DNA from: Patescibacteria group bacterium | GTDB lineage: Bacteria > Patescibacteriota > Microgenomatia > UBA1400 > PJMF01 | Reading direction: 5' to 3' | DNA length: 64,000 bases | NCBI GenBank assembly: GCA_040879165.1 | Contig: JBBDKV010000003.1 | Span: forward strand, 46,838 to 110,837 | Translations under genes and position numbers: made by a program | The notes under the pieces: model-generated | The model's database searches: none | What the model was told of the DNA's origin: nothing | What the model saw: only the letters and a program-made list of their open reading frames with translations | Part shown: positions 1-64,000 of the stretch, one piece after another | Layout: the number at the start of each line of letters is the position of its first letter | How positions within the stretch are numbered: position 1 is the stretch's first letter

Positions 1-1425
1 AATTTTTAGTGCTGCTTCTAGCGCAGCAGGGTAGGATACTCCTCGACCGATCACAAACATGTGTTCACTCTGAGCAATTCTCTTTGAGATTTTCTTGACG
101 TTATTGATATGTGTTGAGGTCAAAATTTCTTGAGTGGCTGCAGCAGCAGCTTTGACACAAGCTGCTCCTTGATCCTTCTTGCCTGCCAGCGTATGAGCAA
201 TCAACAGTAAGTAAGCAATCTTGGCTAGAAATGCCTTGGTGGAGGCAACTGCTTTTTCCGGACCAGCGCCCAGTAGCAACTTCTCATCTGCCAGTCGATA
301 CAACGACGAACCAATACTATTCACTATGGCAAGAATGGTAGCTTCTTTTTTTCTAGCCTGTTTTACAGACTCTAAAATATCCATTGTTTCACCAGACTGA
401 GATAGCGCAATTACCGCACTCTTTTGGGTTAAAAAATCAACTTGATAGCCAAATTCGCTACCCACCGCCCAATTGACATGTCTTTTGGCAATTTTGGAAA
501 AAATATAGGTACCAGCCAAACAGGCATAAGCACCAGTACCACAACCAATTAAGTAGCTGCCATATGATTTTGTGATACATCTCGCGATTCGTTCAGCATT
601 GGCCTGACCGCTACTTGCAATTTCACTGAGAATTTTAGGTTGTTCATATATTTCCTTCAGCATAAAATGCTCAAAGCTTCCTTTTGAAACCTGGTCAACG
701 TTCCAATCAAGCATTTTTGTAACAATTTTTTGCTGCTTGTTGGTGCGTACTGTTTTGATAATAACCGAGTTTGCCTGAATTTCAGCATACTCGCCGTCTT
801 CTAAATAATATACTTGCTTAGTATGAGGAATAAGCCCAGCTGGATCACTAGAAATAAAATGAGATTTCTTTCCAAACCCGAGCAGCAACGGTGAGCCATT
901 GCGAGCAGCCAGAATGCTAGGTTCGCCCAGCTTGATTGCCACCACTGCGTTTAATCCCTCTAATTGCATAAAACTGCGGCGAAACGCTTCGGGAAATGTA
1001 GTAGTTTTCAATTCTTCTGTGAGCAAATGGGCAAACACCTCAGAGTCTGTTTCTGAGCGAAAAACATATCCTTTTGCCAGTAAGTTGTCGCGAAGCTGGG
1101 CAAAATTCTCGATTATGCCATTATGTACAATGGCAACTTGCTGTTCTGAATCAAGATGAGGATGTGCGTTTTGTACCGTTACTCCGCCATGAGTTGCCCA
1201 CCGTGTGTGACCAATTGCGATCTGGGATTCAGCAAAACGACCTATTTTTGAATCAAGTATTTTTCCAACTTTTTTGCTGCAAATAAGTTTTGTAGAGTTT
1301 GTGTGTAACGGTACACCAGCCACCCCCCAACTATCGTATCCTCGGTATTCAAGCTCTTTCAAGGCGGTAAAAACAGTTTGTCCAGCTTTTTTAGTGTCTC
1401 CAACCAATCCAAATATTCCACACAT
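1..1425 (-). CDS. glmS: Glutamine--fructose-6-phosphate aminotransferase, N-terminal ~475 aa; the C-terminus runs off the window start
   Basis: The reverse-strand translation begins MCGIFGLVGD, with the class-II amidotransferase catalytic N-terminal Cys. SIS-domain motifs follow (SQSGET, GxGxAY). The start codon is the complement of 1423-1425. No stop occurs before position 1. Confidence 0.9.
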   Translation of the reverse strand, partial: MCGIFGLVGDTKKAGQTVFTALKELEYRGYDSWGVAGVPLHTNSTKLICSKKVGKILDSKIGRFAESQIAIGHTRWATHGGVTVQNAHPHLDSEQQVAIVHNGIIENFAQLRDNLLAKGYVFRSETDSEVFAHLLTEELKTTTFPEAFRRSFMQLEGLNAVVAIKLGEPSILAARNGSPLLLGFGKKSHFISSDPAGLIPHTKQVYYLEDGEYAEIQANSVIIKTVRTNKQQKIVTKMLDWNVDQVSKGSFEHFMLKEIYEQPKILSEIASSGQANAERIARCITKSYGSYLIGCGTGAYACLAGTYIFSKIAKRHVNWAVGSEFGYQVDFLTQKSAVIALSQSGETMDILESVKQARKKEATILAIVNSIGSSLYRLADEKLLLGAGPEKAVASTKAFLAKIAYLLLIAHTLAGKKDQGAACVKAAAAATQEILTSTHINNVKKISKRIAQSEHMFVIGRGVSYPAALEAALKI

Positions 1426-1552
1426 ATCACTCTATATAACCCAGCGTGCTGTAAAATGCAAACTGAAGTTGATACAAATGCAGTACCCGCTGTGCTACTC
1501 ACTAGTTTCAGATAATTGCAGTTGATTTGAGTTACGCATATACTGACAACAC

Positions 1553-2809
1553 ATGCACAAAAAACGATCGCTCCGTGGTCTAACACGAAAAATCACCTAT
1601 CACCCTCAACAGCGAGTTGAAATCTTTCTCAACCTAGCGCTCACTGACCAGTGTCGTGTCTTGTTACAGCTATCAGCCTATGTCCAACAGCAACTCGTCA
1701 CAAAATTAAAAAATGACCAGCTTTTACCGATCTTATCCAAACTAGATCCAGATGACGCAACAGATATCCTGCAACGGCTAACAGTCAAACGCCAACAGAC
1801 GCTACTCTCACAACTCAGCGAAAATAAGCAGCGTGATATTGCTCTGCTTTTACAATTTGATCCCAAAACCGCTGCGGGACTAATGAGCATAAATTATATC
1901 CACACCGATCACAATAGTACGGTTACCGAAGTGGCTGAACAAATTCATCGACACGAAGAACGGACGGGAAGATTTCCCATAATACTAGTGTTTGCAAATA
2001 ACGAATTAATTGGTTATTTACCAGATCACAGCCTTGTGTTTGCTAAGACTGCAGATAGAGTCAAGCAGTACGTGCAAGAAATTTCAGCAATTCCACACAC
2101 CACTGATTATCAATCCATCATTGATCACTTCGTAGAACATCCACACAGCAAAGTAGCCGTGCTTGGAGAAAATGATACAATATTGGGTATTCTCTACTCT
2201 GATGACGTCCTGCGAGCAGTGCATGATCGCGAAGCTTCAACGCTGTATGACTTTGCCGGCGTCAGCAATGAGGAGACGATTTTTGACTCAATACGAAAAA
2301 AGGTCAATTCTCGATACAAGTGGTTGATGATCAATCTCGCCACTTCTTTTCTAGCTGCCTATACGGTCAGTCTGTTTGAGAGCACTATCGACAAATATGT
2401 GCTATTGGCTGTCTATATGCCCATAGTGGCTGGAATGGGTGGCAATGCCGCAACTCAGACACTGGCCGTGCTAGTTCGCGGTATAGCACTCAAGCAAATT
2501 GATTTAGCCACTGCCATGCCAGCACTCAAACGTGAGCTGGGTGCAGCCTTGATTCATGGTCTTATCAATGGCCTGTTGGTCGCTGCTATAGTTATGTTCT
2601 TTAATCGAGATATGATGATTGCGCTAATCCTGGCTATCGCTATGGTTACTAACCTCGTCATTGCAGGATTTTTTGGCACTTTAGTACCACTCATCATGAC
2701 CAAACTAGGAAAAGATCCTGCTACTTCTGCCACAATATTTATAACTACTGCAACTGATGTGCTGGGATTCTTGGCTTTTTTGGGGTTGGCAACAATACTA
2801 CTTCAATAA
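1553..2809 (+). CDS. mgtE: Magnesium transporter MgtE (N domain + CBS pair + TM domain)
   Basis: 418 aa. It contains the PIVAGMGGNAATQTLAVLVRGIAL signature and a C-terminal MgtE helix pattern. Confidence 0.85.
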   Translation: MHKKRSLRGLTRKITYHPQQRVEIFLNLALTDQCRVLLQLSAYVQQQLVTKLKNDQLLPILSKLDPDDATDILQRLTVKRQQTLLSQLSENKQRDIALLLQFDPKTAAGLMSINYIHTDHNSTVTEVAEQIHRHEERTGRFPIILVFANNELIGYLPDHSLVFAKTADRVKQYVQEISAIPHTTDYQSIIDHFVEHPHSKVAVLGENDTILGILYSDDVLRAVHDREASTLYDFAGVSNEETIFDSIRKKVNSRYKWLMINLATSFLAAYTVSLFESTIDKYVLLAVYMPIVAGMGGNAATQTLAVLVRGIALKQIDLATAMPALKRELGAALIHGLINGLLVAAIVMFFNRDMMIALILAIAMVTNLVIAGFFGTLVPLIMTKLGKDPATSATIFITTATDVLGFLAFLGLATILLQ

Positions 2810-2862
2810 CCACACGCCCGTAATCAGCACCCACAGCTCAAACGCCACTGCCTAGACATACC

Positions 2863-2896
2863 AAAACTGACCCCCTTGCGGAGGTCAGTTTTTTCA
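2863..2896. terminator. Bidirectional rho-independent terminator between convergent mgtE and the RRM gene
   Basis: aaaaCTGACCcccttgcggaGGTCAGtttttt: a GC stem flanked by an A-run on one side and a T-run on the other. Confidence 0.7.
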
Positions 2897-2921
2897 GTTT
2901 TAAGCTGAGTGAGGAATGTAT

Positions 2922-3314
2922 TTAGTCTCTGCGACCAAATCCACCGCCACCGCCACGATTATCGCGACGATCGCCACCACGGTATCCACCGCGGTCGCCA
3001 CCACCAAAGCCGCCACGATCACCACCACCGGTGCGTTCTCGAGGTTGGAAAGGACGTGCGACATTAACGATTAGCGCTCTGCCTTCAAGTTCCATGCCAT
3101 TTACAGCTTCAATAGCTGCATCTGCCATTTCTTTACTTGCATATTCAACAAAAGCGATGCCTTTTGAACGGCCGCTCATGCGATCGATGATCAATTTAAG
3201 ATCAACAATTTCACCATGTTCAGAAAAGATGTCTCTCAACTGATCTTCAGTGACGCTGTAAGGCAAGTTGCCTACAAACAATTTATTTGGATTAACCTGG
3301 GGATCGGTTGTCAT
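2922..3314 (-). CDS. RNA-binding protein with an RRM domain and a Gly/Arg-rich (RGG) tail
   Basis: 130 aa. RNP motifs LFVGNLPYSVTE and KGIAFVEY are present. The C-terminus is GGGDRGGFGGGDRGGYRGG repeats. A strong SD (GGGAGAA) precedes the ATG. Confidence 0.8.
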   Translation of the reverse strand: MTTDPQVNPNKLFVGNLPYSVTEDQLRDIFSEHGEIVDLKLIIDRMSGRSKGIAFVEYASKEMADAAIEAVNGMELEGRALIVNVARPFQPRERTGGGDRGGFGGGDRGGYRGGDRRDNRGGGGGFGRRD

Positions 3315-3492
3315 AATTCTCCCTGCTCGTGTTCGAGCCTACTACTACGTAGCTCAGGAACATTAATTTCTAAAGAGGGAGATAACTATATACATTTTTT
3401 CCCACTATTCGACGTGCTGTTCTTAAGCAGAGTCATTATAGCACACTTTTCGTTTCACATTATGGTAATAGATATGATATAACCACTTATGG

Positions 3493-4887
3493 ATGAATTC
3501 AGGAACCGCTGTGCTTACAACGCTTTCTCCGCTCGATGGTAGGTATTACTACGCTACTCAATCTCTACAACCCTTTTTTAGTGAATTTGCTCTCAACTCA
3601 TACCGCCTTCATTTTGAAATTAGCTATTTGATTTTTTTTGCCGATCAAGTTCTTAACAAACCATTTACCGCTGCTCAAGTAGCAACTCTTGAGAAAATTG
3701 GCGCTGATTTTAATGAAACAGAGGCACTAAAACTCCAAAAAATAGAGAGAGACATCAAGCACGATGTCAAGGCTGTCGAATACTACTTGCGTCAACAGCT
3801 TGCAGCAAAAAAACTACCCCACTCGGCTTACGTTCATTTTGGCCTCACTAGTGAAGACACAAACTCGGTTGCCTATGCCTTAATGCTCAAAGACGGCATT
3901 GATACCGTTGTGCTCCTCGCACTGACTGAAATAATCCAAGAACTGGCTGATCAGGCGGAAAAATATGCAGATACGCCAATGCTAGCTCGCACACATGGCC
4001 AACCAGCCGTTCCCACAACTTTTGGAAAAGAACTAATCACGTATGCTATTCGCCTACACAATCAGGTTGGTCAGCTTAAAATTAGACCACACCCAGCAAA
4101 AATCACTGGCGCAATCGGCACACATAGCGCACTAACGACTGCCTTTCCAGACATAGACTGGCTGGAAACTTTTTCCAAACTTATTACCTCACTTAATCTC
4201 AATCCCGAACACTTTACTACGCAAATTATTCCTGGAGAACACTACGCTCAAACGTTTGACATTATGCAACGCATCAACACGATTCTGATTGATTTAAATC
4301 AGGACTGCTGGCGGTATATCAGTGATGATGTGCTCGTTCAGCAAGTTGTTACTGGAGAAATAGGCTCCTCTACAATGCCACAAAAAGTCAATCCTATTCA
4401 ATTTGAAAATAGTGAAGGCAATCTCGGTTTAGCCAACGCTCTTCTGCATTTTTTCTCTCAAAAACTCCCCATTTCAAGATTACAGCGAGATTTGTCTGAT
4501 AGCACTGTAAAACGAAATTTTGGCGCAGCTTTTGGCTACTGTCTGATTGGCTATCAGCAATGTCTGAACGGTCTTACATCAGTAACCCCCGATACAGATG
4601 TAATGGAGCAGCACGTCGATACTCATTGGGAATGTCTGACCGAAGCAGTGCAAACCATTCTTAAGCAAGCGGGAGATGATGATGCATACCAAAAAATTAA
4701 AAACCGAGTCAGAGGCAAAACTCTCGATAAAACGGGGTACTTCAACTTGATCAATCAGCTCGACACAGACACTAAGACCCACAAAAGACTTCTAGCACTT
4801 TCACCACTCACATACCTTGGACACGCTAAACAACTAGTAATAATAGGAGTAACACAAATAAAGGAGCAGTATGGCAGCACGACCTAA
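3493..4887 (+). CDS. purB: Adenylosuccinate lyase
   Basis: 464 aa. It has the LSPLDGRY N-terminal motif and the fumarate-lyase family pattern (GSSTMPQKVNP). Confidence 0.88.
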   Translation: MNSGTAVLTTLSPLDGRYYYATQSLQPFFSEFALNSYRLHFEISYLIFFADQVLNKPFTAAQVATLEKIGADFNETEALKLQKIERDIKHDVKAVEYYLRQQLAAKKLPHSAYVHFGLTSEDTNSVAYALMLKDGIDTVVLLALTEIIQELADQAEKYADTPMLARTHGQPAVPTTFGKELITYAIRLHNQVGQLKIRPHPAKITGAIGTHSALTTAFPDIDWLETFSKLITSLNLNPEHFTTQIIPGEHYAQTFDIMQRINTILIDLNQDCWRYISDDVLVQQVVTGEIGSSTMPQKVNPIQFENSEGNLGLANALLHFFSQKLPISRLQRDLSDSTVKRNFGAAFGYCLIGYQQCLNGLTSVTPDTDVMEQHVDTHWECLTEAVQTILKQAGDDDAYQKIKNRVRGKTLDKTGYFNLINQLDTDTKTHKRLLALSPLTYLGHAKQLVIIGVTQIKEQYGSTT

Positions 4888-6238
4888 TTCTTTTGCATTT
4901 TGCGGAGGAGCTTTTGGCGATGAAGGTAAAGGCAGAATTGTGGACGAGTATGTCGCAGATCTTGCTACAAAGAAACAAGTTGTGGTATTTCGCGATAATG
5001 GCGGTGCAAATGCCGGGCACACCGTAGTACTTCCCGATGGCACCAAAATTGCACTGCATCAAGTTCCTTCTGGCGTATTTTGTGAAAAAGCTCACGCTAT
5101 CCTCGGCAAAGAAATGGTTCTCCATCCTGGAGACTTACTGCTCGAACTCAGCGAAATTGAGCATGCCGCCAAAAAGCATCCCATTGGCACAATCACTATT
5201 GATGAGCAAACCATACTTTCACTTGATACCCATCGCGCCTTCGAGGCTGCATTGAAAAACTGGCAAACTGGTAGTAAAGGCTCAACAGGGAGAGGAATCT
5301 CACCTGCGTATGCCGATGTGCTCCTGCGTCATCCACTCAGATTAATCGACTGTATTCAGAATAACAAGCAAAAGATTACAGAACACTATACACTGTACCA
5401 GGCTTTGCTTGCTGGTCTAGATCAAGAGTTATCCACAGCAACAGCTCCCACACTCAATGGAACACAACAAACAATTGGTTCGCTCAAGGAGTTCACCGAT
5501 CGCCTATTAACACAAACTAAGACCTTGAAAAAATACTGCTCAGACACCATGCCATTTGTTCGTTCTGCTTGGGCTGACACTCAGTATGCTTGGGTGTTTG
5601 AAAAAGCACAGGCCATCGGCCTCGATCGACGCTGGGGAGTCTACCCCGATATTACTGCTTCAAATGCTTGCTTAGATGGCATTGACTCTGCGACTGAGGG
5701 AATTATCAACTCAAACGAGATCATGCTCAGAGCTGGTGTTATTAAGGCTACATACATGAGCAGCGTTGGTTCAAGAAAGCTACCCACCCAAATGCCCACG
5801 AAGCTCGCTGATCGCATCCGTCAAGATGCTGGAGAGTATGGCGCAACTACCAAGCGACCTCGAGATATAGCCTATCTAGATTTAGTAGCCTTGCGATTCT
5901 ATTCACAAGTGGGCAACCTTAATGCCCTGGTGTTAACCCACATGGATATTTCCTACCCAGAAGTGTCACTACAGGTTTGTACTGACTACACAAAGGATGG
6001 AGCAGCTGCACCGTATCGACCAGACCAAACACACCTAGATACTGTTTCTCCAGTGTATCAAAAACTGCAGTTTTGGAATCCCAAAGATATTCAAGACGCT
6101 CGAACACCATCAAGTATTCCCAAAGCTGCTCAAGCGCTAATCGACATGATAGAAGACACCATTGGTATTCCAGTTTGGATGATAACTACTGGCTCACAGC
6201 GTGACCAGAGCTTAAAGCTTACCGTACAGAAATTTTAA
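4871..6238 (+). CDS. purA: Adenylosuccinate synthetase
   Basis: 455 aa. It has the GDEGKG P-loop and the GGANAGHTV motif. It overlaps purB by 17 nt, which suggests an operon. Confidence 0.88.
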   Translation: MAARPNSFAFCGGAFGDEGKGRIVDEYVADLATKKQVVVFRDNGGANAGHTVVLPDGTKIALHQVPSGVFCEKAHAILGKEMVLHPGDLLLELSEIEHAAKKHPIGTITIDEQTILSLDTHRAFEAALKNWQTGSKGSTGRGISPAYADVLLRHPLRLIDCIQNNKQKITEHYTLYQALLAGLDQELSTATAPTLNGTQQTIGSLKEFTDRLLTQTKTLKKYCSDTMPFVRSAWADTQYAWVFEKAQAIGLDRRWGVYPDITASNACLDGIDSATEGIINSNEIMLRAGVIKATYMSSVGSRKLPTQMPTKLADRIRQDAGEYGATTKRPRDIAYLDLVALRFYSQVGNLNALVLTHMDISYPEVSLQVCTDYTKDGAAAPYRPDQTHLDTVSPVYQKLQFWNPKDIQDARTPSSIPKAAQALIDMIEDTIGIPVWMITTGSQRDQSLKLTVQKF

Positions 6239-7005
6239 TGACCAGGCTCAAGCATTCCAATGAAATACATCAAAGCCAGGCCAGCAGCTAGTAGCGTTAT
6301 GCTGATCATTGACTGTTTATGACCACGGTGTTGTCGCAATTCAGGCAGCAAATCTGAAGCAGCAATGTATAAAAATGCGCCTGCTGCCACTGGCATTAAC
6401 AGGTGAGCCACTTGCTCGCTTCCCTCAGCCAAGAAGAATCCAAACACACCACCTAAGACAACCGTCAACGCCACTAAGAAATTTGCCAACAATGCTTTTT
6501 TGTACTGCCAACCAGCGTGTAGTAGCACTCCAAAATCTCCAATTTCCTGAGGTAACTCATGAGAAGCCACAGCAATTGCGGTAACAACACCCAGGGTCGG
6601 ATCTGCAATAAATGCTACTGCAATAATCAGACCATCGATAAAATTATGCACACTATCACCGATCAAATTCATATGACCATACGTCTTCGCATCAAGTTCG
6701 CAATCTTCGCCATGACAATGGTGCCAAAGCAAAAATTTTTCAATTAGATAAAAACTTAAAAATGATAGTAATACATACAACATCGCTTGCTCAGCAGCCA
6801 AGTCCTCCAGTGATTCTGGCAACAAATGAAAAAAGGCAGCTCCAAGCATTGTGCCCGCAGATAGTGAAACGAGGGGAAACAAAATTTTTTGTAACGCGTG
6901 CTTGTGAAGCAGTAGGGCTGCAGCACCACCCAGCGCTGCTAGACTGATGATTGATGTTGCAAGGATAATTTGAATTAAAATTGGCATATACAGTATTATA
7001 TGCAC
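6235..7005 (-). CDS. ZIP-family zinc/metal transporter (ZupT-like)
   Basis: 256 aa, multi-TM. It contains HNFIDGL and HELPQEIGDF, the ZIP family signatures. Confidence 0.8.
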   Translation of the reverse strand: MHIILYMPILIQIILATSIISLAALGGAAALLLHKHALQKILFPLVSLSAGTMLGAAFFHLLPESLEDLAAEQAMLYVLLSFLSFYLIEKFLLWHHCHGEDCELDAKTYGHMNLIGDSVHNFIDGLIIAVAFIADPTLGVVTAIAVASHELPQEIGDFGVLLHAGWQYKKALLANFLVALTVVLGGVFGFFLAEGSEQVAHLLMPVAAGAFLYIAASDLLPELRQHRGHKQSMISITLLAAGLALMYFIGMLEPGH

Positions 7006-7078
7006 AACGCGCTATAAATGCAACTATGGTGCATTTTATAACAATACAATGCCTTGAATGCTACTACGCTAGCAACAA

Positions 7079-8296
7079 TTAATGAAAATGCCCGTGACTT
7101 TGCGCGTGTTTTTCAATTTCTGTTGCAGATTTCCTCAGAGCTACCCAGCTTGCAATAAAGGTCGCTACCGGCACTGCCAACACTAACCCTATTGAGCCAG
7201 CCAATGTCCGCACTACTTCTTCGACAATAACTTCACTGTTGAGTGTTACCCAATCTGGAGTGTTTTCATTCATAATGAACAACAAAAAAAGTGGCATATT
7301 GGCACCTGCATAGGCAAGCACTAGTGTGTTGACCAACGAAGCTACATGATCTTTGCCTACAGCTAGTGAACGTCTGTATAACTCTCCACTACTGATATTC
7401 TTTTTGGCTGCACGTAATTGAAAAACTACTGACACTTGAGAAACTGTAATATCATCAAGTACCCCGAGCGCGCCAAGCATGATGCCTCCAAGCAGCAAGC
7501 CTTGTAAATTGACAACAGCGCTTGGACCAAATTGTAAAAAGTATGCTTCCTCTGAGCCCAAACCTACCAATTGAGAAGCAGTAACAGCTAGATACGAAAT
7601 CCCCACTACCACAAATAGAACGAGCACGGTTGACATCAATGCCAAATGAGACTTGAGCGTAAGACCATGAGCTACGTAAATAGTAACAGCGCCAATCACC
7701 AAAGCACCAATTAAACTGACCCCAATAGGATTAGCGCCAGTAAGAATTTGTGGCACAACAAATTGCATCAAAATCACCACGCTCAAAATCATGCCGAACG
7801 TAGCGTACAAACCCTGCCAACCACCAACTACGACTACTACTACCAAAAAGACAAAAAACAAAAAGTAAATAGTTGGCAGACGATATATATCTGCTACAAC
7901 CACCTCTGTCTCACCATCACTCAATAATTGTTCAGCCAACACCAAGCGTCGACCTTCTTCAATTAACTGCTGTTCATTTAGTGGCTGAAACGTTGAGCCC
8001 ACGCTAACCTCAACAAGCTCTCCCGTATCTGAGCGTTGTACCCGAACTTTCTGAGTAAATAGATTGTCTTGTTCGCTGACCCGGAGTTGCTCAACGATTT
8101 CCTGAGCCCTTCCAGTAAAATAGACTGGCACTTCTACTGTCGGCTGCTGAGGTGTCGTTGGCTCTTGAGGTGACGCTTGCTCTTGACTTGTCGTTGGCTG
8201 CTGAGCTGATTCCTGAGCCGCTACTGGGGGTGCTGTCACAATTCCCACCATCAATGACGCAAGCAAGAAAATTAAACAAGCAAAATATCTCAACAT
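7079..8296 (-). CDS. YibE/F-family integral membrane protein
   Basis: 405 aa. It has a signal-like N-terminus, a Q/P-rich extracellular segment, then about 8 TM helices. The architecture matches YibE/F (PF07907). The assignment is by pattern only. Confidence 0.5.
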   Translation of the reverse strand: MLRYFACLIFLLASLMVGIVTAPPVAAQESAQQPTTSQEQASPQEPTTPQQPTVEVPVYFTGRAQEIVEQLRVSEQDNLFTQKVRVQRSDTGELVEVSVGSTFQPLNEQQLIEEGRRLVLAEQLLSDGETEVVVADIYRLPTIYFLFFVFLVVVVVVGGWQGLYATFGMILSVVILMQFVVPQILTGANPIGVSLIGALVIGAVTIYVAHGLTLKSHLALMSTVLVLFVVVGISYLAVTASQLVGLGSEEAYFLQFGPSAVVNLQGLLLGGIMLGALGVLDDITVSQVSVVFQLRAAKKNISSGELYRRSLAVGKDHVASLVNTLVLAYAGANMPLFLLFIMNENTPDWVTLNSEVIVEEVVRTLAGSIGLVLAVPVATFIASWVALRKSATEIEKHAQSHGHFH

Positions 8297-8316
8297 ACTG
8301 GTATTCTATACCACAG

Positions 8317-9762
8317 ATGAACTATTTTTTACAATTACTTCACTTCGTCCTGAAAAATAGCTTAATTGTAAGCATCGTGCTTGTGGCAGCAATTCTGAGG
8401 TTTTGGCAACTAGATAGTCAAATGATTTTGTTTCCTGATGCTGGACACGATCTCTTGGTGGCGGCACAGGCTGTTGAGGAACGATCTGTTCCACTTCTTG
8501 GAATTCCATCAAGCATACCAATCTTTAAGCAAGGTCCTATAGCTATCTGGCTGATGATGGCAACAATTTCAACTTTTGGCATAGCTAGCTATCCTATTGC
8601 TATCCTCTTCGCCCTCATTGGCTGCCTAGCGGTGATTGGGATATATGAAATCTTAACTGTCACAATGTCCAGACAGCATGGACTGATTGCTGCAGCACTA
8701 GCTGCTACTTCGCCAATTATGGTTGCCCATAGCCGGATGCCCTATCACACCACACCTATCCCCTTTATGACCATACTATTTCTTGCAGCCTGCGTTGCAC
8801 TATGGCACAAGTATCGATTTGCGCCTTTTCTTGCAGTGCTGACTTTTTGTGGGGTGTTCCAGTTTGAGTTAGCCGCTGCTCCACTAGCGCTTGTGCCAAT
8901 CTATATTTGGTTGCGCAGATATCGCCGCTTGCCAACACGAGGTGAAAGCGCTCAGGTTGTTTTGGCGTTTTTAACAGGGATGCTTCCCCAAGTCATATTT
9001 GATTTACAAAATAATTTTACGCAAATTGCCAAGTTCTTTGTCTGGGTTATGATTAAAACAAAAGATTTTTTTGTACTCGGTAGTAGCGGTAATTTGCAGT
9101 TGCATACAGCTTTTGAAAATAGCTGGCTCTATATCGGCCGAATTTTTAGCACAGATTTTCTGCTGATTTCTATAGCATTCACCGTCGTATTTGTGTTAGG
9201 CATATTCTTTGCAATACACAAAGCCAAGACTAAAATACTTGAGCCTATCTGGGAAATATCGCTACTAAGCATGCTGGTATTGTTGAGTGCGTTTATCATC
9301 CACACCGGTCCATCTGAAGCATATTTCCCACCCCTTTTTATTCTAGTGCTGATTCATATCACCTGCACTATCAAGGCTTTGCCAAAACCTGTGTATACGC
9401 TAAGCGTCCTCGCCATTGCGCTCTTGATGCTAACCAATGTGGTGAGTATCTGGCAACACCGTTTTTTCGTCAGTACCGTGCAAAAATGGACCTACGCTCC
9501 AAGTCTAGCTGAACAGCGTCAAGTTATTTCATTTATTACTCAAAAAAGCACGGGCGAGTATCAATTGAAAAGTACACAGCCCAACAAAGAAGCATTTCCC
9601 TCTGACTTTGATAACTATCGCTGGGTAGCACTAGAGGAAAAAATGCATCCACCAGGTGATTCTGGCACTGTTTTCTGGATTCAGCCCAAAAACCAAGTAA
9701 GTAGTTTTTCGCCTGCCCAGAACCGCAGAACTTTTCAGTCTCTAGTCATCTACTGGCACTAA
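8317..9762 (+). CDS. GT-C fold glycosyltransferase (ArnT/PMT-like, family 39/83)
   Basis: About 481 aa, polytopic. It is trimmed from the ORF-track start at 8152 to the first ATG (8317) that does not overlap the divergent yibE/F gene. The PMT_2-like N-terminal TM bundle supports the family call. Confidence 0.6.
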   Translation: MNYFLQLLHFVLKNSLIVSIVLVAAILRFWQLDSQMILFPDAGHDLLVAAQAVEERSVPLLGIPSSIPIFKQGPIAIWLMMATISTFGIASYPIAILFALIGCLAVIGIYEILTVTMSRQHGLIAAALAATSPIMVAHSRMPYHTTPIPFMTILFLAACVALWHKYRFAPFLAVLTFCGVFQFELAAAPLALVPIYIWLRRYRRLPTRGESAQVVLAFLTGMLPQVIFDLQNNFTQIAKFFVWVMIKTKDFFVLGSSGNLQLHTAFENSWLYIGRIFSTDFLLISIAFTVVFVLGIFFAIHKAKTKILEPIWEISLLSMLVLLSAFIIHTGPSEAYFPPLFILVLIHITCTIKALPKPVYTLSVLAIALLMLTNVVSIWQHRFFVSTVQKWTYAPSLAEQRQVISFITQKSTGEYQLKSTQPNKEAFPSDFDNYRWVALEEKMHPPGDSGTVFWIQPKNQVSSFSPAQNRRTFQSLVIYWH

Positions 9763-9798
9763 TTTTTAACAGACTATTCTCCGCGGTATAATACAAGC

Positions 9799-10893
9799 AT
9801 GCGACCACTCATTACACTCGCAATAGTATCAGCAGTAACACTCTGCATTGGTCTTTTTGCTGGCTCGCTTTGGCACGATAGAATGCCATGGAGCAGTGCA
9901 GATATGTTCTCAGACACCCCGCTCGGTGACCTGGTAGAAACTATTGAACCCGAACGACCACTAGAACGCTATACGTTTCAAACGCTCAGAACTGAAACTT
10001 TTGAGCCTGCACATGTTGCAATCACTGAAGAGCTTGCCACTAATCCAGACTTTACGAGTTATTTAGTGATGATCCAGACGCTAGATAAAACCATGAGCGG
10101 ACAGTTAAACATTCCAACTGAAGTTACTGACGACACACCAGTCATTATTATGCTGCGCGGCTATGTCAGTCCAGACATATATTTTACTGGGCTAGGAACT
10201 CGCAACGGCGCTGCTGAATACGCCCGAGCTGGATATATAACTCTGGCTCCTGATTTTTTTGGTTACGGACAAAGTGATCCAGAACCTGAAGATTCATGGC
10301 AGGCACGATTTGAAAAGCCTATCATCGTGGCAGAAATTTTGAATGGCGTACGCGAATTAGGAGTTCCTACTACCAACGGCTCACATGCAACCGATAGAAT
10401 TGGACTATGGGGACACAGCAATGGTGGTCAGATTGCCCTCAGCGTCCTCGAAATTCTGCAAGAACCAATTCCCGCTACCCTTTGGGCTCCGGTAACCGCG
10501 CCGTTTCCCTACTCAGTGCTTTTCTTTACCATCGATCATGATGATGATGGACGAGGCATGCGATTGTGGATCAATCAATTGGAATCTATCTATGACTTGC
10601 ACAATTTTTCAATTACACGGCATTTGGATGGACTGCGCGGTCCACTTATGATTCATCATGGCAGCGGAGATGATGCGGCACTTCTTGACTGGTCGAGGCG
10701 GTTTGCTAATCTAGTGGATGAAGAAAATGAGCGACGCGAATCTCTAATCAGTACTGCCTCAGCAGAACTTGCAGTGCCTGAGCCTATCGGGTTTACCCTG
10801 CATACATATCCAGGTGCCGATCACAATTTACAGCCAGGCTGGAATACCGTGGTGGAGCGGGATATACTGTTTTTTGATAGACATTTAAAGTAA
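9799..10893 (+). CDS. Membrane-anchored alpha/beta hydrolase (S9/dienelactone-hydrolase-like serine hydrolase)
   Basis: 364 aa. It has an N-terminal TM, a GHSNGG nucleophile elbow (GxSxG) and a downstream His (HHGSGDD). Confidence 0.65.
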   Translation: MRPLITLAIVSAVTLCIGLFAGSLWHDRMPWSSADMFSDTPLGDLVETIEPERPLERYTFQTLRTETFEPAHVAITEELATNPDFTSYLVMIQTLDKTMSGQLNIPTEVTDDTPVIIMLRGYVSPDIYFTGLGTRNGAAEYARAGYITLAPDFFGYGQSDPEPEDSWQARFEKPIIVAEILNGVRELGVPTTNGSHATDRIGLWGHSNGGQIALSVLEILQEPIPATLWAPVTAPFPYSVLFFTIDHDDDGRGMRLWINQLESIYDLHNFSITRHLDGLRGPLMIHHGSGDDAALLDWSRRFANLVDEENERRESLISTASAELAVPEPIGFTLHTYPGADHNLQPGWNTVVERDILFFDRHLK

Positions 10894-10906
10894 AGCAAGG
10901 CTGCTT

Positions 10907-11587
10907 ATGGAAAGACATATTTACCTGACTCGTCATGGCGAGACGGATTTTAATCTCACTAAACGAGTTCAGGATGCTGAAACACCTGTGTTAACTAAAC
11001 GAGGTCAAGAGCACGCTCTCGCATTGAAAGCAACCATAGAAACTATGGGCGTAGATTTTGATTGCATTATTTGCGCTGATACTAAGAGAACGCGCCAAAC
11101 ACTCGCTCTGATTTTTCCTGATTATAAAAATATGCCTCAAGTTTTAATAGATCCTCGCAACCAAGAGCGATTGCATAGAGGACTCATAGGATATACAAAG
11201 CAGCAAATTGCTGAAGCAATTGGAGTAGAGCTACAAGGTCGCTTATCCTGGCCATTGTACTTCGAAGGCACTGATCAATCGGTCTTAACAAACAGATTTC
11301 CAGAAAATGAAACAATAGAACAAATTAGAGAACGCGTGTCTTCACTCATAGATGAATTTCAAAACCATACGAATATCCTCATAATTGGCAGTTCAATTAT
11401 TAATCACTACATTCTGGAATACCTCATTCATGGCTCAATTGGTAAGCAGAAAGCTGAGTATCCAGAAGGCAATCAGCTCGACTTCCAAAGTCATGATGAG
11501 ATACGAGTTGTTACACTAGACGAAAATATGCACGTTACTAACTACAAAATAATACAAACAGGGCAGCCTACAACTAACGAGGAGTAG
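10907..11587 (+). CDS. Histidine phosphatase family protein (phosphoglycerate-mutase-like)
   Basis: 226 aa. The RHGETDFN motif is at the N-terminus. Confidence 0.75.
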   Translation: MERHIYLTRHGETDFNLTKRVQDAETPVLTKRGQEHALALKATIETMGVDFDCIICADTKRTRQTLALIFPDYKNMPQVLIDPRNQERLHRGLIGYTKQQIAEAIGVELQGRLSWPLYFEGTDQSVLTNRFPENETIEQIRERVSSLIDEFQNHTNILIIGSSIINHYILEYLIHGSIGKQKAEYPEGNQLDFQSHDEIRVVTLDENMHVTNYKIIQTGQPTTNEE

Positions 11588-11588
11588 C

Positions 11589-12710
11589 CTACTCAAGCTT
11601 CTTCTCCTCTTTCTTCTGATCCAGCAACTTCCCCGATGCATAACTCTGCACCTTATCCACTCGCTTCTCCATCTGACGCACCCGAGTCTGAGTCAGCTGC
11701 TCATAATCACTCTGCAACGTCCCCAACGTCCGACCATACTTCTCGAACTGCCCCTTAAACTTGTCCCATTCCACTACAAACTCATCAATGTACTTTACCG
11801 CCTTACGCAGTGAATCAGTAATCATAAAGTTGCGGTAACTTTCCATGACGGTCTTGGCTACGATAATAAAAGTAAACGGCGACACAAGCAGCACGCGCTG
11901 CTTGATAGCATAATCAACCATGTCTGGAATTTGTTGATTAATAAACGAGAAGACCATCTCATTAGGGACAAATAAAATAGCGTAATCAAGCGTTTCTGCA
12001 GCTGGATCAATGTACTCAGCAACCTTATCAATTTTTGTTTTCAAATCCACTCGAAACTGCTTCAAATGAGGAGCCTGAGCAGCCTTTCCATCTTCTGCCA
12101 CCAAGCGAGCTATGCTTTGATACGGGAACTTTACATCAATTGGCACAATTCGCTCGTTGGGCAACAACAAAGTGATATCTGGTCGAAGCACAGTGTCATT
12201 GCTCGTAGTCATCGAACGCTGCTTGCTATAATGCACCCCTTCTTGTAAGCCGTTGGCAGTCAACAAATCTTCAATAATCCGCTCACCCCATTCACCTCGT
12301 GCCTGATTATTAGACAAAACCTTAGCCAACTTTTCAGTGTTAATTCTCAGCTCGTCAGTGAGTTTGCGGTGATTAGTAATATCAGTTTTGAGAGTACTAA
12401 ACTGCACACTGCGCTCTTTTTCTAAATCATGGATTTCTTTTTGACGCTCAGCCACCGAATCTTCCAAACGCTTGACCATTTCTTCAATATTTCGACGAGT
12501 GTGCGCTACATCGGTAGCGATCATTTTTTTCTCACCTTCCAGAATTTGTCGACTCTGCTCCGCGACAACTGAAGCACTTTTACCAAAGGCTTGATTAACA
12601 ATATTTTCTATATCTGCACCTGGCTTTCTCAACAGCATTGCCCGTATCGCAAAAAACAAGCCAACAAAACCGGCAATTACTACTAGAATTAAGAGTAGTT
12701 CGAATGTCAT
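11589..12710 (-). CDS. rmuC: DNA recombination protein RmuC
   Basis: 373 aa. It has an N-terminal TM, a long coiled coil, and an RmuC nuclease-like C-terminal domain (RGEWGE...DVKFP). Confidence 0.8.
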   Translation of the reverse strand: MTFELLLILVVIAGFVGLFFAIRAMLLRKPGADIENIVNQAFGKSASVVAEQSRQILEGEKKMIATDVAHTRRNIEEMVKRLEDSVAERQKEIHDLEKERSVQFSTLKTDITNHRKLTDELRINTEKLAKVLSNNQARGEWGERIIEDLLTANGLQEGVHYSKQRSMTTSNDTVLRPDITLLLPNERIVPIDVKFPYQSIARLVAEDGKAAQAPHLKQFRVDLKTKIDKVAEYIDPAAETLDYAILFVPNEMVFSFINQQIPDMVDYAIKQRVLLVSPFTFIIVAKTVMESYRNFMITDSLRKAVKYIDEFVVEWDKFKGQFEKYGRTLGTLQSDYEQLTQTRVRQMEKRVDKVQSYASGKLLDQKKEEKKLE

Positions 12711-12741
12711 AGTAAAAACATACTAACGCACCTTACCATAA

Positions 12742-13230
12742 ATGTCAGCACACACCCGTCAAGTCACCAACACCACAACTTCTCAACAAAGAAAGCCTGC
12801 GCGCTCACGACTACGACCGCACTCCGAGCCTCGCCAACGTCAGTCCAATAACTATCAATCCTATATCTCATCTTTTTTCTCATCCTTTATTGCCCCACGA
12901 AAAAAATATCTGCCTACTTTGCTACTCAGCCTCCTTTGTTACCTGATTGTTTTCTATATTCTGACCCAAGTACACCCAGCAAGCATCGCTCATCTACCAC
13001 TACCGTATAGCTATGCACCACTGCAAATAGCGCTGGCAGCTGGTAATTTTTTGCTGTTCTCTTTCCTACTCTTGCAACGTCGCCAAGCTATAATTGTCAG
13101 TTCTTGGATAGCCGTGCTCCTTTTTTTAAAATTGCAATTATTTGTTGTGCATTGGCTAGTAATTGCAATCTCTGGTTTGTGCATGATAGCGCTCGAACTA
13201 ATTTTGAGCAAAATTGAGCACACAAAATAA
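12742..13230 (+). CDS. Hypothetical membrane protein with a basic, disordered N-terminus
   Basis: 162 aa ORF, divergent from rmuC. Three hydrophobic segments. No recognisable motifs. Confidence 0.35.
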   Translation: MSAHTRQVTNTTTSQQRKPARSRLRPHSEPRQRQSNNYQSYISSFFSSFIAPRKKYLPTLLLSLLCYLIVFYILTQVHPASIAHLPLPYSYAPLQIALAAGNFLLFSFLLLQRRQAIIVSSWIAVLLFLKLQLFVVHWLVIAISGLCMIALELILSKIEHTK

Positions 13231-13298
13231 TTTTCCAAAATTCTACCTCTAAGCTAGAGTGTATCAAAGCTTGTTTAAGCTGGTAATTCGATACTATT

Positions 13299-13712
13299 TT
13301 GATATACTATCGACACGTAACGTCTTCAATAAAAAAAGTTTTTATGAACAAACTCATCTATTCTGAAACAGAAGCTCGACAAGAGCTAACACAACTTTTA
13401 GCTGATATCAATTCGCCACAAGAAATTGCTGATTTCTTAGCTGCTTTTATTAAGGAGTCGGAAGTAAGCAACTTAGCTAAACGAGTTGCAATATTGAAAC
13501 TGTTGGAAGAAAATGTTTCGTATGAAGATATTCAAAATCAACTGAGCGTTTCCAGCGCTACTGTATCTGCAGTTGCTCAAACCAGAGAGCTTCCCATTAG
13601 TCAACGAATTTTGGAGAGAATCGCTGCGCAGAATTGGGCTGACCAACAGTTTAAAAAAATTCAACAGTACTTTAATCCTGATCAACCAAAAAATCAGAGT
13701 CAAACATTGTAA
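13299..13712 (+). CDS. YerC/YecD-like (TrpR-related) helix-turn-helix protein
   Basis: 137 aa. It contains the SYEDIQNQLSVSSATVSAV HTH segment typical of the YerC family. The true start may be the internal Met at about 13344. Confidence 0.55.
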   Translation: MIYYRHVTSSIKKVFMNKLIYSETEARQELTQLLADINSPQEIADFLAAFIKESEVSNLAKRVAILKLLEENVSYEDIQNQLSVSSATVSAVAQTRELPISQRILERIAAQNWADQQFKKIQQYFNPDQPKNQSQTL

Positions 13713-13794
13713 TCTGAGTGACAGCTATGTCATACTCTACTGGTCGTCCAGTCTAGAAACAGTCTAGAAAAGACTCAAAGCCCTGTTCATCACT

Positions 13795-15225
13795 ATGTCC
13801 AACAACTTCTACATTACCGCTGCAATTCCTTACGTCAATGGCAAGCCACATCTTGGTCACGTTTTAGAATGGTTTCAGGCCGATAGTATCGCTCAATATC
13901 AACGTATGATTGGCAATACCGTAACTTTTAGTTGCGGCACTGATGAAAATAGTCTCAAAAACGTTCAGGCAGCAGAGAAAGCCAATATAAGTAGCCAAGA
14001 CTGGCTCGACCAATACGCTCAGATTTTTGAGGATGCCTTTGAAGAGCTTGGAATTTCCTTAACCAATTTTCGCCGTGGCAGCGATCAAGTTCATCATTGG
14101 CCAGGTGTGCAAGAATTATGGAAAAGATGTGAAGCCGCAGGTGATATTTATACGAAAGAATACACTGGACTCTACTGCGTTGGCTGTGAAATGTATTACA
14201 CTGAAGCCGAATTGGTGGATGGATTATGTCCAGAACATCTCAAAAAGCCCGAATCAATTACTGAGACCAATTACTTTTTCCGCCTCTCAAAATATGAGCA
14301 GCAAATCAAAACACTCATAGAATCGAATCAATTATCAATTGTTTCTGATCAATTTCGCCAAGAAATGCTCGGTTTTGTTAAGCAAGGTCTTGAGGACTTT
14401 AGCGTGTCTCGATCTCAAGAACGCTCTCGAGGTATCGGTGTGCCAGTTCCCAATGATCCGAGTCAAGTAATGTATGTCTGGTTTGACGCCTTGGCTATTT
14501 ACCTAACGAGCATTGGCTGGGGATACGATGCCCAATCTTTTGACAAAGCTTGGCCAGCAGACGTGCATGTAATTGGCAAAGGTATTGCGAGATTTCACGC
14601 CGTCTATTGGATCGGCATGCTCCTTTCTGCTGGGCTTTCCCTCCCAAAAGCTATCTCAATTCATGGCTACATTACCTCAGATGGTCAAAAAATGAGTAAA
14701 TCACTTGGTAATGTTGTTGAGCCATTTAGCCTCATACAACAATATGGACTTGAACCAGTACGCTATTACTTACTCAAACACATTCCCACTCACTCGGACG
14801 GAGACTTTTCTGAAAAGATGTACCAAGAAGTCTACACGGCAGATTTAGCGAATGGCATAGGCAACCTCTGCTCCAGAACCGCTACACTAGCAGTTAAAAC
14901 GAACGCCACCGCACCAATAGATTCTCCGGACAAATGCAACCCTGCTTTTGCAAAGTCTATGAATGCTTTTAAAATCAGCGACGCGCTTCTCTGGATTATC
15001 GATCAAGTTAAAACAACTGATCACTATCTAAGTGAAAAACAACCATGGAAAAACCCTGATGCACCAGAAGCAGCGCAGGTCGTCACAGAAGTCACACATA
15101 AAGTAGTGGCAATCGGCTACCATTTACAGCCATTCATGCCGCAAACGGCTGCCAAAATTCTCAATCACTTTACAAAGCAACCAATAACAGCAATGACTGA
15201 GCCGCTATTTCCCAGACTTTCTTAA
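13795..15225 (+). CDS. metG: Methionyl-tRNA synthetase (short form)
   Basis: 476 aa. It has PYVNGKPHLGH (HIGH motif), KMSKS, and a Zn-knuckle CVGCE...CPEH. Confidence 0.92.
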   Translation: MSNNFYITAAIPYVNGKPHLGHVLEWFQADSIAQYQRMIGNTVTFSCGTDENSLKNVQAAEKANISSQDWLDQYAQIFEDAFEELGISLTNFRRGSDQVHHWPGVQELWKRCEAAGDIYTKEYTGLYCVGCEMYYTEAELVDGLCPEHLKKPESITETNYFFRLSKYEQQIKTLIESNQLSIVSDQFRQEMLGFVKQGLEDFSVSRSQERSRGIGVPVPNDPSQVMYVWFDALAIYLTSIGWGYDAQSFDKAWPADVHVIGKGIARFHAVYWIGMLLSAGLSLPKAISIHGYITSDGQKMSKSLGNVVEPFSLIQQYGLEPVRYYLLKHIPTHSDGDFSEKMYQEVYTADLANGIGNLCSRTATLAVKTNATAPIDSPDKCNPAFAKSMNAFKISDALLWIIDQVKTTDHYLSEKQPWKNPDAPEAAQVVTEVTHKVVAIGYHLQPFMPQTAAKILNHFTKQPITAMTEPLFPRLS

Positions 15226-15265
15226 CCACGCAAGCAGCTTCACTGCACACCAAATATCCAGTACA

Positions 15266-16093
15266 ATGAGCACTATGATTATTGATACCCACAGCCACTA
15301 CAACCTACCTCCTCTGTACCAGGATTGGCATCGACACTGGCAAGAGGCACAAGCACATGACGTAGTGGGAGCATTGGTGATTGGCACTAATCTCAAAACG
15401 AGTCGTGCAGCTATAACGATCTCCGAAAACGAATCGCAGCTTTGGCCAGCGGTTGGCATTCATCCCACCATGGCCGGAGAGTTCCTCAAATCATCTTTAG
15501 AGCTTGAAAAAACCATTGCTGAATTGGGCAAACTGGCAAACCAAGACGACGTGGTTGCAATTGGTGAGTGCGGACTTGATTACTTTCGTTTGCCAAAAGC
15601 TGGCGAAGCTAGAGATGCAGAGATAGCTTTACAACAACAATTGTGTCGCGCGCAACTCCAGCTTGCAGGCGAGCTACAATTACCAGTCAGTATTCATCTT
15701 AGAGACAAAACCAGCCTTGCGTATCACGATTTCTTAGAAATGTATCAAGAAATTGATCCGCAAGTGCCAACCATTCTACACTGTGTTTCCGGACCAACAG
15801 ACTGGGTGCTAACCATGCTTGAACACGGAGCGTTCGTCAGTGTGGCAGGTAACGTCAGCTATCCAAGCGCAGAACACGTTCGGGGCTTGGTGGCGATTAT
15901 CCCTCCCGATCGATTACTGATTGAAACCGATGCCCCATACCTGCCGCCAAAAGCCTATCGAGGTGAAAGCTGCTTGCCCTGGATGATTTCTGAAACTATG
16001 ACATTTTTAGAACAATTCTTAGATAAGAACAGAGAAGATATCTACCAAAATACCATCAGTATTTTTCCACAGTGCGAAAAGGTACTGGAGTAA
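15266..16093 (+). CDS. tatD: TatD-family metal-dependent hydrolase / DNase
   Basis: 275 aa. IDTHSHY is at the N-terminus. metG-tatD is a conserved gene pair. Confidence 0.85.
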   Translation: MSTMIIDTHSHYNLPPLYQDWHRHWQEAQAHDVVGALVIGTNLKTSRAAITISENESQLWPAVGIHPTMAGEFLKSSLELEKTIAELGKLANQDDVVAIGECGLDYFRLPKAGEARDAEIALQQQLCRAQLQLAGELQLPVSIHLRDKTSLAYHDFLEMYQEIDPQVPTILHCVSGPTDWVLTMLEHGAFVSVAGNVSYPSAEHVRGLVAIIPPDRLLIETDAPYLPPKAYRGESCLPWMISETMTFLEQFLDKNREDIYQNTISIFPQCEKVLE

Positions 16094-16099
16094 TCCTAG

Positions 16100-17623
16100 T
16101 TGATCGAGGAACACAACGTGCAAGACTTACTAATCAAATTCGTTGATCGCTATCCGGTCAAAACTCAGCGTGCTTTAGAGATTCTTCCTGGCTTTGTGTC
16201 CTGGATGCTCATTTTATTTCCATTTTGGGGATCATTCTTTTTTCCAATTTGGGTGGCGTACTACGTAATTGCCTTCAGCGTGTATTGGCTCTATCGCTCT
16301 ACTACGTTGGCAGCACTCTCTATCATGGCTCATTTCAAAATCAAAGCAGCGCAACGTTTTGATTGGCTCGCTGATCTACAAAAAAACTATCCAGATTCTT
16401 GGAACTCAATTCATCACTTAGTTATCATCCCCACCTATCAAGAACCTATCACGACACTTGAAAGAACATTGCAAGCCTTGCAGCAACAAACGTTTCCGCT
16501 GAAAAACATTCATATTATGTTGTCATTTGAAGAACGAGAAGGCGCGATGGCTGATGCCAAAGCAATGCAACTCAAGGAATTGTTTAAAAATACCTTTGGC
16601 AATCTTTGGACGACCAAACACCCAGATATTGTGGGAGAGGTGAAGGGCAAGTCATCAAATACTGCATGGGGCGCCCGACAAGCCAAAAAAAATCTAGTGG
16701 ATACTCAGAAAGTTCCGCTCGAGCAGATAACCGTCAGCAGCGAAGACGCGGATGCCATGTTTGACAAACAGTACTTTGCAGCTCTGACTTTCGCTTTCCT
16801 CAGTGAGGAAAATCCGTATAACAAAATTTGGCAAGGAGCAATTGTTTTTTATAATAATATTTGGAAAGTGCCAGCCCCGGTACGAGTCATCTCGTCAATG
16901 TTTTCAGTGATTCAGATGTATATTCTGATGCGGCGCGATCGGTTGGTCAATTTCTCTACCTACAGCACTTCACTCAAGCACATTGTGGACATTGGCTACT
17001 GGGATACTGACGTCATTCCTGAAGATTATCGATTATTTTTCAAATCATATTTTGCCAAAAAGGGCGATTTTAGCGTTGAGCCAATTTTTCTACCTATTCA
17101 CGCTGATGCTGCCGAAGCTCACTCCACCTGGGCAACGGTCAAGAATCAGTATGAACAACTGAAGCGTTGGGCATGGGGCGTCAGTGACGATGCCTACATT
17201 ATCAAACAATACATCAAGGCTAAGGGTGTTCCTTTCTGGGACAAATCCATTCGCGTGCTTAAAGTTATCGAAGACCACTTTCTCTGGCCAGTTAATTGGT
17301 TTGCCATCACGGTGTCAGCTTTTTTACCACCATTACTCAACGATGAATTCAATCGTACGGTGATCGGACGAACCCTTCCCCAGGTCACTAGCACGCTGCT
17401 CACTCTAGCATTGGTGTCTATGTTGGTTATTTTTATTATCGATGCTGTCAACAGGCCACCGCGACCCAACAAACACAACCCACTCTCATACATCGCCCAG
17501 CCGCTTGAGTTTTTAATGCTACCAATTATTGGTTTCTTTTTCTCTGCGCTGCCTGGAATAGATGCTCATACTAGACTGATGATGGGTAAATACATTGAAT
17601 ACAAAGTAACTAAAAAAGTGTAA
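16100..17623 (+). CDS. Membrane GT2 processive-type glycosyltransferase (cellulose/chitin-synthase-like, QxxRW)
   Basis: 507 aa. N- and C-terminal TM helices flank a GT-A domain with a DAD motif (SSEDADAMFD) and QLKRWAWG (QxxRW). The track start at 16100 is a TTG codon. Confidence 0.8.
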   Translation: MIEEHNVQDLLIKFVDRYPVKTQRALEILPGFVSWMLILFPFWGSFFFPIWVAYYVIAFSVYWLYRSTTLAALSIMAHFKIKAAQRFDWLADLQKNYPDSWNSIHHLVIIPTYQEPITTLERTLQALQQQTFPLKNIHIMLSFEEREGAMADAKAMQLKELFKNTFGNLWTTKHPDIVGEVKGKSSNTAWGARQAKKNLVDTQKVPLEQITVSSEDADAMFDKQYFAALTFAFLSEENPYNKIWQGAIVFYNNIWKVPAPVRVISSMFSVIQMYILMRRDRLVNFSTYSTSLKHIVDIGYWDTDVIPEDYRLFFKSYFAKKGDFSVEPIFLPIHADAAEAHSTWATVKNQYEQLKRWAWGVSDDAYIIKQYIKAKGVPFWDKSIRVLKVIEDHFLWPVNWFAITVSAFLPPLLNDEFNRTVIGRTLPQVTSTLLTLALVSMLVIFIIDAVNRPPRPNKHNPLSYIAQPLEFLMLPIIGFFFSALPGIDAHTRLMMGKYIEYKVTKKV

Positions 17624-17632
17624 GATTGAGCT

Positions 17633-19219
17633 ATGCGCCAATTTTTTCGCTCCACTGACGCAATCATCCTTGCTGGATTGTTGTTACTTGTTACGCTACT
17701 ACGACTTCCCAACTTTTTTGAACCATATTGGTACGGAGACGAAGCCATTTACCTAACCATTGGTAACGCACTCAATTATGGCGAAATACTCTATCAAGAC
17801 ATTGTTGATCACAAAACTCCAGGCATCTACTGGTTGGCACAAGTGGGAACACAACTCAACTTTCGAATTGTATTGATGGGCTGGATGCTGGCCAGCACAA
17901 CGCTATTTTTTCTAATCTCTAAACAAGTATGTAGCAATCGTTGGTCAATCGGCTGGGCAAGCCTGTTCTTCGTCATATTCACCAGCATTCCTTTTTTTGA
18001 GGGTAATATTCCTAATGGCGAATTATTCGTTATTGGCTTCGTGCTACTTGGCACGTGGCTGCTGCTTCAAAGCACTGTTGGTCAAGCCATCAAGATGCAG
18101 AAAACAAGTACCACACATACAAAAGATTTTGTATTTCTGCTAGGCTCAGGAGCGGCGTTTGGCTTAGCCATACTTGTCAAAATACCAGCGTTATTTGATT
18201 GGCTTGGCGCAATTTCTCTACTCTATTTTATAGTGCTCAGATACGCCAGTACGCAGGGTTGGAAATCATACACAAAGCTTTGGCAATCCGTACGGCACTA
18301 TCTACTGTTAACATCTGCACAGACCTTGGCAGTTTTGCTCGTACTGGCAGCAAGTATCGGATATTTTTGGTTGATTGGCGCTGGCTCAGACTACCTAGAA
18401 TTCGGACTGCTCTATAACTTTCACTATGCAGGCAACTGGGAAGTTACACATCTCGATCCCAAACTGGCTTGGTGGTTTTCACTCCCAGGAAAGGCGACAT
18501 TTCTTGCAGTAACTGGCGTTATCTTGAGTTTTATATCGTTTCAAAAGTTATCAGTGGTTGGTCGTTGGCTCGGCATGTGGGTGGCGCTAGCTTTAATTGC
18601 TGCACTGCTTTCAAACCGTCCGTACCCTCATTATTTTCTCCAAATTATTCCTCCACTAGCGTTGCTGCTTGGACACACAATTGAGGAATGGTCCGTCAAG
18701 CGAAAAAATCGAAAAAGCAGCAGCTTATCACTTACTACCGCACTCACTGGCATACTTATTACTTTCAGCGTGCTGACCATTTGGTTGATCAACGCCTTTC
18801 CTTACCCAACAATTTCGTATTATGCTACCTGGTACAGGTTTATGACCAATCAAATCACTCCAACAGAGTATCGAGATAGTTTTAATTATCTACTTGCAGA
18901 TAATTATCGATTTAACCAAGCTGATTTGGTACAACCCGGAGAAAACTTGTTTATTTGGGGAACTAATCCAATGTTGTATGCTCAAACCCAGACCATTCCC
19001 GTTGGTCGCTTTACGGTTGCATTTCACATTCATGACTTAGGACTGTACTCCGAAACAATGCAAGCTGTAGAACGTGTCAAACCAAAAATTATCATTACGC
19101 AACACGCAGAAGACACCGAACTTCCTGGTCTTAATCAATTATTGGAAGCAGAATACGTTGCCGATGAAACGTATGATCACTTTACTCTTTGGCAGCTCCG
19201 AGATAGTATTGCGGAGTAA
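17633..19219 (+). CDS. GT-C fold glycosyltransferase (PMT/ArnT-like)
   Basis: 528 aa polytopic membrane protein. WYGDEAIY (DE motif) sits in the first loop. The C-terminal half is soluble. Confidence 0.65.
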   Translation: MRQFFRSTDAIILAGLLLLVTLLRLPNFFEPYWYGDEAIYLTIGNALNYGEILYQDIVDHKTPGIYWLAQVGTQLNFRIVLMGWMLASTTLFFLISKQVCSNRWSIGWASLFFVIFTSIPFFEGNIPNGELFVIGFVLLGTWLLLQSTVGQAIKMQKTSTTHTKDFVFLLGSGAAFGLAILVKIPALFDWLGAISLLYFIVLRYASTQGWKSYTKLWQSVRHYLLLTSAQTLAVLLVLAASIGYFWLIGAGSDYLEFGLLYNFHYAGNWEVTHLDPKLAWWFSLPGKATFLAVTGVILSFISFQKLSVVGRWLGMWVALALIAALLSNRPYPHYFLQIIPPLALLLGHTIEEWSVKRKNRKSSSLSLTTALTGILITFSVLTIWLINAFPYPTISYYATWYRFMTNQITPTEYRDSFNYLLADNYRFNQADLVQPGENLFIWGTNPMLYAQTQTIPVGRFTVAFHIHDLGLYSETMQAVERVKPKIIITQHAEDTELPGLNQLLEAEYVADETYDHFTLWQLRDSIAE

Positions 19220-19237
19220 ACTTGCTATAATGACGCT

Positions 19238-19603
19238 ATGCCTGAAAACTTCCATCGCTATGGTCGTTGGTCAAAAGCACCAACATTAGCCAAAAAACAG
19301 TTGCTCTGGTCATTTTATCTGACTACTGCCATTACCCTAATTGCAACTGTTTTTTACTTTTTTGCCCAACCACACCTACCTTTTTTCTATACACTCCCAC
19401 TGGATAGTCAGATGCTGGCACCAAAATTATGGCTATTTCTCTTTCCCAGTATTTCACTCGGAATTACGTTGCTACACATGATTTTGCTCGGTCTATTTTA
19501 TGATTTAGACGAATTAATTCTCCGACTGTTCGCCAACGCAACAACCATCATCCAGAGCATACTACTCTTGGCACTGGTACGAATAATTGTCATTACTTGG
19601 TAA
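19238..19603 (+). CDS. Small 3-TM membrane protein of unknown function inside the glycan operon
   Basis: 121 aa. It is in phase with the operon and has hydrophobic helices. Confidence 0.4.
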   Translation: MPENFHRYGRWSKAPTLAKKQLLWSFYLTTAITLIATVFYFFAQPHLPFFYTLPLDSQMLAPKLWLFLFPSISLGITLLHMILLGLFYDLDELILRLFANATTIIQSILLLALVRIIVITW

Positions 19604-20685
19604 ACAACGCGTATATGCTTGAACTACTCAGTTTTTTACTGACAGCACTACTAGCCACATTGCTAACACCTCTGGTAATCCAGTACTATAAACGAAAAAA
19701 TTGGCTTGATGAACCAGAGAAAAAAAGACACGTTAAGGTTACCCACACCACGGCGGTACCTCGTGGTGGTGGTCTTGTTATTTTTCTCAGTATAGTGTTC
19801 AGCAGTTTATTATTGCTCAATATTGACCAATACTTACTCGCCATTTTGTTTGGCGCTGCACTTCTGGCCATCGTAGGCATGCTTGATGATATTTATGATA
19901 TTCATCCACTGATTCGTCTTACTGCCAATACTATCGCAGCGTTGATTGTCGTTGGCTCTGGCATAGGCATCGCCTACGTTAGTCATCCGTTTCAAGAGGG
20001 AGTTATTCATCTTGATCAGCCACAAATTAGCTTCTGGGCTTTCGGTGCTGAACGAACCATCTGGTTACTCTCAAGTTCATTAGCAGTCTTATTCATCATT
20101 TGGAATATGAATATTGTCAACTGGTCAAAGGGCGTAGATGGTCAAATGCCGGGATTCGTGATGATTGCTCTGATTTTTATTGGAATACTCTCAACTCGAT
20201 TTATAGGTGATCCGACAGAATTTAACACCATGATGCTGAGCTTCATTACAGCGGGTGCATTTGGAGGATTTTTACTTTGGAATTGGTATCCACAAAAAAT
20301 TATGCCAGGCTATGGTGCAGGCTCTTTGGCTGGTTACTTCTTAAGCGTATTAGCCATACTCTCAGGAGCCAAGGTAGCTACAGCCTTAATGGTGCTGGCG
20401 CTGCCCACAGCCGATGCGGTATTTACTATTATTCGCCGTATTCGTGCTGGTAAGTCTCCAATTTGGGGAGATCGCGGCCATTTCCATCACAAATTAATTG
20501 ATGTTTTTCACTGGAGCAAGCAGCAAGTGGCGGTTTTCTATTGGTCTGTCAGTTTAATTATGGGAGTGGTATCATTATACGTGAGCACCTTAGGAAAATT
20601 GGTGGCCATAGCCATTACTTTTGGACTGACCTTTGGTGTATTAATTTGGGCTAAAATAAAACAGCTGCGCCATGACTCACAATAA
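19597..20685 (+). CDS. Polyprenyl-phosphate N-acetylhexosamine-1-phosphate transferase (WecA/TagO/MraY family, GT4 membrane)
   Basis: 362 aa. It contains MLDDIYD and NMNIVNWSKGVDG with about 10 TM helices. This is the priming enzyme for lipid-linked glycans. Confidence 0.82.
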   Translation: MVNNAYMLELLSFLLTALLATLLTPLVIQYYKRKNWLDEPEKKRHVKVTHTTAVPRGGGLVIFLSIVFSSLLLLNIDQYLLAILFGAALLAIVGMLDDIYDIHPLIRLTANTIAALIVVGSGIGIAYVSHPFQEGVIHLDQPQISFWAFGAERTIWLLSSSLAVLFIIWNMNIVNWSKGVDGQMPGFVMIALIFIGILSTRFIGDPTEFNTMMLSFITAGAFGGFLLWNWYPQKIMPGYGAGSLAGYFLSVLAILSGAKVATALMVLALPTADAVFTIIRRIRAGKSPIWGDRGHFHHKLIDVFHWSKQQVAVFYWSVSLIMGVVSLYVSTLGKLVAIAITFGLTFGVLIWAKIKQLRHDSQ

Positions 20686-21637
20686 AAGCGTCTTCTACAA
20701 CCTCTTAAAAACCGCACGTCCTCGGCAATGGATTAAAAACTTGGCATTGTACGCAGCGCTGATTTTTTCAGGCATGCTGTTTTATGTACCCACTGACGCC
20801 CCCGCCTACTTTTTGACTGTAACTCTCGCCTTCATCACTTTTAATTTCATCACTTCTAGTATCTATATTTTTAACGATATTGTTGATGCAGAAGCCGATC
20901 GCAATCATCCATTCAAAAAGAAGCGACCTATTGCATCAGGCGCACTTTCAGTACGCTCAGCCAAAATTGGCGCTGGAGTTTTGCTCATCATTAGTCTTAT
21001 TTTGTCATTTTATTTAACGTTCTTCTTTCAACTGATGGCACTTGCCTACGTACTGCTTCAGATATTATATGCGAAGTTTCTCAAGCACATTCCAATTTTT
21101 GATGTAGCATCAATAGCCACCGGCTTTCTGATCAGAATTTATGCCGGGGCGCTCGTCGTTAATCTCCATATGAACGTTTGGTTTTTACTGACTGTTATCT
21201 CAGCGTCATTATTCTTAGCTGTGGGTAAACGTCAAAGTGAGCGCACACTACTTTCTGGGCAATCAGAGGAAGTAATCGGCTCAACACGCAAGATTCTCAA
21301 GCACTACACCCAGCGCTTACTCGACCAATACACGGGCATGTTTGCCACTGCAGCATGGCTTAGCTATGCCATTTATACCTTTCAAGCACAAACAGTTGTT
21401 CCAGCAGCCGAATTTACTCAAATCTACACATTTTTACCAAAAACACTGCACTCGCAAAAACTACTGATGCTAACACTACCTTTTGTAATTTTTGGCATCA
21501 TGCGCTACTTACAACTGATTTATGAAAAAAATGAAGGTGAATCCCCAGAGCGAGTGCTGCTTGGAGACAGAACGTTGCTCACCACACTTTTTATGTTTGG
21601 CAGTAGCGTTCTCTTAATTATTTACGTCATCGGTTAA
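20672..21637 (+). CDS. UbiA-family prenyltransferase, decaprenyl-phosphate phosphoribosyltransferase (DPPR synthase)-like
   Basis: 321 aa. It has NDIVDAEADRNHPFKKKRPIASG, the NDxxDxxxD...RPIASG signature of UbiA family / Rv3806c-like enzymes. Confidence 0.6.
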   Translation: MTHNKSVFYNLLKTARPRQWIKNLALYAALIFSGMLFYVPTDAPAYFLTVTLAFITFNFITSSIYIFNDIVDAEADRNHPFKKKRPIASGALSVRSAKIGAGVLLIISLILSFYLTFFFQLMALAYVLLQILYAKFLKHIPIFDVASIATGFLIRIYAGALVVNLHMNVWFLLTVISASLFLAVGKRQSERTLLSGQSEEVIGSTRKILKHYTQRLLDQYTGMFATAAWLSYAIYTFQAQTVVPAAEFTQIYTFLPKTLHSQKLLMLTLPFVIFGIMRYLQLIYEKNEGESPERVLLGDRTLLTTLFMFGSSVLLIIYVIG

Positions 21638-21660
21638 ACCTAATTATCTGCCCAAAAAAT

Positions 21661-23007
21661 ATGTTGACTAGTTTATTGCATCAATACCGAGCAAGTATTC
21701 TCCTGCTCATTCTTGCGTTTGCCTTCGTAACTCGCATTCTGTTTGTTGATCAGCCAGAGGAATATTACTTTGATGAAGTCTACCACAGCGTTACTGCTCG
21801 ATTGATAGCTGAAAATGATCCCCGAGCCTTTGAATGGTGGAATACAGCGCCAGAGCAAGACACCGCTATCGATTGGCTCCACCCCCCTGTAGCTAAGTAC
21901 ATTCAAGCCAGTACAGTCCTGCTTTTTGGAGCCAATAGCTTCGGCTTTCGCTTTAGCTCAGTGCTGTTTGGCGTCGTAGTTATTCTGCTTACCTACCATG
22001 TGGCTCAACGCCTTTTTAACAATACTCGACTCAGCCTGCTGGCTGCTGCACTGGCTAGTTTTGATGGACTACTGCTCGCTCAATCAAGAATTACCATGAA
22101 CGATATTCATGTTACAGCCTTTATTCTACTCAGCACATTGTGTTTCTTGACGTATTTGCACAATCAAAACAGTAAATGGCTGCTATTGACCGGCGTGATA
22201 ACAGGCATAACCATCGCAACCAAATGGTCTGGCATTTTAATACTTCCGGCGTTTGTCGCTCTATTATTTTTTAATTGGCTCGCATCAGGCAATCAAATAC
22301 AAGTCAAAAAAATTGCTCAGGTTGTCGGTGCATTGGGCATCATTCCACTAATTGTATTTATTAGCAGCTATGCTCTTATGTTTGCGCAGGGTAAAGATCT
22401 CGCTCACTTTATAGAGTTACAAAAACAAGTTTGGTGGTATCAGACAACGTTATCTGCCACCCATCCAGCGCAATCGCGACCTTGGGAATGGGTCTTAAAT
22501 ACGAGTCCTGTTTGGTATCACGTTGATTACATCTCAGACGAGTTACGTGGCAACATTTATGCACAGGGCAATCTCCCGCTCTATTGGCTTGGAGCGATTG
22601 CTGTACTGGCCGCTAGTCTGCATGTTGCACGAAAGAAAATCACTGCTTTTACGGCTTCCCGAAATGCATCATATGTCCAGCGGTTGCAAGCAATTACTCG
22701 ATCAGTCGTCACTGAGCCAGTTGCGCCACTAGTACTGTTGTATTTTATACTTTGGGTACCGTGGCTTTTTTCTCCAAGAATTATGTTTTTCTATCACTAT
22801 GCACCAGCCGTGCCATTTATGTGCATTCTTTTGGCATGGTGGCTGCTCAGATTACAACAAAAAATCAAGCATGGTTCGTATCTTATCTGGACCGCTTTTC
22901 TTGTAATAGGTGTTTGGTTTGTAGCTTGGTACCCCTACTGGACTGGAGTTCCCACACCGATTATTTTTCACGAAAATATCTATCAATATTTTGATGTGTG
23001 GAAATAG
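21661..23007 (+). CDS. Protein O-mannosyltransferase-like GT39 (PMT family, GT-C)
   Basis: 448 aa. It has FDEVYH in loop 1, an R-rich loop and a polytopic topology. Confidence 0.7.
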   Translation: MLTSLLHQYRASILLLILAFAFVTRILFVDQPEEYYFDEVYHSVTARLIAENDPRAFEWWNTAPEQDTAIDWLHPPVAKYIQASTVLLFGANSFGFRFSSVLFGVVVILLTYHVAQRLFNNTRLSLLAAALASFDGLLLAQSRITMNDIHVTAFILLSTLCFLTYLHNQNSKWLLLTGVITGITIATKWSGILILPAFVALLFFNWLASGNQIQVKKIAQVVGALGIIPLIVFISSYALMFAQGKDLAHFIELQKQVWWYQTTLSATHPAQSRPWEWVLNTSPVWYHVDYISDELRGNIYAQGNLPLYWLGAIAVLAASLHVARKKITAFTASRNASYVQRLQAITRSVVTEPVAPLVLLYFILWVPWLFSPRIMFFYHYAPAVPFMCILLAWWLLRLQQKIKHGSYLIWTAFLVIGVWFVAWYPYWTGVPTPIIFHENIYQYFDVWK

Positions 23008-23012
23008 AAAAC

Positions 23013-26000
23013 CTACTTTTCATCTAAAAAATCTAAATTTCTCATTTCCTGGACCACCTCACGAATTACCTTCTTCAGCTCGCCTACCTCTTCGTCTACC
23101 AAATCAAAATGATGCTGTGTAATAATTTTTTTACTTTCAGCGTACAAAAACTCAAATTGACCGGCTATGACTGTTGGTTGAAAGGTGTTGTCTAAATCAG
23201 TCAATAATTTATAAAACAATAATTGTCGCTTATACGGACCGCGAATGCTTTCTGGCAAGGCACGTTCACGGTGCGAGAGTTTGTCAATAGCGGTCGCCCC
23301 GATAATGGCGTTTTTTGACTGAGGCTTACTAGCCTTATAGTCAATGACGCGAACTGTTTTTTCATCAGGACTGACCCAATCAATACGATCAATTCTCCCT
23401 GTCAATGCTATGTCATCCATCCAAACAGGTTTGCTCGTAGAACCAAAAGTTCGCTCAGTAAAGGCAAGCATTTCTGGCTGGAAAGGTTTCTCCTGATGAT
23501 AGGCCTCTACCACTGTTGTGCCCTGCTGTAATCGACGAGCGTGTTCATGCTCACCAAACTCTCCCTTGCGCAAACCTTCGTCAAGTGTGGCAATAATCTC
23601 TGCAAAGTCAATTGTTCGTCCAAGCAAGTGCTGCTTTACCAATTTCTCAATACCTGCATGCAAGGCAGTGCCGTAAATCATGTGCCCTTGCGCTACTTGC
23701 GGCACGCGTAAAACATCATTGAGCACAAATTCAGCGGGGTCTCTGAGGTATCGATTTAGAGCAGAAACTGACATCTTGAAATCTGCCATTTCTGATTGCA
23801 AAAACCGTCGTACCGCAGGAGTTCGATCAATCAAAACGGGCGGTGCCAAGAGCTGTGCTAAAGTAGGTTGCACCGCAGTATCATCAAGCGAAATCTGCTC
23901 AAGATCAGCGAAGATTCCAGCTTCATGCAAAAACATACTTGCCACTTGTGCCTTAGTTTTTCCTTTAGCAAGCAGTGTTTCTGGATAGGTGCAGTAGACA
24001 GCCTTGCTTGCTCGGGTGAGTGCGACATAAAACAATCGTCGATCATCTTCGTTGCGTTCTTTTTTAGTGACATCAGTATATTTCAAAACAGAATCAGGAA
24101 GTGGCAATAACTCCCGCTGACGCGCATTACCCCACTTCCCATCATAACAAGCTGTGATGAATACATACTGCCACTCTTTACCCTTGGCACCGTGAACTGT
24201 ACTCAACTCAACCGCTTCCTCAGCAAACGCTGAGCTACTGACCGGTATGCTCAGACCATGCAGTTGTAGTATTGCTGTGGACTCAAGCAGCTGCGACAGT
24301 GAGAATGAAGGTGCGCCATCCGCCCATTCCTGAACAGTTTTTTGAAAAGAAAGCAGTGCCATCAAATCAGGTAATCTTGACAGATCAGACCTTAGCCACT
24401 GAATGATGCCTGCTTGGTCAAATACCTCGCGCAACCAGTGAGAAATTCCTGTCTGAGCCGCTAGCTGACCAAGGCTCTCTAATTGGGCAACTACTTGCTG
24501 TATTTTTTCCAGCTCCGTTGCTGAGACATCTGGCAAAACCGCGACAAGTTCCTCTGTGTCCTTCTGCAACAAATGATAGAGTGATCCTCGTTCACGACCA
24601 GCTTTTTGTACCAACTGATAAACTACCGCTGATTCAAGTTCCCACCATGGTTGGAGTAAGACTTGATACAACGTATAACTATCTGCTTGGGCTTCAAGCT
24701 CATCAACGACTTGAATCAATCGCAACACGTCTTGTACTGCTTTAACGTTCAAAGCATTCTGTTCTGCTTGAGTTTTGGTAACAATGTTGTGTTGTGCTAG
24801 CACGTCTGCAAGCTGTAATGACTCAGCGTTGGTTTTAGTTAAAATTGCAATCTGATCAGCCGCAACGCCACGGTTGAGCAATTGTTTGATTTCTTGAACA
24901 AGTATCAACCATTCCTGAATATCTGAAGGCGTTGAGTAGGTAATAATTTGTTTGGTAGTGCGATCATGCTCTTGTTGACTCTGCAAAGACTGCTGTAGTT
25001 GTTGGCTAATAGCGGTCTCAATGCTAGTTCCTGACTGAGCGGTAAGCTGATTTTCACCAATCAGCTTGTGAGCGCTATCGTATATTGGTTGCGGACAGCG
25101 ATACCCCTGAGTCAAATTAATAACGGTTGCAGTAGGAAATCTCTCTAAAAATGCGTAGACATTTTCTACTGAAGCACCTTGAAATCGGAAAATTGCTTGG
25201 TGTGGATCACCTACCACAAAAATGTTAGCGGCTTCACCCCAGTGAGCACTCAATTGCCAAAGCAGCTCATTCTGCGTAGCATTGGTGTCCTGATACTCAT
25301 CAGTCAGTACGTACTGGTAGCGCTCCTGATAGGTCTGCAACAGCGTCGACTGCGTCTTAAATCCCTCAAGCACCAAATTAATCATATCGTCAAAGTCATA
25401 ACGCGCCATCTCACCAAGTGCCTGCTGGTACGCACTGAACACCTGAGCAAGTTCAGTATTTTTTTGTCTCTTTTTTTCAAAAGCGGCGAGCGTGGTTTTG
25501 TTTTTTGTGTCTGGAGGCTCAGCAAAGTCGTCTTTGACTAGTTTGGCAAAAGTTGTTGGATTGTAGCCTTCCTTTTTTACATTACTAATGGCCTCTAAAA
25601 TTGATCGCGCGTAATGTCGCGGGTCGTTGAGCGGTTTAAGCACTTCTAGCTCTAGTTCTGAGAGTAGTTTTTCTATCAAGAGATAGCGCTCCAAATCAGA
25701 CAACGCTTGGCTCGCGGGATTTATCGGAAACTGATCACTTTGCTCTGAAAGGACGTCTGCACAAAATGCGTGAAAAGTCATAATACTAACGTAGTAGCCC
25801 GTTTGACCAATCAGAGAAACAAGTCGCTCGCGCATGTTTTTAGCAGCTGCATCAGTGAAAGTAATGGCTAAAATGGACTGTGGTGGGGTGTCAGTTTTTT
25901 GCAATATTGCGGCAATTCTTGCCGCAAGCACTTGGGTTTTACCGGTGCCTGGACCAGCTAACACCATTACTGGGCCTTCAATTGTTTCCACTGCCTGTAA

Positions 26001-26084
26001 TTGTTCAGGATTCAGCATGGCCAATAAATTGCGATATTGATCTGCAGATTTGTCTTGTGAAGCGGTTGCTTTTGGAGAGGTCAT
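23013..26084 (-). CDS. UvrD/PcrA/AddA-family SF1 helicase fused to a C-terminal PD-(D/E)XK nuclease
   Basis: Helicase motifs: AGPGTGKT, TFTDAAAKNM, DEYQDTN, VGDPHQAIFRFQGA, YRCPQP, VHGAKGKEWQYVF. The C-terminus has RIDRIDWV...VIDYK (nuclease core). The start is trimmed to the Met at 26084 (MTSPKATAS); upstream codons translate a CAACAAG DNA repeat. Confidence 0.8.
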   Translation of the reverse strand: MTSPKATASQDKSADQYRNLLAMLNPEQLQAVETIEGPVMVLAGPGTGKTQVLAARIAAILQKTDTPPQSILAITFTDAAAKNMRERLVSLIGQTGYYVSIMTFHAFCADVLSEQSDQFPINPASQALSDLERYLLIEKLLSELELEVLKPLNDPRHYARSILEAISNVKKEGYNPTTFAKLVKDDFAEPPDTKNKTTLAAFEKKRQKNTELAQVFSAYQQALGEMARYDFDDMINLVLEGFKTQSTLLQTYQERYQYVLTDEYQDTNATQNELLWQLSAHWGEAANIFVVGDPHQAIFRFQGASVENVYAFLERFPTATVINLTQGYRCPQPIYDSAHKLIGENQLTAQSGTSIETAISQQLQQSLQSQQEHDRTTKQIITYSTPSDIQEWLILVQEIKQLLNRGVAADQIAILTKTNAESLQLADVLAQHNIVTKTQAEQNALNVKAVQDVLRLIQVVDELEAQADSYTLYQVLLQPWWELESAVVYQLVQKAGRERGSLYHLLQKDTEELVAVLPDVSATELEKIQQVVAQLESLGQLAAQTGISHWLREVFDQAGIIQWLRSDLSRLPDLMALLSFQKTVQEWADGAPSFSLSQLLESTAILQLHGLSIPVSSSAFAEEAVELSTVHGAKGKEWQYVFITACYDGKWGNARQRELLPLPDSVLKYTDVTKKERNEDDRRLFYVALTRASKAVYCTYPETLLAKGKTKAQVASMFLHEAGIFADLEQISLDDTAVQPTLAQLLAPPVLIDRTPAVRRFLQSEMADFKMSVSALNRYLRDPAEFVLNDVLRVPQVAQGHMIYGTALHAGIEKLVKQHLLGRTIDFAEIIATLDEGLRKGEFGEHEHARRLQQGTTVVEAYHQEKPFQPEMLAFTERTFGSTSKPVWMDDIALTGRIDRIDWVSPDEKTVRVIDYKASKPQSKNAIIGATAIDKLSHRERALPESIRGPYKRQLLFYKLLTDLDNTFQPTVIAGQFEFLYAESKKIITQHHFDLVDEEVGELKKVIREVVQEMRNLDFLDEK

Positions 26085-26208
26085 GGTGCAAGTATACCAA
26101 AGTACGCGTGTTGCAATATTTTTGCAATGTTGGTTATTTTTCGTATCGTTGCGCTTGTTGCCGTTCGTGTTGTAGTACTTGTTGCTGTACTTGTTGGGCC
26201 GAAGCAAG

Positions 26209-27030
26209 CTAGGCTGAGAAATCAAACTCGTTAAATGGCGGACAAACAATTCTATTACTTTCGCCAATTGCATCTATAGCGGCAACATCTTCATCTTCAA
26301 GTTGCCAATCTTGGGCCAGCAATGCATCCGCGATCCGCTCAGGCTTGCTTGAGCGAGGAATAACGATCATGTCCTTGCTCAGCAACCAATTAAGAATCAC
26401 TTGCGCAGGACTCCGTTGATATTTTTCTGCCAATGTTTGAATAATCGGCAACTGCAAGTCAGCTCCTTGAGCTATAGGAGAGTAGGCAGTGATACGTATA
26501 TCGTGTTCAGCACAAAAAGCGAGCAATTCTTCTTGATTAAGCGAGGGATGAAACTCAACTTGATTGATAGCAATAGTATGCCCAGTTTCTAAAGCCTGTT
26601 TAAGGTGAGCGATGGTAAAGTTTGATACGCCAAAAGACTTGATAATACCCTGCTTTTGCAAAGAAGCCATTGCCCCAAGCGTTTCGTCAATCGGAATATC
26701 ACGATTTGGCCAATGAATCAGTAGTAGATCAAGATACTCTGTTTGCAGTTCTTGCAAAAATCGCTCGGCAGCGCGCTGCAGATCCGCGGCATGCAGCTGA
26801 TCACGCCAAACCTTAGTCGTGAGAAAAATGTCTGAACGCTTGATGCCGCTATCCGCAATGCCTGCAGCTACATCAGCATGATTACCATATCGATCAGCGG
26901 TATCAAGGTGACGATGCCCCGCCGCAAGCGCTGTTGCCACTGCCTGCTGACAGGCTTTGCCAGTCAACTGCCAGGTGCCAAAACCGAGGGAGGGAATGGT
27001 GGTGTTTGGGTTGAGTTGTAGGGTTTTCAT
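26209..27030 (-). CDS. Aldo/keto reductase
   Basis: 273 aa. It has LGFGTWQL, DTADRYGN and IHWP motifs. Confidence 0.85.
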   Translation of the reverse strand: MKTLQLNPNTTIPSLGFGTWQLTGKACQQAVATALAAGHRHLDTADRYGNHADVAAGIADSGIKRSDIFLTTKVWRDQLHAADLQRAAERFLQELQTEYLDLLLIHWPNRDIPIDETLGAMASLQKQGIIKSFGVSNFTIAHLKQALETGHTIAINQVEFHPSLNQEELLAFCAEHDIRITAYSPIAQGADLQLPIIQTLAEKYQRSPAQVILNWLLSKDMIVIPRSSKPERIADALLAQDWQLEDEDVAAIDAIGESNRIVCPPFNEFDFSA

Positions 27031-27033
27031 GTT

Positions 27034-27273
27034 CTAATTTAAACTTTTTATTTCAATCTCAAGATTTCTAATCTGCGCTCTAACAGCTTTATTTGCACTC
27101 CTCAGTTCTGCTGCTTTTTCTGAATCATTTGTATGAGCAATTTTCCAGTCATTCCCACTTATGATCGTGAGATTATTGTTAACCTGAGCACGCAACTCTC
27201 TAATTTTTTCAGCATTTGTTTTAGCTGCATCATACGCCTCTTGATGACCTGGGTTTAATTCACTTTCTGACAT
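27034..27273 (-). CDS. Small hypothetical coiled-coil protein
   Basis: 79 aa. In tandem with the next ORF. No motif recognised. Confidence 0.35.
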   Translation of the reverse strand: MSESELNPGHQEAYDAAKTNAEKIRELRAQVNNNLTIISGNDWKIAHTNDSEKAAELRSANKAVRAQIRNLEIEIKSLN

Positions 27274-27288
27274 ATTTCCACCTTTCTC

Positions 27289-27546
27289 CTACTTCTTTAA
27301 ATCCTGCTTCAAACTCGCAATCCGTCGCTCCAGTAATGAGCTTCTCAACTCAAATGTTTTTGAAAGTGGATCATCAGTTGCGAACTGGCCCTTGATTGAT
27401 TGTTGGTGGGCGGTCTCCAATTGCGTGAGACGTCTGGTTGCTTGCTCCTGTTTACGAGTAGCAAATGTGTTCGATTGTTGTTTATTGTCGGTATTAGTGA
27501 CGTTCGCCGCAGAAAAACGTCTAATAGTTGGCTTGATCATATGCAA
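27289..27546 (-). CDS. Small hypothetical protein
   Basis: 85 aa. Q/R-rich, helical C-terminus. Confidence 0.3.
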   Translation of the reverse strand: MHMIKPTIRRFSAANVTNTDNKQQSNTFATRKQEQATRRLTQLETAHQQSIKGQFATDDPLSKTFELRSSLLERRIASLKQDLKK

Positions 27547-27828
27547 TAGTTGCGAGTACGTATCAAGTTGATAGTATCATGGATGTGCGCTGTTCTCAAT
27601 GCGACTGCCAATGATTGTGTGGTTTATTGTACGGAAGAATGTAAAGAAGCAACGTCAGTATTTCAGCAGCATTCACTGCACAAGCCTGCTTTTTTGATCT
27701 ATTTTAATCCAAAGAATCAAATTGACGTAGGTAACGGAACATAGTAGGTTATGAACAAGTGAGATGTGCTCACAATGGTACAAATCATTGAATTCCGTCA
27801 AATGATGGGTTCTTTCGAAAGGAAACGT

Positions 27829-28698
27829 ATGAATCTAAAACATGTATTGGTTGGTGTTGGCGCTCTTGCTCTCTCTGTGGGAGTGGTTTCTGCCAGTAGT
27901 CACTTACTGGAACCATTTACCCAGACTGAGCTGGATACCAACTGGGAAGCTGATCGAGCATTCCCCACTGATGGTGTAACGTCTGTCTCTGACTTTGGCA
28001 GAGATGATGTGGCTCGTATCGGCATTGATAGTTCAGAAACAGCTCCGGGAACTTTTCAAAGAACCGAAGGGATTAAAACTGTCGGTGATCAAAATTTTGG
28101 CACTGAAGTACAAGTTGATCTCTATGTTGACTCTGACTGGCAAGATTCAGCCGTTCGCTCTGGTTTCTGGGTAGTTGGTGACAATGACACCACTGCTACT
28201 GGTTCAGCAGCTCGTGACAATTGGTTTGGCATTATCGAGTATGTCAATCTCGAGCCGGCTGACAGCGGTGACTCAGCAGCAGACGATCATCAAGGCTGGC
28301 GTTTCTGGGATTCAACCAATGGTTGGACCGAGGTAGCCCATCCTGTCACCTATGATGAGTGGGCAACACTCAAAATTGTGCTTGATACCGATGCGCAAGA
28401 GTACCACTATTTCATCAATGATGATCAAATCGGTACTGGTCCAGCTGGCGAACACTTCATTCGCGAAATCTTCCTGAATAGCTACAACTATGGTTTGGAC
28501 TCTTATCCAAATCTCAATAGCGATAGCTATGCTGCTCACTGGCATGTCGGGGTGGAGGCACAGACGCCTACATCTAAAGACGACTGCAAAAAGGGAGGTT
28601 GGATGAACTTGGTAGATGAAGACGGCAACCAATTCAAAAACCAGGGACAATGTGTCAGCTCAGTAGCGACACAAGGTGCTCCAGGGAGGAATAGGTAA
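27829..28698 (+). CDS. Secreted protein of unknown function (possible jelly-roll/lectin-like fold)
   Basis: The start is trimmed to MNLKHVLVGVGALALS (signal peptide) with an AAGGAA SD. It is D/W/G-rich and ends in Cys-containing KDDCKKGGW...GQC. Confidence 0.55.
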   Translation: MNLKHVLVGVGALALSVGVVSASSHLLEPFTQTELDTNWEADRAFPTDGVTSVSDFGRDDVARIGIDSSETAPGTFQRTEGIKTVGDQNFGTEVQVDLYVDSDWQDSAVRSGFWVVGDNDTTATGSAARDNWFGIIEYVNLEPADSGDSAADDHQGWRFWDSTNGWTEVAHPVTYDEWATLKIVLDTDAQEYHYFINDDQIGTGPAGEHFIREIFLNSYNYGLDSYPNLNSDSYAAHWHVGVEAQTPTSKDDCKKGGWMNLVDEDGNQFKNQGQCVSSVATQGAPGRNR

Positions 28699-28724
28699 TT
28701 GATCTCACAGATCAATGTAAGAAA

Positions 28725-28752
28725 ACCCCTCTCAGTTGAGAGGGGTTTTTGG
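28725..28752 (+). terminator. Rho-independent terminator
   Basis: aaaaCCCCTCTCagttGAGAGGGGttttt. A 7-3-7 palindrome (TTGATCTcacAGATCAA) abuts the stop codon just upstream. Confidence 0.8.
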
Positions 28753-28913
28753 TATCAAAATTTAACTTACTCAGCATCACAGTATGCTTTGAAAGTCATC
28801 ATGTGATCTTGCAAAGTCTCGTGGGGGCCACCAAAACCTGGAATATTTTCGAAAGGATCTAAAAATCAAAGTTTGCCATGATATAATTTTATACATTTAA
28901 TGAATAAAATAGT

Positions 28914-29351
28914 ATGACAATAGAACAAACATATCAATCAATGACTTTCGGCTTTGGTTCAGAAGAAGAATTTGTACAAAAAGTTAAAGAATACGTAAAT
29001 GGTCTCCGCCAGGCATCGTCTGAATATGATAATCCGGAAGATCTTGACCTCTTTCTTGCTAAAAAAATTCAGCGACTAATCAATCGAAGAAATGCACAAA
29101 TAGATAATTTAGAAGAGCAACTTCTTAACCCAAACGCTTTGTATTTATATGTTCTTTCAATCTACTTAAAAGTTGTTGAGCTAGAAAATGATGGTAAATC
29201 CAGAATGGATATTGCTGATCAACTTTTAGAAACAGATGGAGAAAAAATTATGAAAATATTCAGCCTGTTGGAGACTGGATTGAATCAAAAATGGGCATAT
29301 ATTTTAATGCAAGAAATTTCAGCAGCAAAGACTCTAAAAAATAGTATTTAA
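28914..29351 (+). CDS. Hypothetical protein on a low-GC (~33%) segment
   Basis: 145 aa, helical. GC is well below the window mean. It is adjacent to tRNA-Pro. Confidence 0.45.
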   Translation: MTIEQTYQSMTFGFGSEEEFVQKVKEYVNGLRQASSEYDNPEDLDLFLAKKIQRLINRRNAQIDNLEEQLLNPNALYLYVLSIYLKVVELENDGKSRMDIADQLLETDGEKIMKIFSLLETGLNQKWAYILMQEISAAKTLKNSI

Positions 29352-29469
29352 ACAACGTTACTTAAGCATGCTTGTCTACATCCTGCTTCGTTGTCGGGCC
29401 AACTGGACTCTCCGCTTGGCGGAGTAAACTTCTCGTCCAGCACCCTCCTCGTTCGCTATCGCTCTCTTG

Positions 29470-29543
29470 TCGGGGTGACTGGACTCGAACCAGCGACCAC
29501 TCGCACCCCATGCGAGCATTCTAGCCATCTGAACTACACCCCG
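29470..29543 (-). tRNA. tRNA-Pro (anticodon GGG)
   Basis: Manual fold: acceptor CGGGGTG/CACCCCG, D-stem GTTC/GAAT, anticodon stem CTCGC/GCGAG with loop AUGGGGU (U33, GGG, G37), T-arm GCTGG-TTCGAGT-CCAGT, discriminator A. CCA is not encoded. Confidence 0.85.
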
Positions 29544-29738
29544 ACCGCTGCACAAAAACACAGCTTCTGAATTATACCAGCACTGACTGAGGACGGTACT
29601 GCTTAACACCGCCACAGCATACCACTCCAACTCTGACTCACAAACAGATGATCACTTTCCTACACTTTACTAAAGAATCATTTTGTACTATACAGATATC
29701 ACAAACGAATCCCCAATCTGAGGGTATGAAAGGATCAC

Positions 29739-30839
29739 ATGGCCAGACCTAGTAAAAACACACAGAGCGCTGACAAGAGCAAAACTGCCGCTACTACAAA
29801 CACCAATGACGAGAAAAAAGCTCGTCTTGAAGCAATCTCCATTGCTATGCAGCAAATTGAAAAAGAATTTGGCAAAGGCTCCATCATGAAGATGGGAACG
29901 GGAGGGCAGCAACGTGAGCGCATTCCCGTAGTACGCAGTGGCTCACTTGCTCTAGACTTAGCCCTTGGGGTTGGTGGGTATCCAAAAGGTAGAATCATTG
30001 AAATTTATGGTCCTGAAGCATCAGGAAAAACCACACTCTGTTTGCACGCAATTGCCAATGTTCAAAAAACTGGCGGAGTTGCCGCCTTTGTTGATGTAGA
30101 ACACGCTCTTGATCCACTCAGAGCTGAGAACATCGGCGTAAATTTGGATGACCTACTTATTTCACAACCAGATTACGGAGAACAGGCCTTAGAAATTGCT
30201 GAAACACTCATCCGCTCAGGAGGAGTTGATGTCCTCGTCATTGACTCAGTCGCAGCCCTCGTACCAAAAGCTGAAATCGAGGGAGAAATGGGTGATGCTC
30301 AGATGGGGTTGCAAGCTCGTCTTATGTCCCAAGCAATGCGTAAGCTAGCCGCAGCCATTAATCGCACTAAGACTCTAGTCATTTTCACCAACCAAATCAG
30401 AATGAAAATTGGTGTCATGTTCGGTAGTCCTGAAACTACTACTGGGGGTAACGCGCTTAAGTTTTACTCATCACAAAGGCTGGATGTTCGCAAAATAGGA
30501 AATATCCAAGAAGGTGAGAATGTTGTCGGTAGTCGCCATCGAGTTCGTGTCAAGAAAAATAAAGTAGCACCTCCTTTCCAAGTTGCTGAATTTGATATGG
30601 ACAACCAAGGCATTTCTCTCACAGGTGATGTAGTTGATCTGGGTGTTAAGTTCAAAGTCATTGAGCGATCTGGCAGCTTCTATAAATATGGTGGCGAAGT
30701 ACTAGCGCAAGGAAGAGAAGCCACTAAACAAAACCTTGCTGAAAACAAGGAGTTACTCAGTAAATTGCAAAAAGAGATTTGGCAAGCAGCCACAGCAGCA
30801 CCTGGAGATGCCAAAGGTATCAAAGCTGAGAAAAGCTGA
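29739..30839 (+). CDS. recA: Recombinase RecA
   Basis: 366 aa. It has [10 protein letters not shown] (Walker A) and the core [14 protein letters not shown], plus a K/T-rich N-terminal extension. Confidence 0.95.
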
Positions 30840-30842
30840 GAA

Positions 30843-30871
30843 TTGACGCTTTGCACAGTCAGGAGTATAAT
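30843..30871 (+). promoter_or_regulatory. Near-consensus sigma-70-type promoter (TTGACG-17-TATAAT) downstream of recA and upstream of rny
   Basis: TTGACG at 30843-30848, a 17-nt spacer, TATAAT at 30866-30871. It lies about 265 nt upstream of the rny ATG. Confidence 0.55.
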
Positions 30872-31137
30872 TTAAGGACTCTTGAAACAGGAATTTAAGG
30901 GGAAAATATACATTTAATTTAGTACTAAGTCGTAGTGAAACATACATATTTATATGCAATATCACCAGCAGTATACTCTGCGCTGACCCAACACCACTTG
31001 TTGAGTCGTGTGTGCCGTTGCAATGTGTACAGCAATATTTAGTCTAATTGTTGCTAATCTACCACTCCTTTTTTCCTGTTTCATTGATCCATGCATTGCT
31101 TTTTAGCAAGCATGTTTGTTATTAGGTAAGGAGTATC

Positions 31138-32772
31138 ATGTCATTTTTTAATAATTTGTCATCACTGTTTGGCACGCAACTACAAAAAAACAGTGCAGAC
31201 AGCAGTGGTAAATCTACGCGTCAAAATAAGCAACGAGGCAAAGTGCAACCTCAAAATTTGCCAAAGCCTGAACCCATAAAACAAAAGCCTCAGTCAAAAC
31301 AGCAGCAACGCCAACAACAAAATCAAAGTCAAACTCAAAATCAAAACCAAACTCAAGTTGCTCCAAGTGAATCGATGCGTGAAGCAGAAGCCAAGGCAAG
31401 AGAAATTATGGTCGAGGCAAAAGCAGAAGCACTTGCGCTACGCAGTAAGGCAGAGCGTGAAACCAAAGAACAGGCTCGCCAACTTGATGAACAACAACGC
31501 TCACTTTCTGAAAAGCTGGATCGTCTTGACGAACGATTGAGTCACATGGACAAAAAAGAAGTTGAGATTCAATCAGAGCGAGATGAAATCCTTAAGGCTA
31601 AAAAAGAATTAAAACAGCAGCAAGAAAAGTTATTTACCCAACTAGAAGACACTGCTAATTTAACCCGCGAAGAGGCTAGAAAACAACTGCTCGACTCGCT
31701 CGACTCAGCCCTACTGAAAGAAAAAGCCCAACTGATTCGTCAGCGCGAAGAAGAAGCTAAAGCTGAGTCATCAGAAAAAGTGCAAGAGATTTTAATAGAC
31801 GCCATGAAGCACGGCGCCACTGACTATGTACCCGAGTACACGGTCTCTGTGGTGGAGTTACCCAGTGAGGACGCCAAAGGTAAAATCATTGGTAAGTCAG
31901 GAAGAAATATTAATGCCTTTGAACGCTCTACTGGTGTTGACGTTGATCTAGATACTTCCCCGACAGAAGTGCGCCTTTCCAGCTTTGATCCAGTGCGACG
32001 CGAGATCGCCCGCATTTCCCTTGAGCGATTAATCAAAGATGGCAGAATTCAGCCTTCTCGTATCGAGGAAGTCGTCGCCAAGGTCAAAACAGAAATTGAA
32101 AAAACTATGTTTGAGGCAGGTAAAAAGCTGTGCCATGAAATTGGAATTTATAACTTGCCAATCGATTTAGTCAAAATGATCGGTAAATTCAAATTCCGCT
32201 TCTCATATGGTCAAAATCTGATCGCCCACACCCTAGAAGAAACCAAAATCGGCATGAAGCTCGCCAGCGAACTTGGCATCGATGTTAATGTTGTCAAACT
32301 TGGCTGCTTACTCCACGATATTGGCAAGGTATCAGAGGAAGCCGAAGGTTCTCATGTCGAACTCGGTGTCAAGATTGCCAAGCGGTTCAACCTACCACAA
32401 CCAGTCATAGATGCCATTGCGCAGCATCATGAAGATGAGCCATTTTCCGGACCAGAGCAAATGGTGGTCTATATCGCAGATGCTATTTCTGGAGCTCGTC
32501 CTGGCGCTCGCTACGAAAACTATGATGAATACGTTAAGCGTCTACAAGCACTTGAGGAAGTGGCCATGCAGCATGACATTGTCAAACAAGCCTATGCCAT
32601 TCAAGCTGGACGCGAAGTACGGGTCATTCTGCAGCCTGAAAAAACCAAAGATGATGATGTAACACTAATCAGTGGTAAAATTAGAGATGAAATTAAAAAT
32701 ACTATGACTTACCCTGGTACAGTCACTGTCACCGTGATTCGAGAAGTTCGAGGCCAGGAGGTGGCCACCTAG
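31138..32772 (+). CDS. rny: Ribonuclease Y (KH + HD domains); the N-terminus is Q/N-rich and low-complexity, not a TM anchor
   Basis: 544 aa. Coiled coil, then the KH motif IIGKSGRNINAFE, then HD (LHDIGK...HHED). An in-frame stop lies 15 nt upstream of the ATG, so no hidden TM exon exists. Confidence 0.88.
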   Translation: MSFFNNLSSLFGTQLQKNSADSSGKSTRQNKQRGKVQPQNLPKPEPIKQKPQSKQQQRQQQNQSQTQNQNQTQVAPSESMREAEAKAREIMVEAKAEALALRSKAERETKEQARQLDEQQRSLSEKLDRLDERLSHMDKKEVEIQSERDEILKAKKELKQQQEKLFTQLEDTANLTREEARKQLLDSLDSALLKEKAQLIRQREEEAKAESSEKVQEILIDAMKHGATDYVPEYTVSVVELPSEDAKGKIIGKSGRNINAFERSTGVDVDLDTSPTEVRLSSFDPVRREIARISLERLIKDGRIQPSRIEEVVAKVKTEIEKTMFEAGKKLCHEIGIYNLPIDLVKMIGKFKFRFSYGQNLIAHTLEETKIGMKLASELGIDVNVVKLGCLLHDIGKVSEEAEGSHVELGVKIAKRFNLPQPVIDAIAQHHEDEPFSGPEQMVVYIADAISGARPGARYENYDEYVKRLQALEEVAMQHDIVKQAYAIQAGREVRVILQPEKTKDDDVTLISGKIRDEIKNTMTYPGTVTVTVIREVRGQEVAT

Positions 32773-32821
32773 TTTTTGGATGAGCAGCTACCAACACACA
32801 GTAATGATATACTAAGGCACT

Positions 32822-33040
32822 ATGTACACAGCACTTTTGATTACTCAAATAATTTTAGCAGTCACTGTTGTTAGCTGCATCTTATTGCAATCTCAAGGCT
32901 CAGGTCTTGGTGCTGCCATGGGTGGTGGCGGCGAAACCTTTCACACTAGAAGAGGACTGGAAAAAGTTATTTATTACATTACTATCGTCGGTGTAATTCT
33001 GTTTGCAGCAAACTCAATCGCGTTACTCATTTTTCGATAA
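32822..33040 (+). CDS. secG: Preprotein translocase subunit SecG
   Basis: 72 aa. Two TM helices flank the Gly-rich loop GSGLGAAMGGGGETF. Confidence 0.8.
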   Translation: MYTALLITQIILAVTVVSCILLQSQGSGLGAAMGGGGETFHTRRGLEKVIYYITIVGVILFAANSIALLIFR

Positions 33041-33139
33041 CTAACCACTCTGCAGCAACTCGCATCTGCTCGTATCTAATGGAGTTTTGAGTTGGCTTCT
33101 TGTACAATTATCTCAAGATAGTATAGTTACAACACCACA

Positions 33140-34582
33140 ATGCGAAAACTGTATTGGTATTTCAGCGCCTATGTTCGAAAGCACGGCCTCGTCTTTGTGA
33201 GTTCATTGGTCATTGCACTGCTCACTTTTTGGTTTTTTGTACCAACACTTGCTCAAAATCTGGAAGTGAATCGGCGCTACTATATAGCAGTTATCGGAGA
33301 TTATACTTTAGCCGACCTCCCGCCAGTGATAAAACACCAGCTAAGCGTCGGTTTAACCGAACTTCAGGAAGATGGCAGTGCCATCCCAGCTTTGAGCGAG
33401 CGGTGGACCACTGAGCAAGATAATGCTACTTTTCGGTTTTTAATTCAGGATGATCTGTCCTGGCAAGATGGCGAGCAAGTAACCCCAAGCTCAATTCAAT
33501 ATCAATTTGATGATTTAGAAACCATTTATACACCCAATGATATTGTCTTTAATCTACCTGCACCGTATGCACCCTTTCCTACTCTTGTTTCTGAACCGAT
33601 TCTTAAATCAGGAACCAAAGATCGATTACTGTTTTTCTCTGAACCAACGTTGATTGGTATTGGCGAATACTCCATTACTGGATATGAGCGAATTGGGCAG
33701 CAATTGAAAGAGTTGAGAATTGATGGCGACGGCGATAGATATATTTACCGTTTTTATTTAACAGAACAGGATGCAGTGCTTGCATATAAAAAAGGTGAGG
33801 TGGACATAATCCCTGACTTATCTCGTCGGTACGACATTTTTGATTGGTCTTCGACCATTGCTGAAGAGGTACAGCTGCAAAACTCTTACCTAGCAATCTT
33901 TTTTAATAACAGCGACCCCAATCTCACACGCAATATTCGACAAGGACTTTCGTACGCTTTAGAGAAAAAAAATGATGGCAGTCGGGCTATAGGCCCCATT
34001 AGTCCAAAATCTTGGGCGTATCTTCCAGGTGGAAAAACCTATAATCTAGATATCGCTCGTGGTAGCGAACGGATGCGCGCCGAACTACCGCGCAATCCGC
34101 TGACATTTACACTCACTACCACCTCTCTATTCCAACAAAAAGCTGAGCAGATAAAGCAAGAGTGGGAGGCTTTTGGCGAACAAATAGCACAAGATTGTCA
34201 AGATGATTCGGATGTCACTGAAAAAGAATTGTGTGATAATTTGCTGATTAGCATTAACATTCGAGTAAGAAACTTCCCCGATACGCAAAATTTTCAAATG
34301 CTCCTAGTTGGCCAGGAAATCCCAGCTGACCCTGATCAATATAGTACTTGGCACTCAGAACAAGCCACCAACTTCACAAACTATAACAACACCCGGATTG
34401 ATACCCTCCTCGAACGTGGTCGACAAACCCTAAACCAACAAGATCGTACAGAAATTTACCAAGAATTTCAGCAATTTTTTCTTGAGGATCCTCCAGCTGT
34501 ATTTCTGGAATATTTACCTCGATACAGTGTCAGAAGGAACTCAGTGACTGAACCAGAGATCGACTTCTACCATTCTATTTAA
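33140..34582 (+). CDS. Membrane-anchored family-5 solute-binding protein (peptide/nickel SBP-like), orphan
   Basis: 480 aa. It has an N-terminal TM. The segment ALSERWTTEQDNATFRFLIQDDLSWQDGEQVTPSSIQYQF matches the SBP_bac_5 N-lobe pattern. No cognate permeases are nearby. Confidence 0.5.
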   Translation: MRKLYWYFSAYVRKHGLVFVSSLVIALLTFWFFVPTLAQNLEVNRRYYIAVIGDYTLADLPPVIKHQLSVGLTELQEDGSAIPALSERWTTEQDNATFRFLIQDDLSWQDGEQVTPSSIQYQFDDLETIYTPNDIVFNLPAPYAPFPTLVSEPILKSGTKDRLLFFSEPTLIGIGEYSITGYERIGQQLKELRIDGDGDRYIYRFYLTEQDAVLAYKKGEVDIIPDLSRRYDIFDWSSTIAEEVQLQNSYLAIFFNNSDPNLTRNIRQGLSYALEKKNDGSRAIGPISPKSWAYLPGGKTYNLDIARGSERMRAELPRNPLTFTLTTTSLFQQKAEQIKQEWEAFGEQIAQDCQDDSDVTEKELCDNLLISINIRVRNFPDTQNFQMLLVGQEIPADPDQYSTWHSEQATNFTNYNNTRIDTLLERGRQTLNQQDRTEIYQEFQQFFLEDPPAVFLEYLPRYSVRRNSVTEPEIDFYHSI

Positions 34583-34636
34583 TCACTAATAAGAAGTGTC
34601 ACTGCACCGATTGCTACTGCACACCAAGCAAGCAGT

Positions 34637-35362
34637 TTGCTACTAGTTGACAGCCCTCACTCTCTTTGTATACTGACCTGTATGCAAAAGACGCTTTCGA
34701 TTATTGTGCTTTCTGCCTTCGTTTTGGCGGCTTGTCAGACTCCACACAATCCTGATACTTCAGACGTTCAGTTTAACAATACTCAAACTGGGCAAGATCA
34801 GACACAAGGCTTGGTCGAAGGCTCTCAGACCTCTGCCAATTTTCAATTAGAAGATACTAACATTCAACAGGAGGAATCCATGAAACAACTATCAGACTTT
34901 AAAGCCATCGAAGGTTCAACCGTCACAATGACTACCTCAAAAGGAGATATTGAAATTACACTTTTCAGAGAAGAAGCACCGCTAACTACACTCAATTTTC
35001 TCAATTTAATTGATTCAGGTTTTTATGATGGTATTATCATCCACCGTGTTGAGCCTAATTTTGTCGTTCAATTTGGTGATCCGCTCACTAAGGAACCTGG
35101 CACTGAAGCCCAATGGGGCACGGGTGGTCCAGGCTACGTCATTCCAGACGAATTTCATCCACAGCTTCGCCACTCTGGTCCAGGCACTCTCTCCATGGCC
35201 AATCGTGGTCCGAACACAGGGAGTAGTCAAATCTTTATCACCCTAGCTGCCACAGAGTGGCTTGATGACCGTCACGCAGTATTTGGCACTGTTTCTCAAG
35301 GAATGGACGTTGTCAACCAATTACAAGTAGGTGATGTCATCCAATCAGCTACCTACCACTAA
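34637..35362 (+). CDS. Cyclophilin-type peptidyl-prolyl cis-trans isomerase lipoprotein
   Basis: It has a lipobox (LAAC) and the cyclophilin core IIHRVEPNFVVQFGDP...SMANRGPNTGSSQIFIT...HAVFG. The start may be the Met at 34684. Confidence 0.85.
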   Translation: MLLVDSPHSLCILTCMQKTLSIIVLSAFVLAACQTPHNPDTSDVQFNNTQTGQDQTQGLVEGSQTSANFQLEDTNIQQEESMKQLSDFKAIEGSTVTMTTSKGDIEITLFREEAPLTTLNFLNLIDSGFYDGIIIHRVEPNFVVQFGDPLTKEPGTEAQWGTGGPGYVIPDEFHPQLRHSGPGTLSMANRGPNTGSSQIFITLAATEWLDDRHAVFGTVSQGMDVVNQLQVGDVIQSATYH

Positions 35363-37037
35363 GCTCCGTTCATACGTATATATTGGGGTCGGCGTATTGC
35401 TGATTATTGTAGGCTTGGTTTTGTTTGCTGTTCTAGAAACGCAAAACGCTCTTAGCCAGGCAAAATTATTGAACTTTGATTCCGCCCAAACACACACTAA
35501 ACGTGCTGCTCCTATAGTCACCGTACTTTCTCTGCTCACATTACAACAGCAAGCTGATATAGAGGTTTGGAAAAATGGCCTCAAACTACTCGATGAAATT
35601 GCGCACCTAAAACTGGAAGCTCACGCCATCGCTGCAGCCTACACTCACCAATCCGACCAACCAACAGATTTGCGGCCGCTCTCATACCAGTTGGCAAGTA
35701 TCGCAGCATCGCTTTCAAAATTAGAACAATTACTCCCAAAGACTACGTTTGTGCAGCACCAAGTTCAGCCTGACAACATTGACCAACTCAGCACAGGTAC
35801 TGCGTATTTTTCAATTGCTGCTGCCTTGATTGACCATTTGACAGAGTCAAATCAAACCTGGGTGATTCTATTTCAAAATAGCAACGAGTTGCGCGCGACC
35901 GGTGGTTTTACCGGCTCGTATGCTGTATTTATGATGCATCAAGGCATTGCCCAACCGCTAATCATTGAAGATATTTATGATGCTGATGGGCAGTTTGTGG
36001 GTTATGTTAGCCCACCACCAGGAGTTCACGAATATACCAGCGGTAATCGAGGATTACGCTTACCCGATGCCAATTGGTGGCCAGATTTCCCTAAAAGTGC
36101 CCAAACGCAACTCCAATTTTTTGAGCTTGGCAATAAGGACCCTATAGCCGGTGTTGTTGCAATAAATATCAGCGTACTGGAAGAGCTACTCGCTATTACT
36201 GGTCCGATCTTTCTTCCAGATTACGATCTGGAGTTGACTGCGCAGAATGCAGCTGATGTGCTGAGAACAGATCGGGAGTCCTTTTTTCCCGGCAGTAGTC
36301 AGAAAAAAGATCTGATTAGTCACGCCACTACAATGCTCAGTCAAAAAATAACCAGTCTTAATCAGGAGCAAGTGCGTGGCATGCTGGGACTACTTATTTC
36401 GTTAATTCCTGAAAAATCAATACAAGCATACGCCACTGATCCTCAAATCCAGAATCACCTGGCTGAGCTAGGTATAACTGGTGAACTCGGCACAAACACA
36501 GTTCGCGCCAACACTTTGCAACAAGCGTGTCAGTGCGAGCTGGAAAGTTTCATGTTGGTCGAATCAAATGTCGGTATCAATAAAGTCAACGAGGCAGTCA
36601 CTCGATCTGTATCACTGGATTGGCAAGCCAATACACTAGCAACTGAAATCGTCTTCAATCATGATGGCTCGTATACTCCCAAAACAGCTGGTGAAAATGC
36701 TGGTTACCTCAACTATCAACGGCTTATTTTTTCTCCCGAATACACTATCTCTTCAATCACAGTCAATGATCGACCAATCCCGCGCTACGACCTGTCAACA
36801 ATCACTACCCATCAAGGTCAAGATCTCCAGCAGCTGGGATTTATCATACCTATTCCCTCAAATACCACTCAGCGAGCTACCATTACTCTCCAAAGAAATA
36901 CGCCCTACACTCAAAAAGCCGGTCTACTAATCCATAAACAATCAGGCTTACCGATTACTCCATATAGTATAGAAACACCTGCTGGCGAACAAGTCGTACA
37001 CCTCAAGACAGATACGGTAATTCAGCAGTCACCATAA
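35331..37037 (+). CDS. DUF4012-like membrane-anchored extracytoplasmic protein
   Basis: 568 aa. It has an N-terminal TM and the ELRATGGFTGSYAVF motif typical of DUF4012. The assignment is by pattern only. Confidence 0.4.
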   Translation: MMSSNQLPTTKLRSYVYIGVGVLLIIVGLVLFAVLETQNALSQAKLLNFDSAQTHTKRAAPIVTVLSLLTLQQQADIEVWKNGLKLLDEIAHLKLEAHAIAAAYTHQSDQPTDLRPLSYQLASIAASLSKLEQLLPKTTFVQHQVQPDNIDQLSTGTAYFSIAAALIDHLTESNQTWVILFQNSNELRATGGFTGSYAVFMMHQGIAQPLIIEDIYDADGQFVGYVSPPPGVHEYTSGNRGLRLPDANWWPDFPKSAQTQLQFFELGNKDPIAGVVAINISVLEELLAITGPIFLPDYDLELTAQNAADVLRTDRESFFPGSSQKKDLISHATTMLSQKITSLNQEQVRGMLGLLISLIPEKSIQAYATDPQIQNHLAELGITGELGTNTVRANTLQQACQCELESFMLVESNVGINKVNEAVTRSVSLDWQANTLATEIVFNHDGSYTPKTAGENAGYLNYQRLIFSPEYTISSITVNDRPIPRYDLSTITTHQGQDLQQLGFIIPIPSNTTQRATITLQRNTPYTQKAGLLIHKQSGLPITPYSIETPAGEQVVHLKTDTVIQQSP

Positions 37038-37103
37038 CTATTGTCGCTGCGACTATGCACGTGCCCAGAACGATCTCACCCAGTCAAACCATGCTACAAT
37101 CTA

Positions 37104-38207
37104 GGCATGAAACAGACTCCAGAGGAACTACAAACACTATTGCAAAAGTCAGCGGACTTACTAACAGCCAGCAATCAAACCACACTTGAGAAAAACGTTG
37201 CACGTCTTGAAAAAAAAACGACGCAACCAAATTTCTGGAATACCAGCGATGCTCAATCCATCATGCAACAATTGTCTGAGTATCGTGATGAGCTAAGCCA
37301 ACTGACTACCCTCGCCCAGCTGAAGAATGATCTAGAAGCGTGTCTAGAACTGCAGTCAGAATTTTCTGAAACAACAGAGGACCAAGATGTTTCTAGTGAA
37401 CTAGCAACCATCGCCTCTCAATTAACCAAACAAGTCAAGAGTATTGAACTCAAGCAATATTTATCAAGCCCCTACGACAAAAAGGGGGCGCTTTTCTCAA
37501 TTCACTCAGGTCAAGGTGGTACTGAAGCTATGGATTGGGCTGACATGCTGCGACGAATGTATGAGCGATATTTTGAACGACAAAATTGGAAGTTTACCCT
37601 ACTGAGCGAATCTCGCGGCGAAGAAGCCGGTATTAAGGCAGTCGAATATCAAGTTACATCTCCATACGCCTACGGATACCTCAAGCGTGAGCGAGGCACC
37701 CACCGCTTAGTTCGTCAAAGTCCGTTTAACGCCGATAACTTACGTCAAACTTCCTTTGCACTTGTTGAAGTGCTGCCCCTAGTTGAAAGCAATGCTGACG
37801 TAGCTATCTCTGACCAAGATCTATCGTGGAACTTTTCTCGAGCTGGTGGAGCCGGCGGTCAAAATGTTAATAAAGTCAACACTGCCGTCGAACTTACGCA
37901 CATTCCAACCAATATTACAATTAAGTGCCGCGAGGCGAGAACTCAAGTACAAAATAAGGAGCTCGCCTTGAACAAGCTTAGAGCACTCCTTGCTCAGCAA
38001 CAAGAAACGGAACGCCTAGCATCAATTCAAGCAGAAAAAGGTACCCATCAACACGCTAGTTGGGGCAGCCAGATTCGCAACTATGTTCTCCACCCCTACC
38101 ACCTGGTAAAGGACACTCGAACCGAGGTGGAAACCTCTGACACTCAAGCAGTTCTTGATGGCGATATTGAACAATTTATTCAAGCAGCGCTGTTACTGCC
38201 AGGGTAA
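37104..38207 (+). CDS. prfB: Peptide chain release factor 2, with no programmed +1 frameshift
   Basis: It has the SPF tripeptide (SPFNAD), the GGQ motif ([11 protein letters not shown]), and a continuous ORF from MKQTPEEL. The track's upstream extension from 37041 was trimmed. Confidence 0.88.
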
Positions 38208-38302
38208 AAAATGCTTCATAGAGAGGTACGTATGAAAAACACTACTGAGCATTTTCTGGTATACTAGTACGCATTATCAGTTAAGAACAGTTAAAAACAC
38301 AC

Positions 38303-38893
38303 ATGCCAGACACACAAAAGTCCACCCAACCAACACCAGTAGATTCGCCCGTTGACGAAACAACCACTTCTGAAGATAATCAAACACCTGTGGGCAAGAT
38401 TCATCCTCTCAATCTTGAAAAAAGTACAAAAACAAACACTCTTATGGCAGCTAAAAAAACTAACCCCAAACTTCTGATTACTCTACTCATCATTGCCGTT
38501 GTTGCCGGTGTTGGAACTGGATATGGCAGCTTCAAACTCTACGCCCAATCTGCAGGACCAGATCTTTCCCAGATTGAACAAGTTGCAACTGAAGGAAGCG
38601 TTGCCGCTGGCGATGTCTTTGGCAGCGCTGATACTTCAACATTCAAGGATTCAGCAGAAGGCTATCTTGAGAGTGGTGGCGTCAATGGAGAAGGCACGCA
38701 TCGTCTACTCAGACCCGGTGGTGAGGCTCAAACAGTTTCGCTCACTTCTTCTGTGACCGACCTTGAAGCACTCGTCGGTATGGATGTCAAAATCTGGGGC
38801 GAAACCTTCAAAGGTCAGCGATCTGGCTGGCTAATGGATGTCGGTCGTGTTGAAGTAGTTCGAGTTGAAGGCGACAAGCCAATAATGGATTAA
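38303..38893 (+). CDS. Hypothetical membrane-anchored protein upstream of ftsEX
   Basis: 196 aa. An acidic N-terminus, one TM (LLITLLIIAVVAGVG), then a soluble domain. Confidence 0.45.
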   Translation: MPDTQKSTQPTPVDSPVDETTTSEDNQTPVGKIHPLNLEKSTKTNTLMAAKKTNPKLLITLLIIAVVAGVGTGYGSFKLYAQSAGPDLSQIEQVATEGSVAAGDVFGSADTSTFKDSAEGYLESGGVNGEGTHRLLRPGGEAQTVSLTSSVTDLEALVGMDVKIWGETFKGQRSGWLMDVGRVEVVRVEGDKPIMD

Positions 38894-38928
38894 TGCATCC
38901 ATAGCATCTTCCAGTTTTTTGCGGTAGA

Positions 38929-40104
38929 ATGAGCCTTGCCATGCCCATAGTACGATTTCAAACCGTCAGTAAATATTTCACTCCTGAGTCATACGCTCTT
39001 CAGGAAGTATCTTTCGATATAGATCCTGGTGAATTAATTTTCGTGACCGGTCCCTCTGGGAGCGGCAAAACAACCCTCATGCGTCTAATGACCTGCGAGT
39101 ATTCTCCCACCGAGGGCGAGATTTTTTTCAACGATTCGCCACTGTCAATTATTCGTCCGCACACTGTCCACCAGCATCGTCGTAAAATTGGCGTCGTTTT
39201 TCAAGACTATCGCCTAATTTCTGAGATGAATGTTTGGGAAAATATTGCTCTCCCGCTGTACGTAACCGGCACAAAAGAATCAGATATTGAACAGCGAGTG
39301 ACTGACCTGCTTAATCTTATCAAATTACCAGACAAAGCAGAGTCATTTCCCAGCCAGTTGTCTGGCGGAGAAGCTCAACGAGTTAGTATTGCTCGGGCAC
39401 TAGCAAGCGCCCCTGAGGTAATCTTTGCAGATGAGCCCACGGGGAATCTTGACCCAGAAACTTCTAAAAGCATTGCCGCTTTATTGAGAAAAATTAATGA
39501 GCTAGGCACCACTGTTTTCGTCGCCACGCATGATTGGGAAATTCTGAACAATCATGGTGATGTTCGCCAGCTTCATCTTGAGCGAGGAAAAATTACCAAG
39601 GATTCAAAAGTTGGCAAAAAACCAGCTTTTCCCAAAAGCGAAGCGAAAAATCAATCAGCAGAATCAGAAGAGTCAAAACAGACAGCTAGCGATGATGATC
39701 TAACTCCTAAAACTGCAACAGAAACCATTCTAGAAACAACTCCTCAGGATACTCCGGTCAAAAGCTCCAGCACAAGTTGGTGGAAACGCTGGTTCTCCAA
39801 GACGCAACTTGATTCAGCTGAGCCTTCAGATGACGCTTCAGACCATGATCTTGCCGGGTCAGATTCCGCAACAGAAGAAACTCCTCAGAAATCCAAATCT
39901 CAGTCTAGCTCAATCACTGATGACGAAGACAACAGTGATAGCAAATCTGAAAAATCTCAAACAACCACCAAAAACACACAGAAAAAGCCCGCTCAACAAG
40001 CTACTGAAAAAACTACCACCAAAGCAGACGAAAAATCAGATGATAGCTCAAAACAAAAATCAGCAGCCAAAAAATCTTCTGCAACAAGTACTAAAAAGAA
40101 GTAA
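38929..40104 (+). CDS. ftsE: Cell-division ABC ATPase FtsE with a ~165-aa disordered S/K/D/T-rich C-terminal tail
   Basis: It has Walker A GPSGSGKTT, the signature LSGGEAQRVSIARAL, and Walker B IFADEPTGNLD. The core ends near residue 225; a low-complexity tail follows. Confidence 0.85.
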   Translation: MSLAMPIVRFQTVSKYFTPESYALQEVSFDIDPGELIFVTGPSGSGKTTLMRLMTCEYSPTEGEIFFNDSPLSIIRPHTVHQHRRKIGVVFQDYRLISEMNVWENIALPLYVTGTKESDIEQRVTDLLNLIKLPDKAESFPSQLSGGEAQRVSIARALASAPEVIFADEPTGNLDPETSKSIAALLRKINELGTTVFVATHDWEILNNHGDVRQLHLERGKITKDSKVGKKPAFPKSEAKNQSAESEESKQTASDDDLTPKTATETILETTPQDTPVKSSSTSWWKRWFSKTQLDSAEPSDDASDHDLAGSDSATEETPQKSKSQSSSITDDEDNSDSKSEKSQTTTKNTQKKPAQQATEKTTTKADEKSDDSSKQKSAAKKSSATSTKKK

Positions 40105-40107
40105 AGT

Positions 40108-40977
40108 ATGAACGCACTCACCTCTGCACTAGCCAACATTCGACGCTCACCCTATCAGGCACTAGCAGCGACAATGATTGCCTTCGTTACCTTCAGCGTG
40201 ATCTTTTGCTTAAGCTTCTTCTTATATGGAGCACACCTCGTTCTTGACTACTACGAAGGTCGCCCTCAAGTCATCGCTTTTTTTGAGATTGAAGCAGCTG
40301 AGGAAGATGTCGCTCAAGCACAAGCCACGATGCAGGACAAGCCCTATGTCGCTGACATCACACTGACCACTAAAGAGGATGCGCTCGCTATTTACAGCGA
40401 GCAATACCGCGAATCCCCAATGCTACTTGAACTGGTCACCGCTGATATTCTACCCATCAGTCTTGAAGTCTCTGCCACTGAACTGGCTGCGTTGGCGCTC
40501 ATACGCGACGACTTAGCTGAATTACCGGGAGTCGAAGATGTAGTGTTCCAGGACAGCATCATCAATCAAGTTTCCACTTGGATCAATACTGGCCGAATTA
40601 TCGGCGGCGCTTCTGCGTTGGTACTGACCACACTCTCCTTTTTAGTCATTTTAGTCATTATTGGTATGCGTGTCGGAATGTATAAACATCGCATTACCAT
40701 CATGCGCCTGTTGGGTGCTACCCGCTGGTACGTCAAGCGGCCGTTCATGATGGAAGGCATCCTATACAGTAGTGTCGGCGCACTCGGTGGATGGATTGTT
40801 AGCGTCGGCATCTTGCTTTACTTTTCTCCAGATATTCAGGCATTTATTTCTGAAGTGCAGATCTTTCCTTTGTCATGGGAGTTATTGGGATTACAGCTGG
40901 CGATTGGTCTTGCCTTGAGCACCTTGTTAGGTGGCTTTGCTGGCTGGACAGCCGCCTCTCGATTGATTAGACAATAG
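40108..40977 (+). CDS. ftsX: Cell-division permease FtsX
   Basis: 289 aa. TM1, a large periplasmic loop, then 3 TMs. It is immediately downstream of ftsE. Confidence 0.85.
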   Translation: MNALTSALANIRRSPYQALAATMIAFVTFSVIFCLSFFLYGAHLVLDYYEGRPQVIAFFEIEAAEEDVAQAQATMQDKPYVADITLTTKEDALAIYSEQYRESPMLLELVTADILPISLEVSATELAALALIRDDLAELPGVEDVVFQDSIINQVSTWINTGRIIGGASALVLTTLSFLVILVIIGMRVGMYKHRITIMRLLGATRWYVKRPFMMEGILYSSVGALGGWIVSVGILLYFSPDIQAFISEVQIFPLSWELLGLQLAIGLALSTLLGGFAGWTAASRLIRQ

Positions 40978-41099
40978 CGCACAATAATTGATTAATTTTA
41001 TCAACTTTTGATGCTGTTATAGCAAAAATACAGTTTGAGAATAGTGAGTAATTTTGTTAGAGTGAGATCTCGAGACTACAACTGTTACTCGAATCAATT

Positions 41100-42335
41100 A
41101 TGATCGCATTCTGCCTTCGCTCATATCACACATCACGCTTTCTTTTATTAGGCGTAGTATTTGTGGCTCTCGCTGCAATATTTTCCTCGATGGTCCACGC
41201 CCAAGACTGCGACCTAGAGTGTTCTGCAGACGATCAATCTGAAAATGAGTACTTTAGCTGCATAAGCGACAAGAAAGCATGTCTTGAATCACGCATCTCA
41301 GAAACTCAGGCACGCAGTAACACCCTTTCTAATACCATTAGCATTATCAATGGTCAGATTAATATTCAGGAGCTGCAAATTCAGCAGACACGCCTGGAGA
41401 TCGGCATGTTGGAGCGGGAAATCGACGAATTGAGTGAACGGATCAGCGGGCTCAATCTGTCTCTTGACCGACTGACATCGATGCTCGTAGCTCGAGTGCG
41501 TACTCATTATAAGGAAAGTCGGGTTTCTCCCCTGACTGCCCTGGCTAGCACAGGCTCATTTGCTGAGACATTTACTCGAGAACAATACTTAAATCTTGCT
41601 GGTCGCCAAACCGCCCTCGCTATGCAGCGTGCCGAACTCCAACGCATTCTTTACGATCAACAGAAAGAACTCAAAGAACTCAAGCAAGCCGAAGTGGAAA
41701 GCAAGCGTCAAGAACTGCAATCAGAACAGAATCAGCTGGCCAGTCAGCGGCAGGAACAACAATTTTTACTTCAAGAAACTCGGAGCAATGAGCAACGGTA
41801 CCAACAAGAACTCCAGCGAACACTGGCAGAAATTGCCGCTATTCAGTCAATTATTGCAGGTCAGGGTACTGAGACAGAAGTAGGCGGAGTTGACCGCGGC
41901 GAGCGAATAGCCAGCGTTATCGTTGGCGCAAGTACCTGCTCTACTGGCACGCATCTGCATTTTGAGGTAACTTCAGGGGGCACCCGTCGGGATCCGGCTC
42001 AGCACCTCAAGCCTGTTTCCATTGTCTGGAGCAACAGTCCTGACGGTGAGTTTGGCTTTAGTGGCGACTGGGACTGGCCACTCAACGATGCAGCCCGCAT
42101 CACTCAGGGCTACGGCATGACTTATTACGCCCGCGTGCGTCGCGCCTATGGGGGCTCACCCCACACCGGCATTGATATGACCAGCAAATCCGCTAATTAT
42201 GGGGTAAAAGCGGTACGATCTGGCACTTTATATCGAGGAAGTATCCGCTGTGGCGGCGGCCAGCTGCGCTACGTCAAGGTGGAACACGATGATGACGACT
42301 TGAGTACGTATTATTTGCATGTTAATTATATTTAG
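41100..42335 (+). CDS. M23/LytM-family peptidase with an N-terminal coiled coil (EnvC-like activator/hydrolase)
   Basis: It has a signal/TM, a long coiled coil, and an M23 domain (GTHLHFEV; HTGIDM). The ftsE-ftsX-envC synteny supports the call. Confidence 0.8.
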   Translation: MIAFCLRSYHTSRFLLLGVVFVALAAIFSSMVHAQDCDLECSADDQSENEYFSCISDKKACLESRISETQARSNTLSNTISIINGQINIQELQIQQTRLEIGMLEREIDELSERISGLNLSLDRLTSMLVARVRTHYKESRVSPLTALASTGSFAETFTREQYLNLAGRQTALAMQRAELQRILYDQQKELKELKQAEVESKRQELQSEQNQLASQRQEQQFLLQETRSNEQRYQQELQRTLAEIAAIQSIIAGQGTETEVGGVDRGERIASVIVGASTCSTGTHLHFEVTSGGTRRDPAQHLKPVSIVWSNSPDGEFGFSGDWDWPLNDAARITQGYGMTYYARVRRAYGGSPHTGIDMTSKSANYGVKAVRSGTLYRGSIRCGGGQLRYVKVEHDDDDLSTYYLHVNYI

Positions 42336-42360
42336 AGATAGTGAAAAACTTGCAGCTACT

Positions 42361-42471
42361 CTATTTTAATTTTTTAAGATAGAAGAACAATCCAACCAAG
42401 ACCGCCATCAGAACGGTTGAAATAATAAAAATGTAATCGTCTCGAGAAAATGATTCCGCAAATAACTGCAT
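42361..42471 (-). CDS. Small hydrophobic protein (36 aa), third of a tandem trio; absent from the ORF track
   Basis: Manual translation: MQLFAESFSRDDYIFIISTVLMAVLVGLFFYLKKLK*. Confidence 0.35.
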   Translation of the reverse strand: MQLFAESFSRDDYIFIISTVLMAVLVGLFFYLKKLK

Positions 42472-42484
42472 AGCTGAAACTTAG

Positions 42485-42607
42485 CTACTTTTTACTATTC
42501 TTGCGTGAAACAATAATCAATAACATGCCCAGAATAAGAACTAGCTGACTGACTATAAGGAACGAGCCAGTGACGCTCGAGATGATTTCAGAGAGTTCAC
42601 TTGACAT
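42485..42607 (-). CDS. Small hydrophobic protein (40 aa), second of the trio
   Basis: MSSELSEIISSVTGSFLIVSQLVLILGMLLIIVSRKNSKK*. A GAGGAAAT SD sits 5 nt upstream. It starts 5 nt after the stop of the 67-aa ORF. Confidence 0.45.
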   Translation of the reverse strand: MSSELSEIISSVTGSFLIVSQLVLILGMLLIIVSRKNSKK

Positions 42608-42800
42608 ATTTCCTCAATTCTAAGGCATTCTTAATTGACAGTAAAGCCGATAAAAATAACCAAACAACAATTAACAGGTCGTAGCTCTGTTGGTACTCGT
42701 CCTGACTAGCTAACTTCACTGCCATACCAACCAGTAATCCTTGAGCCACATGGATGTAAAAGTCAGATAGCATGATAGATTGTGCTTGATTAAGAGTCAC
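42597..42800 (-). CDS. Small membrane protein (67 aa), first of the trio
   Basis: Listed in the ORF track. It has two hydrophobic helices and a K-rich C-terminus. Confidence 0.4.
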   Translation of the reverse strand: MTLNQAQSIMLSDFYIHVAQGLLVGMAVKLASQDEYQQSYDLLIVVWLFLSALLSIKNALELRKYVK

Positions 42801-42890
42801 TAATCAAATTATATGTGATCAGCCTTACACAAACTGTAGCGTGCACATTTTTCCTCCTATGTAGCAGTAAAATCTTAATGCCCCATAACT

Positions 42891-42919
42891 ATTGACAGAA
42901 TGATACTATTGCATTAAAA
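42891..42919 (+). promoter_or_regulatory. Sigma-70-like promoter (TTGACA-17-TAAAAT) for the 42968 gene
   Basis: TTGACAgaatgatactattgcatTAAAAT. Confidence 0.45.
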
Positions 42920-42967
42920 TAGATGTTTAGATATAGTTATAACTAGTAAATAACTGACTTCTGCCCA

Positions 42968-43348
42968 GTGAAGGAATATATGAAACAGCTCGTTTTTAGC
43001 CTATTAATCGGCCTTTTTGCTTTTGGCGCCATCGCGTATCCAGCAACTGCACCAGTTCAAGCAACTACTGCTGAGCAAGAGCAGGAACAGAAATTGAAGC
43101 AAGAAGCTGAAGCGGAATGCAAAACTGGCTCATACGGTCAAGATTCAACTTGTGTACTCAAGCTCAAGCAAGAAGCTGAGCAACGTCAACGACAGCGCAT
43201 CTTGGGTCAAGTAACTGAAGATAAACCTGCAGCTGACAAAGTGCACGTCCCAGTGGACACTGCGCTTGACGGCACCACCCTCGCATTTGTACTCGGTACT
43301 GGCGGAGTGGGATCAGCAGCGTACATGATCAGACGCAAGTTGACATAA
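42968..43348 (+). CDS. Small secreted protein with a coiled-coil core and a C-terminal TM + basic tail (sorting-signal-like, no LPXTG)
   Basis: 126 aa. It has a signal peptide and a KLKQEAE repeat. The C-terminus is ...VPVDTALDGTTLAFVLGTGGVGSAAYMIRRKLT. Confidence 0.55.
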   Translation: MKEYMKQLVFSLLIGLFAFGAIAYPATAPVQATTAEQEQEQKLKQEAEAECKTGSYGQDSTCVLKLKQEAEQRQRQRILGQVTEDKPAADKVHVPVDTALDGTTLAFVLGTGGVGSAAYMIRRKLT

Positions 43349-43369
43349 ATTTAGATTTACAATACGCGC

Positions 43370-43398
43370 GATAACCACTCCCTCAAAAGAGTGGTTAT
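43370..43398 (+). terminator. Rho-independent terminator
   Basis: aaCCACTCcctcaaaaGAGTGGttattttatt. Confidence 0.7.
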
Positions 43399-43436
43399 TT
43401 TATTCGCTGGGGCTGTGAAATTTTAAGCCCATAAGA

Positions 43437-43588
43437 TTGACTAAAGTAAGTTATAGTGATATTATATAGTTCTAAATATATCGCTGCCCATCATACTATC
43501 CCAGGCAGCAACAGGAGGCAAAAGTAGCAGATGCATTCTTATTTACTCAAATAGTAAGTGTAGGCGTGCATCTGCTTCTTTTTTTCGT
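43437..43588 (+). ncRNA. Candidate small RNA: consensus-like promoter to a strong intrinsic terminator (~115-nt transcript)
   Basis: TTGACT at 43437-43442, a 17-nt spacer, TATTAT at 43460-43465. Downstream is a 10-bp stem AGCAGATGCA...TGCATCTGCT plus a T8 run (43529-43588). The only ORF inside is 7 codons. Confidence 0.4.
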
Positions 43589-44010
43589 CGCTCTGCCAGC
43601 TTCGCGCTAGCAGTAGCGGTGACAAGTTGAAGTAGAGACTGGTTTTCTGAATTGCCTCCGGCGACTTGTTCGCCAACCTGGCGAAACAGAAAGCTCTTTA
43701 ACAGGCATACAGGAAATAAACTGGGGAAACCTAGTTATAGATAGCTATTTCTGGCTAGAAATAGTGTTCTCCTTGTAGCCCCTTACGCTCCATTAACGTG
43801 GTGCGGGTAACTGGCAGTTTCTCACAAAGCGAACTGCGAGCTGCCCGCATCATCCTAATATTCGGAAGCACAACGATGTGCAGAAGATATTAGGGCGATG
43901 GACTTTTGAGGAGGCTACGGGCGCAAGTTACAGCCTCCTCATATAAAGTTTTCTAACTTTGGGGCAGGCGCCGTGCTTGTCCCGATTTTTTCAATAAAGG
44001 AGAAAGTATC

Positions 44011-45297
44011 ATGCGTAAAATTTTTTGGCTCATGATCATCGCAGCGCTCACCTTGAGTGCGTGCAACCCATTTTCTGCTTCAGAAGAAACCGAAGCCACC
44101 GCAGTGCCTACTCAAGAAGTTGTTGAGACTACGGCAACCCCGTCACCAACGCCCGACCCCACATCCGTGGCACTCACCACAGAAAACTCTCAGCTCAAGG
44201 CGCGTATGACGCGCACAGCTGATGAGAGTGCTCGGGAAGCAGTGGTGGCTGACGTTGGTAACTCACCAACCCCAGAACCACCTACGTTGCTCTCCCCAAG
44301 AGTACAGCAGGAAACAGTCGCACCGACCCCGGCTCCGACTGTGAATGTTGATGTGCTCGCCGCGAATATTGCGGCAAGCATGTCCTCGTACTTGCCTTCT
44401 GGCGCCCCGCCAGAGGTGCAGGTAGTCCTGCAAGAGGCTTCTCACGAAGCCGCCACACAGTTAGTGGCGGCTGGTGGCAACGAAGAAGACGCAGTCACCA
44501 TGGCTGCGTCCCTGTTCAATGCCCTTCGGGACGCGGGAGCGTTCTGTTGGGCCGATAAAACGGCCACGTGGTCCGAGAATTATTCGGCCAGTGGTGAATA
44601 CTTGGGACCTCAACGCCTCGAGATTAGCCAGCATCAGCAGAATGTCAGTCACCTAGATTACTATCGCGGGCCCGGATCGGCCGCGATTAGTATCTTAGTA
44701 CGTGGCGGTGAGGAAGCGGTGTTGTTGGGCAACGGCTCCCTCTGGGAATACCCAGGGGATCGTTGTAACGGGTTCGATTTCCTCGAGGATCTGTCGCTCT
44801 ACGCGGCAGGTCGTCCAGACTGGGGGCACTCGGGGTTGGTCTTCGCCAACCTGAGTGATGCGCTCAATGGGGAGCCAGCACTCAACCCTCGCGGTTTGAG
44901 TGCTAGCCAAATCGACGCGCTCCGGCCGATCCTCTTCACCGAGGATTCGGCAAAGTTGGCGCAGGTTCGTGCGGTCACCGGGTTCACCCCCGATGACCGC
45001 GAAGCGGCCTGCAAGGCCGTGCGGGAAGATCATCCCCCAGTGGACGGAAGTCCCTGGAGGATAAATGCGTCAGAGGGACCGGTCATCGTTAATTTTTGGT
45101 CCAATTGGCCTGGCATTGCCACAGCTGGCGAGGCCAAAATAATGATTCAGTCCGGCACCCTCGTCCTCCGGGGCGGCGGATCAGCCTTCTATTATCCCAA
45201 AGGCTGCGACGATGTCGCGGCTAAAGGATATGGGGAGAATCTAAACTCCCCATGGACTGTTGATGGGAGCCAATTGGAGCCCTACATCGTCCGATAG
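44011..45297 (+). CDS. Lipoprotein of unknown function on a high-GC (~58-60%) segment, putatively horizontally acquired
   Basis: 428 aa. It has a lipobox (LTLSAC), P/T-rich linkers (TPSPTPDPTS, SPTPEPPT, APTPAPT) and a GGAGA SD. Many spurious antisense ORFs occur inside it, which is typical of GC-rich DNA. Confidence 0.7.
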   Translation: MRKIFWLMIIAALTLSACNPFSASEETEATAVPTQEVVETTATPSPTPDPTSVALTTENSQLKARMTRTADESAREAVVADVGNSPTPEPPTLLSPRVQQETVAPTPAPTVNVDVLAANIAASMSSYLPSGAPPEVQVVLQEASHEAATQLVAAGGNEEDAVTMAASLFNALRDAGAFCWADKTATWSENYSASGEYLGPQRLEISQHQQNVSHLDYYRGPGSAAISILVRGGEEAVLLGNGSLWEYPGDRCNGFDFLEDLSLYAAGRPDWGHSGLVFANLSDALNGEPALNPRGLSASQIDALRPILFTEDSAKLAQVRAVTGFTPDDREAACKAVREDHPPVDGSPWRINASEGPVIVNFWSNWPGIATAGEAKIMIQSGTLVLRGGGSAFYYPKGCDDVAAKGYGENLNSPWTVDGSQLEPYIVR

Positions 45298-45470
45298 ACG
45301 GCACCCGCCAGCTGCAGCGGTTCACCAAAAGCAGCTTAAAAAAATATTTCCTCGTATGCCTACGTCCCCCTCTTCGGAGGGGGACTCCCCAAAGGGTACA
45401 ACTCGCTTGCGCCTTTTGGGGAGTCAAAAAAAGCTCTGATATTTATAGGAAAATAAAAAGGAATAATACT

Positions 45471-45680
45471 ATGAAAAGTATTGCAATAAGCATCATTCTG
45501 GCCACTATCGTTTTTGGTGGTATTACGGGATATTGGGTGTATGCAACTCAAGCTCAGCAGGTACTCTTGACCAAACATGCAGCAGTTCAGGGCTGTATTA
45601 CTGTACTTCCAGAAGTCAATCCTGGCTGGTACAACAAGTGCATGGCAGAAAAAGGATATCAAACAAACTTAACGTACTAA
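45471..45680 (+). CDS. Small membrane/secreted protein
   Basis: 69 aa. An N-terminal TM helix and two Cys; an AAGGAA SD. Confidence 0.4.
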   Translation: MKSIAISIILATIVFGGITGYWVYATQAQQVLLTKHAAVQGCITVLPEVNPGWYNKCMAEKGYQTNLTY

Positions 45681-45713
45681 TCCGTATAAAATTAAAAAGC
45701 GGCTTAGATCTGT

Positions 45714-46691
45714 ATGCCTAATAATCAAGCTACCCAACCATTTGTCAGCGTCATCATGCCGGTTTATAACGCAGCGGCCTATTTACCACTGGCTATCGAG
45801 AGTATTCTTAAGCAGTCATATACCAACTGGGAGCTGATCATAGTTGATGATGCATCTACCGATGGCTCCTGGCAGATCATTCAGCACTATGTCAGAACTT
45901 CAACAGGTAAGATAACCGCTTACCAATTAGATAAAAATCACAATGCCGGCGGAGATACTGCGGCCAATATCGCCTACCAACATGCGAGCGGCCAGTACGT
46001 CGCCCGTATGGATGCGGATGACATTTCTCATCCAAAACGACTCCAACACCAAGTGAAGTTTCTGCAACAAAACCCACACGTTACCATACTCGGTACCAAT
46101 GCGGTGGTGATTGATAGTTCAGGCAAAAAAATGGGCAATAAAACCATGCCAGCTGAGCACAACGCGATCACGCAGGAATATTTTAGATATCACCCAATCA
46201 TCAATCCAACAGTGATGATTAATCGCTCACTCTTTCCTAATAAATCACAACTCTATCAACTCAAGAATAGCAGCAACAATGACTACTACACGTTCTTCAG
46301 ATTACTCTGTGACGGACATCAATTTGCAAATGTTCAAGAACCGCTACTGTCATACCGGATTCATGGACAAAATGATTCACTCGCCAATGTGAAGCGAAGT
46401 TTTAAGAATACCCTGTTAACACGCATCGAGATGGTGAAAAAGCATGGATATCGCCCATCACTTAAAAACTGGCTCATTACAGCAGCACAATTATCAATTA
46501 TTCTGATACTACCTGAAAAAGTGCTGTTCGAACTCTATCTGCACTTGCGTGGAATTAAAAAATTGAAGGCTCCTGCATTCACCAGCGTTACTGCTAGTTA
46601 TATAGCCAGTGTGCGGGCTGAACTACTTCGCTCTAGTATCAACTGGCGCCACAAAATTGCCAAAAAAGTACTCTATAACACACACTCATAA
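45714..46691 (+). CDS. GT2 glycosyltransferase (Ppm1/CsbB/GtrB-like polyprenyl-phosphate sugar synthase candidate)
   Basis: 325 aa. It has VSVIMPVYNAAAYL...IIVDDASTDGS, and a DAD motif (RMDADDISHP). Confidence 0.8.
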   Translation: MPNNQATQPFVSVIMPVYNAAAYLPLAIESILKQSYTNWELIIVDDASTDGSWQIIQHYVRTSTGKITAYQLDKNHNAGGDTAANIAYQHASGQYVARMDADDISHPKRLQHQVKFLQQNPHVTILGTNAVVIDSSGKKMGNKTMPAEHNAITQEYFRYHPIINPTVMINRSLFPNKSQLYQLKNSSNNDYYTFFRLLCDGHQFANVQEPLLSYRIHGQNDSLANVKRSFKNTLLTRIEMVKKHGYRPSLKNWLITAAQLSIILILPEKVLFELYLHLRGIKKLKAPAFTSVTASYIASVRAELLRSSINWRHKIAKKVLYNTHS

Positions 46692-49600
46692 TGCTACAGT
46701 TATGGAACACTCGCCTAAGAAATTTTTTCAAAACCCACATCGTCACACTAATACTACTGGGAGTTGTGCTCTCAATAGGCGCAGCTAGTTTTCAATCAGG
46801 AACATTCTTGCTTGGTTGGGATGTGACTGCTCCAGAGTTGGCAATTTCGCTGAATCTCGAACGCAGCATTTTTGGTGTCTGGCAAACCTATCGTGGACTA
46901 GGCACGCTCGACGGCATGGCACATGTTGCCAATGTAATTCACGTCCTCCTGATGGCTTTCTGGAAATTACTCGTGGGAATCGAGGCTGCTCGCCCACTCT
47001 GGTTGCTAATACTGTATGGACTTGGCATGCTTGGCTCAGCTGCTCTAACCAGACAAATCTTTGCAAATATTGCTAAAAAAACTGATACAAAAATCGAGAT
47101 GGCAGCAAGCTTAATCAGCGGATTGGCATACGGGTTGAACTTTTACGTGCTGCAAATGTTTTATGTTCCTCTGGAAGTGTTTGCCTATCAATTTGCTGCC
47201 TTACCATGGCTTTTGTGGTCAGCAGAACACTACTTAACTAACAGATCACACAAAGCACTTGGGGTTTTTGGATTAATTACCTTGTTGGGATTAGGTCAGG
47301 CTCATGTTCCCACTGTATTCATCAGCTCCGCCCTGCTATTTGGCTGCATGCTGCTCTGGAGACTGAGTGTAAATTGGAAAAAAAACCTACTCTCAGTTGT
47401 ATTATTAGGATTAGTATTTACCGGTATCAATGCATCGTGGATGTTGCCATACACCTACAGCGCCATACAAAAGCCAGACGTTATTGCAGGATCACACATC
47501 AACCAACTCTCTACACCAGAGATTTCAGCCAGAAATAAGTCGTGGGGCACTGTGCGTGGCGTCTCAACTATGGGGAGTTTTAACCTCGATTACTTGAGTT
47601 GGTCAGAAACACCAAAAAATAACATCTATATGATGGGTGACTGGCGAGAGCACTATTTTTCATTTACGTATCAATCAGTGACTTTTCTGCTGTTTGGGAT
47701 AGCTTTTTTCGGAGTACTTACTATGCTTATCAGGAGAAAGTGGCGCACAACGCAGAGCGTATGGATTCCAGTGACGTTCATACTCTTTTTTGCTTTATTA
47801 GCCAATAACTCAGCGTTGTTTGGCTGGGTGACTCAAGTTCTTACCGCTGGAGTGCCTTTTTTTGGAGAAGTCTTTCGCTTCACTTTTACCAAGTTCTCTC
47901 AGCCGTACGCACTGCTTTTGAGCGTGTTGCTCGGAATCGGAGTAGCCCAAGCTGCCCTACTTCTGCATGCACGCGGGCATCAGAAACGACAATGGCTACT
48001 AGTAATCTTCACGCTCATCTTAATTTTCACACACTCACTACCAATCTGGAAAAATGGTATATTTTACAAAGAACTCTGGGTGAGTGTTCCTCAAGAATAT
48101 TTTGGACTCACTGAGTACTTAAACACCAACACTTCAAGTACTGAAAAGGTAGCCATTCTACCAAGCCCAACTCTCTATGGCTGGACGAGCAACTCGTGGG
48201 GGCATAGAGGATCAGGATTTTTGTGGCAGATGGTGCGACCAGCAATGATGGATAGAGCTTTTGACGCATGGAGTACAGAAAACGAAACATACTATCAGCA
48301 GCTTAATACAGCCCTTAGCTCGCAGGACGAAACAGCTTTTTTTGCTGTCTTAAATCAATATAACATCGACTATATTTTGTATGATAGCAGTATTGTTGCT
48401 GGAACAAGTGAGCTTCAAACTGCTGAAAATCAAGTCATGAAAAACTGGTTGCTTGATCAATCAGAAGTGGTATTTATGGATGGCTACCTAACACTCTATC
48501 AACTAAATTCTTCTACTACGCATTCTCCGCTTCTCAGTACTGAAAATACTCCTATCCTCAGCGGCTCAACCCTACGCACACAACGGAACACGCTTCCTAC
48601 TCCGTATCTTGAGGCGAAAACTGGCTCTCAATTAGTTCAGAAAACACACCCATTTTTATGGGTAACACAACAAAAAATTGCCGACGAACGATTTCAATAT
48701 CGGCAAGAGGTACTCAGCTTGTCGCTGCCTTCCGTAGAGACTCCGACCACACTAACACTACCAAAACCAAATCAGGGAGCGCAACTCAACCTCCCCTTTA
48801 TGGTAATGGCAGATGACGAGAGGTTGATCTTTAACGGACTACCTATGGGTATCGTGACATCTGGAACAGAGGTAGAAGCGCTTGAAAACCCAATGTCATT
48901 TTCTCATTCAACCACAGCAATGAATGAGAATTCTACACTCCTAATTGAGGTGAATGAACAATTAATTGCGATTAATACCAATGAACAACCCACAGTCTGG
49001 CTGACGAAACTCAAGATGGATCAACCTATCAAGATTAGGGTGATTCAACATGATCAAATCGAAACTTTGACAGATGCCATCCTAAATGCAGAATCAAACT
49101 CTGAGACACGTATTCCAGCCAGTATCTGGGATGAATTTCCTGAGACAGAAATACCTATCAATCCGGGCAGAGAATCAGTTCAATTACATCTCTCTACCCA
49201 CGCAATTCAGATTTCCTTAGATGATGGTGCGCCAGTAGAAAACTGCGACTCTCTTGGGCGTGGATTCGTAACCGAAAGCATCGGGCGGGATGGTGTAGAA
49301 ATACGGTCACGGGGATTTGCGAATGCCTGTAAAGGCTTTCCATTACTTCCAGCGAGCTCTCATGAAAGTTTTTTCCTAAAGGCATCAGGCTCAAGTGACG
49401 CAGAAAGTGGACTACTTTTTGGGGTAGATCACTGGTCAACACCAAGATTGGCAACATATCAGATGCTCAATCCTGATGAAAATACAATTGTGATGTCAGT
49501 TCCATCTGCACCGCATCTTGCAAAGCAAGGTTCTTCACTGATCGTTGAAAATCGATCCTTCTCTGAAAAATTTGCTACTGCACAAATCCAAAGTATCGAA

Positions 49601-50023
49601 GTGTTTATGCCAAGCTACTCAATTGAATACCTACAAGATATTTTTATTCATCCAGAAAATGAACAGGTTAATACTAGTAGTGATGCTGCAATCCACACAG
49701 CTTCTGCAACTTTTCTCACACCTACTCAAATAAAAGTCAAACCAAGCAATAATTCAAGTCAGGCTAATACTTCTGCATTAGTTCTTTTACAAGCATATGA
49801 CCCCGGCTGGATTGCCTTTCCTTCAAACAAGCCATGGCAACGTCTTGAGCATGCTAAGTACAACGGGTGGGCGAATGCATGGCTGATTGATTCAGACAAT
49901 GAGGAGTTGACTATTTTATATCTGCCACAGTTACTAACCTATGCTGGATATACATTATTACTCACCACTCTGTTTTTTCTATTTAAGAGCTGGAGGCGAG
50001 AATCTAGACACTTCCTTGCTTAA
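46691..50023 (+). CDS. Giant polytopic membrane protein, YfhO/GT-C-like glycosyltransferase candidate
   Basis: 1110 aa. About 14 TM helices sit in the first ~460 aa. A large extracytoplasmic domain follows, then a C-terminal TM. The TAATG overlap with the upstream GT2 indicates translational coupling. Confidence 0.4.
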   Translation: MLQLWNTRLRNFFKTHIVTLILLGVVLSIGAASFQSGTFLLGWDVTAPELAISLNLERSIFGVWQTYRGLGTLDGMAHVANVIHVLLMAFWKLLVGIEAARPLWLLILYGLGMLGSAALTRQIFANIAKKTDTKIEMAASLISGLAYGLNFYVLQMFYVPLEVFAYQFAALPWLLWSAEHYLTNRSHKALGVFGLITLLGLGQAHVPTVFISSALLFGCMLLWRLSVNWKKNLLSVVLLGLVFTGINASWMLPYTYSAIQKPDVIAGSHINQLSTPEISARNKSWGTVRGVSTMGSFNLDYLSWSETPKNNIYMMGDWREHYFSFTYQSVTFLLFGIAFFGVLTMLIRRKWRTTQSVWIPVTFILFFALLANNSALFGWVTQVLTAGVPFFGEVFRFTFTKFSQPYALLLSVLLGIGVAQAALLLHARGHQKRQWLLVIFTLILIFTHSLPIWKNGIFYKELWVSVPQEYFGLTEYLNTNTSSTEKVAILPSPTLYGWTSNSWGHRGSGFLWQMVRPAMMDRAFDAWSTENETYYQQLNTALSSQDETAFFAVLNQYNIDYILYDSSIVAGTSELQTAENQVMKNWLLDQSEVVFMDGYLTLYQLNSSTTHSPLLSTENTPILSGSTLRTQRNTLPTPYLEAKTGSQLVQKTHPFLWVTQQKIADERFQYRQEVLSLSLPSVETPTTLTLPKPNQGAQLNLPFMVMADDERLIFNGLPMGIVTSGTEVEALENPMSFSHSTTAMNENSTLLIEVNEQLIAINTNEQPTVWLTKLKMDQPIKIRVIQHDQIETLTDAILNAESNSETRIPASIWDEFPETEIPINPGRESVQLHLSTHAIQISLDDGAPVENCDSLGRGFVTESIGRDGVEIRSRGFANACKGFPLLPASSHESFFLKASGSSDAESGLLFGVDHWSTPRLATYQMLNPDENTIVMSVPSAPHLAKQGSSLIVENRSFSEKFATAQIQSIEVFMPSYSIEYLQDIFIHPENEQVNTSSDAAIHTASATFLTPTQIKVKPSNNSSQANTSALVLLQAYDPGWIAFPSNKPWQRLEHAKYNGWANAWLIDSDNEELTILYLPQLLTYAGYTLLLTTLFFLFKSWRRESRHFLA

Positions 50024-50082
50024 TTTTTTACATTCAGTAACTTCCTACACTTCCCTAAAGACTCCTGCGCTAGACTTAGCGC

Positions 50083-51393
50083 ATGACCCAAAAACGCATC
50101 CTCCTCACGCTCCTGTTTGTACTCCTCTTCACGCTCCTGCTCGCACTAATCGCTCAGAGTGCTCATCTTGCTTCAGCTGCTTCTCCCGAAATCATCATCT
50201 CCGAACTCTACCCAGCCCCACCTGCGGGCAGCGGCGAGCCAGAGTGGATCGAGCTTGCCAATGTCAGTGAACAGGATATCGACATCTCTGGCTGGGAAGT
50301 ATGGGATCAGTTGGCGTCACCTGGGCAGCTAAACACATTTGAGCCCGGAACGATGGTGCCTGCCAACTCTTTTTTACTCATTGAACTGACCGTCCACAAA
50401 CTCAACAACACCGGTGACGGCGTGGTGCTGATCCACTCCGATGGTACCATCGTAGACGACTTCTGGTACTCAGGCACTACTGCTAGTAAATCATGGCAGC
50501 GCCAGTCGGCAGACACGACGCAACGTATCCTAACCAATCCTACCCCTAGCGCAGAACACCCAGAATACCCCGTTCTCTCAGCTTCGACAACACAACCATC
50601 TCCATCTCCCCAGCCTTCTCCAACACCAACTCCCTCGCCAGCCTCAACTCCCCAGCCTACCTCAACACCCACGCCCCAACCTACACTCGACCCAACCACA
50701 ATCACCCAACACGTCACCTTTACTGAGTTTGCTGCCTGCCCATCAGGGGGATCAGAGTGGATTGAGCTCTACAATACCAGTCCACAGCTGACGATCACTG
50801 ACTGGGTTGTTCGTGATGCTGGCGGCAATCAGCGCACAATCAGTGGCGAATTACCACCGTTTACTTTTACTCGGTTTTCCTGGGGTGGCTCGTTACTCAA
50901 TAATTCGGGAGATGAATTCTCCATTTTTACAGACACTGACGCGCTGATTGGATCAGCAAGCTATGATTCTTGCACCCTGGGGCTGAGTCATATTTGGGAC
51001 GGCACCAACTGGATTCAGCTTGCACTCGATCTGACTACGAACCCAACACCGACGCCGACGCCATCACCAAGCCCAACTACCCAGCCAGCTCCAACCACCG
51101 AACCAGATTCAACCAAAAATGAAACGGAGCAAGCAGGCTCTGCGACTGAGGCTAATGCCGCGATCCAGGGCGCAACTACTACCACAACTGAGCCGTACCC
51201 TCACACACTGCCCACCTACTCACCACAGCAGCTGCACACAGGTGCCACGATTACCGATTCGGTGATCGAGTTTGAACAATCAGAGCTTCCCAAGTTACCG
51301 ACGCTGAGTGTTATAATGGGTGGATTGCTCCAGCTCTTGCCTGGAGCTGTTAGCTTATATGTCAAACGCACTCAGTCCAGCGATATATCTTAA
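50083..51393 (+). CDS. Surface protein with two Lamin-tail domains separated by Pro/Thr/Ser-rich linkers, and a C-terminal hydrophobic anchor
   Basis: LTD signatures IISELYPAPPAGSGEPEWIELANVSEQDIDISGWEVWD and VTFTEFAACPSGGSEWIELYNTSP...DWVVRD. Linkers PSPSPQPSPTPTPSP and NPTPTPTPSPSPTTQPAPTT. C-terminus ELPKLPTLSVIMGGLLQLLPGAVSLYVKRTQS. Confidence 0.7.
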   Translation: MTQKRILLTLLFVLLFTLLLALIAQSAHLASAASPEIIISELYPAPPAGSGEPEWIELANVSEQDIDISGWEVWDQLASPGQLNTFEPGTMVPANSFLLIELTVHKLNNTGDGVVLIHSDGTIVDDFWYSGTTASKSWQRQSADTTQRILTNPTPSAEHPEYPVLSASTTQPSPSPQPSPTPTPSPASTPQPTSTPTPQPTLDPTTITQHVTFTEFAACPSGGSEWIELYNTSPQLTITDWVVRDAGGNQRTISGELPPFTFTRFSWGGSLLNNSGDEFSIFTDTDALIGSASYDSCTLGLSHIWDGTNWIQLALDLTTNPTPTPTPSPSPTTQPAPTTEPDSTKNETEQAGSATEANAAIQGATTTTTEPYPHTLPTYSPQQLHTGATITDSVIEFEQSELPKLPTLSVIMGGLLQLLPGAVSLYVKRTQSSDIS

Positions 51394-51751
51394 AGCCTAC
51401 CTTCCAGTAGCGGCCTGGGCCTTAACAATTTTCATACTTTCTTCTCAAGGATCTCTTCCTGGATTCTCTGTCTCAGCTGCGGACTTTGTCTTCAAAAAAT
51501 CTGCACATATGTTTGTCTATGCAGTGCTCTATTATCTTTTTTGGCGGGCAGTCCAAAAAACCCATCCTACACCAACCACTTCTCAGACTTTCATCCACTG
51601 GGCACTCCCACTTGGACTGACGCTACTGTACGCAGCGTCGGACGAATTGCATCAAACATTTGTGCCGTACCGCTACGGCACAATCCGTGACGTTGGGTAC
51701 GATATGTTAGGAGCCTGCATTGTATTTTTGCGACAATATCGGTATATTTAG
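51359..51751 (+). CDS. VanZ-like family membrane protein
   Basis: It has the SDELHQTFVPYRYGTIRDVGYDMLG motif. The start is trimmed to the Met at 51359. Confidence 0.65.
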   Translation: MSNALSPAIYLKAYLPVAAWALTIFILSSQGSLPGFSVSAADFVFKKSAHMFVYAVLYYLFWRAVQKTHPTPTTSQTFIHWALPLGLTLLYAASDELHQTFVPYRYGTIRDVGYDMLGACIVFLRQYRYI

Positions 51752-51889
51752 GGATCGACTAATACTTGACTCTGGCTGACTTTCTATTAGACTCTGCCTA
51801 CTGCTCAAAAAAATCGTAATACAAAAAACAGTCCAATTGTCGCAGGTCGCTAGGCTCATCTTGCCACAATTTCAACACTGAAAGGAACT

Positions 51890-52165
51890 ATGACAAAATC
51901 ACAACTGATTGCCGTTGTCGCCAAAAAGGCCCACCTAACAAAAAAAGCCTCGTCAGATGCTATTAACGCACTTTTTGACGAAGTCACTCGCTCACTCCAA
52001 AAAGGTGAGAAGGTGGTCATCTCAGGCTTCGGCACCCTCTATGTCAGCCCGGTCAAAGATAAGCAAGTGGTTCCCTTTGGTAACGAAACCAAACGCCAGA
52101 CTATTCGCGGCCACCGTGTTGTCAACCTCAAAGTAGGCAAACCGCTCAAAAAAGCCGTCTGGTAA
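51890..52165 (+). CDS. HU/IHF-family nucleoid-associated DNA-binding protein
   Basis: 91 aa. It has MTKSQLIAVVAKK and the beta-arm ISGFGTL...R. Confidence 0.85.
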   Translation: MTKSQLIAVVAKKAHLTKKASSDAINALFDEVTRSLQKGEKVVISGFGTLYVSPVKDKQVVPFGNETKRQTIRGHRVVNLKVGKPLKKAVW

Positions 52166-52307
52166 CCCCAGCTCACAACAACCATACGATTTGAGTCACT
52201 TTTTTGATCCTTGAACGCAGGGTGGTCGCTTTTGCTTTCTAATGCATGCCATTTTCAGCACTCACGAGATCAAAAAGTGCAGACTCGTGTTATATAATTA
52301 GTTCCCT

Positions 52308-53312
52308 ATGACTACACAACAGCCTGACATCATCGTCAGAAATCTCACCAAAATCTTTCAAGTCTATCAGAAAAAATCAGGCCTTTGGGGCTCAATCGAG
52401 TCACTCTGGCACCGTGAGCACTATCCAGTAACCGCAGTTGACCACATTAATTTTGATATACAGCGTGGCGAAGTTATCGGTTTCATTGGCCAAAATGGCG
52501 CAGGCAAAACTACCACGCTCAAAATGCTCTCGGGTCTACTCTATCCTACCAGCGGAAAAGTGTCGGTACTTGGTCATAACCCCTGGGATCGGCAGCCCGA
52601 ATTTCAAAAACAATTTGCGCTGGTGATGGGGCAAAAAAATCAATTATGGTGGGATCTGCCGCCCATGGAAACTTTTTTGCTCAATAAGGCAATCTATGAA
52701 ATTCCCGAGGCGCATTTTCATAAAACCCTTGATCAATTAGTGGAGATGCTTGATGTGGGCAGCGTTATTCGAGTCCAAACCCGCAAGCTGTCACTAGGGC
52801 AGCGCATGAAGTGTGAGCTGATCGCTTCGCTACTACACACACCACAGGTGCTGTTTCTTGATGAACCGACTATCGGACTCGACGTCGTGATGCAAAAAAC
52901 TGTCCGAGATTTTATCAAACAGTACAACCAAGAATTTGGCGCCACCATCATTCTCACTAGTCACTACATGGAAGATGTTCAGGAGCTTTGTAAGCGCGCC
53001 ATCGTGATTCATCAGGGCAAAAAAATGTTCGATGGCGCGCTCAACCAACTCATTGATCAGTACGCGCGCAATAAAATCCTTTCACTAACCTTTGACAAAA
53101 CCATTCCCCAAAAAGACCTCAAAAAGTTTGGCACCCTCAAGTCACATGATGCCACTGCGGCTACACTGCTTGTTCCTCGCCGACAAGCCACTAAAGCCGC
53201 TTCTCAACTTCTCCAGCAGTACACCATTTCTGATGTCAATATCGAGGAGCCTCCCATTGAAGCTATTATCCGCGAAGTATTTGCAGATCAGTCGAACCAG
53301 GCTCAGAAATAA
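52308..53312 (+). CDS. ABC transporter ATP-binding protein (COG4586-like, ABC-2 type)
   Basis: It has Walker A GQNGAGKTT, the signature LSLGQRMKCEL, and Walker B LFLDEPTIGLD. Confidence 0.88.
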   Translation: MTTQQPDIIVRNLTKIFQVYQKKSGLWGSIESLWHREHYPVTAVDHINFDIQRGEVIGFIGQNGAGKTTTLKMLSGLLYPTSGKVSVLGHNPWDRQPEFQKQFALVMGQKNQLWWDLPPMETFLLNKAIYEIPEAHFHKTLDQLVEMLDVGSVIRVQTRKLSLGQRMKCELIASLLHTPQVLFLDEPTIGLDVVMQKTVRDFIKQYNQEFGATIILTSHYMEDVQELCKRAIVIHQGKKMFDGALNQLIDQYARNKILSLTFDKTIPQKDLKKFGTLKSHDATAATLLVPRRQATKAASQLLQQYTISDVNIEEPPIEAIIREVFADQSNQAQK

Positions 53313-53330
53313 CCACCGAGAAACACAGAT

Positions 53331-54122
53331 ATGAGCAAGTATATTCAACTATTTTCACTCTATTGGCAAAATGGGCTGGTGTACCGAACAAACCTGATTC
53401 TTTGGCGATTTCGGCAGTTCCTGTCAGCTCTGATGGCACTCACAGTCTGGTCAGTGGTCTTTACTGGTCAAGAACAAGTTTTTGGTTATGACACTGGTGG
53501 CATGATTGCCTATGTTTTCATTGCCTCATTTCTGCAAAGCCTCGTCCTCGCCACTGCGCTCCACGGTCTGGCGCAACGCGTCTACAGCGGCGAAGTCAGT
53601 ATGCTGCTCACCAAGCCCATCAATTTTTTTGGCACGCTAGCCATTGAAGATCTGGCTGATAAATCACGCAACATTCTCTTTATTTTCGTCGAGATGGGGC
53701 TACTGTATCTGTTATTTATGCCCACCATTCCGCTACCTGGACTACAAACCTGGCTCATATTTGGCCTGCTGGCTAGTATGGGAGCCGTGTTGCATTTCAT
53801 CATTTCTTTGCTCTTTGGTACGTTGGGATTTTTTAGCCCGGAGACCTGGGGACCAAAGTTTTTATTTTTTGTGATTGTGGATTTTACTGCTGGCAAACTG
53901 TTCCCGCTGGATATTCTCCCCGAAGTCGTCCAGAAGATTCTCTTTCTGACCCCATTTCCCTATTTTTCATTTGTGCAGACGCAAGTTTTCCTCGAAAAGT
54001 ACACGCAACCCGAATTGCTCAACCACATACTCGTGCTGGCAGGCTGGCTGATTGGCCTGAGCGTACTCAATTCTTGGCTCTGGAAGAAGGGGATGCGTGA
54101 GTACACCGCAGCAGGACACTAA
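53331..54122 (+). CDS. ABC-2 family permease (COG4587/COG3694-like)
   Basis: 263 aa, 6 TM. Confidence 0.65.
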   Translation: MSKYIQLFSLYWQNGLVYRTNLILWRFRQFLSALMALTVWSVVFTGQEQVFGYDTGGMIAYVFIASFLQSLVLATALHGLAQRVYSGEVSMLLTKPINFFGTLAIEDLADKSRNILFIFVEMGLLYLLFMPTIPLPGLQTWLIFGLLASMGAVLHFIISLLFGTLGFFSPETWGPKFLFFVIVDFTAGKLFPLDILPEVVQKILFLTPFPYFSFVQTQVFLEKYTQPELLNHILVLAGWLIGLSVLNSWLWKKGMREYTAAGH

Positions 54123-54174
54123 AATCACGAGGCGACCACCTTGCTCGGTATAATTAGTGTAGGACTTATATACG

Positions 54175-54972
54175 ATGCTAAAACGACTACACTTCTACTG
54201 GCGAATTTGGCTCCTCTGGGCAACCAACGCTTTTCAGGCTACTTTTGTCAATCGAGGCACCAACGCTATTTTCCTAATTGCCAAACTCGCTCGTTTTGGC
54301 ATGTCACTGGTCTTTCTCTTACTCCTGCGGCAGAACATTGATTCGTTCGCGCAGTACTCAACAGATGAACTTGTCGTTTTTTTCTTGATTTATCAATGGA
54401 TTGATCTATTTTCTCAATCAGTCTTTCGGGGAGTGTATAAATTTGGGCAGTTAGTCAGGAATGGCGAGTTCGACTTTGATCTGCTCAAGCCCATTCATCC
54501 CCTCTTTCGCGCCCTGATGGGAAGTCCAGACATCAATGACGTACTGCTCATTTTGCCAACTATTGGTGTATCGATCTGGATTCTCAGTTTTCTTGAAGTG
54601 AGCATTACCTTGGGCAGCGTGCTTGGCTTTAGCGTGTTGGCGCTCAATGGACTACTGATCGCCACCGCACTACATATCTGCGTTCTTTCCTTGGCAATTA
54701 TAACAACGGACATTGACAGCATGGTTTGGCTCTATCGCGACCTGAGTCGACTTGGCCAGTTTCCAGTTACGATGTACATGGAGCTAGTGCGTTTCTCCCT
54801 CTTTTTCCTGGTGCCGATCGGCATGATGATCACCATTCCTGCCGAGGTTTTACTGAATATTGAACCAAGTCAGGCAATTTGGGTAACGCTGGTGATTGGC
54901 GGAGGATTTTTTGCCGCGAGCATCGCGCTCTGGAATTGGAGCCTCAAGCGATATACTAGCGCGAGCAGTTAA
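54175..54972 (+). CDS. ABC-2 family permease, second subunit
   Basis: 265 aa, 6 TM. It is a paralogous partner of the preceding gene. Confidence 0.65.
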   Translation: MLKRLHFYWRIWLLWATNAFQATFVNRGTNAIFLIAKLARFGMSLVFLLLLRQNIDSFAQYSTDELVVFFLIYQWIDLFSQSVFRGVYKFGQLVRNGEFDFDLLKPIHPLFRALMGSPDINDVLLILPTIGVSIWILSFLEVSITLGSVLGFSVLALNGLLIATALHICVLSLAIITTDIDSMVWLYRDLSRLGQFPVTMYMELVRFSLFFLVPIGMMITIPAEVLLNIEPSQAIWVTLVIGGGFFAASIALWNWSLKRYTSASS

Positions 54973-54974
54973 GT

Positions 54975-55262
54975 TCATTTATTTTGTCGAAATGACACTT
55001 CAAGAGTCAAATCAAGAGCTGATGCAAGTCTTCGCAGAAATGAAAGAGATGGCAACGATTTTCCACTTTCCACTCGAGAGATTACTGACTGCCGAGTCTG
55101 CAATTTTTCAGCCAGATCTTGCTGTGATAAGTTCAATTCAACTCGAGCCTTAAGGAGGTGTCTAGCGATTTGATACTCAAGAGCATTGTCTTGCAAAGCT
55201 TCCAAAAAGCTCGGATTTTTTAGTAGTATTTTTTTGTGTTGTTGCCAGTCCATAATTATCAT
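54975..55262 (-). CDS. XRE-family HTH antitoxin (HigA-like)
   Basis: It has the HTH_3 signature LSQQDLAEKLQTRQSVISRVESGK. The start is trimmed to the internal Met so that it does not overlap the toxin stop at 55285. Confidence 0.75.
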   Translation of the reverse strand: MIIMDWQQHKKILLKNPSFLEALQDNALEYQIARHLLKARVELNLSQQDLAEKLQTRQSVISRVESGKSLPSLSFLRRLASALDLTLEVSFRQNK

Positions 55263-55284
55263 ATTATCATGATATTGTGATAAT

Positions 55285-55635
55285 TCAATATCTACTTTTA
55301 AACTCTTGCAATCTCCGTTCAGCCAGTTGAACATCCTTCCTATCGATTTTCTGTTTCTTTTTATAAAAAGCATGTAACAAAACAAACGTTTTGTCACTTG
55401 CTGCTGCATACAAAATCCGAATACTGTCGTTACCCACTATTCGCAACTCCCAAATTCCACTGACGGTAAGCTTTTTGGCAAACAGTGGTCTCACGCCAAT
55501 TCCGAACTCCTCCAACAGTTCCAAACTGTTATACATTTTTGCTTGCTCCTGAACCTGAGCTGCTTCAATAAAGTCATATACCGACGAACTGCCGCGGCGA
55601 TTTCTATAATAGACAATTTTCCAAGTTCTGCACAT
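55285..55635 (-). CDS. HigB/Gp49-like (RelE/ParE superfamily) type II toxin
   Basis: It has GIWELRIVGNDSIRILY...FVLLHAFYKK, typical of phage Gp49-like/HigB toxins. The toxin lies upstream of the HTH antitoxin, as in higBA. Confidence 0.7.
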   Translation of the reverse strand: MCRTWKIVYYRNRRGSSSVYDFIEAAQVQEQAKMYNSLELLEEFGIGVRPLFAKKLTVSGIWELRIVGNDSIRILYAAASDKTFVLLHAFYKKKQKIDRKDVQLAERRLQEFKSRY

Positions 55636-55718
55636 CAAACAGATACTATCAATGCACCGAGTACTCAACCGTAGGAAAAGTTGTCAAGAATCTGCGAAAA
55701 CAAAAGATTAAAGGCAGC

Positions 55719-56237
55719 TTACCGCTTCGGAGATTGGCGCTGACGTCGGGCTTTACCACCCATGCCAATTTTGCGCGTCTCTTTCATGCGATCATCTCTA
55801 GTGAGGAGATCTTCAGTCTTAAGCAAGGTTTTGAATTCAGGATCAAAAGTAACTAGAGCGCGTGAGATACCGTGAAGCAGTGCGTCAAGCTGAGCGTTAA
55901 TACCAGCACCAGAAACCTTGGCTACCACCGAAAAAGTGCCTTCTGTGCCAGTCAGCTTAAATGGTAAAAGATAGCGTTTATCAGCGTGAGCAATGTTTCC
56001 AAAATAGGAGCCGACCACCTGGTCATTGACAATAAAATCGCCGTCGGCTTTGTACAATCTTACTCGAGCAGTAGCAACTTTGCGGCGACCGACACCTTCA
56101 GTGTATTGACCCTTTGGGTACGAGAGCTCAACTTGTAATTGCTTGGGCTGAGTAGGACTCTTTTTAGTTGGAGCAGCCACTACTTTTTTGACTACTTTTT
56201 TAACTTTGGTGTTTTTCTTATTTAATTTCAGTGCCAT
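55719..56237 (-). CDS. rpsI: 30S ribosomal protein S9 with a ~40-aa Lys-rich N-terminal extension
   Basis: The core runs GRRKVATARVRL...GGKARRQRQSPKR. The extension is MALKLNKKNTKVKKVVKKVVAAPTKK. Confidence 0.9.
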   Translation of the reverse strand: MALKLNKKNTKVKKVVKKVVAAPTKKSPTQPKQLQVELSYPKGQYTEGVGRRKVATARVRLYKADGDFIVNDQVVGSYFGNIAHADKRYLLPFKLTGTEGTFSVVAKVSGAGINAQLDALLHGISRALVTFDPEFKTLLKTEDLLTRDDRMKETRKIGMGGKARRQRQSPKR

Positions 56238-56239
56238 GA

Positions 56240-56680
56240 TTACGCTTCCTTTGTTTCTGCTTGAGAGAACTGACTTTTGTGTGGGTGCTGATCGGCAGCG
56301 TAGACTTTAAGACGAATCATTCTGTCGCTGCGCAACTTATTCTTAGGTAACATAGTATATACCGCTTTTTCAATAATTCGCTCAGGGTATTTTGCCTGCA
56401 ACTCTGCGTAGGTTTCTTCTTTAAGCCCTCCCATATACCCTGAGTGGCGACGATACAGTTTGGTTTCTTCCTTATTACCAGTAACGGCAACTTCGGCAGC
56501 ATTAACAACCACTACGTAATCACCAGCATCAATATGTGGAGTGTATTCTTTTTTGTGCTTGCCAATTAATTTTTGAGCAATTTCACTAGCAACACGGCCG
56601 AGAATTTTATCTGACGCGTCAACTAAGTGCCAGTGACGGACAACTGCTTCTTTTGGTTGCATGAATGTTTTGTTCTGCAT
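56240..56680 (-). CDS. rplM: 50S ribosomal protein L13
   Basis: VVRHWHLVDA...GRVASEIA, the L13 N-terminal signature. Confidence 0.9.
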   Translation of the reverse strand: MQNKTFMQPKEAVVRHWHLVDASDKILGRVASEIAQKLIGKHKKEYTPHIDAGDYVVVVNAAEVAVTGNKEETKLYRRHSGYMGGLKEETYAELQAKYPERIIEKAVYTMLPKNKLRSDRMIRLKVYAADQHPHKSQFSQAETKEA

Positions 56681-56688
56681 ACGGGTCT

Positions 56689-57228
56689 TTATTTGCTTGC
56701 TTTCTTTGTAGTGATTGCTTTTTTGGTAGATGCTGTCTTCTTGACTGGTTTTTTAGCTGCTGATTTTGTTGTTGCTGTTTTTTTTGCAACAGTAGATTTT
56801 TTGGCTGGTGCCGCTTTTTTGGTAGCTGCATGAGCTTTTGGAGCAGGGTTGCGAACAGAACCAGTTATTTTTGGCATATCCACCCAAGCAATTTGAGCTA
56901 GCTGAGCGTTATCTCCCACGCGAATACCCTGTCGAACGATGCGGGTAAAGCCAGAGGTTCGCGTACTAACTGCTGGTACAATTTGCTCAACGAGCGTATT
57001 AACAACGTCACGCTTACCAAAGAAACGATGCAGTACTCGACGAGCAGCAATGGAGTCCTTTTTTGCAGTAGTAATCAATTTATCCACCAGGCGTTTCAAT
57101 TCTTTTGCTTTTGGCTCAGTGGTAACGATTGATCCATGCGTCACCAATTCACGCGCTAAGTTTTTTAACAAACTTGCACGTTGTTTAGTGTTGCGATTGA
57201 GCGTTCTTCCGCTAACTCGATGTCTCAT
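56689..57228 (-). CDS. rplQ: 50S ribosomal protein L17 with a ~60-aa K/A/T-rich C-terminal tail
   Basis: MRHRVSGRTLNRNTKQR...SGFTRI core, then the tail KKAAPAKKSTVAKKTATTKSAAKK. Confidence 0.9.
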   Translation of the reverse strand: MRHRVSGRTLNRNTKQRASLLKNLARELVTHGSIVTTEPKAKELKRLVDKLITTAKKDSIAARRVLHRFFGKRDVVNTLVEQIVPAVSTRTSGFTRIVRQGIRVGDNAQLAQIAWVDMPKITGSVRNPAPKAHAATKKAAPAKKSTVAKKTATTKSAAKKPVKKTASTKKAITTKKASK

Positions 57229-57245
57229 ATACTGTTGTCAGTTGG

Positions 57246-58190
57246 TTATTCACCCAGACTAACACCTTTCTTCTGCAATGCTTCATCAACTACACCAACA
57301 CTCTTTTCACCAAGGTTCTTGACCTTAGCAATCGTCATGCGGGGCGCACCTGAGAGGTCGCCGACTGTCTTGAAGCCACCTTTGCGCAGTGCATTAGCAA
57401 TACGAGTTGGCAAATCAAGCTCTTCAACTGTCAGGCGTAATGCCTCTGCTTCTTCTGGACTCAGTGATTGATCTAGTTTTGGTGCCTCAACTGCCACTGG
57501 TGTAACAATTTGATTAAATTGCTTTGTCAAAATTTCTGCAGCTGTGCGAACAGCAGCAGCCGGAGCAATAGTGCCATCGGTAACCACGTCCAGTATCAAC
57601 TGATCATAGTCTGTTCGACGTCCAACACGAGTGGACTCGACTTTGTAAGAGACTTTGACGATTGGAGAGAATAGGGCATCAAGGGCAATTTCACCTATTG
57701 CAGCCGTATTTTTTTCATCAGCTACTTCGTATCCCAACCCTGATTCTGCGGTCATTTCTAATTCAAAGCTGTGACCTTTTGCCACCGTAGCAATGTGCTG
57801 ATCAGTGTTGACGACTTCAAAACCAGCTTCTGCTTCAATATCTGCAGCTGTCACTGTTTTAGGACCAGTCACCTGTAAGCGAAGAATGCCCTCGCCTTCT
57901 TGTGTTGAGCGCAATCGAACTTGCTTTAGGTTGAGCGTCACATCAAGCACGTCTTCAGTCACGCCTGCAATAGCAGAAAATTGATGATCTGCACCTGTAA
58001 GGCGAACTTTAGTTAAGGCACAGCCTGAGAGTGAGGATAAGAGTACCCTGCGCAAGGCATTGCCGAGCGTATGACCATATCCCTGCTCTAATGGCTCAAT
58101 GGTAATAGTGCCATGATTATCCGTGTGCACCTTCTCACTGATTTGAAATGAGGGCTGTAAGACCTGTGTGTGTGAGTCTTGATTTTTCAT
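57246..58190 (-). CDS. rpoA: DNA-directed RNA polymerase subunit alpha
   Basis: It has the GYGHTLGNALRRVLLSSL motif and a C-terminal alpha-CTD (RIANALRKGGFKTVGDL). Confidence 0.92.
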   Translation of the reverse strand: MKNQDSHTQVLQPSFQISEKVHTDNHGTITIEPLEQGYGHTLGNALRRVLLSSLSGCALTKVRLTGADHQFSAIAGVTEDVLDVTLNLKQVRLRSTQEGEGILRLQVTGPKTVTAADIEAEAGFEVVNTDQHIATVAKGHSFELEMTAESGLGYEVADEKNTAAIGEIALDALFSPIVKVSYKVESTRVGRRTDYDQLILDVVTDGTIAPAAAVRTAAEILTKQFNQIVTPVAVEAPKLDQSLSPEEAEALRLTVEELDLPTRIANALRKGGFKTVGDLSGAPRMTIAKVKNLGEKSVGVVDEALQKKGVSLGE

Positions 58191-58277
58191 ATTATGTTTT
58201 CCTTGTTTCTCCTCTTCTTTGCTTTTGCAAAGAAAATCTGTATCTGGATACTACTACTTTACTACTGACTTTTTTGG

Positions 58278-58883
58278 TTAGCGTGAGTAATACTCAATCA
58301 CTAATTGCTCCTCAATAACTTCTGTTACATCTTTTCTTTGAGGCAGACGGGCTATTTTACCAGCAGACTGCTTTTTCTCCAACCATTCGGGGAGTACTGG
58401 TTCATTTTCAAGCAATTCTGCCACCACTGGTATCTTAGTTGCCTTGCTGGCAAGCATAATTACATCATCCACCGTAACCCTATATGATGGAATGTTCATT
58501 TTTTTGCCATTTACTTGAATGTGACCGTGCGAAACCAGCTGTCGGGCTGCTGCGCGAGTGCCTGCCCAGCCAAGTCTAAAAATGACATTGTCTAAGCGAC
58601 GCTCCAAGAAACTGAGTAACAGCTCGCCTGTAGCTAGATCAGTACTACTTGCTGTAGCGTATAAGCTACGGAGTTGTTTTTCGGTGATACCATAAATGTA
58701 GCGAATTTTTTGTTTCTCACGCAACTGCACGCCATAGTCTGAGACCTTGCGTCGACCCTTAGCGCCGTGTTGACCTGGGCGAATCGTCAGGCGGCGGCTA
58801 GCTTTGAGCGGGTTGGTTTTGAGATTAAGATCTTCACCAATTTGTCGCGCTCGTTTTGTTTGTGGTCCAGTGTATCTTGACAT
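58278..58883 (-). CDS. rpsD: 30S ribosomal protein S4
   Basis: It starts MSRYTGPQTKRARQ and has a C-terminal S4 domain. The start is trimmed to MSRY. Confidence 0.9.
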   Translation of the reverse strand: MSRYTGPQTKRARQIGEDLNLKTNPLKASRRLTIRPGQHGAKGRRKVSDYGVQLREKQKIRYIYGITEKQLRSLYATASSTDLATGELLLSFLERRLDNVIFRLGWAGTRAAARQLVSHGHIQVNGKKMNIPSYRVTVDDVIMLASKATKIPVVAELLENEPVLPEWLEKKQSAGKIARLPQRKDVTEVIEEQLVIEYYSR

Positions 58884-58890
58884 AGTTGCT

Positions 58891-59295
58891 TTATTTATTA
58901 TGCTTTGCTTTACGTGGTCGAGTGCCATTGTGTGGAATTGGCGTCATATCCGCAATCATGGTGACCCGAATACCTTGAGCCCGCAGCACTCGCAGTGCCA
59001 CATCTCTCCCTGGACCTGGTCCTTTGAGATAGACAGCCATCTGTTGCATGCCGTAGTTTCTGGCTTTATTGATGGCATTCTCAATGGTAATGGTTGCGGC
59101 GTAGGGAGTCGATTTTCGCGATCCAGTGAATCCTGACTCTCCAGCGGTTGACCAACAAAGCACATTACCACCGTCATCGGTGATACTGGCGAGAGTGCTA
59201 TTAAAAGTAGCCGTCACGTACAAACGACCTCTAGAAACCGATTGCTGTGCCGCTCGTTTTGGTTTTTTAGTTGTTGTAGGTTTTGCTGTTGCCAT
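58891..59295 (-). CDS. rpsK: 30S ribosomal protein S11
   Basis: GRLYVTATFNSTLASITDDGGNVLCWSTAG. Confidence 0.92.
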   Translation of the reverse strand: MATAKPTTTKKPKRAAQQSVSRGRLYVTATFNSTLASITDDGGNVLCWSTAGESGFTGSRKSTPYAATITIENAINKARNYGMQQMAVYLKGPGPGRDVALRVLRAQGIRVTMIADMTPIPHNGTRPRKAKHNK

Positions 59296-59307
59296 ACTGG
59301 TTCTTTA

Positions 59308-59712
59308 TTACTTTTTTGAATCGTCTAATTTTGCTGCCATTTCTTTACTGAGTGCACCAACGGTACGACGTCTGCCACCACCTCGGGCAGTTCGGCTGTT
59401 AGTACGTGTGCGCTGACCTCGACCTGGTAGCTTTGCTGTGTGACGTGAGCCACGATATGATTTAATACGTTTGTGACGATCAATATTATCGTTTATCATG
59501 CGACGCAAATCTCCTTCAGTAGGAAACCGCTCAAGCGCACGCTGAATTCGATTGACTTCATCTGCTGTCAAATCTCGTGTTCTCTTATCTACGTCTACAT
59601 TGGCCTCTTGCAGGACAGCATTTGACGTATCAATACCAACACCATAGATAGAACAGAGTGAGTAGGCTACTTTTTTATGTTCTGGTAAGTCTACACCGGC
59701 AATACGAATCAT
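59308..59712 (-). CDS. rpsM: 30S ribosomal protein S13
   Basis: MIRIAGVDLP...SYRGSRH. Confidence 0.92.
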   Translation of the reverse strand: MIRIAGVDLPEHKKVAYSLCSIYGVGIDTSNAVLQEANVDVDKRTRDLTADEVNRIQRALERFPTEGDLRRMINDNIDRHKRIKSYRGSRHTAKLPGRGQRTRTNSRTARGGGRRRTVGALSKEMAAKLDDSKK

Positions 59713-59718
59713 ACGCGC

Positions 59719-59832
59719 TTATCCTTGCTTCTGCTTATGCTTGGGATTGATACAAATCACCCGCAATACCCCTCTGCGACGAATGGTTTTGCAGTTAACA
59801 CACAATGTTTTGACAGATGATTTTACTTTCAT
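59719..59832 (-). CDS. rpmJ: 50S ribosomal protein L36 (37 aa; below the ORF-track size cutoff)
   Basis: Manual translation [37 protein letters not shown] with the Zn-ribbon C-x2-C...C...H pattern. Confidence 0.88.
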
Positions 59833-59876
59833 AAACAGGGTTGAAATATACCAGGCGGGACTCGATTTGAAAAGGA

Positions 59877-60206
59877 CTAATTTGACTGCGAGTTACTTTT
59901 GGTTGATCTATAGGTAATTTTACACTTTTTGAGGTCATATTTTGATACATAACCCTTGACGCTATCACCAGGCATAACGCGAATACGAAAGAGTCGCATT
60001 TTACCCACTAATGTACCAAGAAGAGTCATTCCCACCATTTGTGGAATTTGTGCCTCGGTAACCTTGACTTTAAACATAGTATTGGGTAAACAGGCCTCGA
60101 CTACGCCTTCAACCTCAAAACGATCAGCATGACCACTCGTAGTAGCACTCGTATCTACTTGACGCTTAGCTTTAGCTGCTCGTTTGTGTTCTTGAACTTT
60201 ACCCAT
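59877..60206 (-). CDS. infA: Translation initiation factor IF-1 with an N-terminal extension and an internal insertion
   Basis: S1-like core [18 protein letters not shown]...[16 protein letters not shown]...[11 protein letters not shown]. It is 109 aa versus about 72 aa typically. Confidence 0.8.
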
Positions 60207-60966
60207 AGAGGTCTATTATACCAGAAGTAGAGGGTTTTGTCAGCACTTCACACCCTGTAGCGGTCACTAAGACAGTGTCCTCAAACATGCCCGTTAAGGA
60301 GCGATCGCGACTGCGATATGTCCAGCCATCATCATCAAGCTGCAGAACAGCAGAACCGGCAGCGTACATAATCTCTACCGCAATCGTCTGATCCTCTTCT
60401 AACTGGACTCGTTTATCTGCTTGTATGGCCACGCAAGGAATATTTGGTGGCATATGCAGTTGTGCACCGACACCATGCCCCGTTAACTCACGAACTGCAC
60501 TGTAGCCCGCTTTTTCCACAACGCGCTGCATGGCCCTGCTGACATCAAATACTCGAGCACCAGCTTGTACCTCAGCCAGAGCTGCTGCCAACGAAGCTTT
60601 ACCAACATCGAGAAACTTGACCAGCTGAGAATCATTTGACTCCACCAGAAAAGAAATTGAGGTGTCTAGGTGATAGCCTTCGTAGATCAAGCCAATATCA
60701 ATGGTAATGCAGTCACCAGCTACGACTTTTTGCTTGTCGGGGATACCGTGACACAATCCGTCATTTTTCATGATGCAGGTTGCCCAGTTGTAGCCTGGAA
60801 CTGTTGAAAAACTTGGTTTGACTTGGTGCTCTGCCAATAGCGCCTGGGCGTTTTCCTCAATCTGAGCAAAGGAGTGTCCAACCGCCACTGAACTGACAAG
60901 CCTGTCACGAATAGTGCCTAAAACTGCACCGCCCTTTCGCATGGCTGTGATCCGATCCACGGACAT
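60199..60966 (-). CDS. map: Methionine aminopeptidase type I
   Basis: It has GHGVG...H and the metal ligands D...D...H...E...E in pita-bread fold pattern. Confidence 0.88.
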   Translation of the reverse strand: MSVDRITAMRKGGAVLGTIRDRLVSSVAVGHSFAQIEENAQALLAEHQVKPSFSTVPGYNWATCIMKNDGLCHGIPDKQKVVAGDCITIDIGLIYEGYHLDTSISFLVESNDSQLVKFLDVGKASLAAALAEVQAGARVFDVSRAMQRVVEKAGYSAVRELTGHGVGAQLHMPPNIPCVAIQADKRVQLEEDQTIAVEIMYAAGSAVLQLDDDGWTYRSRDRSLTGMFEDTVLVTATGCEVLTKPSTSGIIDLYG

Positions 60967-61002
60967 ACAATCCTTACTGCTGAGTAAATACTGTGTTACT
61001 GA

Positions 61003-61539
61003 TTACTCTTGCAAACCTGATTTAATTGCCTCAAAGACTTCCTCAACACTCATTTCGCCATCAACTTCCAATACTTTGTTTTCATTGCGATAAAACTCCA
61101 CCACAGGCTCAGTGTGGGTATGAAAGAGCTCGATACGCTTGCGAATTGCTGCCAAGGTCTCGTCTTCACGCTGATCTTCTCGACCAGAAATCCGCCAAAG
61201 CGCTTCACGATCCGAAACATTCATATACACTACTTTATCTACCCCACCATTAAACGCTTCGGCTTGAACTGCGGTCCGGGGAAATCCATCGAGTATATAG
61301 CCATTTTGATACTCAGGCTTTGCCAGGTACTCCAAAACAACTTCAAGGGTGGTCTCGTCGGGAACCAGTGCACCTGCATTGAGTGTTTCTTTTAACCAGC
61401 GACCAAGCTTGGTTTTTTCTTTAGCCATTTCGCGAAAAATATGACCAGAAGATAAGTACGGAATCCCAAAATGATCTGACAACAAACTGCCTTGAGTCGA
61501 CTTGCCAGCACCCTGAATACCAATCAAAACTAATTTCAT
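61003..61539 (-). CDS. adk: Adenylate kinase
   Basis: It has the GIQGAGKST P-loop, with LID- and NMP-domain patterns. Confidence 0.9.
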   Translation of the reverse strand: MKLVLIGIQGAGKSTQGSLLSDHFGIPYLSSGHIFREMAKEKTKLGRWLKETLNAGALVPDETTLEVVLEYLAKPEYQNGYILDGFPRTAVQAEAFNGGVDKVVYMNVSDREALWRISGREDQREDETLAAIRKRIELFHTHTEPVVEFYRNENKVLEVDGEMSVEEVFEAIKSGLQE

Positions 61540-61582
61540 ACAACCTCCCTTATAACCTCGAATTAGCGGGGTTAGATACGTG

Positions 61583-62866
61583 TTAAATATATTTATCGTA
61601 CTGCTGTTCTACGGCACTGCTTTCTACTTGTTTGGTTGTTTCTAAAATGACTGAAACTACAATTAACAGTCCGGTTCCACCAATCGCCAACGATTGAATG
61701 TCAGTTAGATATTGCGCTATCGATGGCAGAATGGCCACAAATCCCAGGAAAGTAGCGCCCGCAAAAGTAATTCGAGTGACTACATACTCCAAGTGTTTTT
61801 TGGTAGGACTACCAGGGCGAATTCCCGCCACAAAGGCACCGCTTTTCTTAAGTTCATTAGAGATATCTTCAGCATTAAAGAAAATCAGGGCAGAGAAGTA
61901 GGTAAATAAGAAGACAATAGCAAAATACACACTCATATAGACGCCTGAGGTCGGCTGAAACCAGAGCGTTAGGTTGCGTCCGAGCTCGGCAACCCAGGGT
62001 TGTTGCGCCGCAACCATAAATCGAGCTAAAAATGGCGGCGCTAGCATAAGTGATACAGCAAAAATAATTGGCAGCACTCCGGCTACATTGACCTTAATTG
62101 GCAAGTGTGTTGATTGACCACCATACACCTTACTACCCCGAACTCGCTTGGCATACTGAATGCTGACCTTTCGGATAGCTTCTGTCATAAACGTTATCAA
62201 GCCAATGACCGCCAAAAATACTCCAGCAAAGACGGCAAGTGTCAGAAGTTGGTCGGAAGTAATCAACGACACAACTTGCGCTCCAGCCACTGGTAATTGA
62301 CTCAAGATACCTGCGAGCAAAATCATGGAAATACCATTGCCCAAACCATGCAGCGAAATTAACTCACCCAGCCACATAACGACCAAAGCACCGGTCACCA
62401 TAGTCAGCAACATCACTATTAACGTCAGGGGATCTGATGTTTCAATTAATTCCTGACTGCGCAGCAATGCCAACACAGAAATACTCTGAATGACAGCCAA
62501 TGGCACTGAAAGCAAGCGGGTGTATTGATTAATTTTCTCTCGACCCGACTCTCCTTCACGCTGAATTTCTTTCAACTTTGGCAGCACCATGACCGATAGC
62601 TGAATCGCAATCGAGGCCGTAATATAGGGACTAATTCCCACTGCTGTTACCGAGAAATTCTCGAGTGTTCCACCAGCAAAAACATTTAACAGATTTAAAA
62701 ACTGATTACCTGCAAATAACTCTCTCAACTGCACCAAATTAACAGCTGGTACTGGAATGTGAGCGAGAAATCGAAATATAGTGAAAATACCTAGGGTAAA
62801 CAAGAGCTTGTTTCTCAGCTGTGTGTTGGAGAAGATAGTTCGGGCAAGATGTTGTAATCTTTTCAC
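61583..62866 (-). CDS. secY: Preprotein translocase subunit SecY
   Basis: 427 aa, 10 TM. It follows L15. Confidence 0.92.
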
Positions 62867-62869
62867 GAG

Positions 62870-63331
62870 TTATTTAGTTGGCTGGATAGTTCCTCCAGCT
62901 GCTTCAATTTTGGCTTGAGCGCCCTTGCTGACTGCTACTACTTTTTGATCGGTTGAATCAATGGTCACTTTTCTAGAAATACTGCCACTTGCAACAATTT
63001 TGGCTTTTTTAGCTTTACCTGAAATGATCTTTTCTGCAACCAGGCTCTCAAAGGTAATAGTAGCTGCCTTCATGCTATTGAGCTCACTCAATGTAACGGT
63101 AGCTGTTGGTTTCACAACCTTAAAACGACCTTTACCACGTAACATCGGCATTCTTTTAATAAGCGGTAATTGTCCACCTTCGAACCAAAGAGGAATCTTA
63201 GCGCCTCCTCGAGATTTTTGACCCTTCGTCCCACGTCCAGAAGTATGCCCACCTTTACCTGAGCCGTAGCCACGGCCCACGCGCTTTGCTTTGCGATCAG
63301 TGGTGCTGGTGATGGTGTGTAATAATGACAT
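62870..63331 (-). CDS. rplO: 50S ribosomal protein L15
   Basis: [28 protein letters not shown]. Confidence 0.92.
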
Positions 63332-63333
63332 GA

Positions 63334-64000
63334 TTACTTAGTTGCTTTGGATATTTTGTTAGCTGGCGCTTTTTTAGCTGCTTTTTTAGCGACTGGTTTT
63401 TTATCTGACTGTGTCTTTTTAGAGGCTGTTTTAGCTGCTGCTGTCGGTGCTTTTTTTGTTGTATTGGCTGAAGTCACTGATTTCTTAGCAGCGGCGTTAC
63501 TTTTGGCGACAGCTTCTTTGGCGTGCTCTTTGACTCGAGCTTGCTCAACTGCTACCTTAGCTTCTTCTTCTGCCTCAACTTGAGCAACTGACTTGAGCTC
63601 AACGCCTTTGAGCACTACGATGCGACGAATGCGATTAAGCGCTTCAAAGGTAGCGTAGACACTTGATGACTGGTTTTCACTACCAAGAATCTTACTGGAA
63701 ATATCGCGTATGCCTGCTGCCTCAACAACCGCTCTGACTGGCCCGCCGGCAATAACACCGGAACCAACTGGAGCTGGCTTAAGCATCACCCGACCCGCAC
63801 CTTTTTTGACCACAACTCGAAAAGGAATGGTGGTACCGTCCAAAGGAACGTCAATCATTTTTTTCTTGGCTTTTTTAACACCCTTGCGCATGGCTGCCAA
63901 CACGTCATTGGCCTTACCCAGACCGACACCGACGCGACCTTTTTTGTCGCCAACGACCATCAACACAGAAAAGCCAACATTATTTCCGCCCTTGGTTTTT
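63334..64000 (-). CDS. rpsE: 30S ribosomal protein S5, partial (N-terminus beyond the window end), with a long K/A-rich C-terminal tail
   Basis: The reverse translation continues without a start to the window edge (...[23 protein letters not shown]). The C-terminal ~90 aa are A/K/T-rich. The S5 stop abuts the L15 start, so there is no L30 gene. Confidence 0.88.

Follow-up and report, generated by a model that had tools for sequence, protein, structure and literature searches.

What would a Patescibacteria bacterium build with a gene cluster that sets a polyprenyl-phosphate phosphoribosyltransferase among membrane-bound glycosyltransferases? The cluster occupies positions 16100-23007 on the + strand of the 64-kb window (the whole stretch of DNA that was analysed) and was originally predicted to assemble a lipid-linked glycan. 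We compared its genes with family profiles, known structures and related loci.

Organization and conservation of the locus

The range holds six consecutive co-directional ORFs (g1 to g6), directly 3′ of metG and tatD; the coordinates agree with the original description except that its title counted seven genes. The metG gene (13795..15225, +; Pfam tRNA-synt_1g, E=7e-93; TIGR00398, 390 bits against a cut-off of 336) encodes methionyl-tRNA synthetase, and this co-directional housekeeping gene is likely the start of a transcription unit shared with g1-g6. The tatD gene (15266..16093, +; Pfam TatD_DNase, E=2.5e-58) encodes a TatD/YcfH-type metal-dependent hydrolase, ends 6 nt before g1 and keeps this position in related loci. 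The intergenic gaps in the stretch from tatD through g1 to g6 are 6, 9, 18 and 23 nt. Of two predicted overlaps, the one at 20672/20685 is real: g4 and g5 share 14 nt (g5 ATG at 20672, consistent with the N-termini of its homologs; g4 stop at 20683-20685). The overlap at 19597/19603 requires g4 to start at TTG 19597; ATG 19615 leaves an 11-nt gap after g3, gives the 356-aa product that a second pipeline annotated, agrees with homolog N-termini and is the better-supported start. As a scan for promoters and terminators gave no signal above shuffled controls, it is from gene spacing alone that we read the stretch as a single operon.

Of 82 related loci, 62 keep the colinear order g1-g2-g4-g5; a further 14 end at contig edges. 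This recurrence exceeds chance. In essentially all colinear loci with room, metG-tatD lies directly 5′ of g1. The g2-(g3)-g4-g5 core is intact also in loci where g1 and metG-tatD do not adjoin it, and g1 and g6 part from it in some lineages: 52 loci have g6 next to g5, and 26 of the 78 loci with room have no g6 in the cluster, while g2-g5 persist. The WecA-like gene g4 is invariably linked to g5. The genome is of the Pacebacteria/Woesebacteria (Microgenomates) type of Patescibacteria, and the Saccharibacteria, which had been proposed for the synteny comparison, are the wrong clade. The operon is a conserved, core, class-wide feature of Microgenomates-type Patescibacteria and is probably expressed constitutively.

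Enzymes encoded by the cluster

On the basis of its sequence, g5 (20672..21637, +) is assigned to the polyprenyl-phosphate 5-phosphoribosyltransferases (PPPRS) of the Rv3806c/DPPR-synthase family within the UbiA superfamily. The predicted signature NDxxDxxxD...RPIASG is present as NDIVDAEAD...RPIASG, and NCBIfam models for decaprenyl-phosphate phosphoribosyltransferase give 224, 216 and 155 bits (NF008977, 224.4 bits, cut-off 234; NF008978, 215.9 bits, cut-off 207). The match to the structure of Rv3806c (PDB 8j8j) has E=5.5e-34 and 35% identity, versus 4e-8 for archaeal DGGGP synthase. Thirteen of the 14 Rv3806c positions compared are identical in g5, including every contact to Mg2+, ribose, 5-phosphate and pyrophosphate listed in PMC10994848; R16, K22, Y65, N68, D72, K82, R85, Q130, Y133, K138 and K207 correspond to the PRPP/Mg2+ contacts. 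At the fourteenth, g5 has F152 in place of Y157, a variant (Y157F) that occurs in some mycobacteria (PMC10994848). No HAD phosphoribose-phosphatase domain is fused to g5.

Could g5 instead be an aromatic prenyltransferase for quinone synthesis, of the 4-hydroxybenzoate polyprenyltransferase or MenA-like kind? Pfam assigns it to the generic UbiA family only, and JGI annotates several homologs as 4-hydroxybenzoate polyprenyltransferase, an enzyme that also figures in a published metabolic map of Patescibacteria (PMC11484240). However, the UbiA, MenA and MqnP models reach 25-35 bits (best, ubiA_proteo, 35 bits) against 216-224 bits for the DPPR-synthase models, and g5 keeps every one of the phosphoribose-binding residues that set Rv3806c apart from the UbiA prenyltransferases (K28, Y70, Q135 and the K/R cluster), which makes this identity exceedingly improbable. 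g5 groups with the DPPR synthases, as predicted, and NCBI lists the identical protein as a decaprenyl-phosphate phosphoribosyltransferase.

Two GT-C enzymes lie in the cluster. The prediction had allowed for two or three, and the third such gene is outside the range, at 8152-9762. The PMT-like 'DE' loop motif ascribed to these enzymes is found as YGDEAIY in g2 (17633..19219, +) and as YFDEVYH in g6 (21661..23007, +), and its acidic pair is kept as expected of catalytic residues: D36-E37 is invariant in 40 g2 homologs, and D38-E39 occurs in 57 of 58 g6 homologs, with D38-E39, HPP-AK and R143 kept in at least 55 of the 58. As g2 has no Pfam match, and g1 only a weak one, the folds of both were taken from structure prediction; nor does NCBIfam hold a model for the g2 family. 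The g2 model has a C-terminal alpha/beta domain (residues ~430-528), and its top structural matches include Pmt4 and the oligosaccharyltransferase AglB; arabinosyltransferases match less well than ALG3, PIG-M, AglB, Pmt4 and ArnT. g2 has a GT-C fold and is predicted to use a polyprenyl-phosphate-sugar donor on the extracytoplasmic side. Profile matches place g6, an accessory member of the cluster, among bacterial-type PMT/GT39-like GT-Cs without a MIR domain: PMT (75 bits), PMT_2 (79) and PMT_4TMC (73) all exceed their cut-offs, the PMT_2 match having been foreseen. With the NCBIfam Pmt equivalog model, g6 reaches only 72 of the 800 bits required. PMT-family enzymes are known to use polyprenyl-P-mannose, and g6 may therefore depend on a donor whose synthesis is encoded elsewhere in the genome.

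The first gene, g1 (16100..17623, +), is a candidate processive glycan synthase with a predicted cellulose/hyaluronan-synthase-like (BcsA/HAS) fold: two N-terminal TM helices, a GT-A domain, interface helices and C-terminal TM helices. The processive-type GT2 call is supported by this fold and by the motifs, with QLKRW at residues 353-357 and catalytic motifs invariant among homologs. The Glyco_trans_2_3 profile does match, at 21 bits, below its threshold of 27, and the sequence of g1 is too distant from the synthases to be picked up by Pfam or PDB profiles.

The product of g3 (19238..19603, +) is an orphan membrane protein of 121 aa with three predicted TM helices. Sequence and profile searches found no relatives in Pfam or PDB, nor did it match flippase families; it has three TM helices, not four. 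An ORF of ~106-164 aa occupies the g3 position in 77 loci, and all of 25 sequences have Q44, P48, P70 and the intramembrane R115. We regard g3 as a candidate lipid-linked-sugar flippase or accessory subunit.

The g4 product (19597..20685, +, more likely from ATG 19615) had been called a WecA-like polyprenyl-phosphate HexNAc-1-phosphate transferase. By profile this stands at the level of the superfamily (Pfam Glycos_transf_4, E=2.7e-22), where g4 falls into a divergent subfamily of MraY/WecA/TagO-type enzymes, and not beyond it: the best NCBIfam match, wecA, gives 65 bits against a cut-off of 326, and the MraY equivalog 45 bits against 192 (MraY structure PDB 5jnq, E=2e-8). D97-D98 and D292-R-G-H-x-H-H are invariant among homologs. 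Lys178 takes the place of the first Asp of the NxxNxxDGxDGL motif in 76 of 78 homologs, an alteration that counts against the role assigned to g4 in the pathway below. Pfam supports g4 and g5 in the families anticipated for them, Glycos_transf_4 and UbiA.

Proposed pathway and competing explanations

We favour, with a probability of roughly 0.55, an envelope-glycan operon built around a polyprenyl-phosphate-pentofuranose donor pathway, preferably with ribofuranose. On the cytoplasmic face, g5 would transfer 5-phosphoribose from PRPP to polyprenyl phosphate, and a phosphatase would convert the lipid product to polyprenyl-P-ribofuranose, which might reach the outer face via g3. There g2, and g6 where present, would transfer the pentofuranose to an envelope acceptor. 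g4 would supply a polyprenyl-PP-HexNAc primer from which a lipid-linked acceptor glycan could be built, and g1 would supply or extend a beta-glycan backbone. We consider the genes functionally coupled because of the 6-23 nt gaps, the g4/g5 overlap, the 62 colinear loci and the persistence of the core. The six-gene cluster contains no epimerase, phosphatase or recognised flippase, so the pathway as drawn is incomplete; beyond the enzyme families, its product and acceptor are what we infer. A synthase-type GT2 normally works without a lipid-linked primer and without GT-C partners, so the link of g1 to the other genes could be positional only.

The choice of sugar follows from the neighbourhood. 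No FAD-oxidase/SDR pair of the DprE1/DprE2 type, PAP2 or HAD phosphatase was found among nearly all ORFs of ≥120 aa in the 64-kb window or in the Pfam-annotated flanks of two related loci (L002 and L003). A GtrB/Ppm1-type polyprenyl-P-hexose synthase is likewise absent from the window, whose sole other GT2 is EpsE/TuaG-like, so g5 alone, among the genes near the GT-Cs, can be recognised as making a monophosphate-lipid sugar donor. Since no DprE1/DprE2-type epimerase accompanies the cluster, the delivered sugar is most likely ribofuranose rather than arabinofuranose, and the analogy drawn with the arabinose route of Corynebacterineae is unsupported.

A mycobacterial-type D-arabinofuranose route, in which DprE1/DprE2-like enzymes encoded elsewhere convert the polyprenyl-P-ribose made by g5 to polyprenyl-P-arabinose for GT-Cs acting as arabinofuranosyltransferases, is accordingly quite unlikely: in known Araf systems the epimerase genes adjoin the PPPRS and GT-C genes, whereas neither the window nor the annotated flanks of syntenic loci contain a FAD_binding_4/ALO or short-chain dehydrogenase pair, and the g2 structure resembles other GT-Cs more closely. 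Another rival would have housekeeping membrane enzymes encoded side by side without contributing to one pathway, g4 serving peptidoglycan or another lipid-linked route, g1 acting as an independent exopolysaccharide synthase and the order reflecting operon inertia behind metG. The housekeeping genes upstream, the departure of g1 and g6 from the core in some lineages and the autonomy of synthase-type GT2s in known systems would fit, but g2-(g3)-g4-g5 hold together when all surroundings change, g4 and g5 overlap, g4 scores far below the MraY cut-off, a complete peptidoglycan pathway of its own is reported for Microgenomates (PMC7143001), and supplying GT-C enzymes is the only known use of PPPRS (PMC11127046, PMC10994848). 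We consider this very unlikely.

Protein O-glycosylation by both GT-Cs as the main output, on pilins, S-layer proteins or similar, with g1 and g4 serving a separate polymer, is unlikely. It draws on the PMT/GT39 membership and DE motif of g6, on Pmt4 and AglB among the matches of g2, and on Pseudomonas TfpW, which glycosylates pilin with a PPPRS-derived donor (bioRxiv 10.1101/2020.04.19.049825). However, g6 is missing from the cluster in a third of loci with room, the cluster has no candidate acceptor protein gene, and the invariable linkage of a WecA-like enzyme to g5 suggests a lipid-linked glycan acceptor.

The original description of the locus is partly confirmed, with small corrections. 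Its interpretation, a surface glycopolymer or protein glycosylation pathway dependent on polyprenyl-phosphate-pentose or -hexose, is supported: it withstood both of the checks named in advance as able to refute it, the placement of the UbiA protein and the acidic pairs of the GT-Cs. The literature searched contains no paper that ties Patescibacteria to such a pathway, in line with the original statement that none has been characterised biochemically in this lineage. If our reading is right, ultra-small uncultured bacteria carry a lipid-linked ribose route to a chemically unanalysed surface sugar coat.

Comparison with known systems

The membrane-integrated processive GT2 synthases (BcsA, hyaluronan synthase, CesA/Csl) differ from g1, which has no PilZ domain, BcsB or other partner and is unusually conserved within its clade. 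The minimal PcManGT shares the GT2 synthase fold, yet is a non-polymerising enzyme. Actinobacterial protein O-mannosylation (Ppm1 and Pmt, GT39) shares with g6 the PMT, PMT_2 and PMT_4TMC domains, the DE motif and the MIR-less bacterial architecture, but the window has no Ppm1/GtrB-type polyprenyl-P-mannose synthase, and g6 adjoins a phosphoribosyltransferase and scores far below the Pmt equivalog cut-off.

The decaprenyl-phosphoarabinose and arabinogalactan pathway of mycobacteria and corynebacteria (Rv3806c UbiA, Rv3807c, DprE1/E2, Rv3789, AftA-D/Emb GT-Cs, GlfT2, WecA) has the same first enzyme, with its PRPP, Mg2+ and 5-phosphate contacts kept in g5. It also has GT-Cs that use a lipid-monophosphate pentose, as we propose here, a small membrane protein, and a similar overall logic of a WecA-type primer enzyme with a polymerising GT2. 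In contrast, the DprE1/DprE2 epimerase and the PAP2 phosphatase are not seen in the window or annotated flanks, g1 is a membrane synthase unlike the soluble GlfT2, g3 is not GtrA-like, g2 and g6 do not belong to the Emb/Aft family by sequence, the WecA-like gene lies inside the cluster and overlaps the UbiA gene, and the host, a CPR bacterium, is monoderm and has no mycolic acids. D-arabinofuranosylation of group IV pilin by TfpW in Pseudomonas aeruginosa likewise pairs a PPPRS-derived donor with a GT-C outside Corynebacterineae and would be a possible model if the acceptor were a protein, but the DprE1/E2 homologs and the pilin gene adjacent there have no counterparts at this cluster.

Systems of PPPRS, flippase and GT-C add extracytoplasmic pentofuranoses in Citrobacter, Pseudomonas and mycobacteria (PMC11127046). 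The best conceptual match is the three-component type (Kelly et al. 2024, PMC11127046; Citrobacter youngae ORF15/ORF14/ORF12, GT136), which likewise groups an Rv3806c-family PPPRS with a GT-C in one cluster and for which, with the epimerase absent, the predicted donor is polyprenyl-P-ribofuranose. Here, g5 lacks the fused HAD phosphoribose-phosphatase domain, the orphan g3 stands in place of a MATE flippase, and the GT-Cs are two and unrelated. Whereas those systems are accessory serotype modules in O-antigen loci, the present cluster is a core operon that follows metG-tatD and brings along a PNPT and a synthase-type GT2. What is new here is a variant of polyprenyl-phosphate-pentofuranose glycosylation systems already known elsewhere.

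Organization and conservation of the gene cluster

The region at 16100-23007 contains six plus-strand ORFs, not the seven genes of the lipid-linked glycan operon that the original prediction had announced. Downstream of metG (13795-15225) and tatD (15266-16093), the latter directly preceding the cluster, lie g1 (16100-17623, 507 aa), g2 (17633-19219, 528 aa), g3 (19238-19603, 121 aa), g4 (19597-20685, 362 aa), g5 (20672-21637, 321 aa) and g6 (21661-23007, 448 aa). The next gene after g6 is convergent and encodes a UvrD/PD-(D/E)XK helicase (23013-26273, minus strand). The intergenic gaps in the cluster are 6, 9, 18 and 23 nt. Of the two gene overlaps predicted, the one of 14 nt between g4 and g5 (20672/20685) is firm, whereas the one between g3 and g4 (19597/19603) holds only if g4 starts at TTG 19597. 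The ATG at 19615, which yields a 356-aa product as called on an independent assembly and fits the N-termini of the homologs, leaves an 11-nt gap between g3 and g4 instead. The motifs quoted in the prediction were all found in the translated ORFs.

A scan for promoters and terminators gave counts no higher than those of shuffled controls, which neither supports nor opposes a single transcript, so gene spacing and synteny are what the single-operon reading is based on. Directly upstream of metG, at 13299-13712 on the plus strand, lies a gene for a Trp-repressor-family protein (Pfam Trp_repressor, E=1e-11), and a gene of this family occupies the same position in ~18 related loci according to tblastn. 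This protein might regulate the transcription unit.

For synteny, we compared 82 related loci, comprising 80 species-level genomes and two assemblies. The relatives of the cluster proteins are found in Pacebacteria, Woesebacteria and Microgenomates genomes, so that the clade is judged to be a Microgenomates-type CPR lineage and the Saccharibacteria setting assumed earlier does not apply. The genes g1-g2-g4-g5 are colinear in 62 of the 82 loci and interrupted by contig ends in 14 more, and metG-tatD is located directly upstream in essentially all colinear loci with room for it. g6 is adjacent in 52 loci and missing in 26 loci with room, and where it is lacking a GalU-like nucleotidyltransferase gene often comes next after g5. 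In the three most divergent loci (L066, L070 and L083), only g2-(g3)-g4-g5 are still together, which defines the invariant core as a GT-C enzyme, a small protein, a PNPT (MraY/WecA/TagO superfamily) and a UbiA-type enzyme. The median tblastn identity is 64% for g4 and g5, 44% for g6, 41% for g2 and 38% for g3. That of g1 reaches 72% (63-76%), far above the 42% (39-65%) of neighboring metG. A constitutive and important envelope function is suggested by the placement of the cluster after metG-tatD and by how unusually well g1 is conserved.

Several loci showed other arrangements. A 501-aa minus-strand ORF followed by a 174-aa ORF occupies the g2 position in one locus (L019:6474-8558), and a 756-aa ORF lies ahead of g4 in another (L036:6640-8910). 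In L070 and L083, a glutamyl-tRNA-synthetase-like gene is present upstream of g2 instead of metG-tatD-g1, with a small GtrB-like GT2 nearby. Many public records carrying the operon (L004-L083) bear the titles 'uncultured Pseudomonadales bacterium', 'Limisphaerales bacterium' or 'Vitreimonas sp.', which seem to be incorrect taxonomic assignments for these contigs.

Enzymes encoded by the cluster

On sequence grounds, g5 can be assigned with high confidence as a polyprenyl-phosphate 5-phosphoribosyltransferase (PPPRS) of the Rv3806c/DPPR-synthase family. Its top three NCBIfam models all represent decaprenyl-phosphate phosphoribosyltransferase: it passes the equivalog NF008978 (215.9 bits, cut-off 207), falls just short of NF008977 (224.4 bits, cut-off 234) and scores 155 bits against NF008976 (cut-off 474). 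The next-highest UbiA-type model is NF006088, a generic 'UbiA family prenyltransferase' (137 bits), and all others score lower, with 18-55 bits for quinone, heme, chlorophyll and archaeal-lipid prenyltransferases. Pfam reports the generic UbiA family only, and the 321-aa protein consists of the UbiA fold alone. The best PDB match by phmmer is 8j8j, the cryo-EM structure of Mycobacterium tuberculosis Rv3806c (E=5.5e-34, 35% identity over 225 residues). In the PRPP site of Rv3806c, Mg2+ is bound by N73 and D77, the ribose by N73 and Q135, the 5-phosphate by K28, Y70 and Y157, and the pyrophosphate by R22, K87, R90, Y138, K143 and K208; this phosphoribose site distinguishes Rv3806c from UbiA prenyltransferases (PMC10994848). 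In the alignment to 8j8j, g5 is identical at all of these contacts except for Y157F, a variant that occurs in some mycobacteria (PMC10994848), and most of the Rv3806c-type contact residues are invariant among 28 g5 homologs. The model scores, the match to 8j8j and the conserved contact residues together point to a PPPRS. The prediction that the UbiA gene is of the DPPR-synthase and not the quinone type was thus borne out: in contrast to the 215.9 bits for NF008978, aromatic-prenyltransferase models score at most 35 bits and, with the phosphoribose contacts retained, a quinone prenyltransferase is effectively excluded.

Many g5 homologs carry the JGI name '4-hydroxybenzoate polyprenyltransferase', which is very likely a misannotation. 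A metabolic map of Patescibacteria shows 4-hydroxybenzoate polyprenyltransferase under antioxidant biosynthesis (PMC11484240), and the misannotation has probably propagated into at least this published map. The NCBI pipeline already gives g5 the correct name, and the present assignment corrects a label that had been read as quinone/antioxidant metabolism.

g4 matches the Pfam family Glycos_transf_4 of PNPTs (E=2.7e-22), and both the cytoplasmic D97-D98 pair and the WecA-like motif D292-R293-G-H295-x-H297-H298 are invariant in 78 homologs. Its best named relative in NCBIfam is WecA, with a score of 65 bits (cut-off 326), and mraY gives 45 bits (cut-off 192); both scores lie below the equivalog level. 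The canonical PNPT signature in WecA and MraY is NxxNxxDGxDGL. This motif is not intact in g4, in which residues 172-183 read NIVNWSKGVDGQ (N172-I-V-N175-W-S-K178-G-V-D181-G-Q) and the first Asp is replaced by Lys in 76 of the 78 homologs. Lys178 marks g4, as far as its sequence tells, as a distinct and divergent subfamily of the WecA/MraY superfamily.

g1 is a synthase-type membrane GT2 and a candidate processive enzyme. Its predicted structure has a GT-A domain, which carries the DxD, (T)ED and QxxRW motifs, joined via interface helices to a TM bundle, the arrangement of BcsA/HAS-type enzymes. Close homologs all retain the motifs E215-D216-A-D218 (DxD), E308-D309 (ED/TED base) and Q353-L-K-R356-W357. 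Within the family, which was collected at E <= 1e-30 and comprises 376 representatives of 50%-identity clusters, D216, D218, D309, Q353 and R356 are still invariant in 46 members at 26-46% identity.

Two GT-C proteins are encoded at 16100-23007, and not a third as the original prediction had allowed. g2 has a predicted GT-C transmembrane fold with acidic residues in the first extracytoplasmic loop and an alpha/beta domain in its C-terminal ~100 residues. Its structural matches are ALG3 (21.4), GPI mannosyltransferase I (20.9), AglB (19.3), Pmt4 (19.1) and ArnT (18.5), followed at lower scores by PimE (15.6) and AftA (14.1). g6 scores above the Pfam cut-offs for PMT (75.4 bits), PMT_2 (79.2 bits) and PMT_4TMC (73.5 bits) and has the domain organization of GT39, a PMT N-terminal domain with the DE motif and a PMT_4TMC C-terminal domain. 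As expected for functional GT-C enzymes in the prediction, the acidic residues are conserved: D36-E37 of g2, just after TM1, is invariant among homologs, and D38-E39 of g6 is found in 57 of 58 homologs, along with R143 in 55 of 58 and an HPP-AK motif in at least 55 of 58.

A third GT-C of the window, of the PMT_2 type, is located outside the cluster at 8152-9762 on the plus strand. It belongs to a tight trio (8152-11587, +) with an alpha/beta hydrolase (9799-10893) and a histidine-phosphatase-superfamily protein (10907-11587); elsewhere, this trio shows no synteny with the main cluster. No pairwise BLASTP similarity was detected among g2, g6 and this GT-C, which rules out recent paralogs and indicates distinct families.

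g3 is present as an ORF at the same position in ~77 loci. It has three hydrophobic segments, and Q44, P48, P70 and the intramembrane R115 are invariant. Neither 25 members nor their profile gave a Pfam or PDB family match. A GtrA/SMR-type flippase analogous to Rv3789 was considered and rejected, given the lack of a Pfam match in the 25 members and the presence of three TM helices, not four. As proteins without a family model, g2 and g3 are worth structural study, and so is g1, the GT2 that is better conserved than methionyl-tRNA synthetase.

Proposed pathway and its alternatives

The enzyme-level assignments are solid: the analysis shows which families the enzymes belong to, which catalytic residues they keep and that their genes are tightly and conservedly linked. 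The finding behind the original prediction is real and its interpretation largely right. At the pathway level, g5 would charge polyprenyl phosphate with 5-phosphoribose from PRPP, and the lipid-linked pentose would then be dephosphorylated and flipped. The GT-C enzyme g2, plus g6 where present, would transfer the pentofuranose to an envelope acceptor. g4 may prime a polyprenyl-PP-HexNAc-linked glycan, and g1 may supply or extend its beta-glycan backbone. We give this overall picture, a well-motivated hypothesis, a probability of about 0.55.

Partners of such a pathway were sought by a Pfam scan covering almost every ORF of 120 aa or more in the 64-kb window, and in the Pfam-annotated flanks of two related loci, L002 and L003. 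No MATE, Wzx or GtrA-type flippase was found among these ORFs or flanks, and no PAP2 or HAD phosphatase adjoins the cluster or lies in the L002 and L003 flanks. The histidine phosphatase (His_Phos_1) at 10907-11587, 5 kb upstream, is not supported as the absent ribose-5-phosphate phosphatase, as it is not syntenic with the cluster elsewhere.

A rival explanation is an arabinose route, in which DprE1/E2 would be encoded remotely. The scanned ORFs of the window and the L002 and L003 flanks contain no DprE1-like FAD oxidase or DprE2-like (SDR) reductase. In characterized systems, ribofuranose is the final sugar where no epimerase is encoded together with the PPPRS and the GT-C (PMC11127046). Because no epimerase was seen near the cluster, ribofuranose is favored over arabinofuranose. 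The main output might alternatively be protein O-glycosylation, a rival to which the GT39 domains of g6 lend some appeal. g6 is distant from the characterized bacterial Pmt equivalog (NF058602, 72 bits against a cut-off of 800) and, unlike the characterized bacterial Pmt system, has no polyprenyl-P-mannose synthase partner in the window; no polyprenyl-P-hexose synthase of the GtrB/Ppm1 type was found in the L002 and L003 flanks either. The GT2 at 45714-46691 was rejected as such a donor synthase for g6, since it resembles EpsE/TuaG and finds its best PDB matches among Leloir polymerases. Finally, unrelated enzymes might be merely co-located, against which the persistence of the core in the most divergent loci speaks.

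A more specific version of the pentofuranose pathway is tentative and, as a whole, rather unlikely. The operon would make a lineage-defining, essential ribofuranose (possibly ribose-phosphate) wall glycopolymer as the CPR counterpart of arabinogalactan or teichoic acid. The WecA-like primer and the unusually conserved cellulose/hyaluronan-synthase-like enzyme would build the backbone, to which g2, the GT-C without a family, would add decorations or extensions outside the cell with polyprenyl-P-ribose as donor. The orphan g3, with its three TM helices, would act as a novel type of lipid-linked-sugar flippase or as a GT-C subunit.

Other features of the window lie apart from the cluster. The stop of the GT2 gene at 45714-46691 (+) overlaps the start of a gene for a 1110-aa protein without a family model, whose large extracytoplasmic domain is accompanied by ~12 TM segments at the N-terminus and a TM helix at the C-terminus. 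The next protein is a lamin-tail-domain (LTD) protein at 50083-51393 (+). The genes at 45714-51393 may be a second envelope-glycan module. The GC content climbs locally to 0.53 (44001-46000) and 0.50 (50001-52000) from ~0.43-0.45 elsewhere, and at 50-52 kb there is also a strongly negative GC skew (-0.22). The two regions match the positions of an orphan ORF resembling a lipoprotein gene (44011-45297) and of the LTD protein. A 130-aa protein at 2922-3314 (minus strand) combines a eukaryote-type RNA recognition motif (RRM_1, E=6e-26) with a glycine-rich tail.

Relation to known pentofuranose systems

Very little is known about envelope chemistry in Patescibacteria, even though these bacteria attach to host cells through their envelopes. 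In the literature that we searched, no paper tied DPPR synthase, DprE1 or GT-C systems to Patescibacteria. A class-wide operon linked to housekeeping genes gives rise to the testable hypothesis that a pentofuranose (probably ribofuranose) glycoconjugate is a major surface component, and the cluster offers targets for labeling or inhibition. The PRPP-dependent lipid-pentose donor pathway of mycobacteria and Gram-negative O-antigens would thereby extend into the CPR with a different genetic architecture. A cluster of PPPRS and GT-C genes will not astonish a specialist; its class-wide conservation and unusual composition make it a useful lead.

The closest concept is the three-component pentofuranose system of PPPRS, flippase and GT-C (Kelly et al., 2024; PMC11127046), with which the cluster shares the grouping of a PPPRS gene with GT-C genes (g5 with g2 and g6), the g2-g4-g5 linkage being kept in divergent loci. 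The prototype has a MATE flippase and a phosphoribose phosphatase, either as a HAD domain fused to the PPPRS or as a separate enzyme (PMC11127046), whereas the cluster includes no MATE, HAD or PAP2 gene and g5 has no fused phosphatase domain. The mycobacterial DPA/arabinan pathway is a relative of this system and follows the same PPPRS and GT-C logic, but the cluster has no Rv3807c-type PAP2 or GtrA-like Rv3789 beside the UbiA gene. Compared with both systems, then, the cluster is devoid of a fused or adjacent phosphatase, a MATE or GtrA flippase and a visible epimerase. It contains two unrelated GT-Cs, one of them without any family model, and also encodes a BcsA/HAS-like synthase and a WecA-like enzyme, the gene of the latter being translationally overlapped. 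Unlike a serotype module, which is variable, the operon belongs to the core and is conserved across the class.

Follow-up and report, generated by a model that had tools for sequence, protein, structure and literature searches.

Organization of the locus

Within the window (the whole 64,000-nucleotide stretch of Patescibacteria DNA that was analysed), the region of interest lies between a small anchored-protein gene (42980-43348) and a cluster of genes on the same strand that extends over ~7.4 kb and is headed by a lipoprotein gene. The original prediction placed here an orphan promoter-terminator unit encoding a candidate small RNA of ~115 nt. The region comprises the following features, where P1, T1, T2 and H3 to H5 designate individual hairpins and L-numbers designate related loci.

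43372-43405, plus strand: intrinsic terminator of the upstream gene, hairpin TAACCACTC...GAGTGGTTA followed by TTTTATT (dG -11.5)
43429-43465, plus strand: leader promoter, comprising the upstream motif CCATAAGA, the -35 element TTGACT (43437-43442), a 17-nt spacer and a TG-extended -10 element TATTAT (43460-43465)
43483-43509, plus strand: P1, small hairpin GCUGCC/GGCAGC with a variable loop, seen in predicted folds and part of a clade-specific 5' module
43526-43585, plus strand: T1, terminator-like hairpin (43526-43576) and U-tract (43577-43585), upstream of BoxA
43531-43554, plus strand: seven-codon mini-ORF MHSYLLK inside T1, from ATG (43531) to TAG (43554), preceded by AGGAGG at 43513-43518
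43588-43644, plus strand: 5' domain of the conserved leader, hairpin AGC-UUCGC-GCU enclosed by CUCU...AGAG
43645-43691, plus strand: long boxB-like hairpin with an outer 5-bp stem, an AA/AA internal loop, a middle stem UUGCC/GGCGA and a variable tip, ending 1 nt before BoxA
43693-43703, plus strand: BoxA GCUCUUUAACA, without mismatch to GYTCTTTAANA, the proposed NusB/NusE loading site
43704-43716, plus strand: conserved extension GGCAUACAGG(AAA) directly after BoxA, a candidate boxC-like element or second factor site
43720-43768, plus strand: two hairpins after the BoxA block, ACUGGGG/CCUAGU and AUAGCUAUUUCU/AGAAAUAGUGUU
43799-43852, plus strand: H3, long hairpin UGGUGCGGGUA...UGCCCGCAUCA, kept in L019, L015 and L009
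43854-43894, plus strand: H4, hairpin with the inner stem-loop GCAC-AACGAU-GUGC (43868-43881)
43908-43940, plus strand: H5, hairpin GAGGAGGC...GCCUCCUC with UACGGGC in its interior
43959-43991, plus strand: T2, second terminator-like hairpin (43959-43985; 12 pairs, 6 of them GC) followed by U6 (43986-43991)
43996-44013, plus strand: ribosome-binding site AAAGGAG and ATG (44011), start of a 428-aa protein with a lipoprotein-type signal peptide
44011-51393, plus strand: co-oriented cluster encoding a lipoprotein, a 69-aa membrane protein, a GT2 glycosyltransferase, a 1110-aa membrane protein and an LTD-domain protein, according to Pfam matches

The upstream gene is separately terminated, as originally proposed: its own hairpin and T-run close the previous transcription unit, the terminator stem is kept in the close relative L019, and hairpin-plus-U terminators of canonical type also follow this gene in the lineage of the window. 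Downstream, the order of genes in the cluster is shared with L002, L015, L024 and L025 and in part with L008/L016, and in most related loci the leader precedes a secreted-protein or lipoprotein gene. The labels "Pseudomonadales" and "Methylococcaceae" attached to some of these loci are unreliable, as they conflict both with the genes present (RNase Y, PcrA) and with "Patescibacteria group bacterium", the name given by NCBI to the window protein. No match was found in the viral contigs searched.

The near-consensus promoter TTGACT-17-TATTAT, with TG just 5' of the -10 element, agrees with the consensus at 10 of 12 positions. Promoter-like sites number 10 in the 3.5-kb region, against 4.0 expected; the promoter at 43437-43465 goes beyond chance because it recurs at the equivalent place in at least ten related loci and, judged from its sequence, it is genuine. 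It is kept together with an unusual upstream CCYATAA motif, the combination CCYATAA(N)ATTGAC-N17-TAnAnT being located 160-360 nt 5' of BoxA in L002, L003, L004, L005, L006, L007, L009, L010, L011 and L019. Transcription would start near 43472. No other promoter-like site was found on the plus strand between the T1 hairpin and the gene at 44011, and the leader thus defined extends over ~540 nt from promoter to lipoprotein gene. The predicted unit does lie before a "high-GC island", but it is not separate from it, since positions 43588-44010 form the conserved body of the same leader RNA.

T1 consists of a perfect 10-bp lower stem, formed by the arms AGCAGATGCA (43526-43535) and TGCATCTGCT (43567-43576), and an upper stem formed within the 31 nt between them, with a dG of -23.3 kcal/mol. 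It is followed by UCUUUUUUU and has the shape of an intrinsic terminator. The hairpin is thus as originally described, with its 10-bp stem and structured 31-nt loop; the U-tract is also present, although its tail, T-C-TTTTTTT with T at 8 of 9 positions, contains a T7 and not a T8 run. The fold of the 119-nt putative transcript (-39.9 kcal/mol, z = -5.5) was equalled by none of 200 shuffles. Comparison with L019 revealed that the lower-stem arms are identical at 20 of 20 positions and the U-tract at 9 of 11, while the P1 stem also folds there with a different loop. Identity is 59-61% in the linker and the apical part of T1 and 44% in the 3' domain, and the T1 stem is therefore under constraint relative to flanks of ~60% identity. 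Among the other members of the family T1 is absent.

Conservation and folding of the hairpin-BoxA leader

The boxB-like hairpin is present in every member of the family and ends 0-2 nt 5' of BoxA. Over 14 sequences, 88.6% of the alignment cells form pairs, against 39-56% when the partners are slid, and 8 of 10 pairs have changed on both sides; these values were reached by none of 500 shuffles. Covariation, a type of check suggested with the original prediction, supports this hairpin. Covariance model R1 scored 73.4 bits at 43645-43691 and found a single copy in the window. Unaided MAFFT alignments (A2, A3) set the 3' strand of the hairpin off by one column in members lacking the 1-nt linker; in alignment A4 a single N was placed before BoxA in nine rows, in an unpaired column, and was ignored in the pair counts.

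The sequence GCTCTTTAACA at 43693-43703 is the sole perfect match in the window to the BoxA consensus GYTCTTTAANA, taken from PMC5725501. About 0.2 perfect matches are expected in 64 kb and near-matches occur at chance level; as one perfect match is not improbable alone, the case for BoxA rests on conservation and context. When the leaders of the window and L002 are compared, BoxA stands out as the sole long block with perfect conservation, against about 50% identity elsewhere. It is also perfect in loci retrieved through their flanking proteins and not through the motif, namely L002, L019, L020 and L011/L014 (P0006, the recovered L014 contig, has the same leader region as L011). The motif itself retrieved 12 more loci, and in the 16 loci retrieved with a 20-mer containing BoxA and its extension the identity of BoxA is partly a matter of ascertainment. 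The independently found L025 carries the variant GCUCGUUAACA, with a U-to-G change within BoxA, 14 nt from the contig end; this variant, if real, may be incompatible with NusB/NusE binding. In the predicted centroid fold of the whole leader, BoxA is unpaired and flanked by two independently folding hairpins. It lies on the transcribed strand, 228 nt 3' of the conserved -10 element and 308 nt 5' of the start codon. The extension GGCAUACAGG is identical in 16 loci, all retrieved with the 20-mer that includes it, and is replaced by GGUUUACAGG in L025. Second leaders in L003 and L005, located before another secreted-protein gene, present the same hairpin and BoxA without GGCAUACAGG.

The remainder of the leader is also highly structured, with a whole-leader fold z-score of -10.5 in the window and -7.5 in L002; leaders of the family measure 0.4-1.05 kb in otherwise compact genomes. 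The 5' domain is common to L002, L009, L015, L011 and L019, with an A-U to G-C double change relative to L019. After BoxA, 14 of the 15 members examined (all but L008) fold a hairpin whose start lies within about 1-6 nt from CAGG, and the sequences of these hairpins are unrelated from one member to another. H3 covaries in L002 and L025, where GCGGG/CCCGC becomes AUGAG/CUCAU. H4 keeps its loop AAYGAY on covarying stems (GCAC/GUGC in the window and L015, CUAC/GUAG in L019). Hairpins homologous to H5 are found in L015 and L009, and the hairpin at the equivalent place in L019 carries UACGGGU. T2 lies downstream of BoxA, 20 nt 5' of the start codon; its positional equivalents are GGGG...CCCC-UUUU hairpins in L015 and L009 and a hairpin with U6 in L002. 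Small ORFs within the leader are not conserved and have no Pfam match, and a coding leader was rejected on these grounds.

A search of the whole window with Rfam at the gathering threshold returned only tRNA-Pro matches, a search at E<=10 over 42700-44200 nothing meaningful, and a search of 16 related loci only tRNAs, with no riboswitch, ribozyme, EAR or rRNA. SRP RNA, 6S RNA, tmRNA and RNase P RNA, the families named for checking in the original prediction, are ruled out by the lack of any Rfam match at gathering threshold or E<=10, and ARAGORN found no tmRNA. Nor is this the leader of an rRNA operon, as no rRNA is present in the window or in the 16 related loci, the next gene is protein-coding and no boxC sequence is present. 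Neither T1 nor the BoxA block is repeated in the window and, together with the single covariance-model match, this led to the rejection of a repeat or mobile element.

Proposed function and alternative explanations

On sequence grounds, we consider it moderately probable that the locus encodes a BoxA (NusB/NusE) processive-antitermination leader placed before an envelope operon, with a clade-specific 5' module that would end some transcripts early as an RNA of ~113 nt. The sequence elements, their conservation, the covariation of the hairpin, the synteny and the lack of Rfam matches are all directly observed, and from them we infer NusB/NusE binding, antitermination and termination at T1 and T2. 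The promoter at 43437-43465 would start an untranslated, structured leader serving the lipoprotein/GT2/1110-aa/LTD cluster. NusB and NusE (S10) would bind BoxA in the nascent RNA and, with NusA and NusG, turn RNA polymerase termination-resistant, so that neither Rho-dependent nor intrinsic termination would stop it over the remaining ~300 nt of leader, T2 and the long operon. Candidate targets 3' of BoxA are the long co-oriented operon itself and the terminator-like hairpins in the window, L015, L009 and L002. The antitermination complex of E. coli rrn operons is mainly anti-Rho, and read-through of T2 is thus an extrapolation. No genes for NusB, NusE (S10), NusG, NusA or Rho are among the annotated ORFs of the window.

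A complex loaded at BoxA could not suppress T1, which lies upstream of it. The most likely role of T1 is that of a leader attenuator, which would end a fraction of transcripts as the ~113-nt RNA and so set the number of polymerases that reach BoxA; an RNA of this size is a plausible product of the predicted termination. A strong constitutive terminator 5' of BoxA is an odd design, and a way to bypass T1 is not evident from the sequence. By inspection, no segment between the transcription start and 43525 is complementary to either T1 arm, which leaves no upstream anti-terminator pairing, and partial complements downstream could not help, as they cannot act before termination.

BoxA may be only one part of leader function, since leaders of 0.4-1 kb and the loops AAYGAY and UACGGGC exceed the needs of a Nus-loading site. 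A broader proposal, which is speculative and rather unlikely, is that the leaders form a previously undescribed class of large cis-regulatory RNA in Patescibacteria controlling a conserved surface-glycosylation operon. Such an RNA would combine a Nus-factor loading site (hairpin and BoxA) with downstream conformational switches, namely antiterminator/terminator pairs, decoy-SD/anti-SD pairs and AAYGAY and GGGCR loops sensing a signal. In the clade of the window a promoter-proximal terminator would release a functional small RNA of ~113 nt, and, through their common CCYATAA promoter motif, the leader and the anchored surface protein next to it would belong to a single regulon.

Alternatively, the leader may be another large regulatory RNA, either a ligand or protein switch or an RNA with its own function, in which the BoxA-like block binds or pairs with a partner other than NusB/NusE and T1 is structural and non-terminating. 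The length of the leaders in compact genomes, the extreme folding z-scores and the conserved loops of H4 and H5 on covarying stems are consistent with such an RNA, as are mutually exclusive pairings in L002 and L025, in which a U-run is directly preceded by a second copy of the H3 5' arm, and decoy-SD/anti-SD/SD triples in L008 and L020. The GGCAUACAGG extension, which has no counterpart in known BoxA sites, and the changed BoxA of L025 point in the same direction. However, an exact 11-nt BoxA match that is single-stranded and follows a hairpin in the rrn order is difficult to account for in any other way, the hairpin and BoxA are all that is retained in the second leaders of L003 and L005, and no Rfam riboswitch or ribozyme model matches. 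This explanation, which we regard as improbable on its own, is in any case largely compatible with a BoxA leader and not exclusive of it.

The stand-alone small RNA of the original prediction, here a trans-acting RNA of ~113 nt made from the promoter and T1, to which the structured region downstream would be separate and merely adjacent, is unlikely as well. The predicted fold, in which a 5' single strand is followed by P1, a 16-nt linker, the terminator hairpin and a U-tail, is laid out like a small RNA, T1 resembles an efficient intrinsic terminator, and its stems and U-tract are under purifying selection when compared with L019. The unit is nevertheless not an orphan: homologous promoters in eight other lineages (among them those of L002, L003, L005, L006, L007/L010, L009 and L011) run into the hairpin-BoxA leader with no terminator in between. 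A separate small RNA gene would also leave the conserved leader without its own promoter, there being no plus-strand site between T1 and 44011. In L019, the sole relative to retain the module, the linker that would serve as seed shows only 59% identity; a search of the window revealed no target complementary to the linker above chance level, and the module is found in only 2 of about 12 lineages. A ~113-nt product thus remains plausible, whereas its independence is disfavoured; the evidence instead favours the cis-regulatory leader that had been offered as the second option.

Attenuation by a leader peptide, in which translation of the seven-codon ORF would melt the T1 5' arm, let polymerase pass and couple the operon to translation, is very unlikely. 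The seven-codon ORF originally noted is present; its ATG falls in the T1 5' arm and its stop codon in the apical loop, and an AGGAGG resembling a strong SD lies upstream, but the SD-to-ATG spacing is 12 nt and AGGAGG pairs with the U-tract region in the predicted fold. The SD is not conserved in L019, which has AAGGACC at 17 nt from the ATG; the L019 peptide diverges after four codons and differs in length, and the stem itself accounts for the conserved nucleotides. Least probable of all is that T1, which follows the first terminator by about 180 nt on the same strand, is a back-up terminator of gene 42980-43348 preceded by a fortuitous promoter match, given that the promoter separating T1 from that first terminator recurs in many loci along with its peculiar upstream motif, and that no second terminator is present in relatives sharing the upstream gene.

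The BoxA leader reading recasts an apparent orphan small RNA as the front end of a larger regulatory RNA, making read-through assays preferable to a target search. It also exposes an annotation gap, as Rfam models do not cover this family of structured leaders, which are unusually long and belong to otherwise compact genomes. A literature search found no paper naming both BoxA and Patescibacteria.

Comparison with known systems

Leader attenuators leave short terminated RNAs as by-products of riboswitches and attenuators, which occasionally have roles in trans. T1 would be similar, as a promoter-proximal intrinsic terminator freeing a ~113-nt RNA while some polymerases continue. Unlike in these systems, neither a ligand-binding fold nor an alternative anti-terminator nor a conserved leader peptide was found for T1, which is restricted to two close lineages. 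Processive antitermination of long envelope or polysaccharide operons is exemplified by RfaH/ops, LoaP and the EAR RNA of Bacillus eps operons, which rely on a DNA ops element with a NusG paralogue or on the EAR RNA fold. The logic of ensuring distal read-through of a long membrane- or envelope-related operon by means of a 5'-proximal signal is shared, whereas the signal in the window is BoxA and no Rfam EAR match was found.

In the nut sites of phage lambda boxA is followed by boxB, whose GNRA-like loop binds the phage N protein. The window leader resembles nut in bringing together BoxA and an adjacent stem-loop in the nascent RNA; in contrast, its hairpin precedes BoxA and no N homologue is implied. 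With the nut arrangement, polymerase becomes resistant to both intrinsic and Rho-dependent terminators located downstream (PMC10250234).

The rRNA leader signal, ordered boxB-boxA-boxC and bound in the rrnTAC by NusA/B/E/G, SuhB and S4, likewise presents a stem-loop followed by a single-stranded BoxA soon after the promoter of a long untranslated transcript. In E. coli boxA is necessary and sufficient for formation of the antitermination complex (PMC10250234), and the window BoxA GCUCUUUAACA has exactly the sequence of the E. coli rrn type (PMC10250234, PMC5725501). The differences are that the leader precedes a protein-coding envelope operon in a Patescibacteria genome, that its hairpin is two-tiered and, at about 47 nt, much longer than rrn boxB, that GGCAUACAGG replaces boxC (UCUGUGUGGG) after BoxA with no leader-trailer helix partner, and that BoxA is preceded by one intrinsic-terminator-like hairpin (T1) and followed by another (T2).

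Outside rRNA operons, BoxA sites are found upstream of suhB in E. coli and Salmonella and are predicted in gamma-proteobacteria (Baniulyte et al. 2017, PMC5725501). These sites similarly place a consensus BoxA in the 5' UTR of a protein-coding gene and support Nus regulation beyond rRNA (PMC5725501). They lie <=50 nt from the start codon, and suhB is repressed by a translation block followed by Rho termination (PMC5725501), in contrast with the window BoxA, which is located far upstream of the start codon (308 nt) in a structured leader of a type measuring 0.4-1 kb and in a different phylum. A conserved, covarying leader with an E. coli-type BoxA before an envelope-glycosylation operon suggests that Nus-factor processive antitermination may operate outside rRNA in Patescibacteria.

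Promoter and layout of the leader

The promoter, hairpin and 7-codon open reading frame of the original prediction are all present, as is the separate terminator of the upstream gene. The promoter comprises TTGACT (43437-42) and, 17 nt further on, TATTAT (43460-65) with a TG extension, and ranks among the two best promoter-like sites of the surrounding 3.5 kb. The arms of the hairpin, termed T1, are AGCAGATGCA (43526-35) and TGCATCTGCT (43567-76); the 31 nt separating them also pair, giving a hairpin of ~20 bp overall, and the tail reads U-C-U7, with seven rather than the proposed eight uridines. Folding of the 119-nt putative transcript yields -39.9 kcal/mol (z = -5.5). The unit is not an orphan, however, since the whole 662-nt gap in which it lies, between the upstream stop (43348) and the next ATG (44011), is unusually structured, and the promoter and leader layout recur in related loci. 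The region 43590-44010 folds with z = -7.2 on the + strand versus -4.9 on the - strand, and 43472-44013 as a whole with z = -10.5. The element is more probably a cis-regulatory leader, one of the two identities originally proposed, than an orphan small RNA gene. Known RNAs were excluded: Rfam at gathering thresholds matched only a tRNA-Pro in the whole 64-kb window, a permissive scan of 42700-44200 returned just chance-level eukaryotic miRNA/snoRNA matches, ARAGORN found no tmRNA, and no Rfam family matched the leader in any of 16 related loci.

The downstream gene encodes a 428-aa lipoprotein for which a search of 5.8 billion proteins returned only two relatives, one of them on contig L002 (71% identity). 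The L002 upstream region has its own promoter (TTGACA-17-TAGAAT) and is as structured as that of the window (z = -7.5). Both share one perfectly conserved 25-nt block, AGCUCUUUAACAGGCAUACAGGAAA (window 43692-43716), the rest of the leader being poorly alignable. The central 20-mer of this block retrieved 16 further contigs from public genomes and metagenomes, while motif-independent look-ups of flanking small proteins added L019, L020 and L025 and recovered contigs L014 and L010 a second time; part of the family is consequently ascertained via the motif itself.

Leader layout, common to most loci, not all
Element 1: promoter with an unusual 5' motif, CCYATAA(C)(T)ATTGAC-N17-TAnAnT
Element 2: variable 5' stretch, 25-300 nt
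Element 3: long two-tier hairpin ending 0-2 nt 5' of GCUCUUUAACA
Element 4: GGCAUACAGG directly after GCUCUUUAACA
Element 5: second hairpin, unrelated in sequence among members, starting within ~1-6 nt in 14/15 members
Element 6: 150-800 nt of further structure
Element 7: ribosome-binding site, then a secreted-, membrane- or lipoprotein gene (exception L011/L014/L017)

The L020 leader (925-1976) spans ~1050 nt; BoxA lies at ~1181, the downstream gene starts at 1977, and a 53-aa gene called on the minus strand within the leader is probably spurious. Just two sites in the 64-kb window combine CCYATAAC(T)A, directly 5' of a TTGAC(A/T) -35, with a good -10:

42883-42920, promoter of the small anchored-protein gene
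43429-43465, leader promoter

Because such pairs recur in five other loci (L004, L007, L010, L011 and L018), a shared regulator or sigma-factor site is suggested to tie the two units together.

BoxA and its adjacent hairpin

GCUCUUUAACA (43693-43703) fits perfectly GYTCTTTAANA, the consensus that rrn and suhB sites of E. coli define (PMC5725501) for BoxA, the rrn-type Nus-factor (NusB/NusE) site. One perfect BoxA per 64 kb is possible by chance, and near-matches in the window occur at chance level; the conserved block is identified as a predicted BoxA because of conservation and context, not the match alone. The covariation analysis initially advised revealed a strongly covarying hairpin just 5' of BoxA. 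Across 14 sequences (alignment A4), 88.6% of cells pair, compared with 39-56% after sliding of the 3' partners; both sides have changed in 8 of 10 pairs, and none of 500 shuffles attains the observed pairing or covariation. Outer stems include UUCUG/CAGAA, CAUCU/AGAUG, UUCUC/GAGAA, UCUUG/CAAGA and UUCUA/UAGAA, while in the middle stem U-A and U•G pairs are retained and G-C is exchanged for A-U. Searched with a covariance model of this hairpin-BoxA core, the window yields a single copy (73 bits).

Two contigs each carry an additional leader 2.8 kb beyond the first, under a promoter of its own and before another signal-peptide protein:

L003 4148-4206 (+), second hairpin-plus-BoxA leader
L005 317-376 (-), second hairpin-plus-BoxA leader

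These display the same hairpin and BoxA (GCUCUUUAACAACACUU) with a different continuation, lacking GGCAUACAGG. Hairpin and BoxA thus constitute the general core, and several such leaders are possible per genome of this lineage. L025 presents a variant block, GCUCGUUAACAGGUUUACAGG (11-31), with U-to-G inside BoxA and CA-to-UU in the extension, 10-30 nt from the contig end, which is either a genuine variant or an assembly error. In alignment A6, RNAalifold proposes that BoxA GCUC (43693-43696) pairs with a conserved G(G/A)GC in the interior of hairpin H5 (43919-43923); this involves only four nearly invariant base pairs, beyond the reach of covariation, and if real would sequester BoxA. Literature searches found no paper that mentions both BoxA and Patescibacteria.

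T1 and the leader 3' domain

T1 separates the promoter from the conserved body of the leader and lies 5' of BoxA. Scanning every member for terminators revealed nothing like it between promoter and BoxA, save in L019, which has the same module and is the closest relative found, its neighbouring protein being 84% identical.

Identity of L019 to the window by segment
Linker before T1: 59%
T1 lower arms: 20/20
T1 apical part: 61%
U-tract: 9/11
Leader 3' domain: 44%

These identities and the absence elsewhere argue that T1 is a constrained, clade-specific element, built as predicted for an efficient intrinsic terminator; in this lineage, canonical hairpin-plus-U terminators likewise follow the upstream gene. 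As T1 precedes BoxA, a BoxA-loaded complex could not suppress it, and upstream of T1 no sequence able to form an anti-terminator was found. The Shine-Dalgarno sequence of the mini-ORF is not conserved. On the simplest reading, T1 would be a leader attenuator freeing a ~113-nt RNA and passing a fraction of polymerases. A trans role for this RNA is conceivable, but neither conservation of its seed (linker) nor targets within the window support it.

The elements 3' of BoxA are common to the window, L015, L009 and L019, and in part to L002 and L025:

43799-43852, hairpin H3, covarying between GCGGG/CCCGC and AUGAG/CUCAU
H4, inner stem-loop GCAC-AACGAU-GUGC, its loop AAYGAY kept over covarying stems
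43908-43940, hairpin H5, common to related leaders
43959-43991, T2, terminator-like hairpin and U-run just 5' of the ribosome-binding site

An antitermination leader would be expected to read through a terminator in this position. L002 (~1640-1750) and L025 (~110-225) contain a second exact copy of the H3 5' arm (UUGGUAUGAGC) directly 5' of a U-run, so that the H3 3' arm would form either H3 or the terminator, in a mutually exclusive manner. L008 and L020 present decoy-SD/anti-SD/SD triples whose anti-SD can pair with the decoy or the real SD. Such pairings hint that the 3' domains act as switches, and BoxA is therefore probably only part of the picture.

Genomic context and overall reading

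On the upstream side the conserved neighbours encode FtsE/FtsX, an M23 peptidase and a C-terminally anchored secreted protein of ~115 aa; those on the downstream side encode the lipoprotein, a membrane protein of 69 aa, a GT2 glycosyltransferase, another membrane protein of ~1100 aa and a protein with an LTD domain. The secreted protein (42980-43348, +; ~112-122 aa) directly precedes the leader in most loci, with homologues in L005, L007, L008, L010-L013, L016, L019 and L020. Its sequence combines a signal peptide with an EQEQ-rich region, two cysteines and a C-terminus (H.PVDTA(L/M)D, hydrophobic stretch, RRKL tail) that looks like a sortase-type sorting signal, and matches nothing in Pfam or NCBIfam. 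The spacer that separates the M23 peptidase gene from the promoter of the small protein (42336-42880) is AT-rich (30-39% GC), apparently non-coding and ~545 nt long, with just short minus-strand ORFs (67, 40 and 36 aa) lacking convincing Pfam matches; the equivalent L019 spacer is only ~100 nt. The 1110-aa multi-pass membrane protein (46691-50023, +), conserved beside the GT2 gene in all long loci, has a conserved N-terminal motif GWD(V/N)..PELN and no Pfam or NCBIfam match, and may serve the envelope pathway as a large glycosyltransferase or polymerase.

NCBI names the window's own proteins 'Patescibacteria group bacterium', and RNase Y and PcrA in the window speak against the gamma-proteobacterial labels of some contigs. 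GTDB-representative MAG contigs L004, L005, L007 and L008 are titled 'uncultured Pseudomonadales' and L003 'Methylococcaceae'; the locus is Patescibacteria-type in all, and mis-binning or mislabelled taxonomy is likely.

The evidence best supports a model in which BoxA and Nus factors would drive processive antitermination across a long untranslated leader and an envelope operon, the 5' part of the leader bearing a clade-specific attenuator. From these comparisons we infer Nus-factor binding, termination and read-through: polymerases passing T1 would acquire a Nus-factor complex at BoxA and cross leader and operon, the rest being released with the ~113-nt RNA. In rRNA leaders, ordered boxB-boxA(-boxC), assembly of the antitermination complex in E. 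coli requires boxA, which also suffices for it (PMC10250234). The present leaders resemble them in placing a stem-loop and then BoxA soon after the promoter, and would represent a variant of known antitermination signalling.
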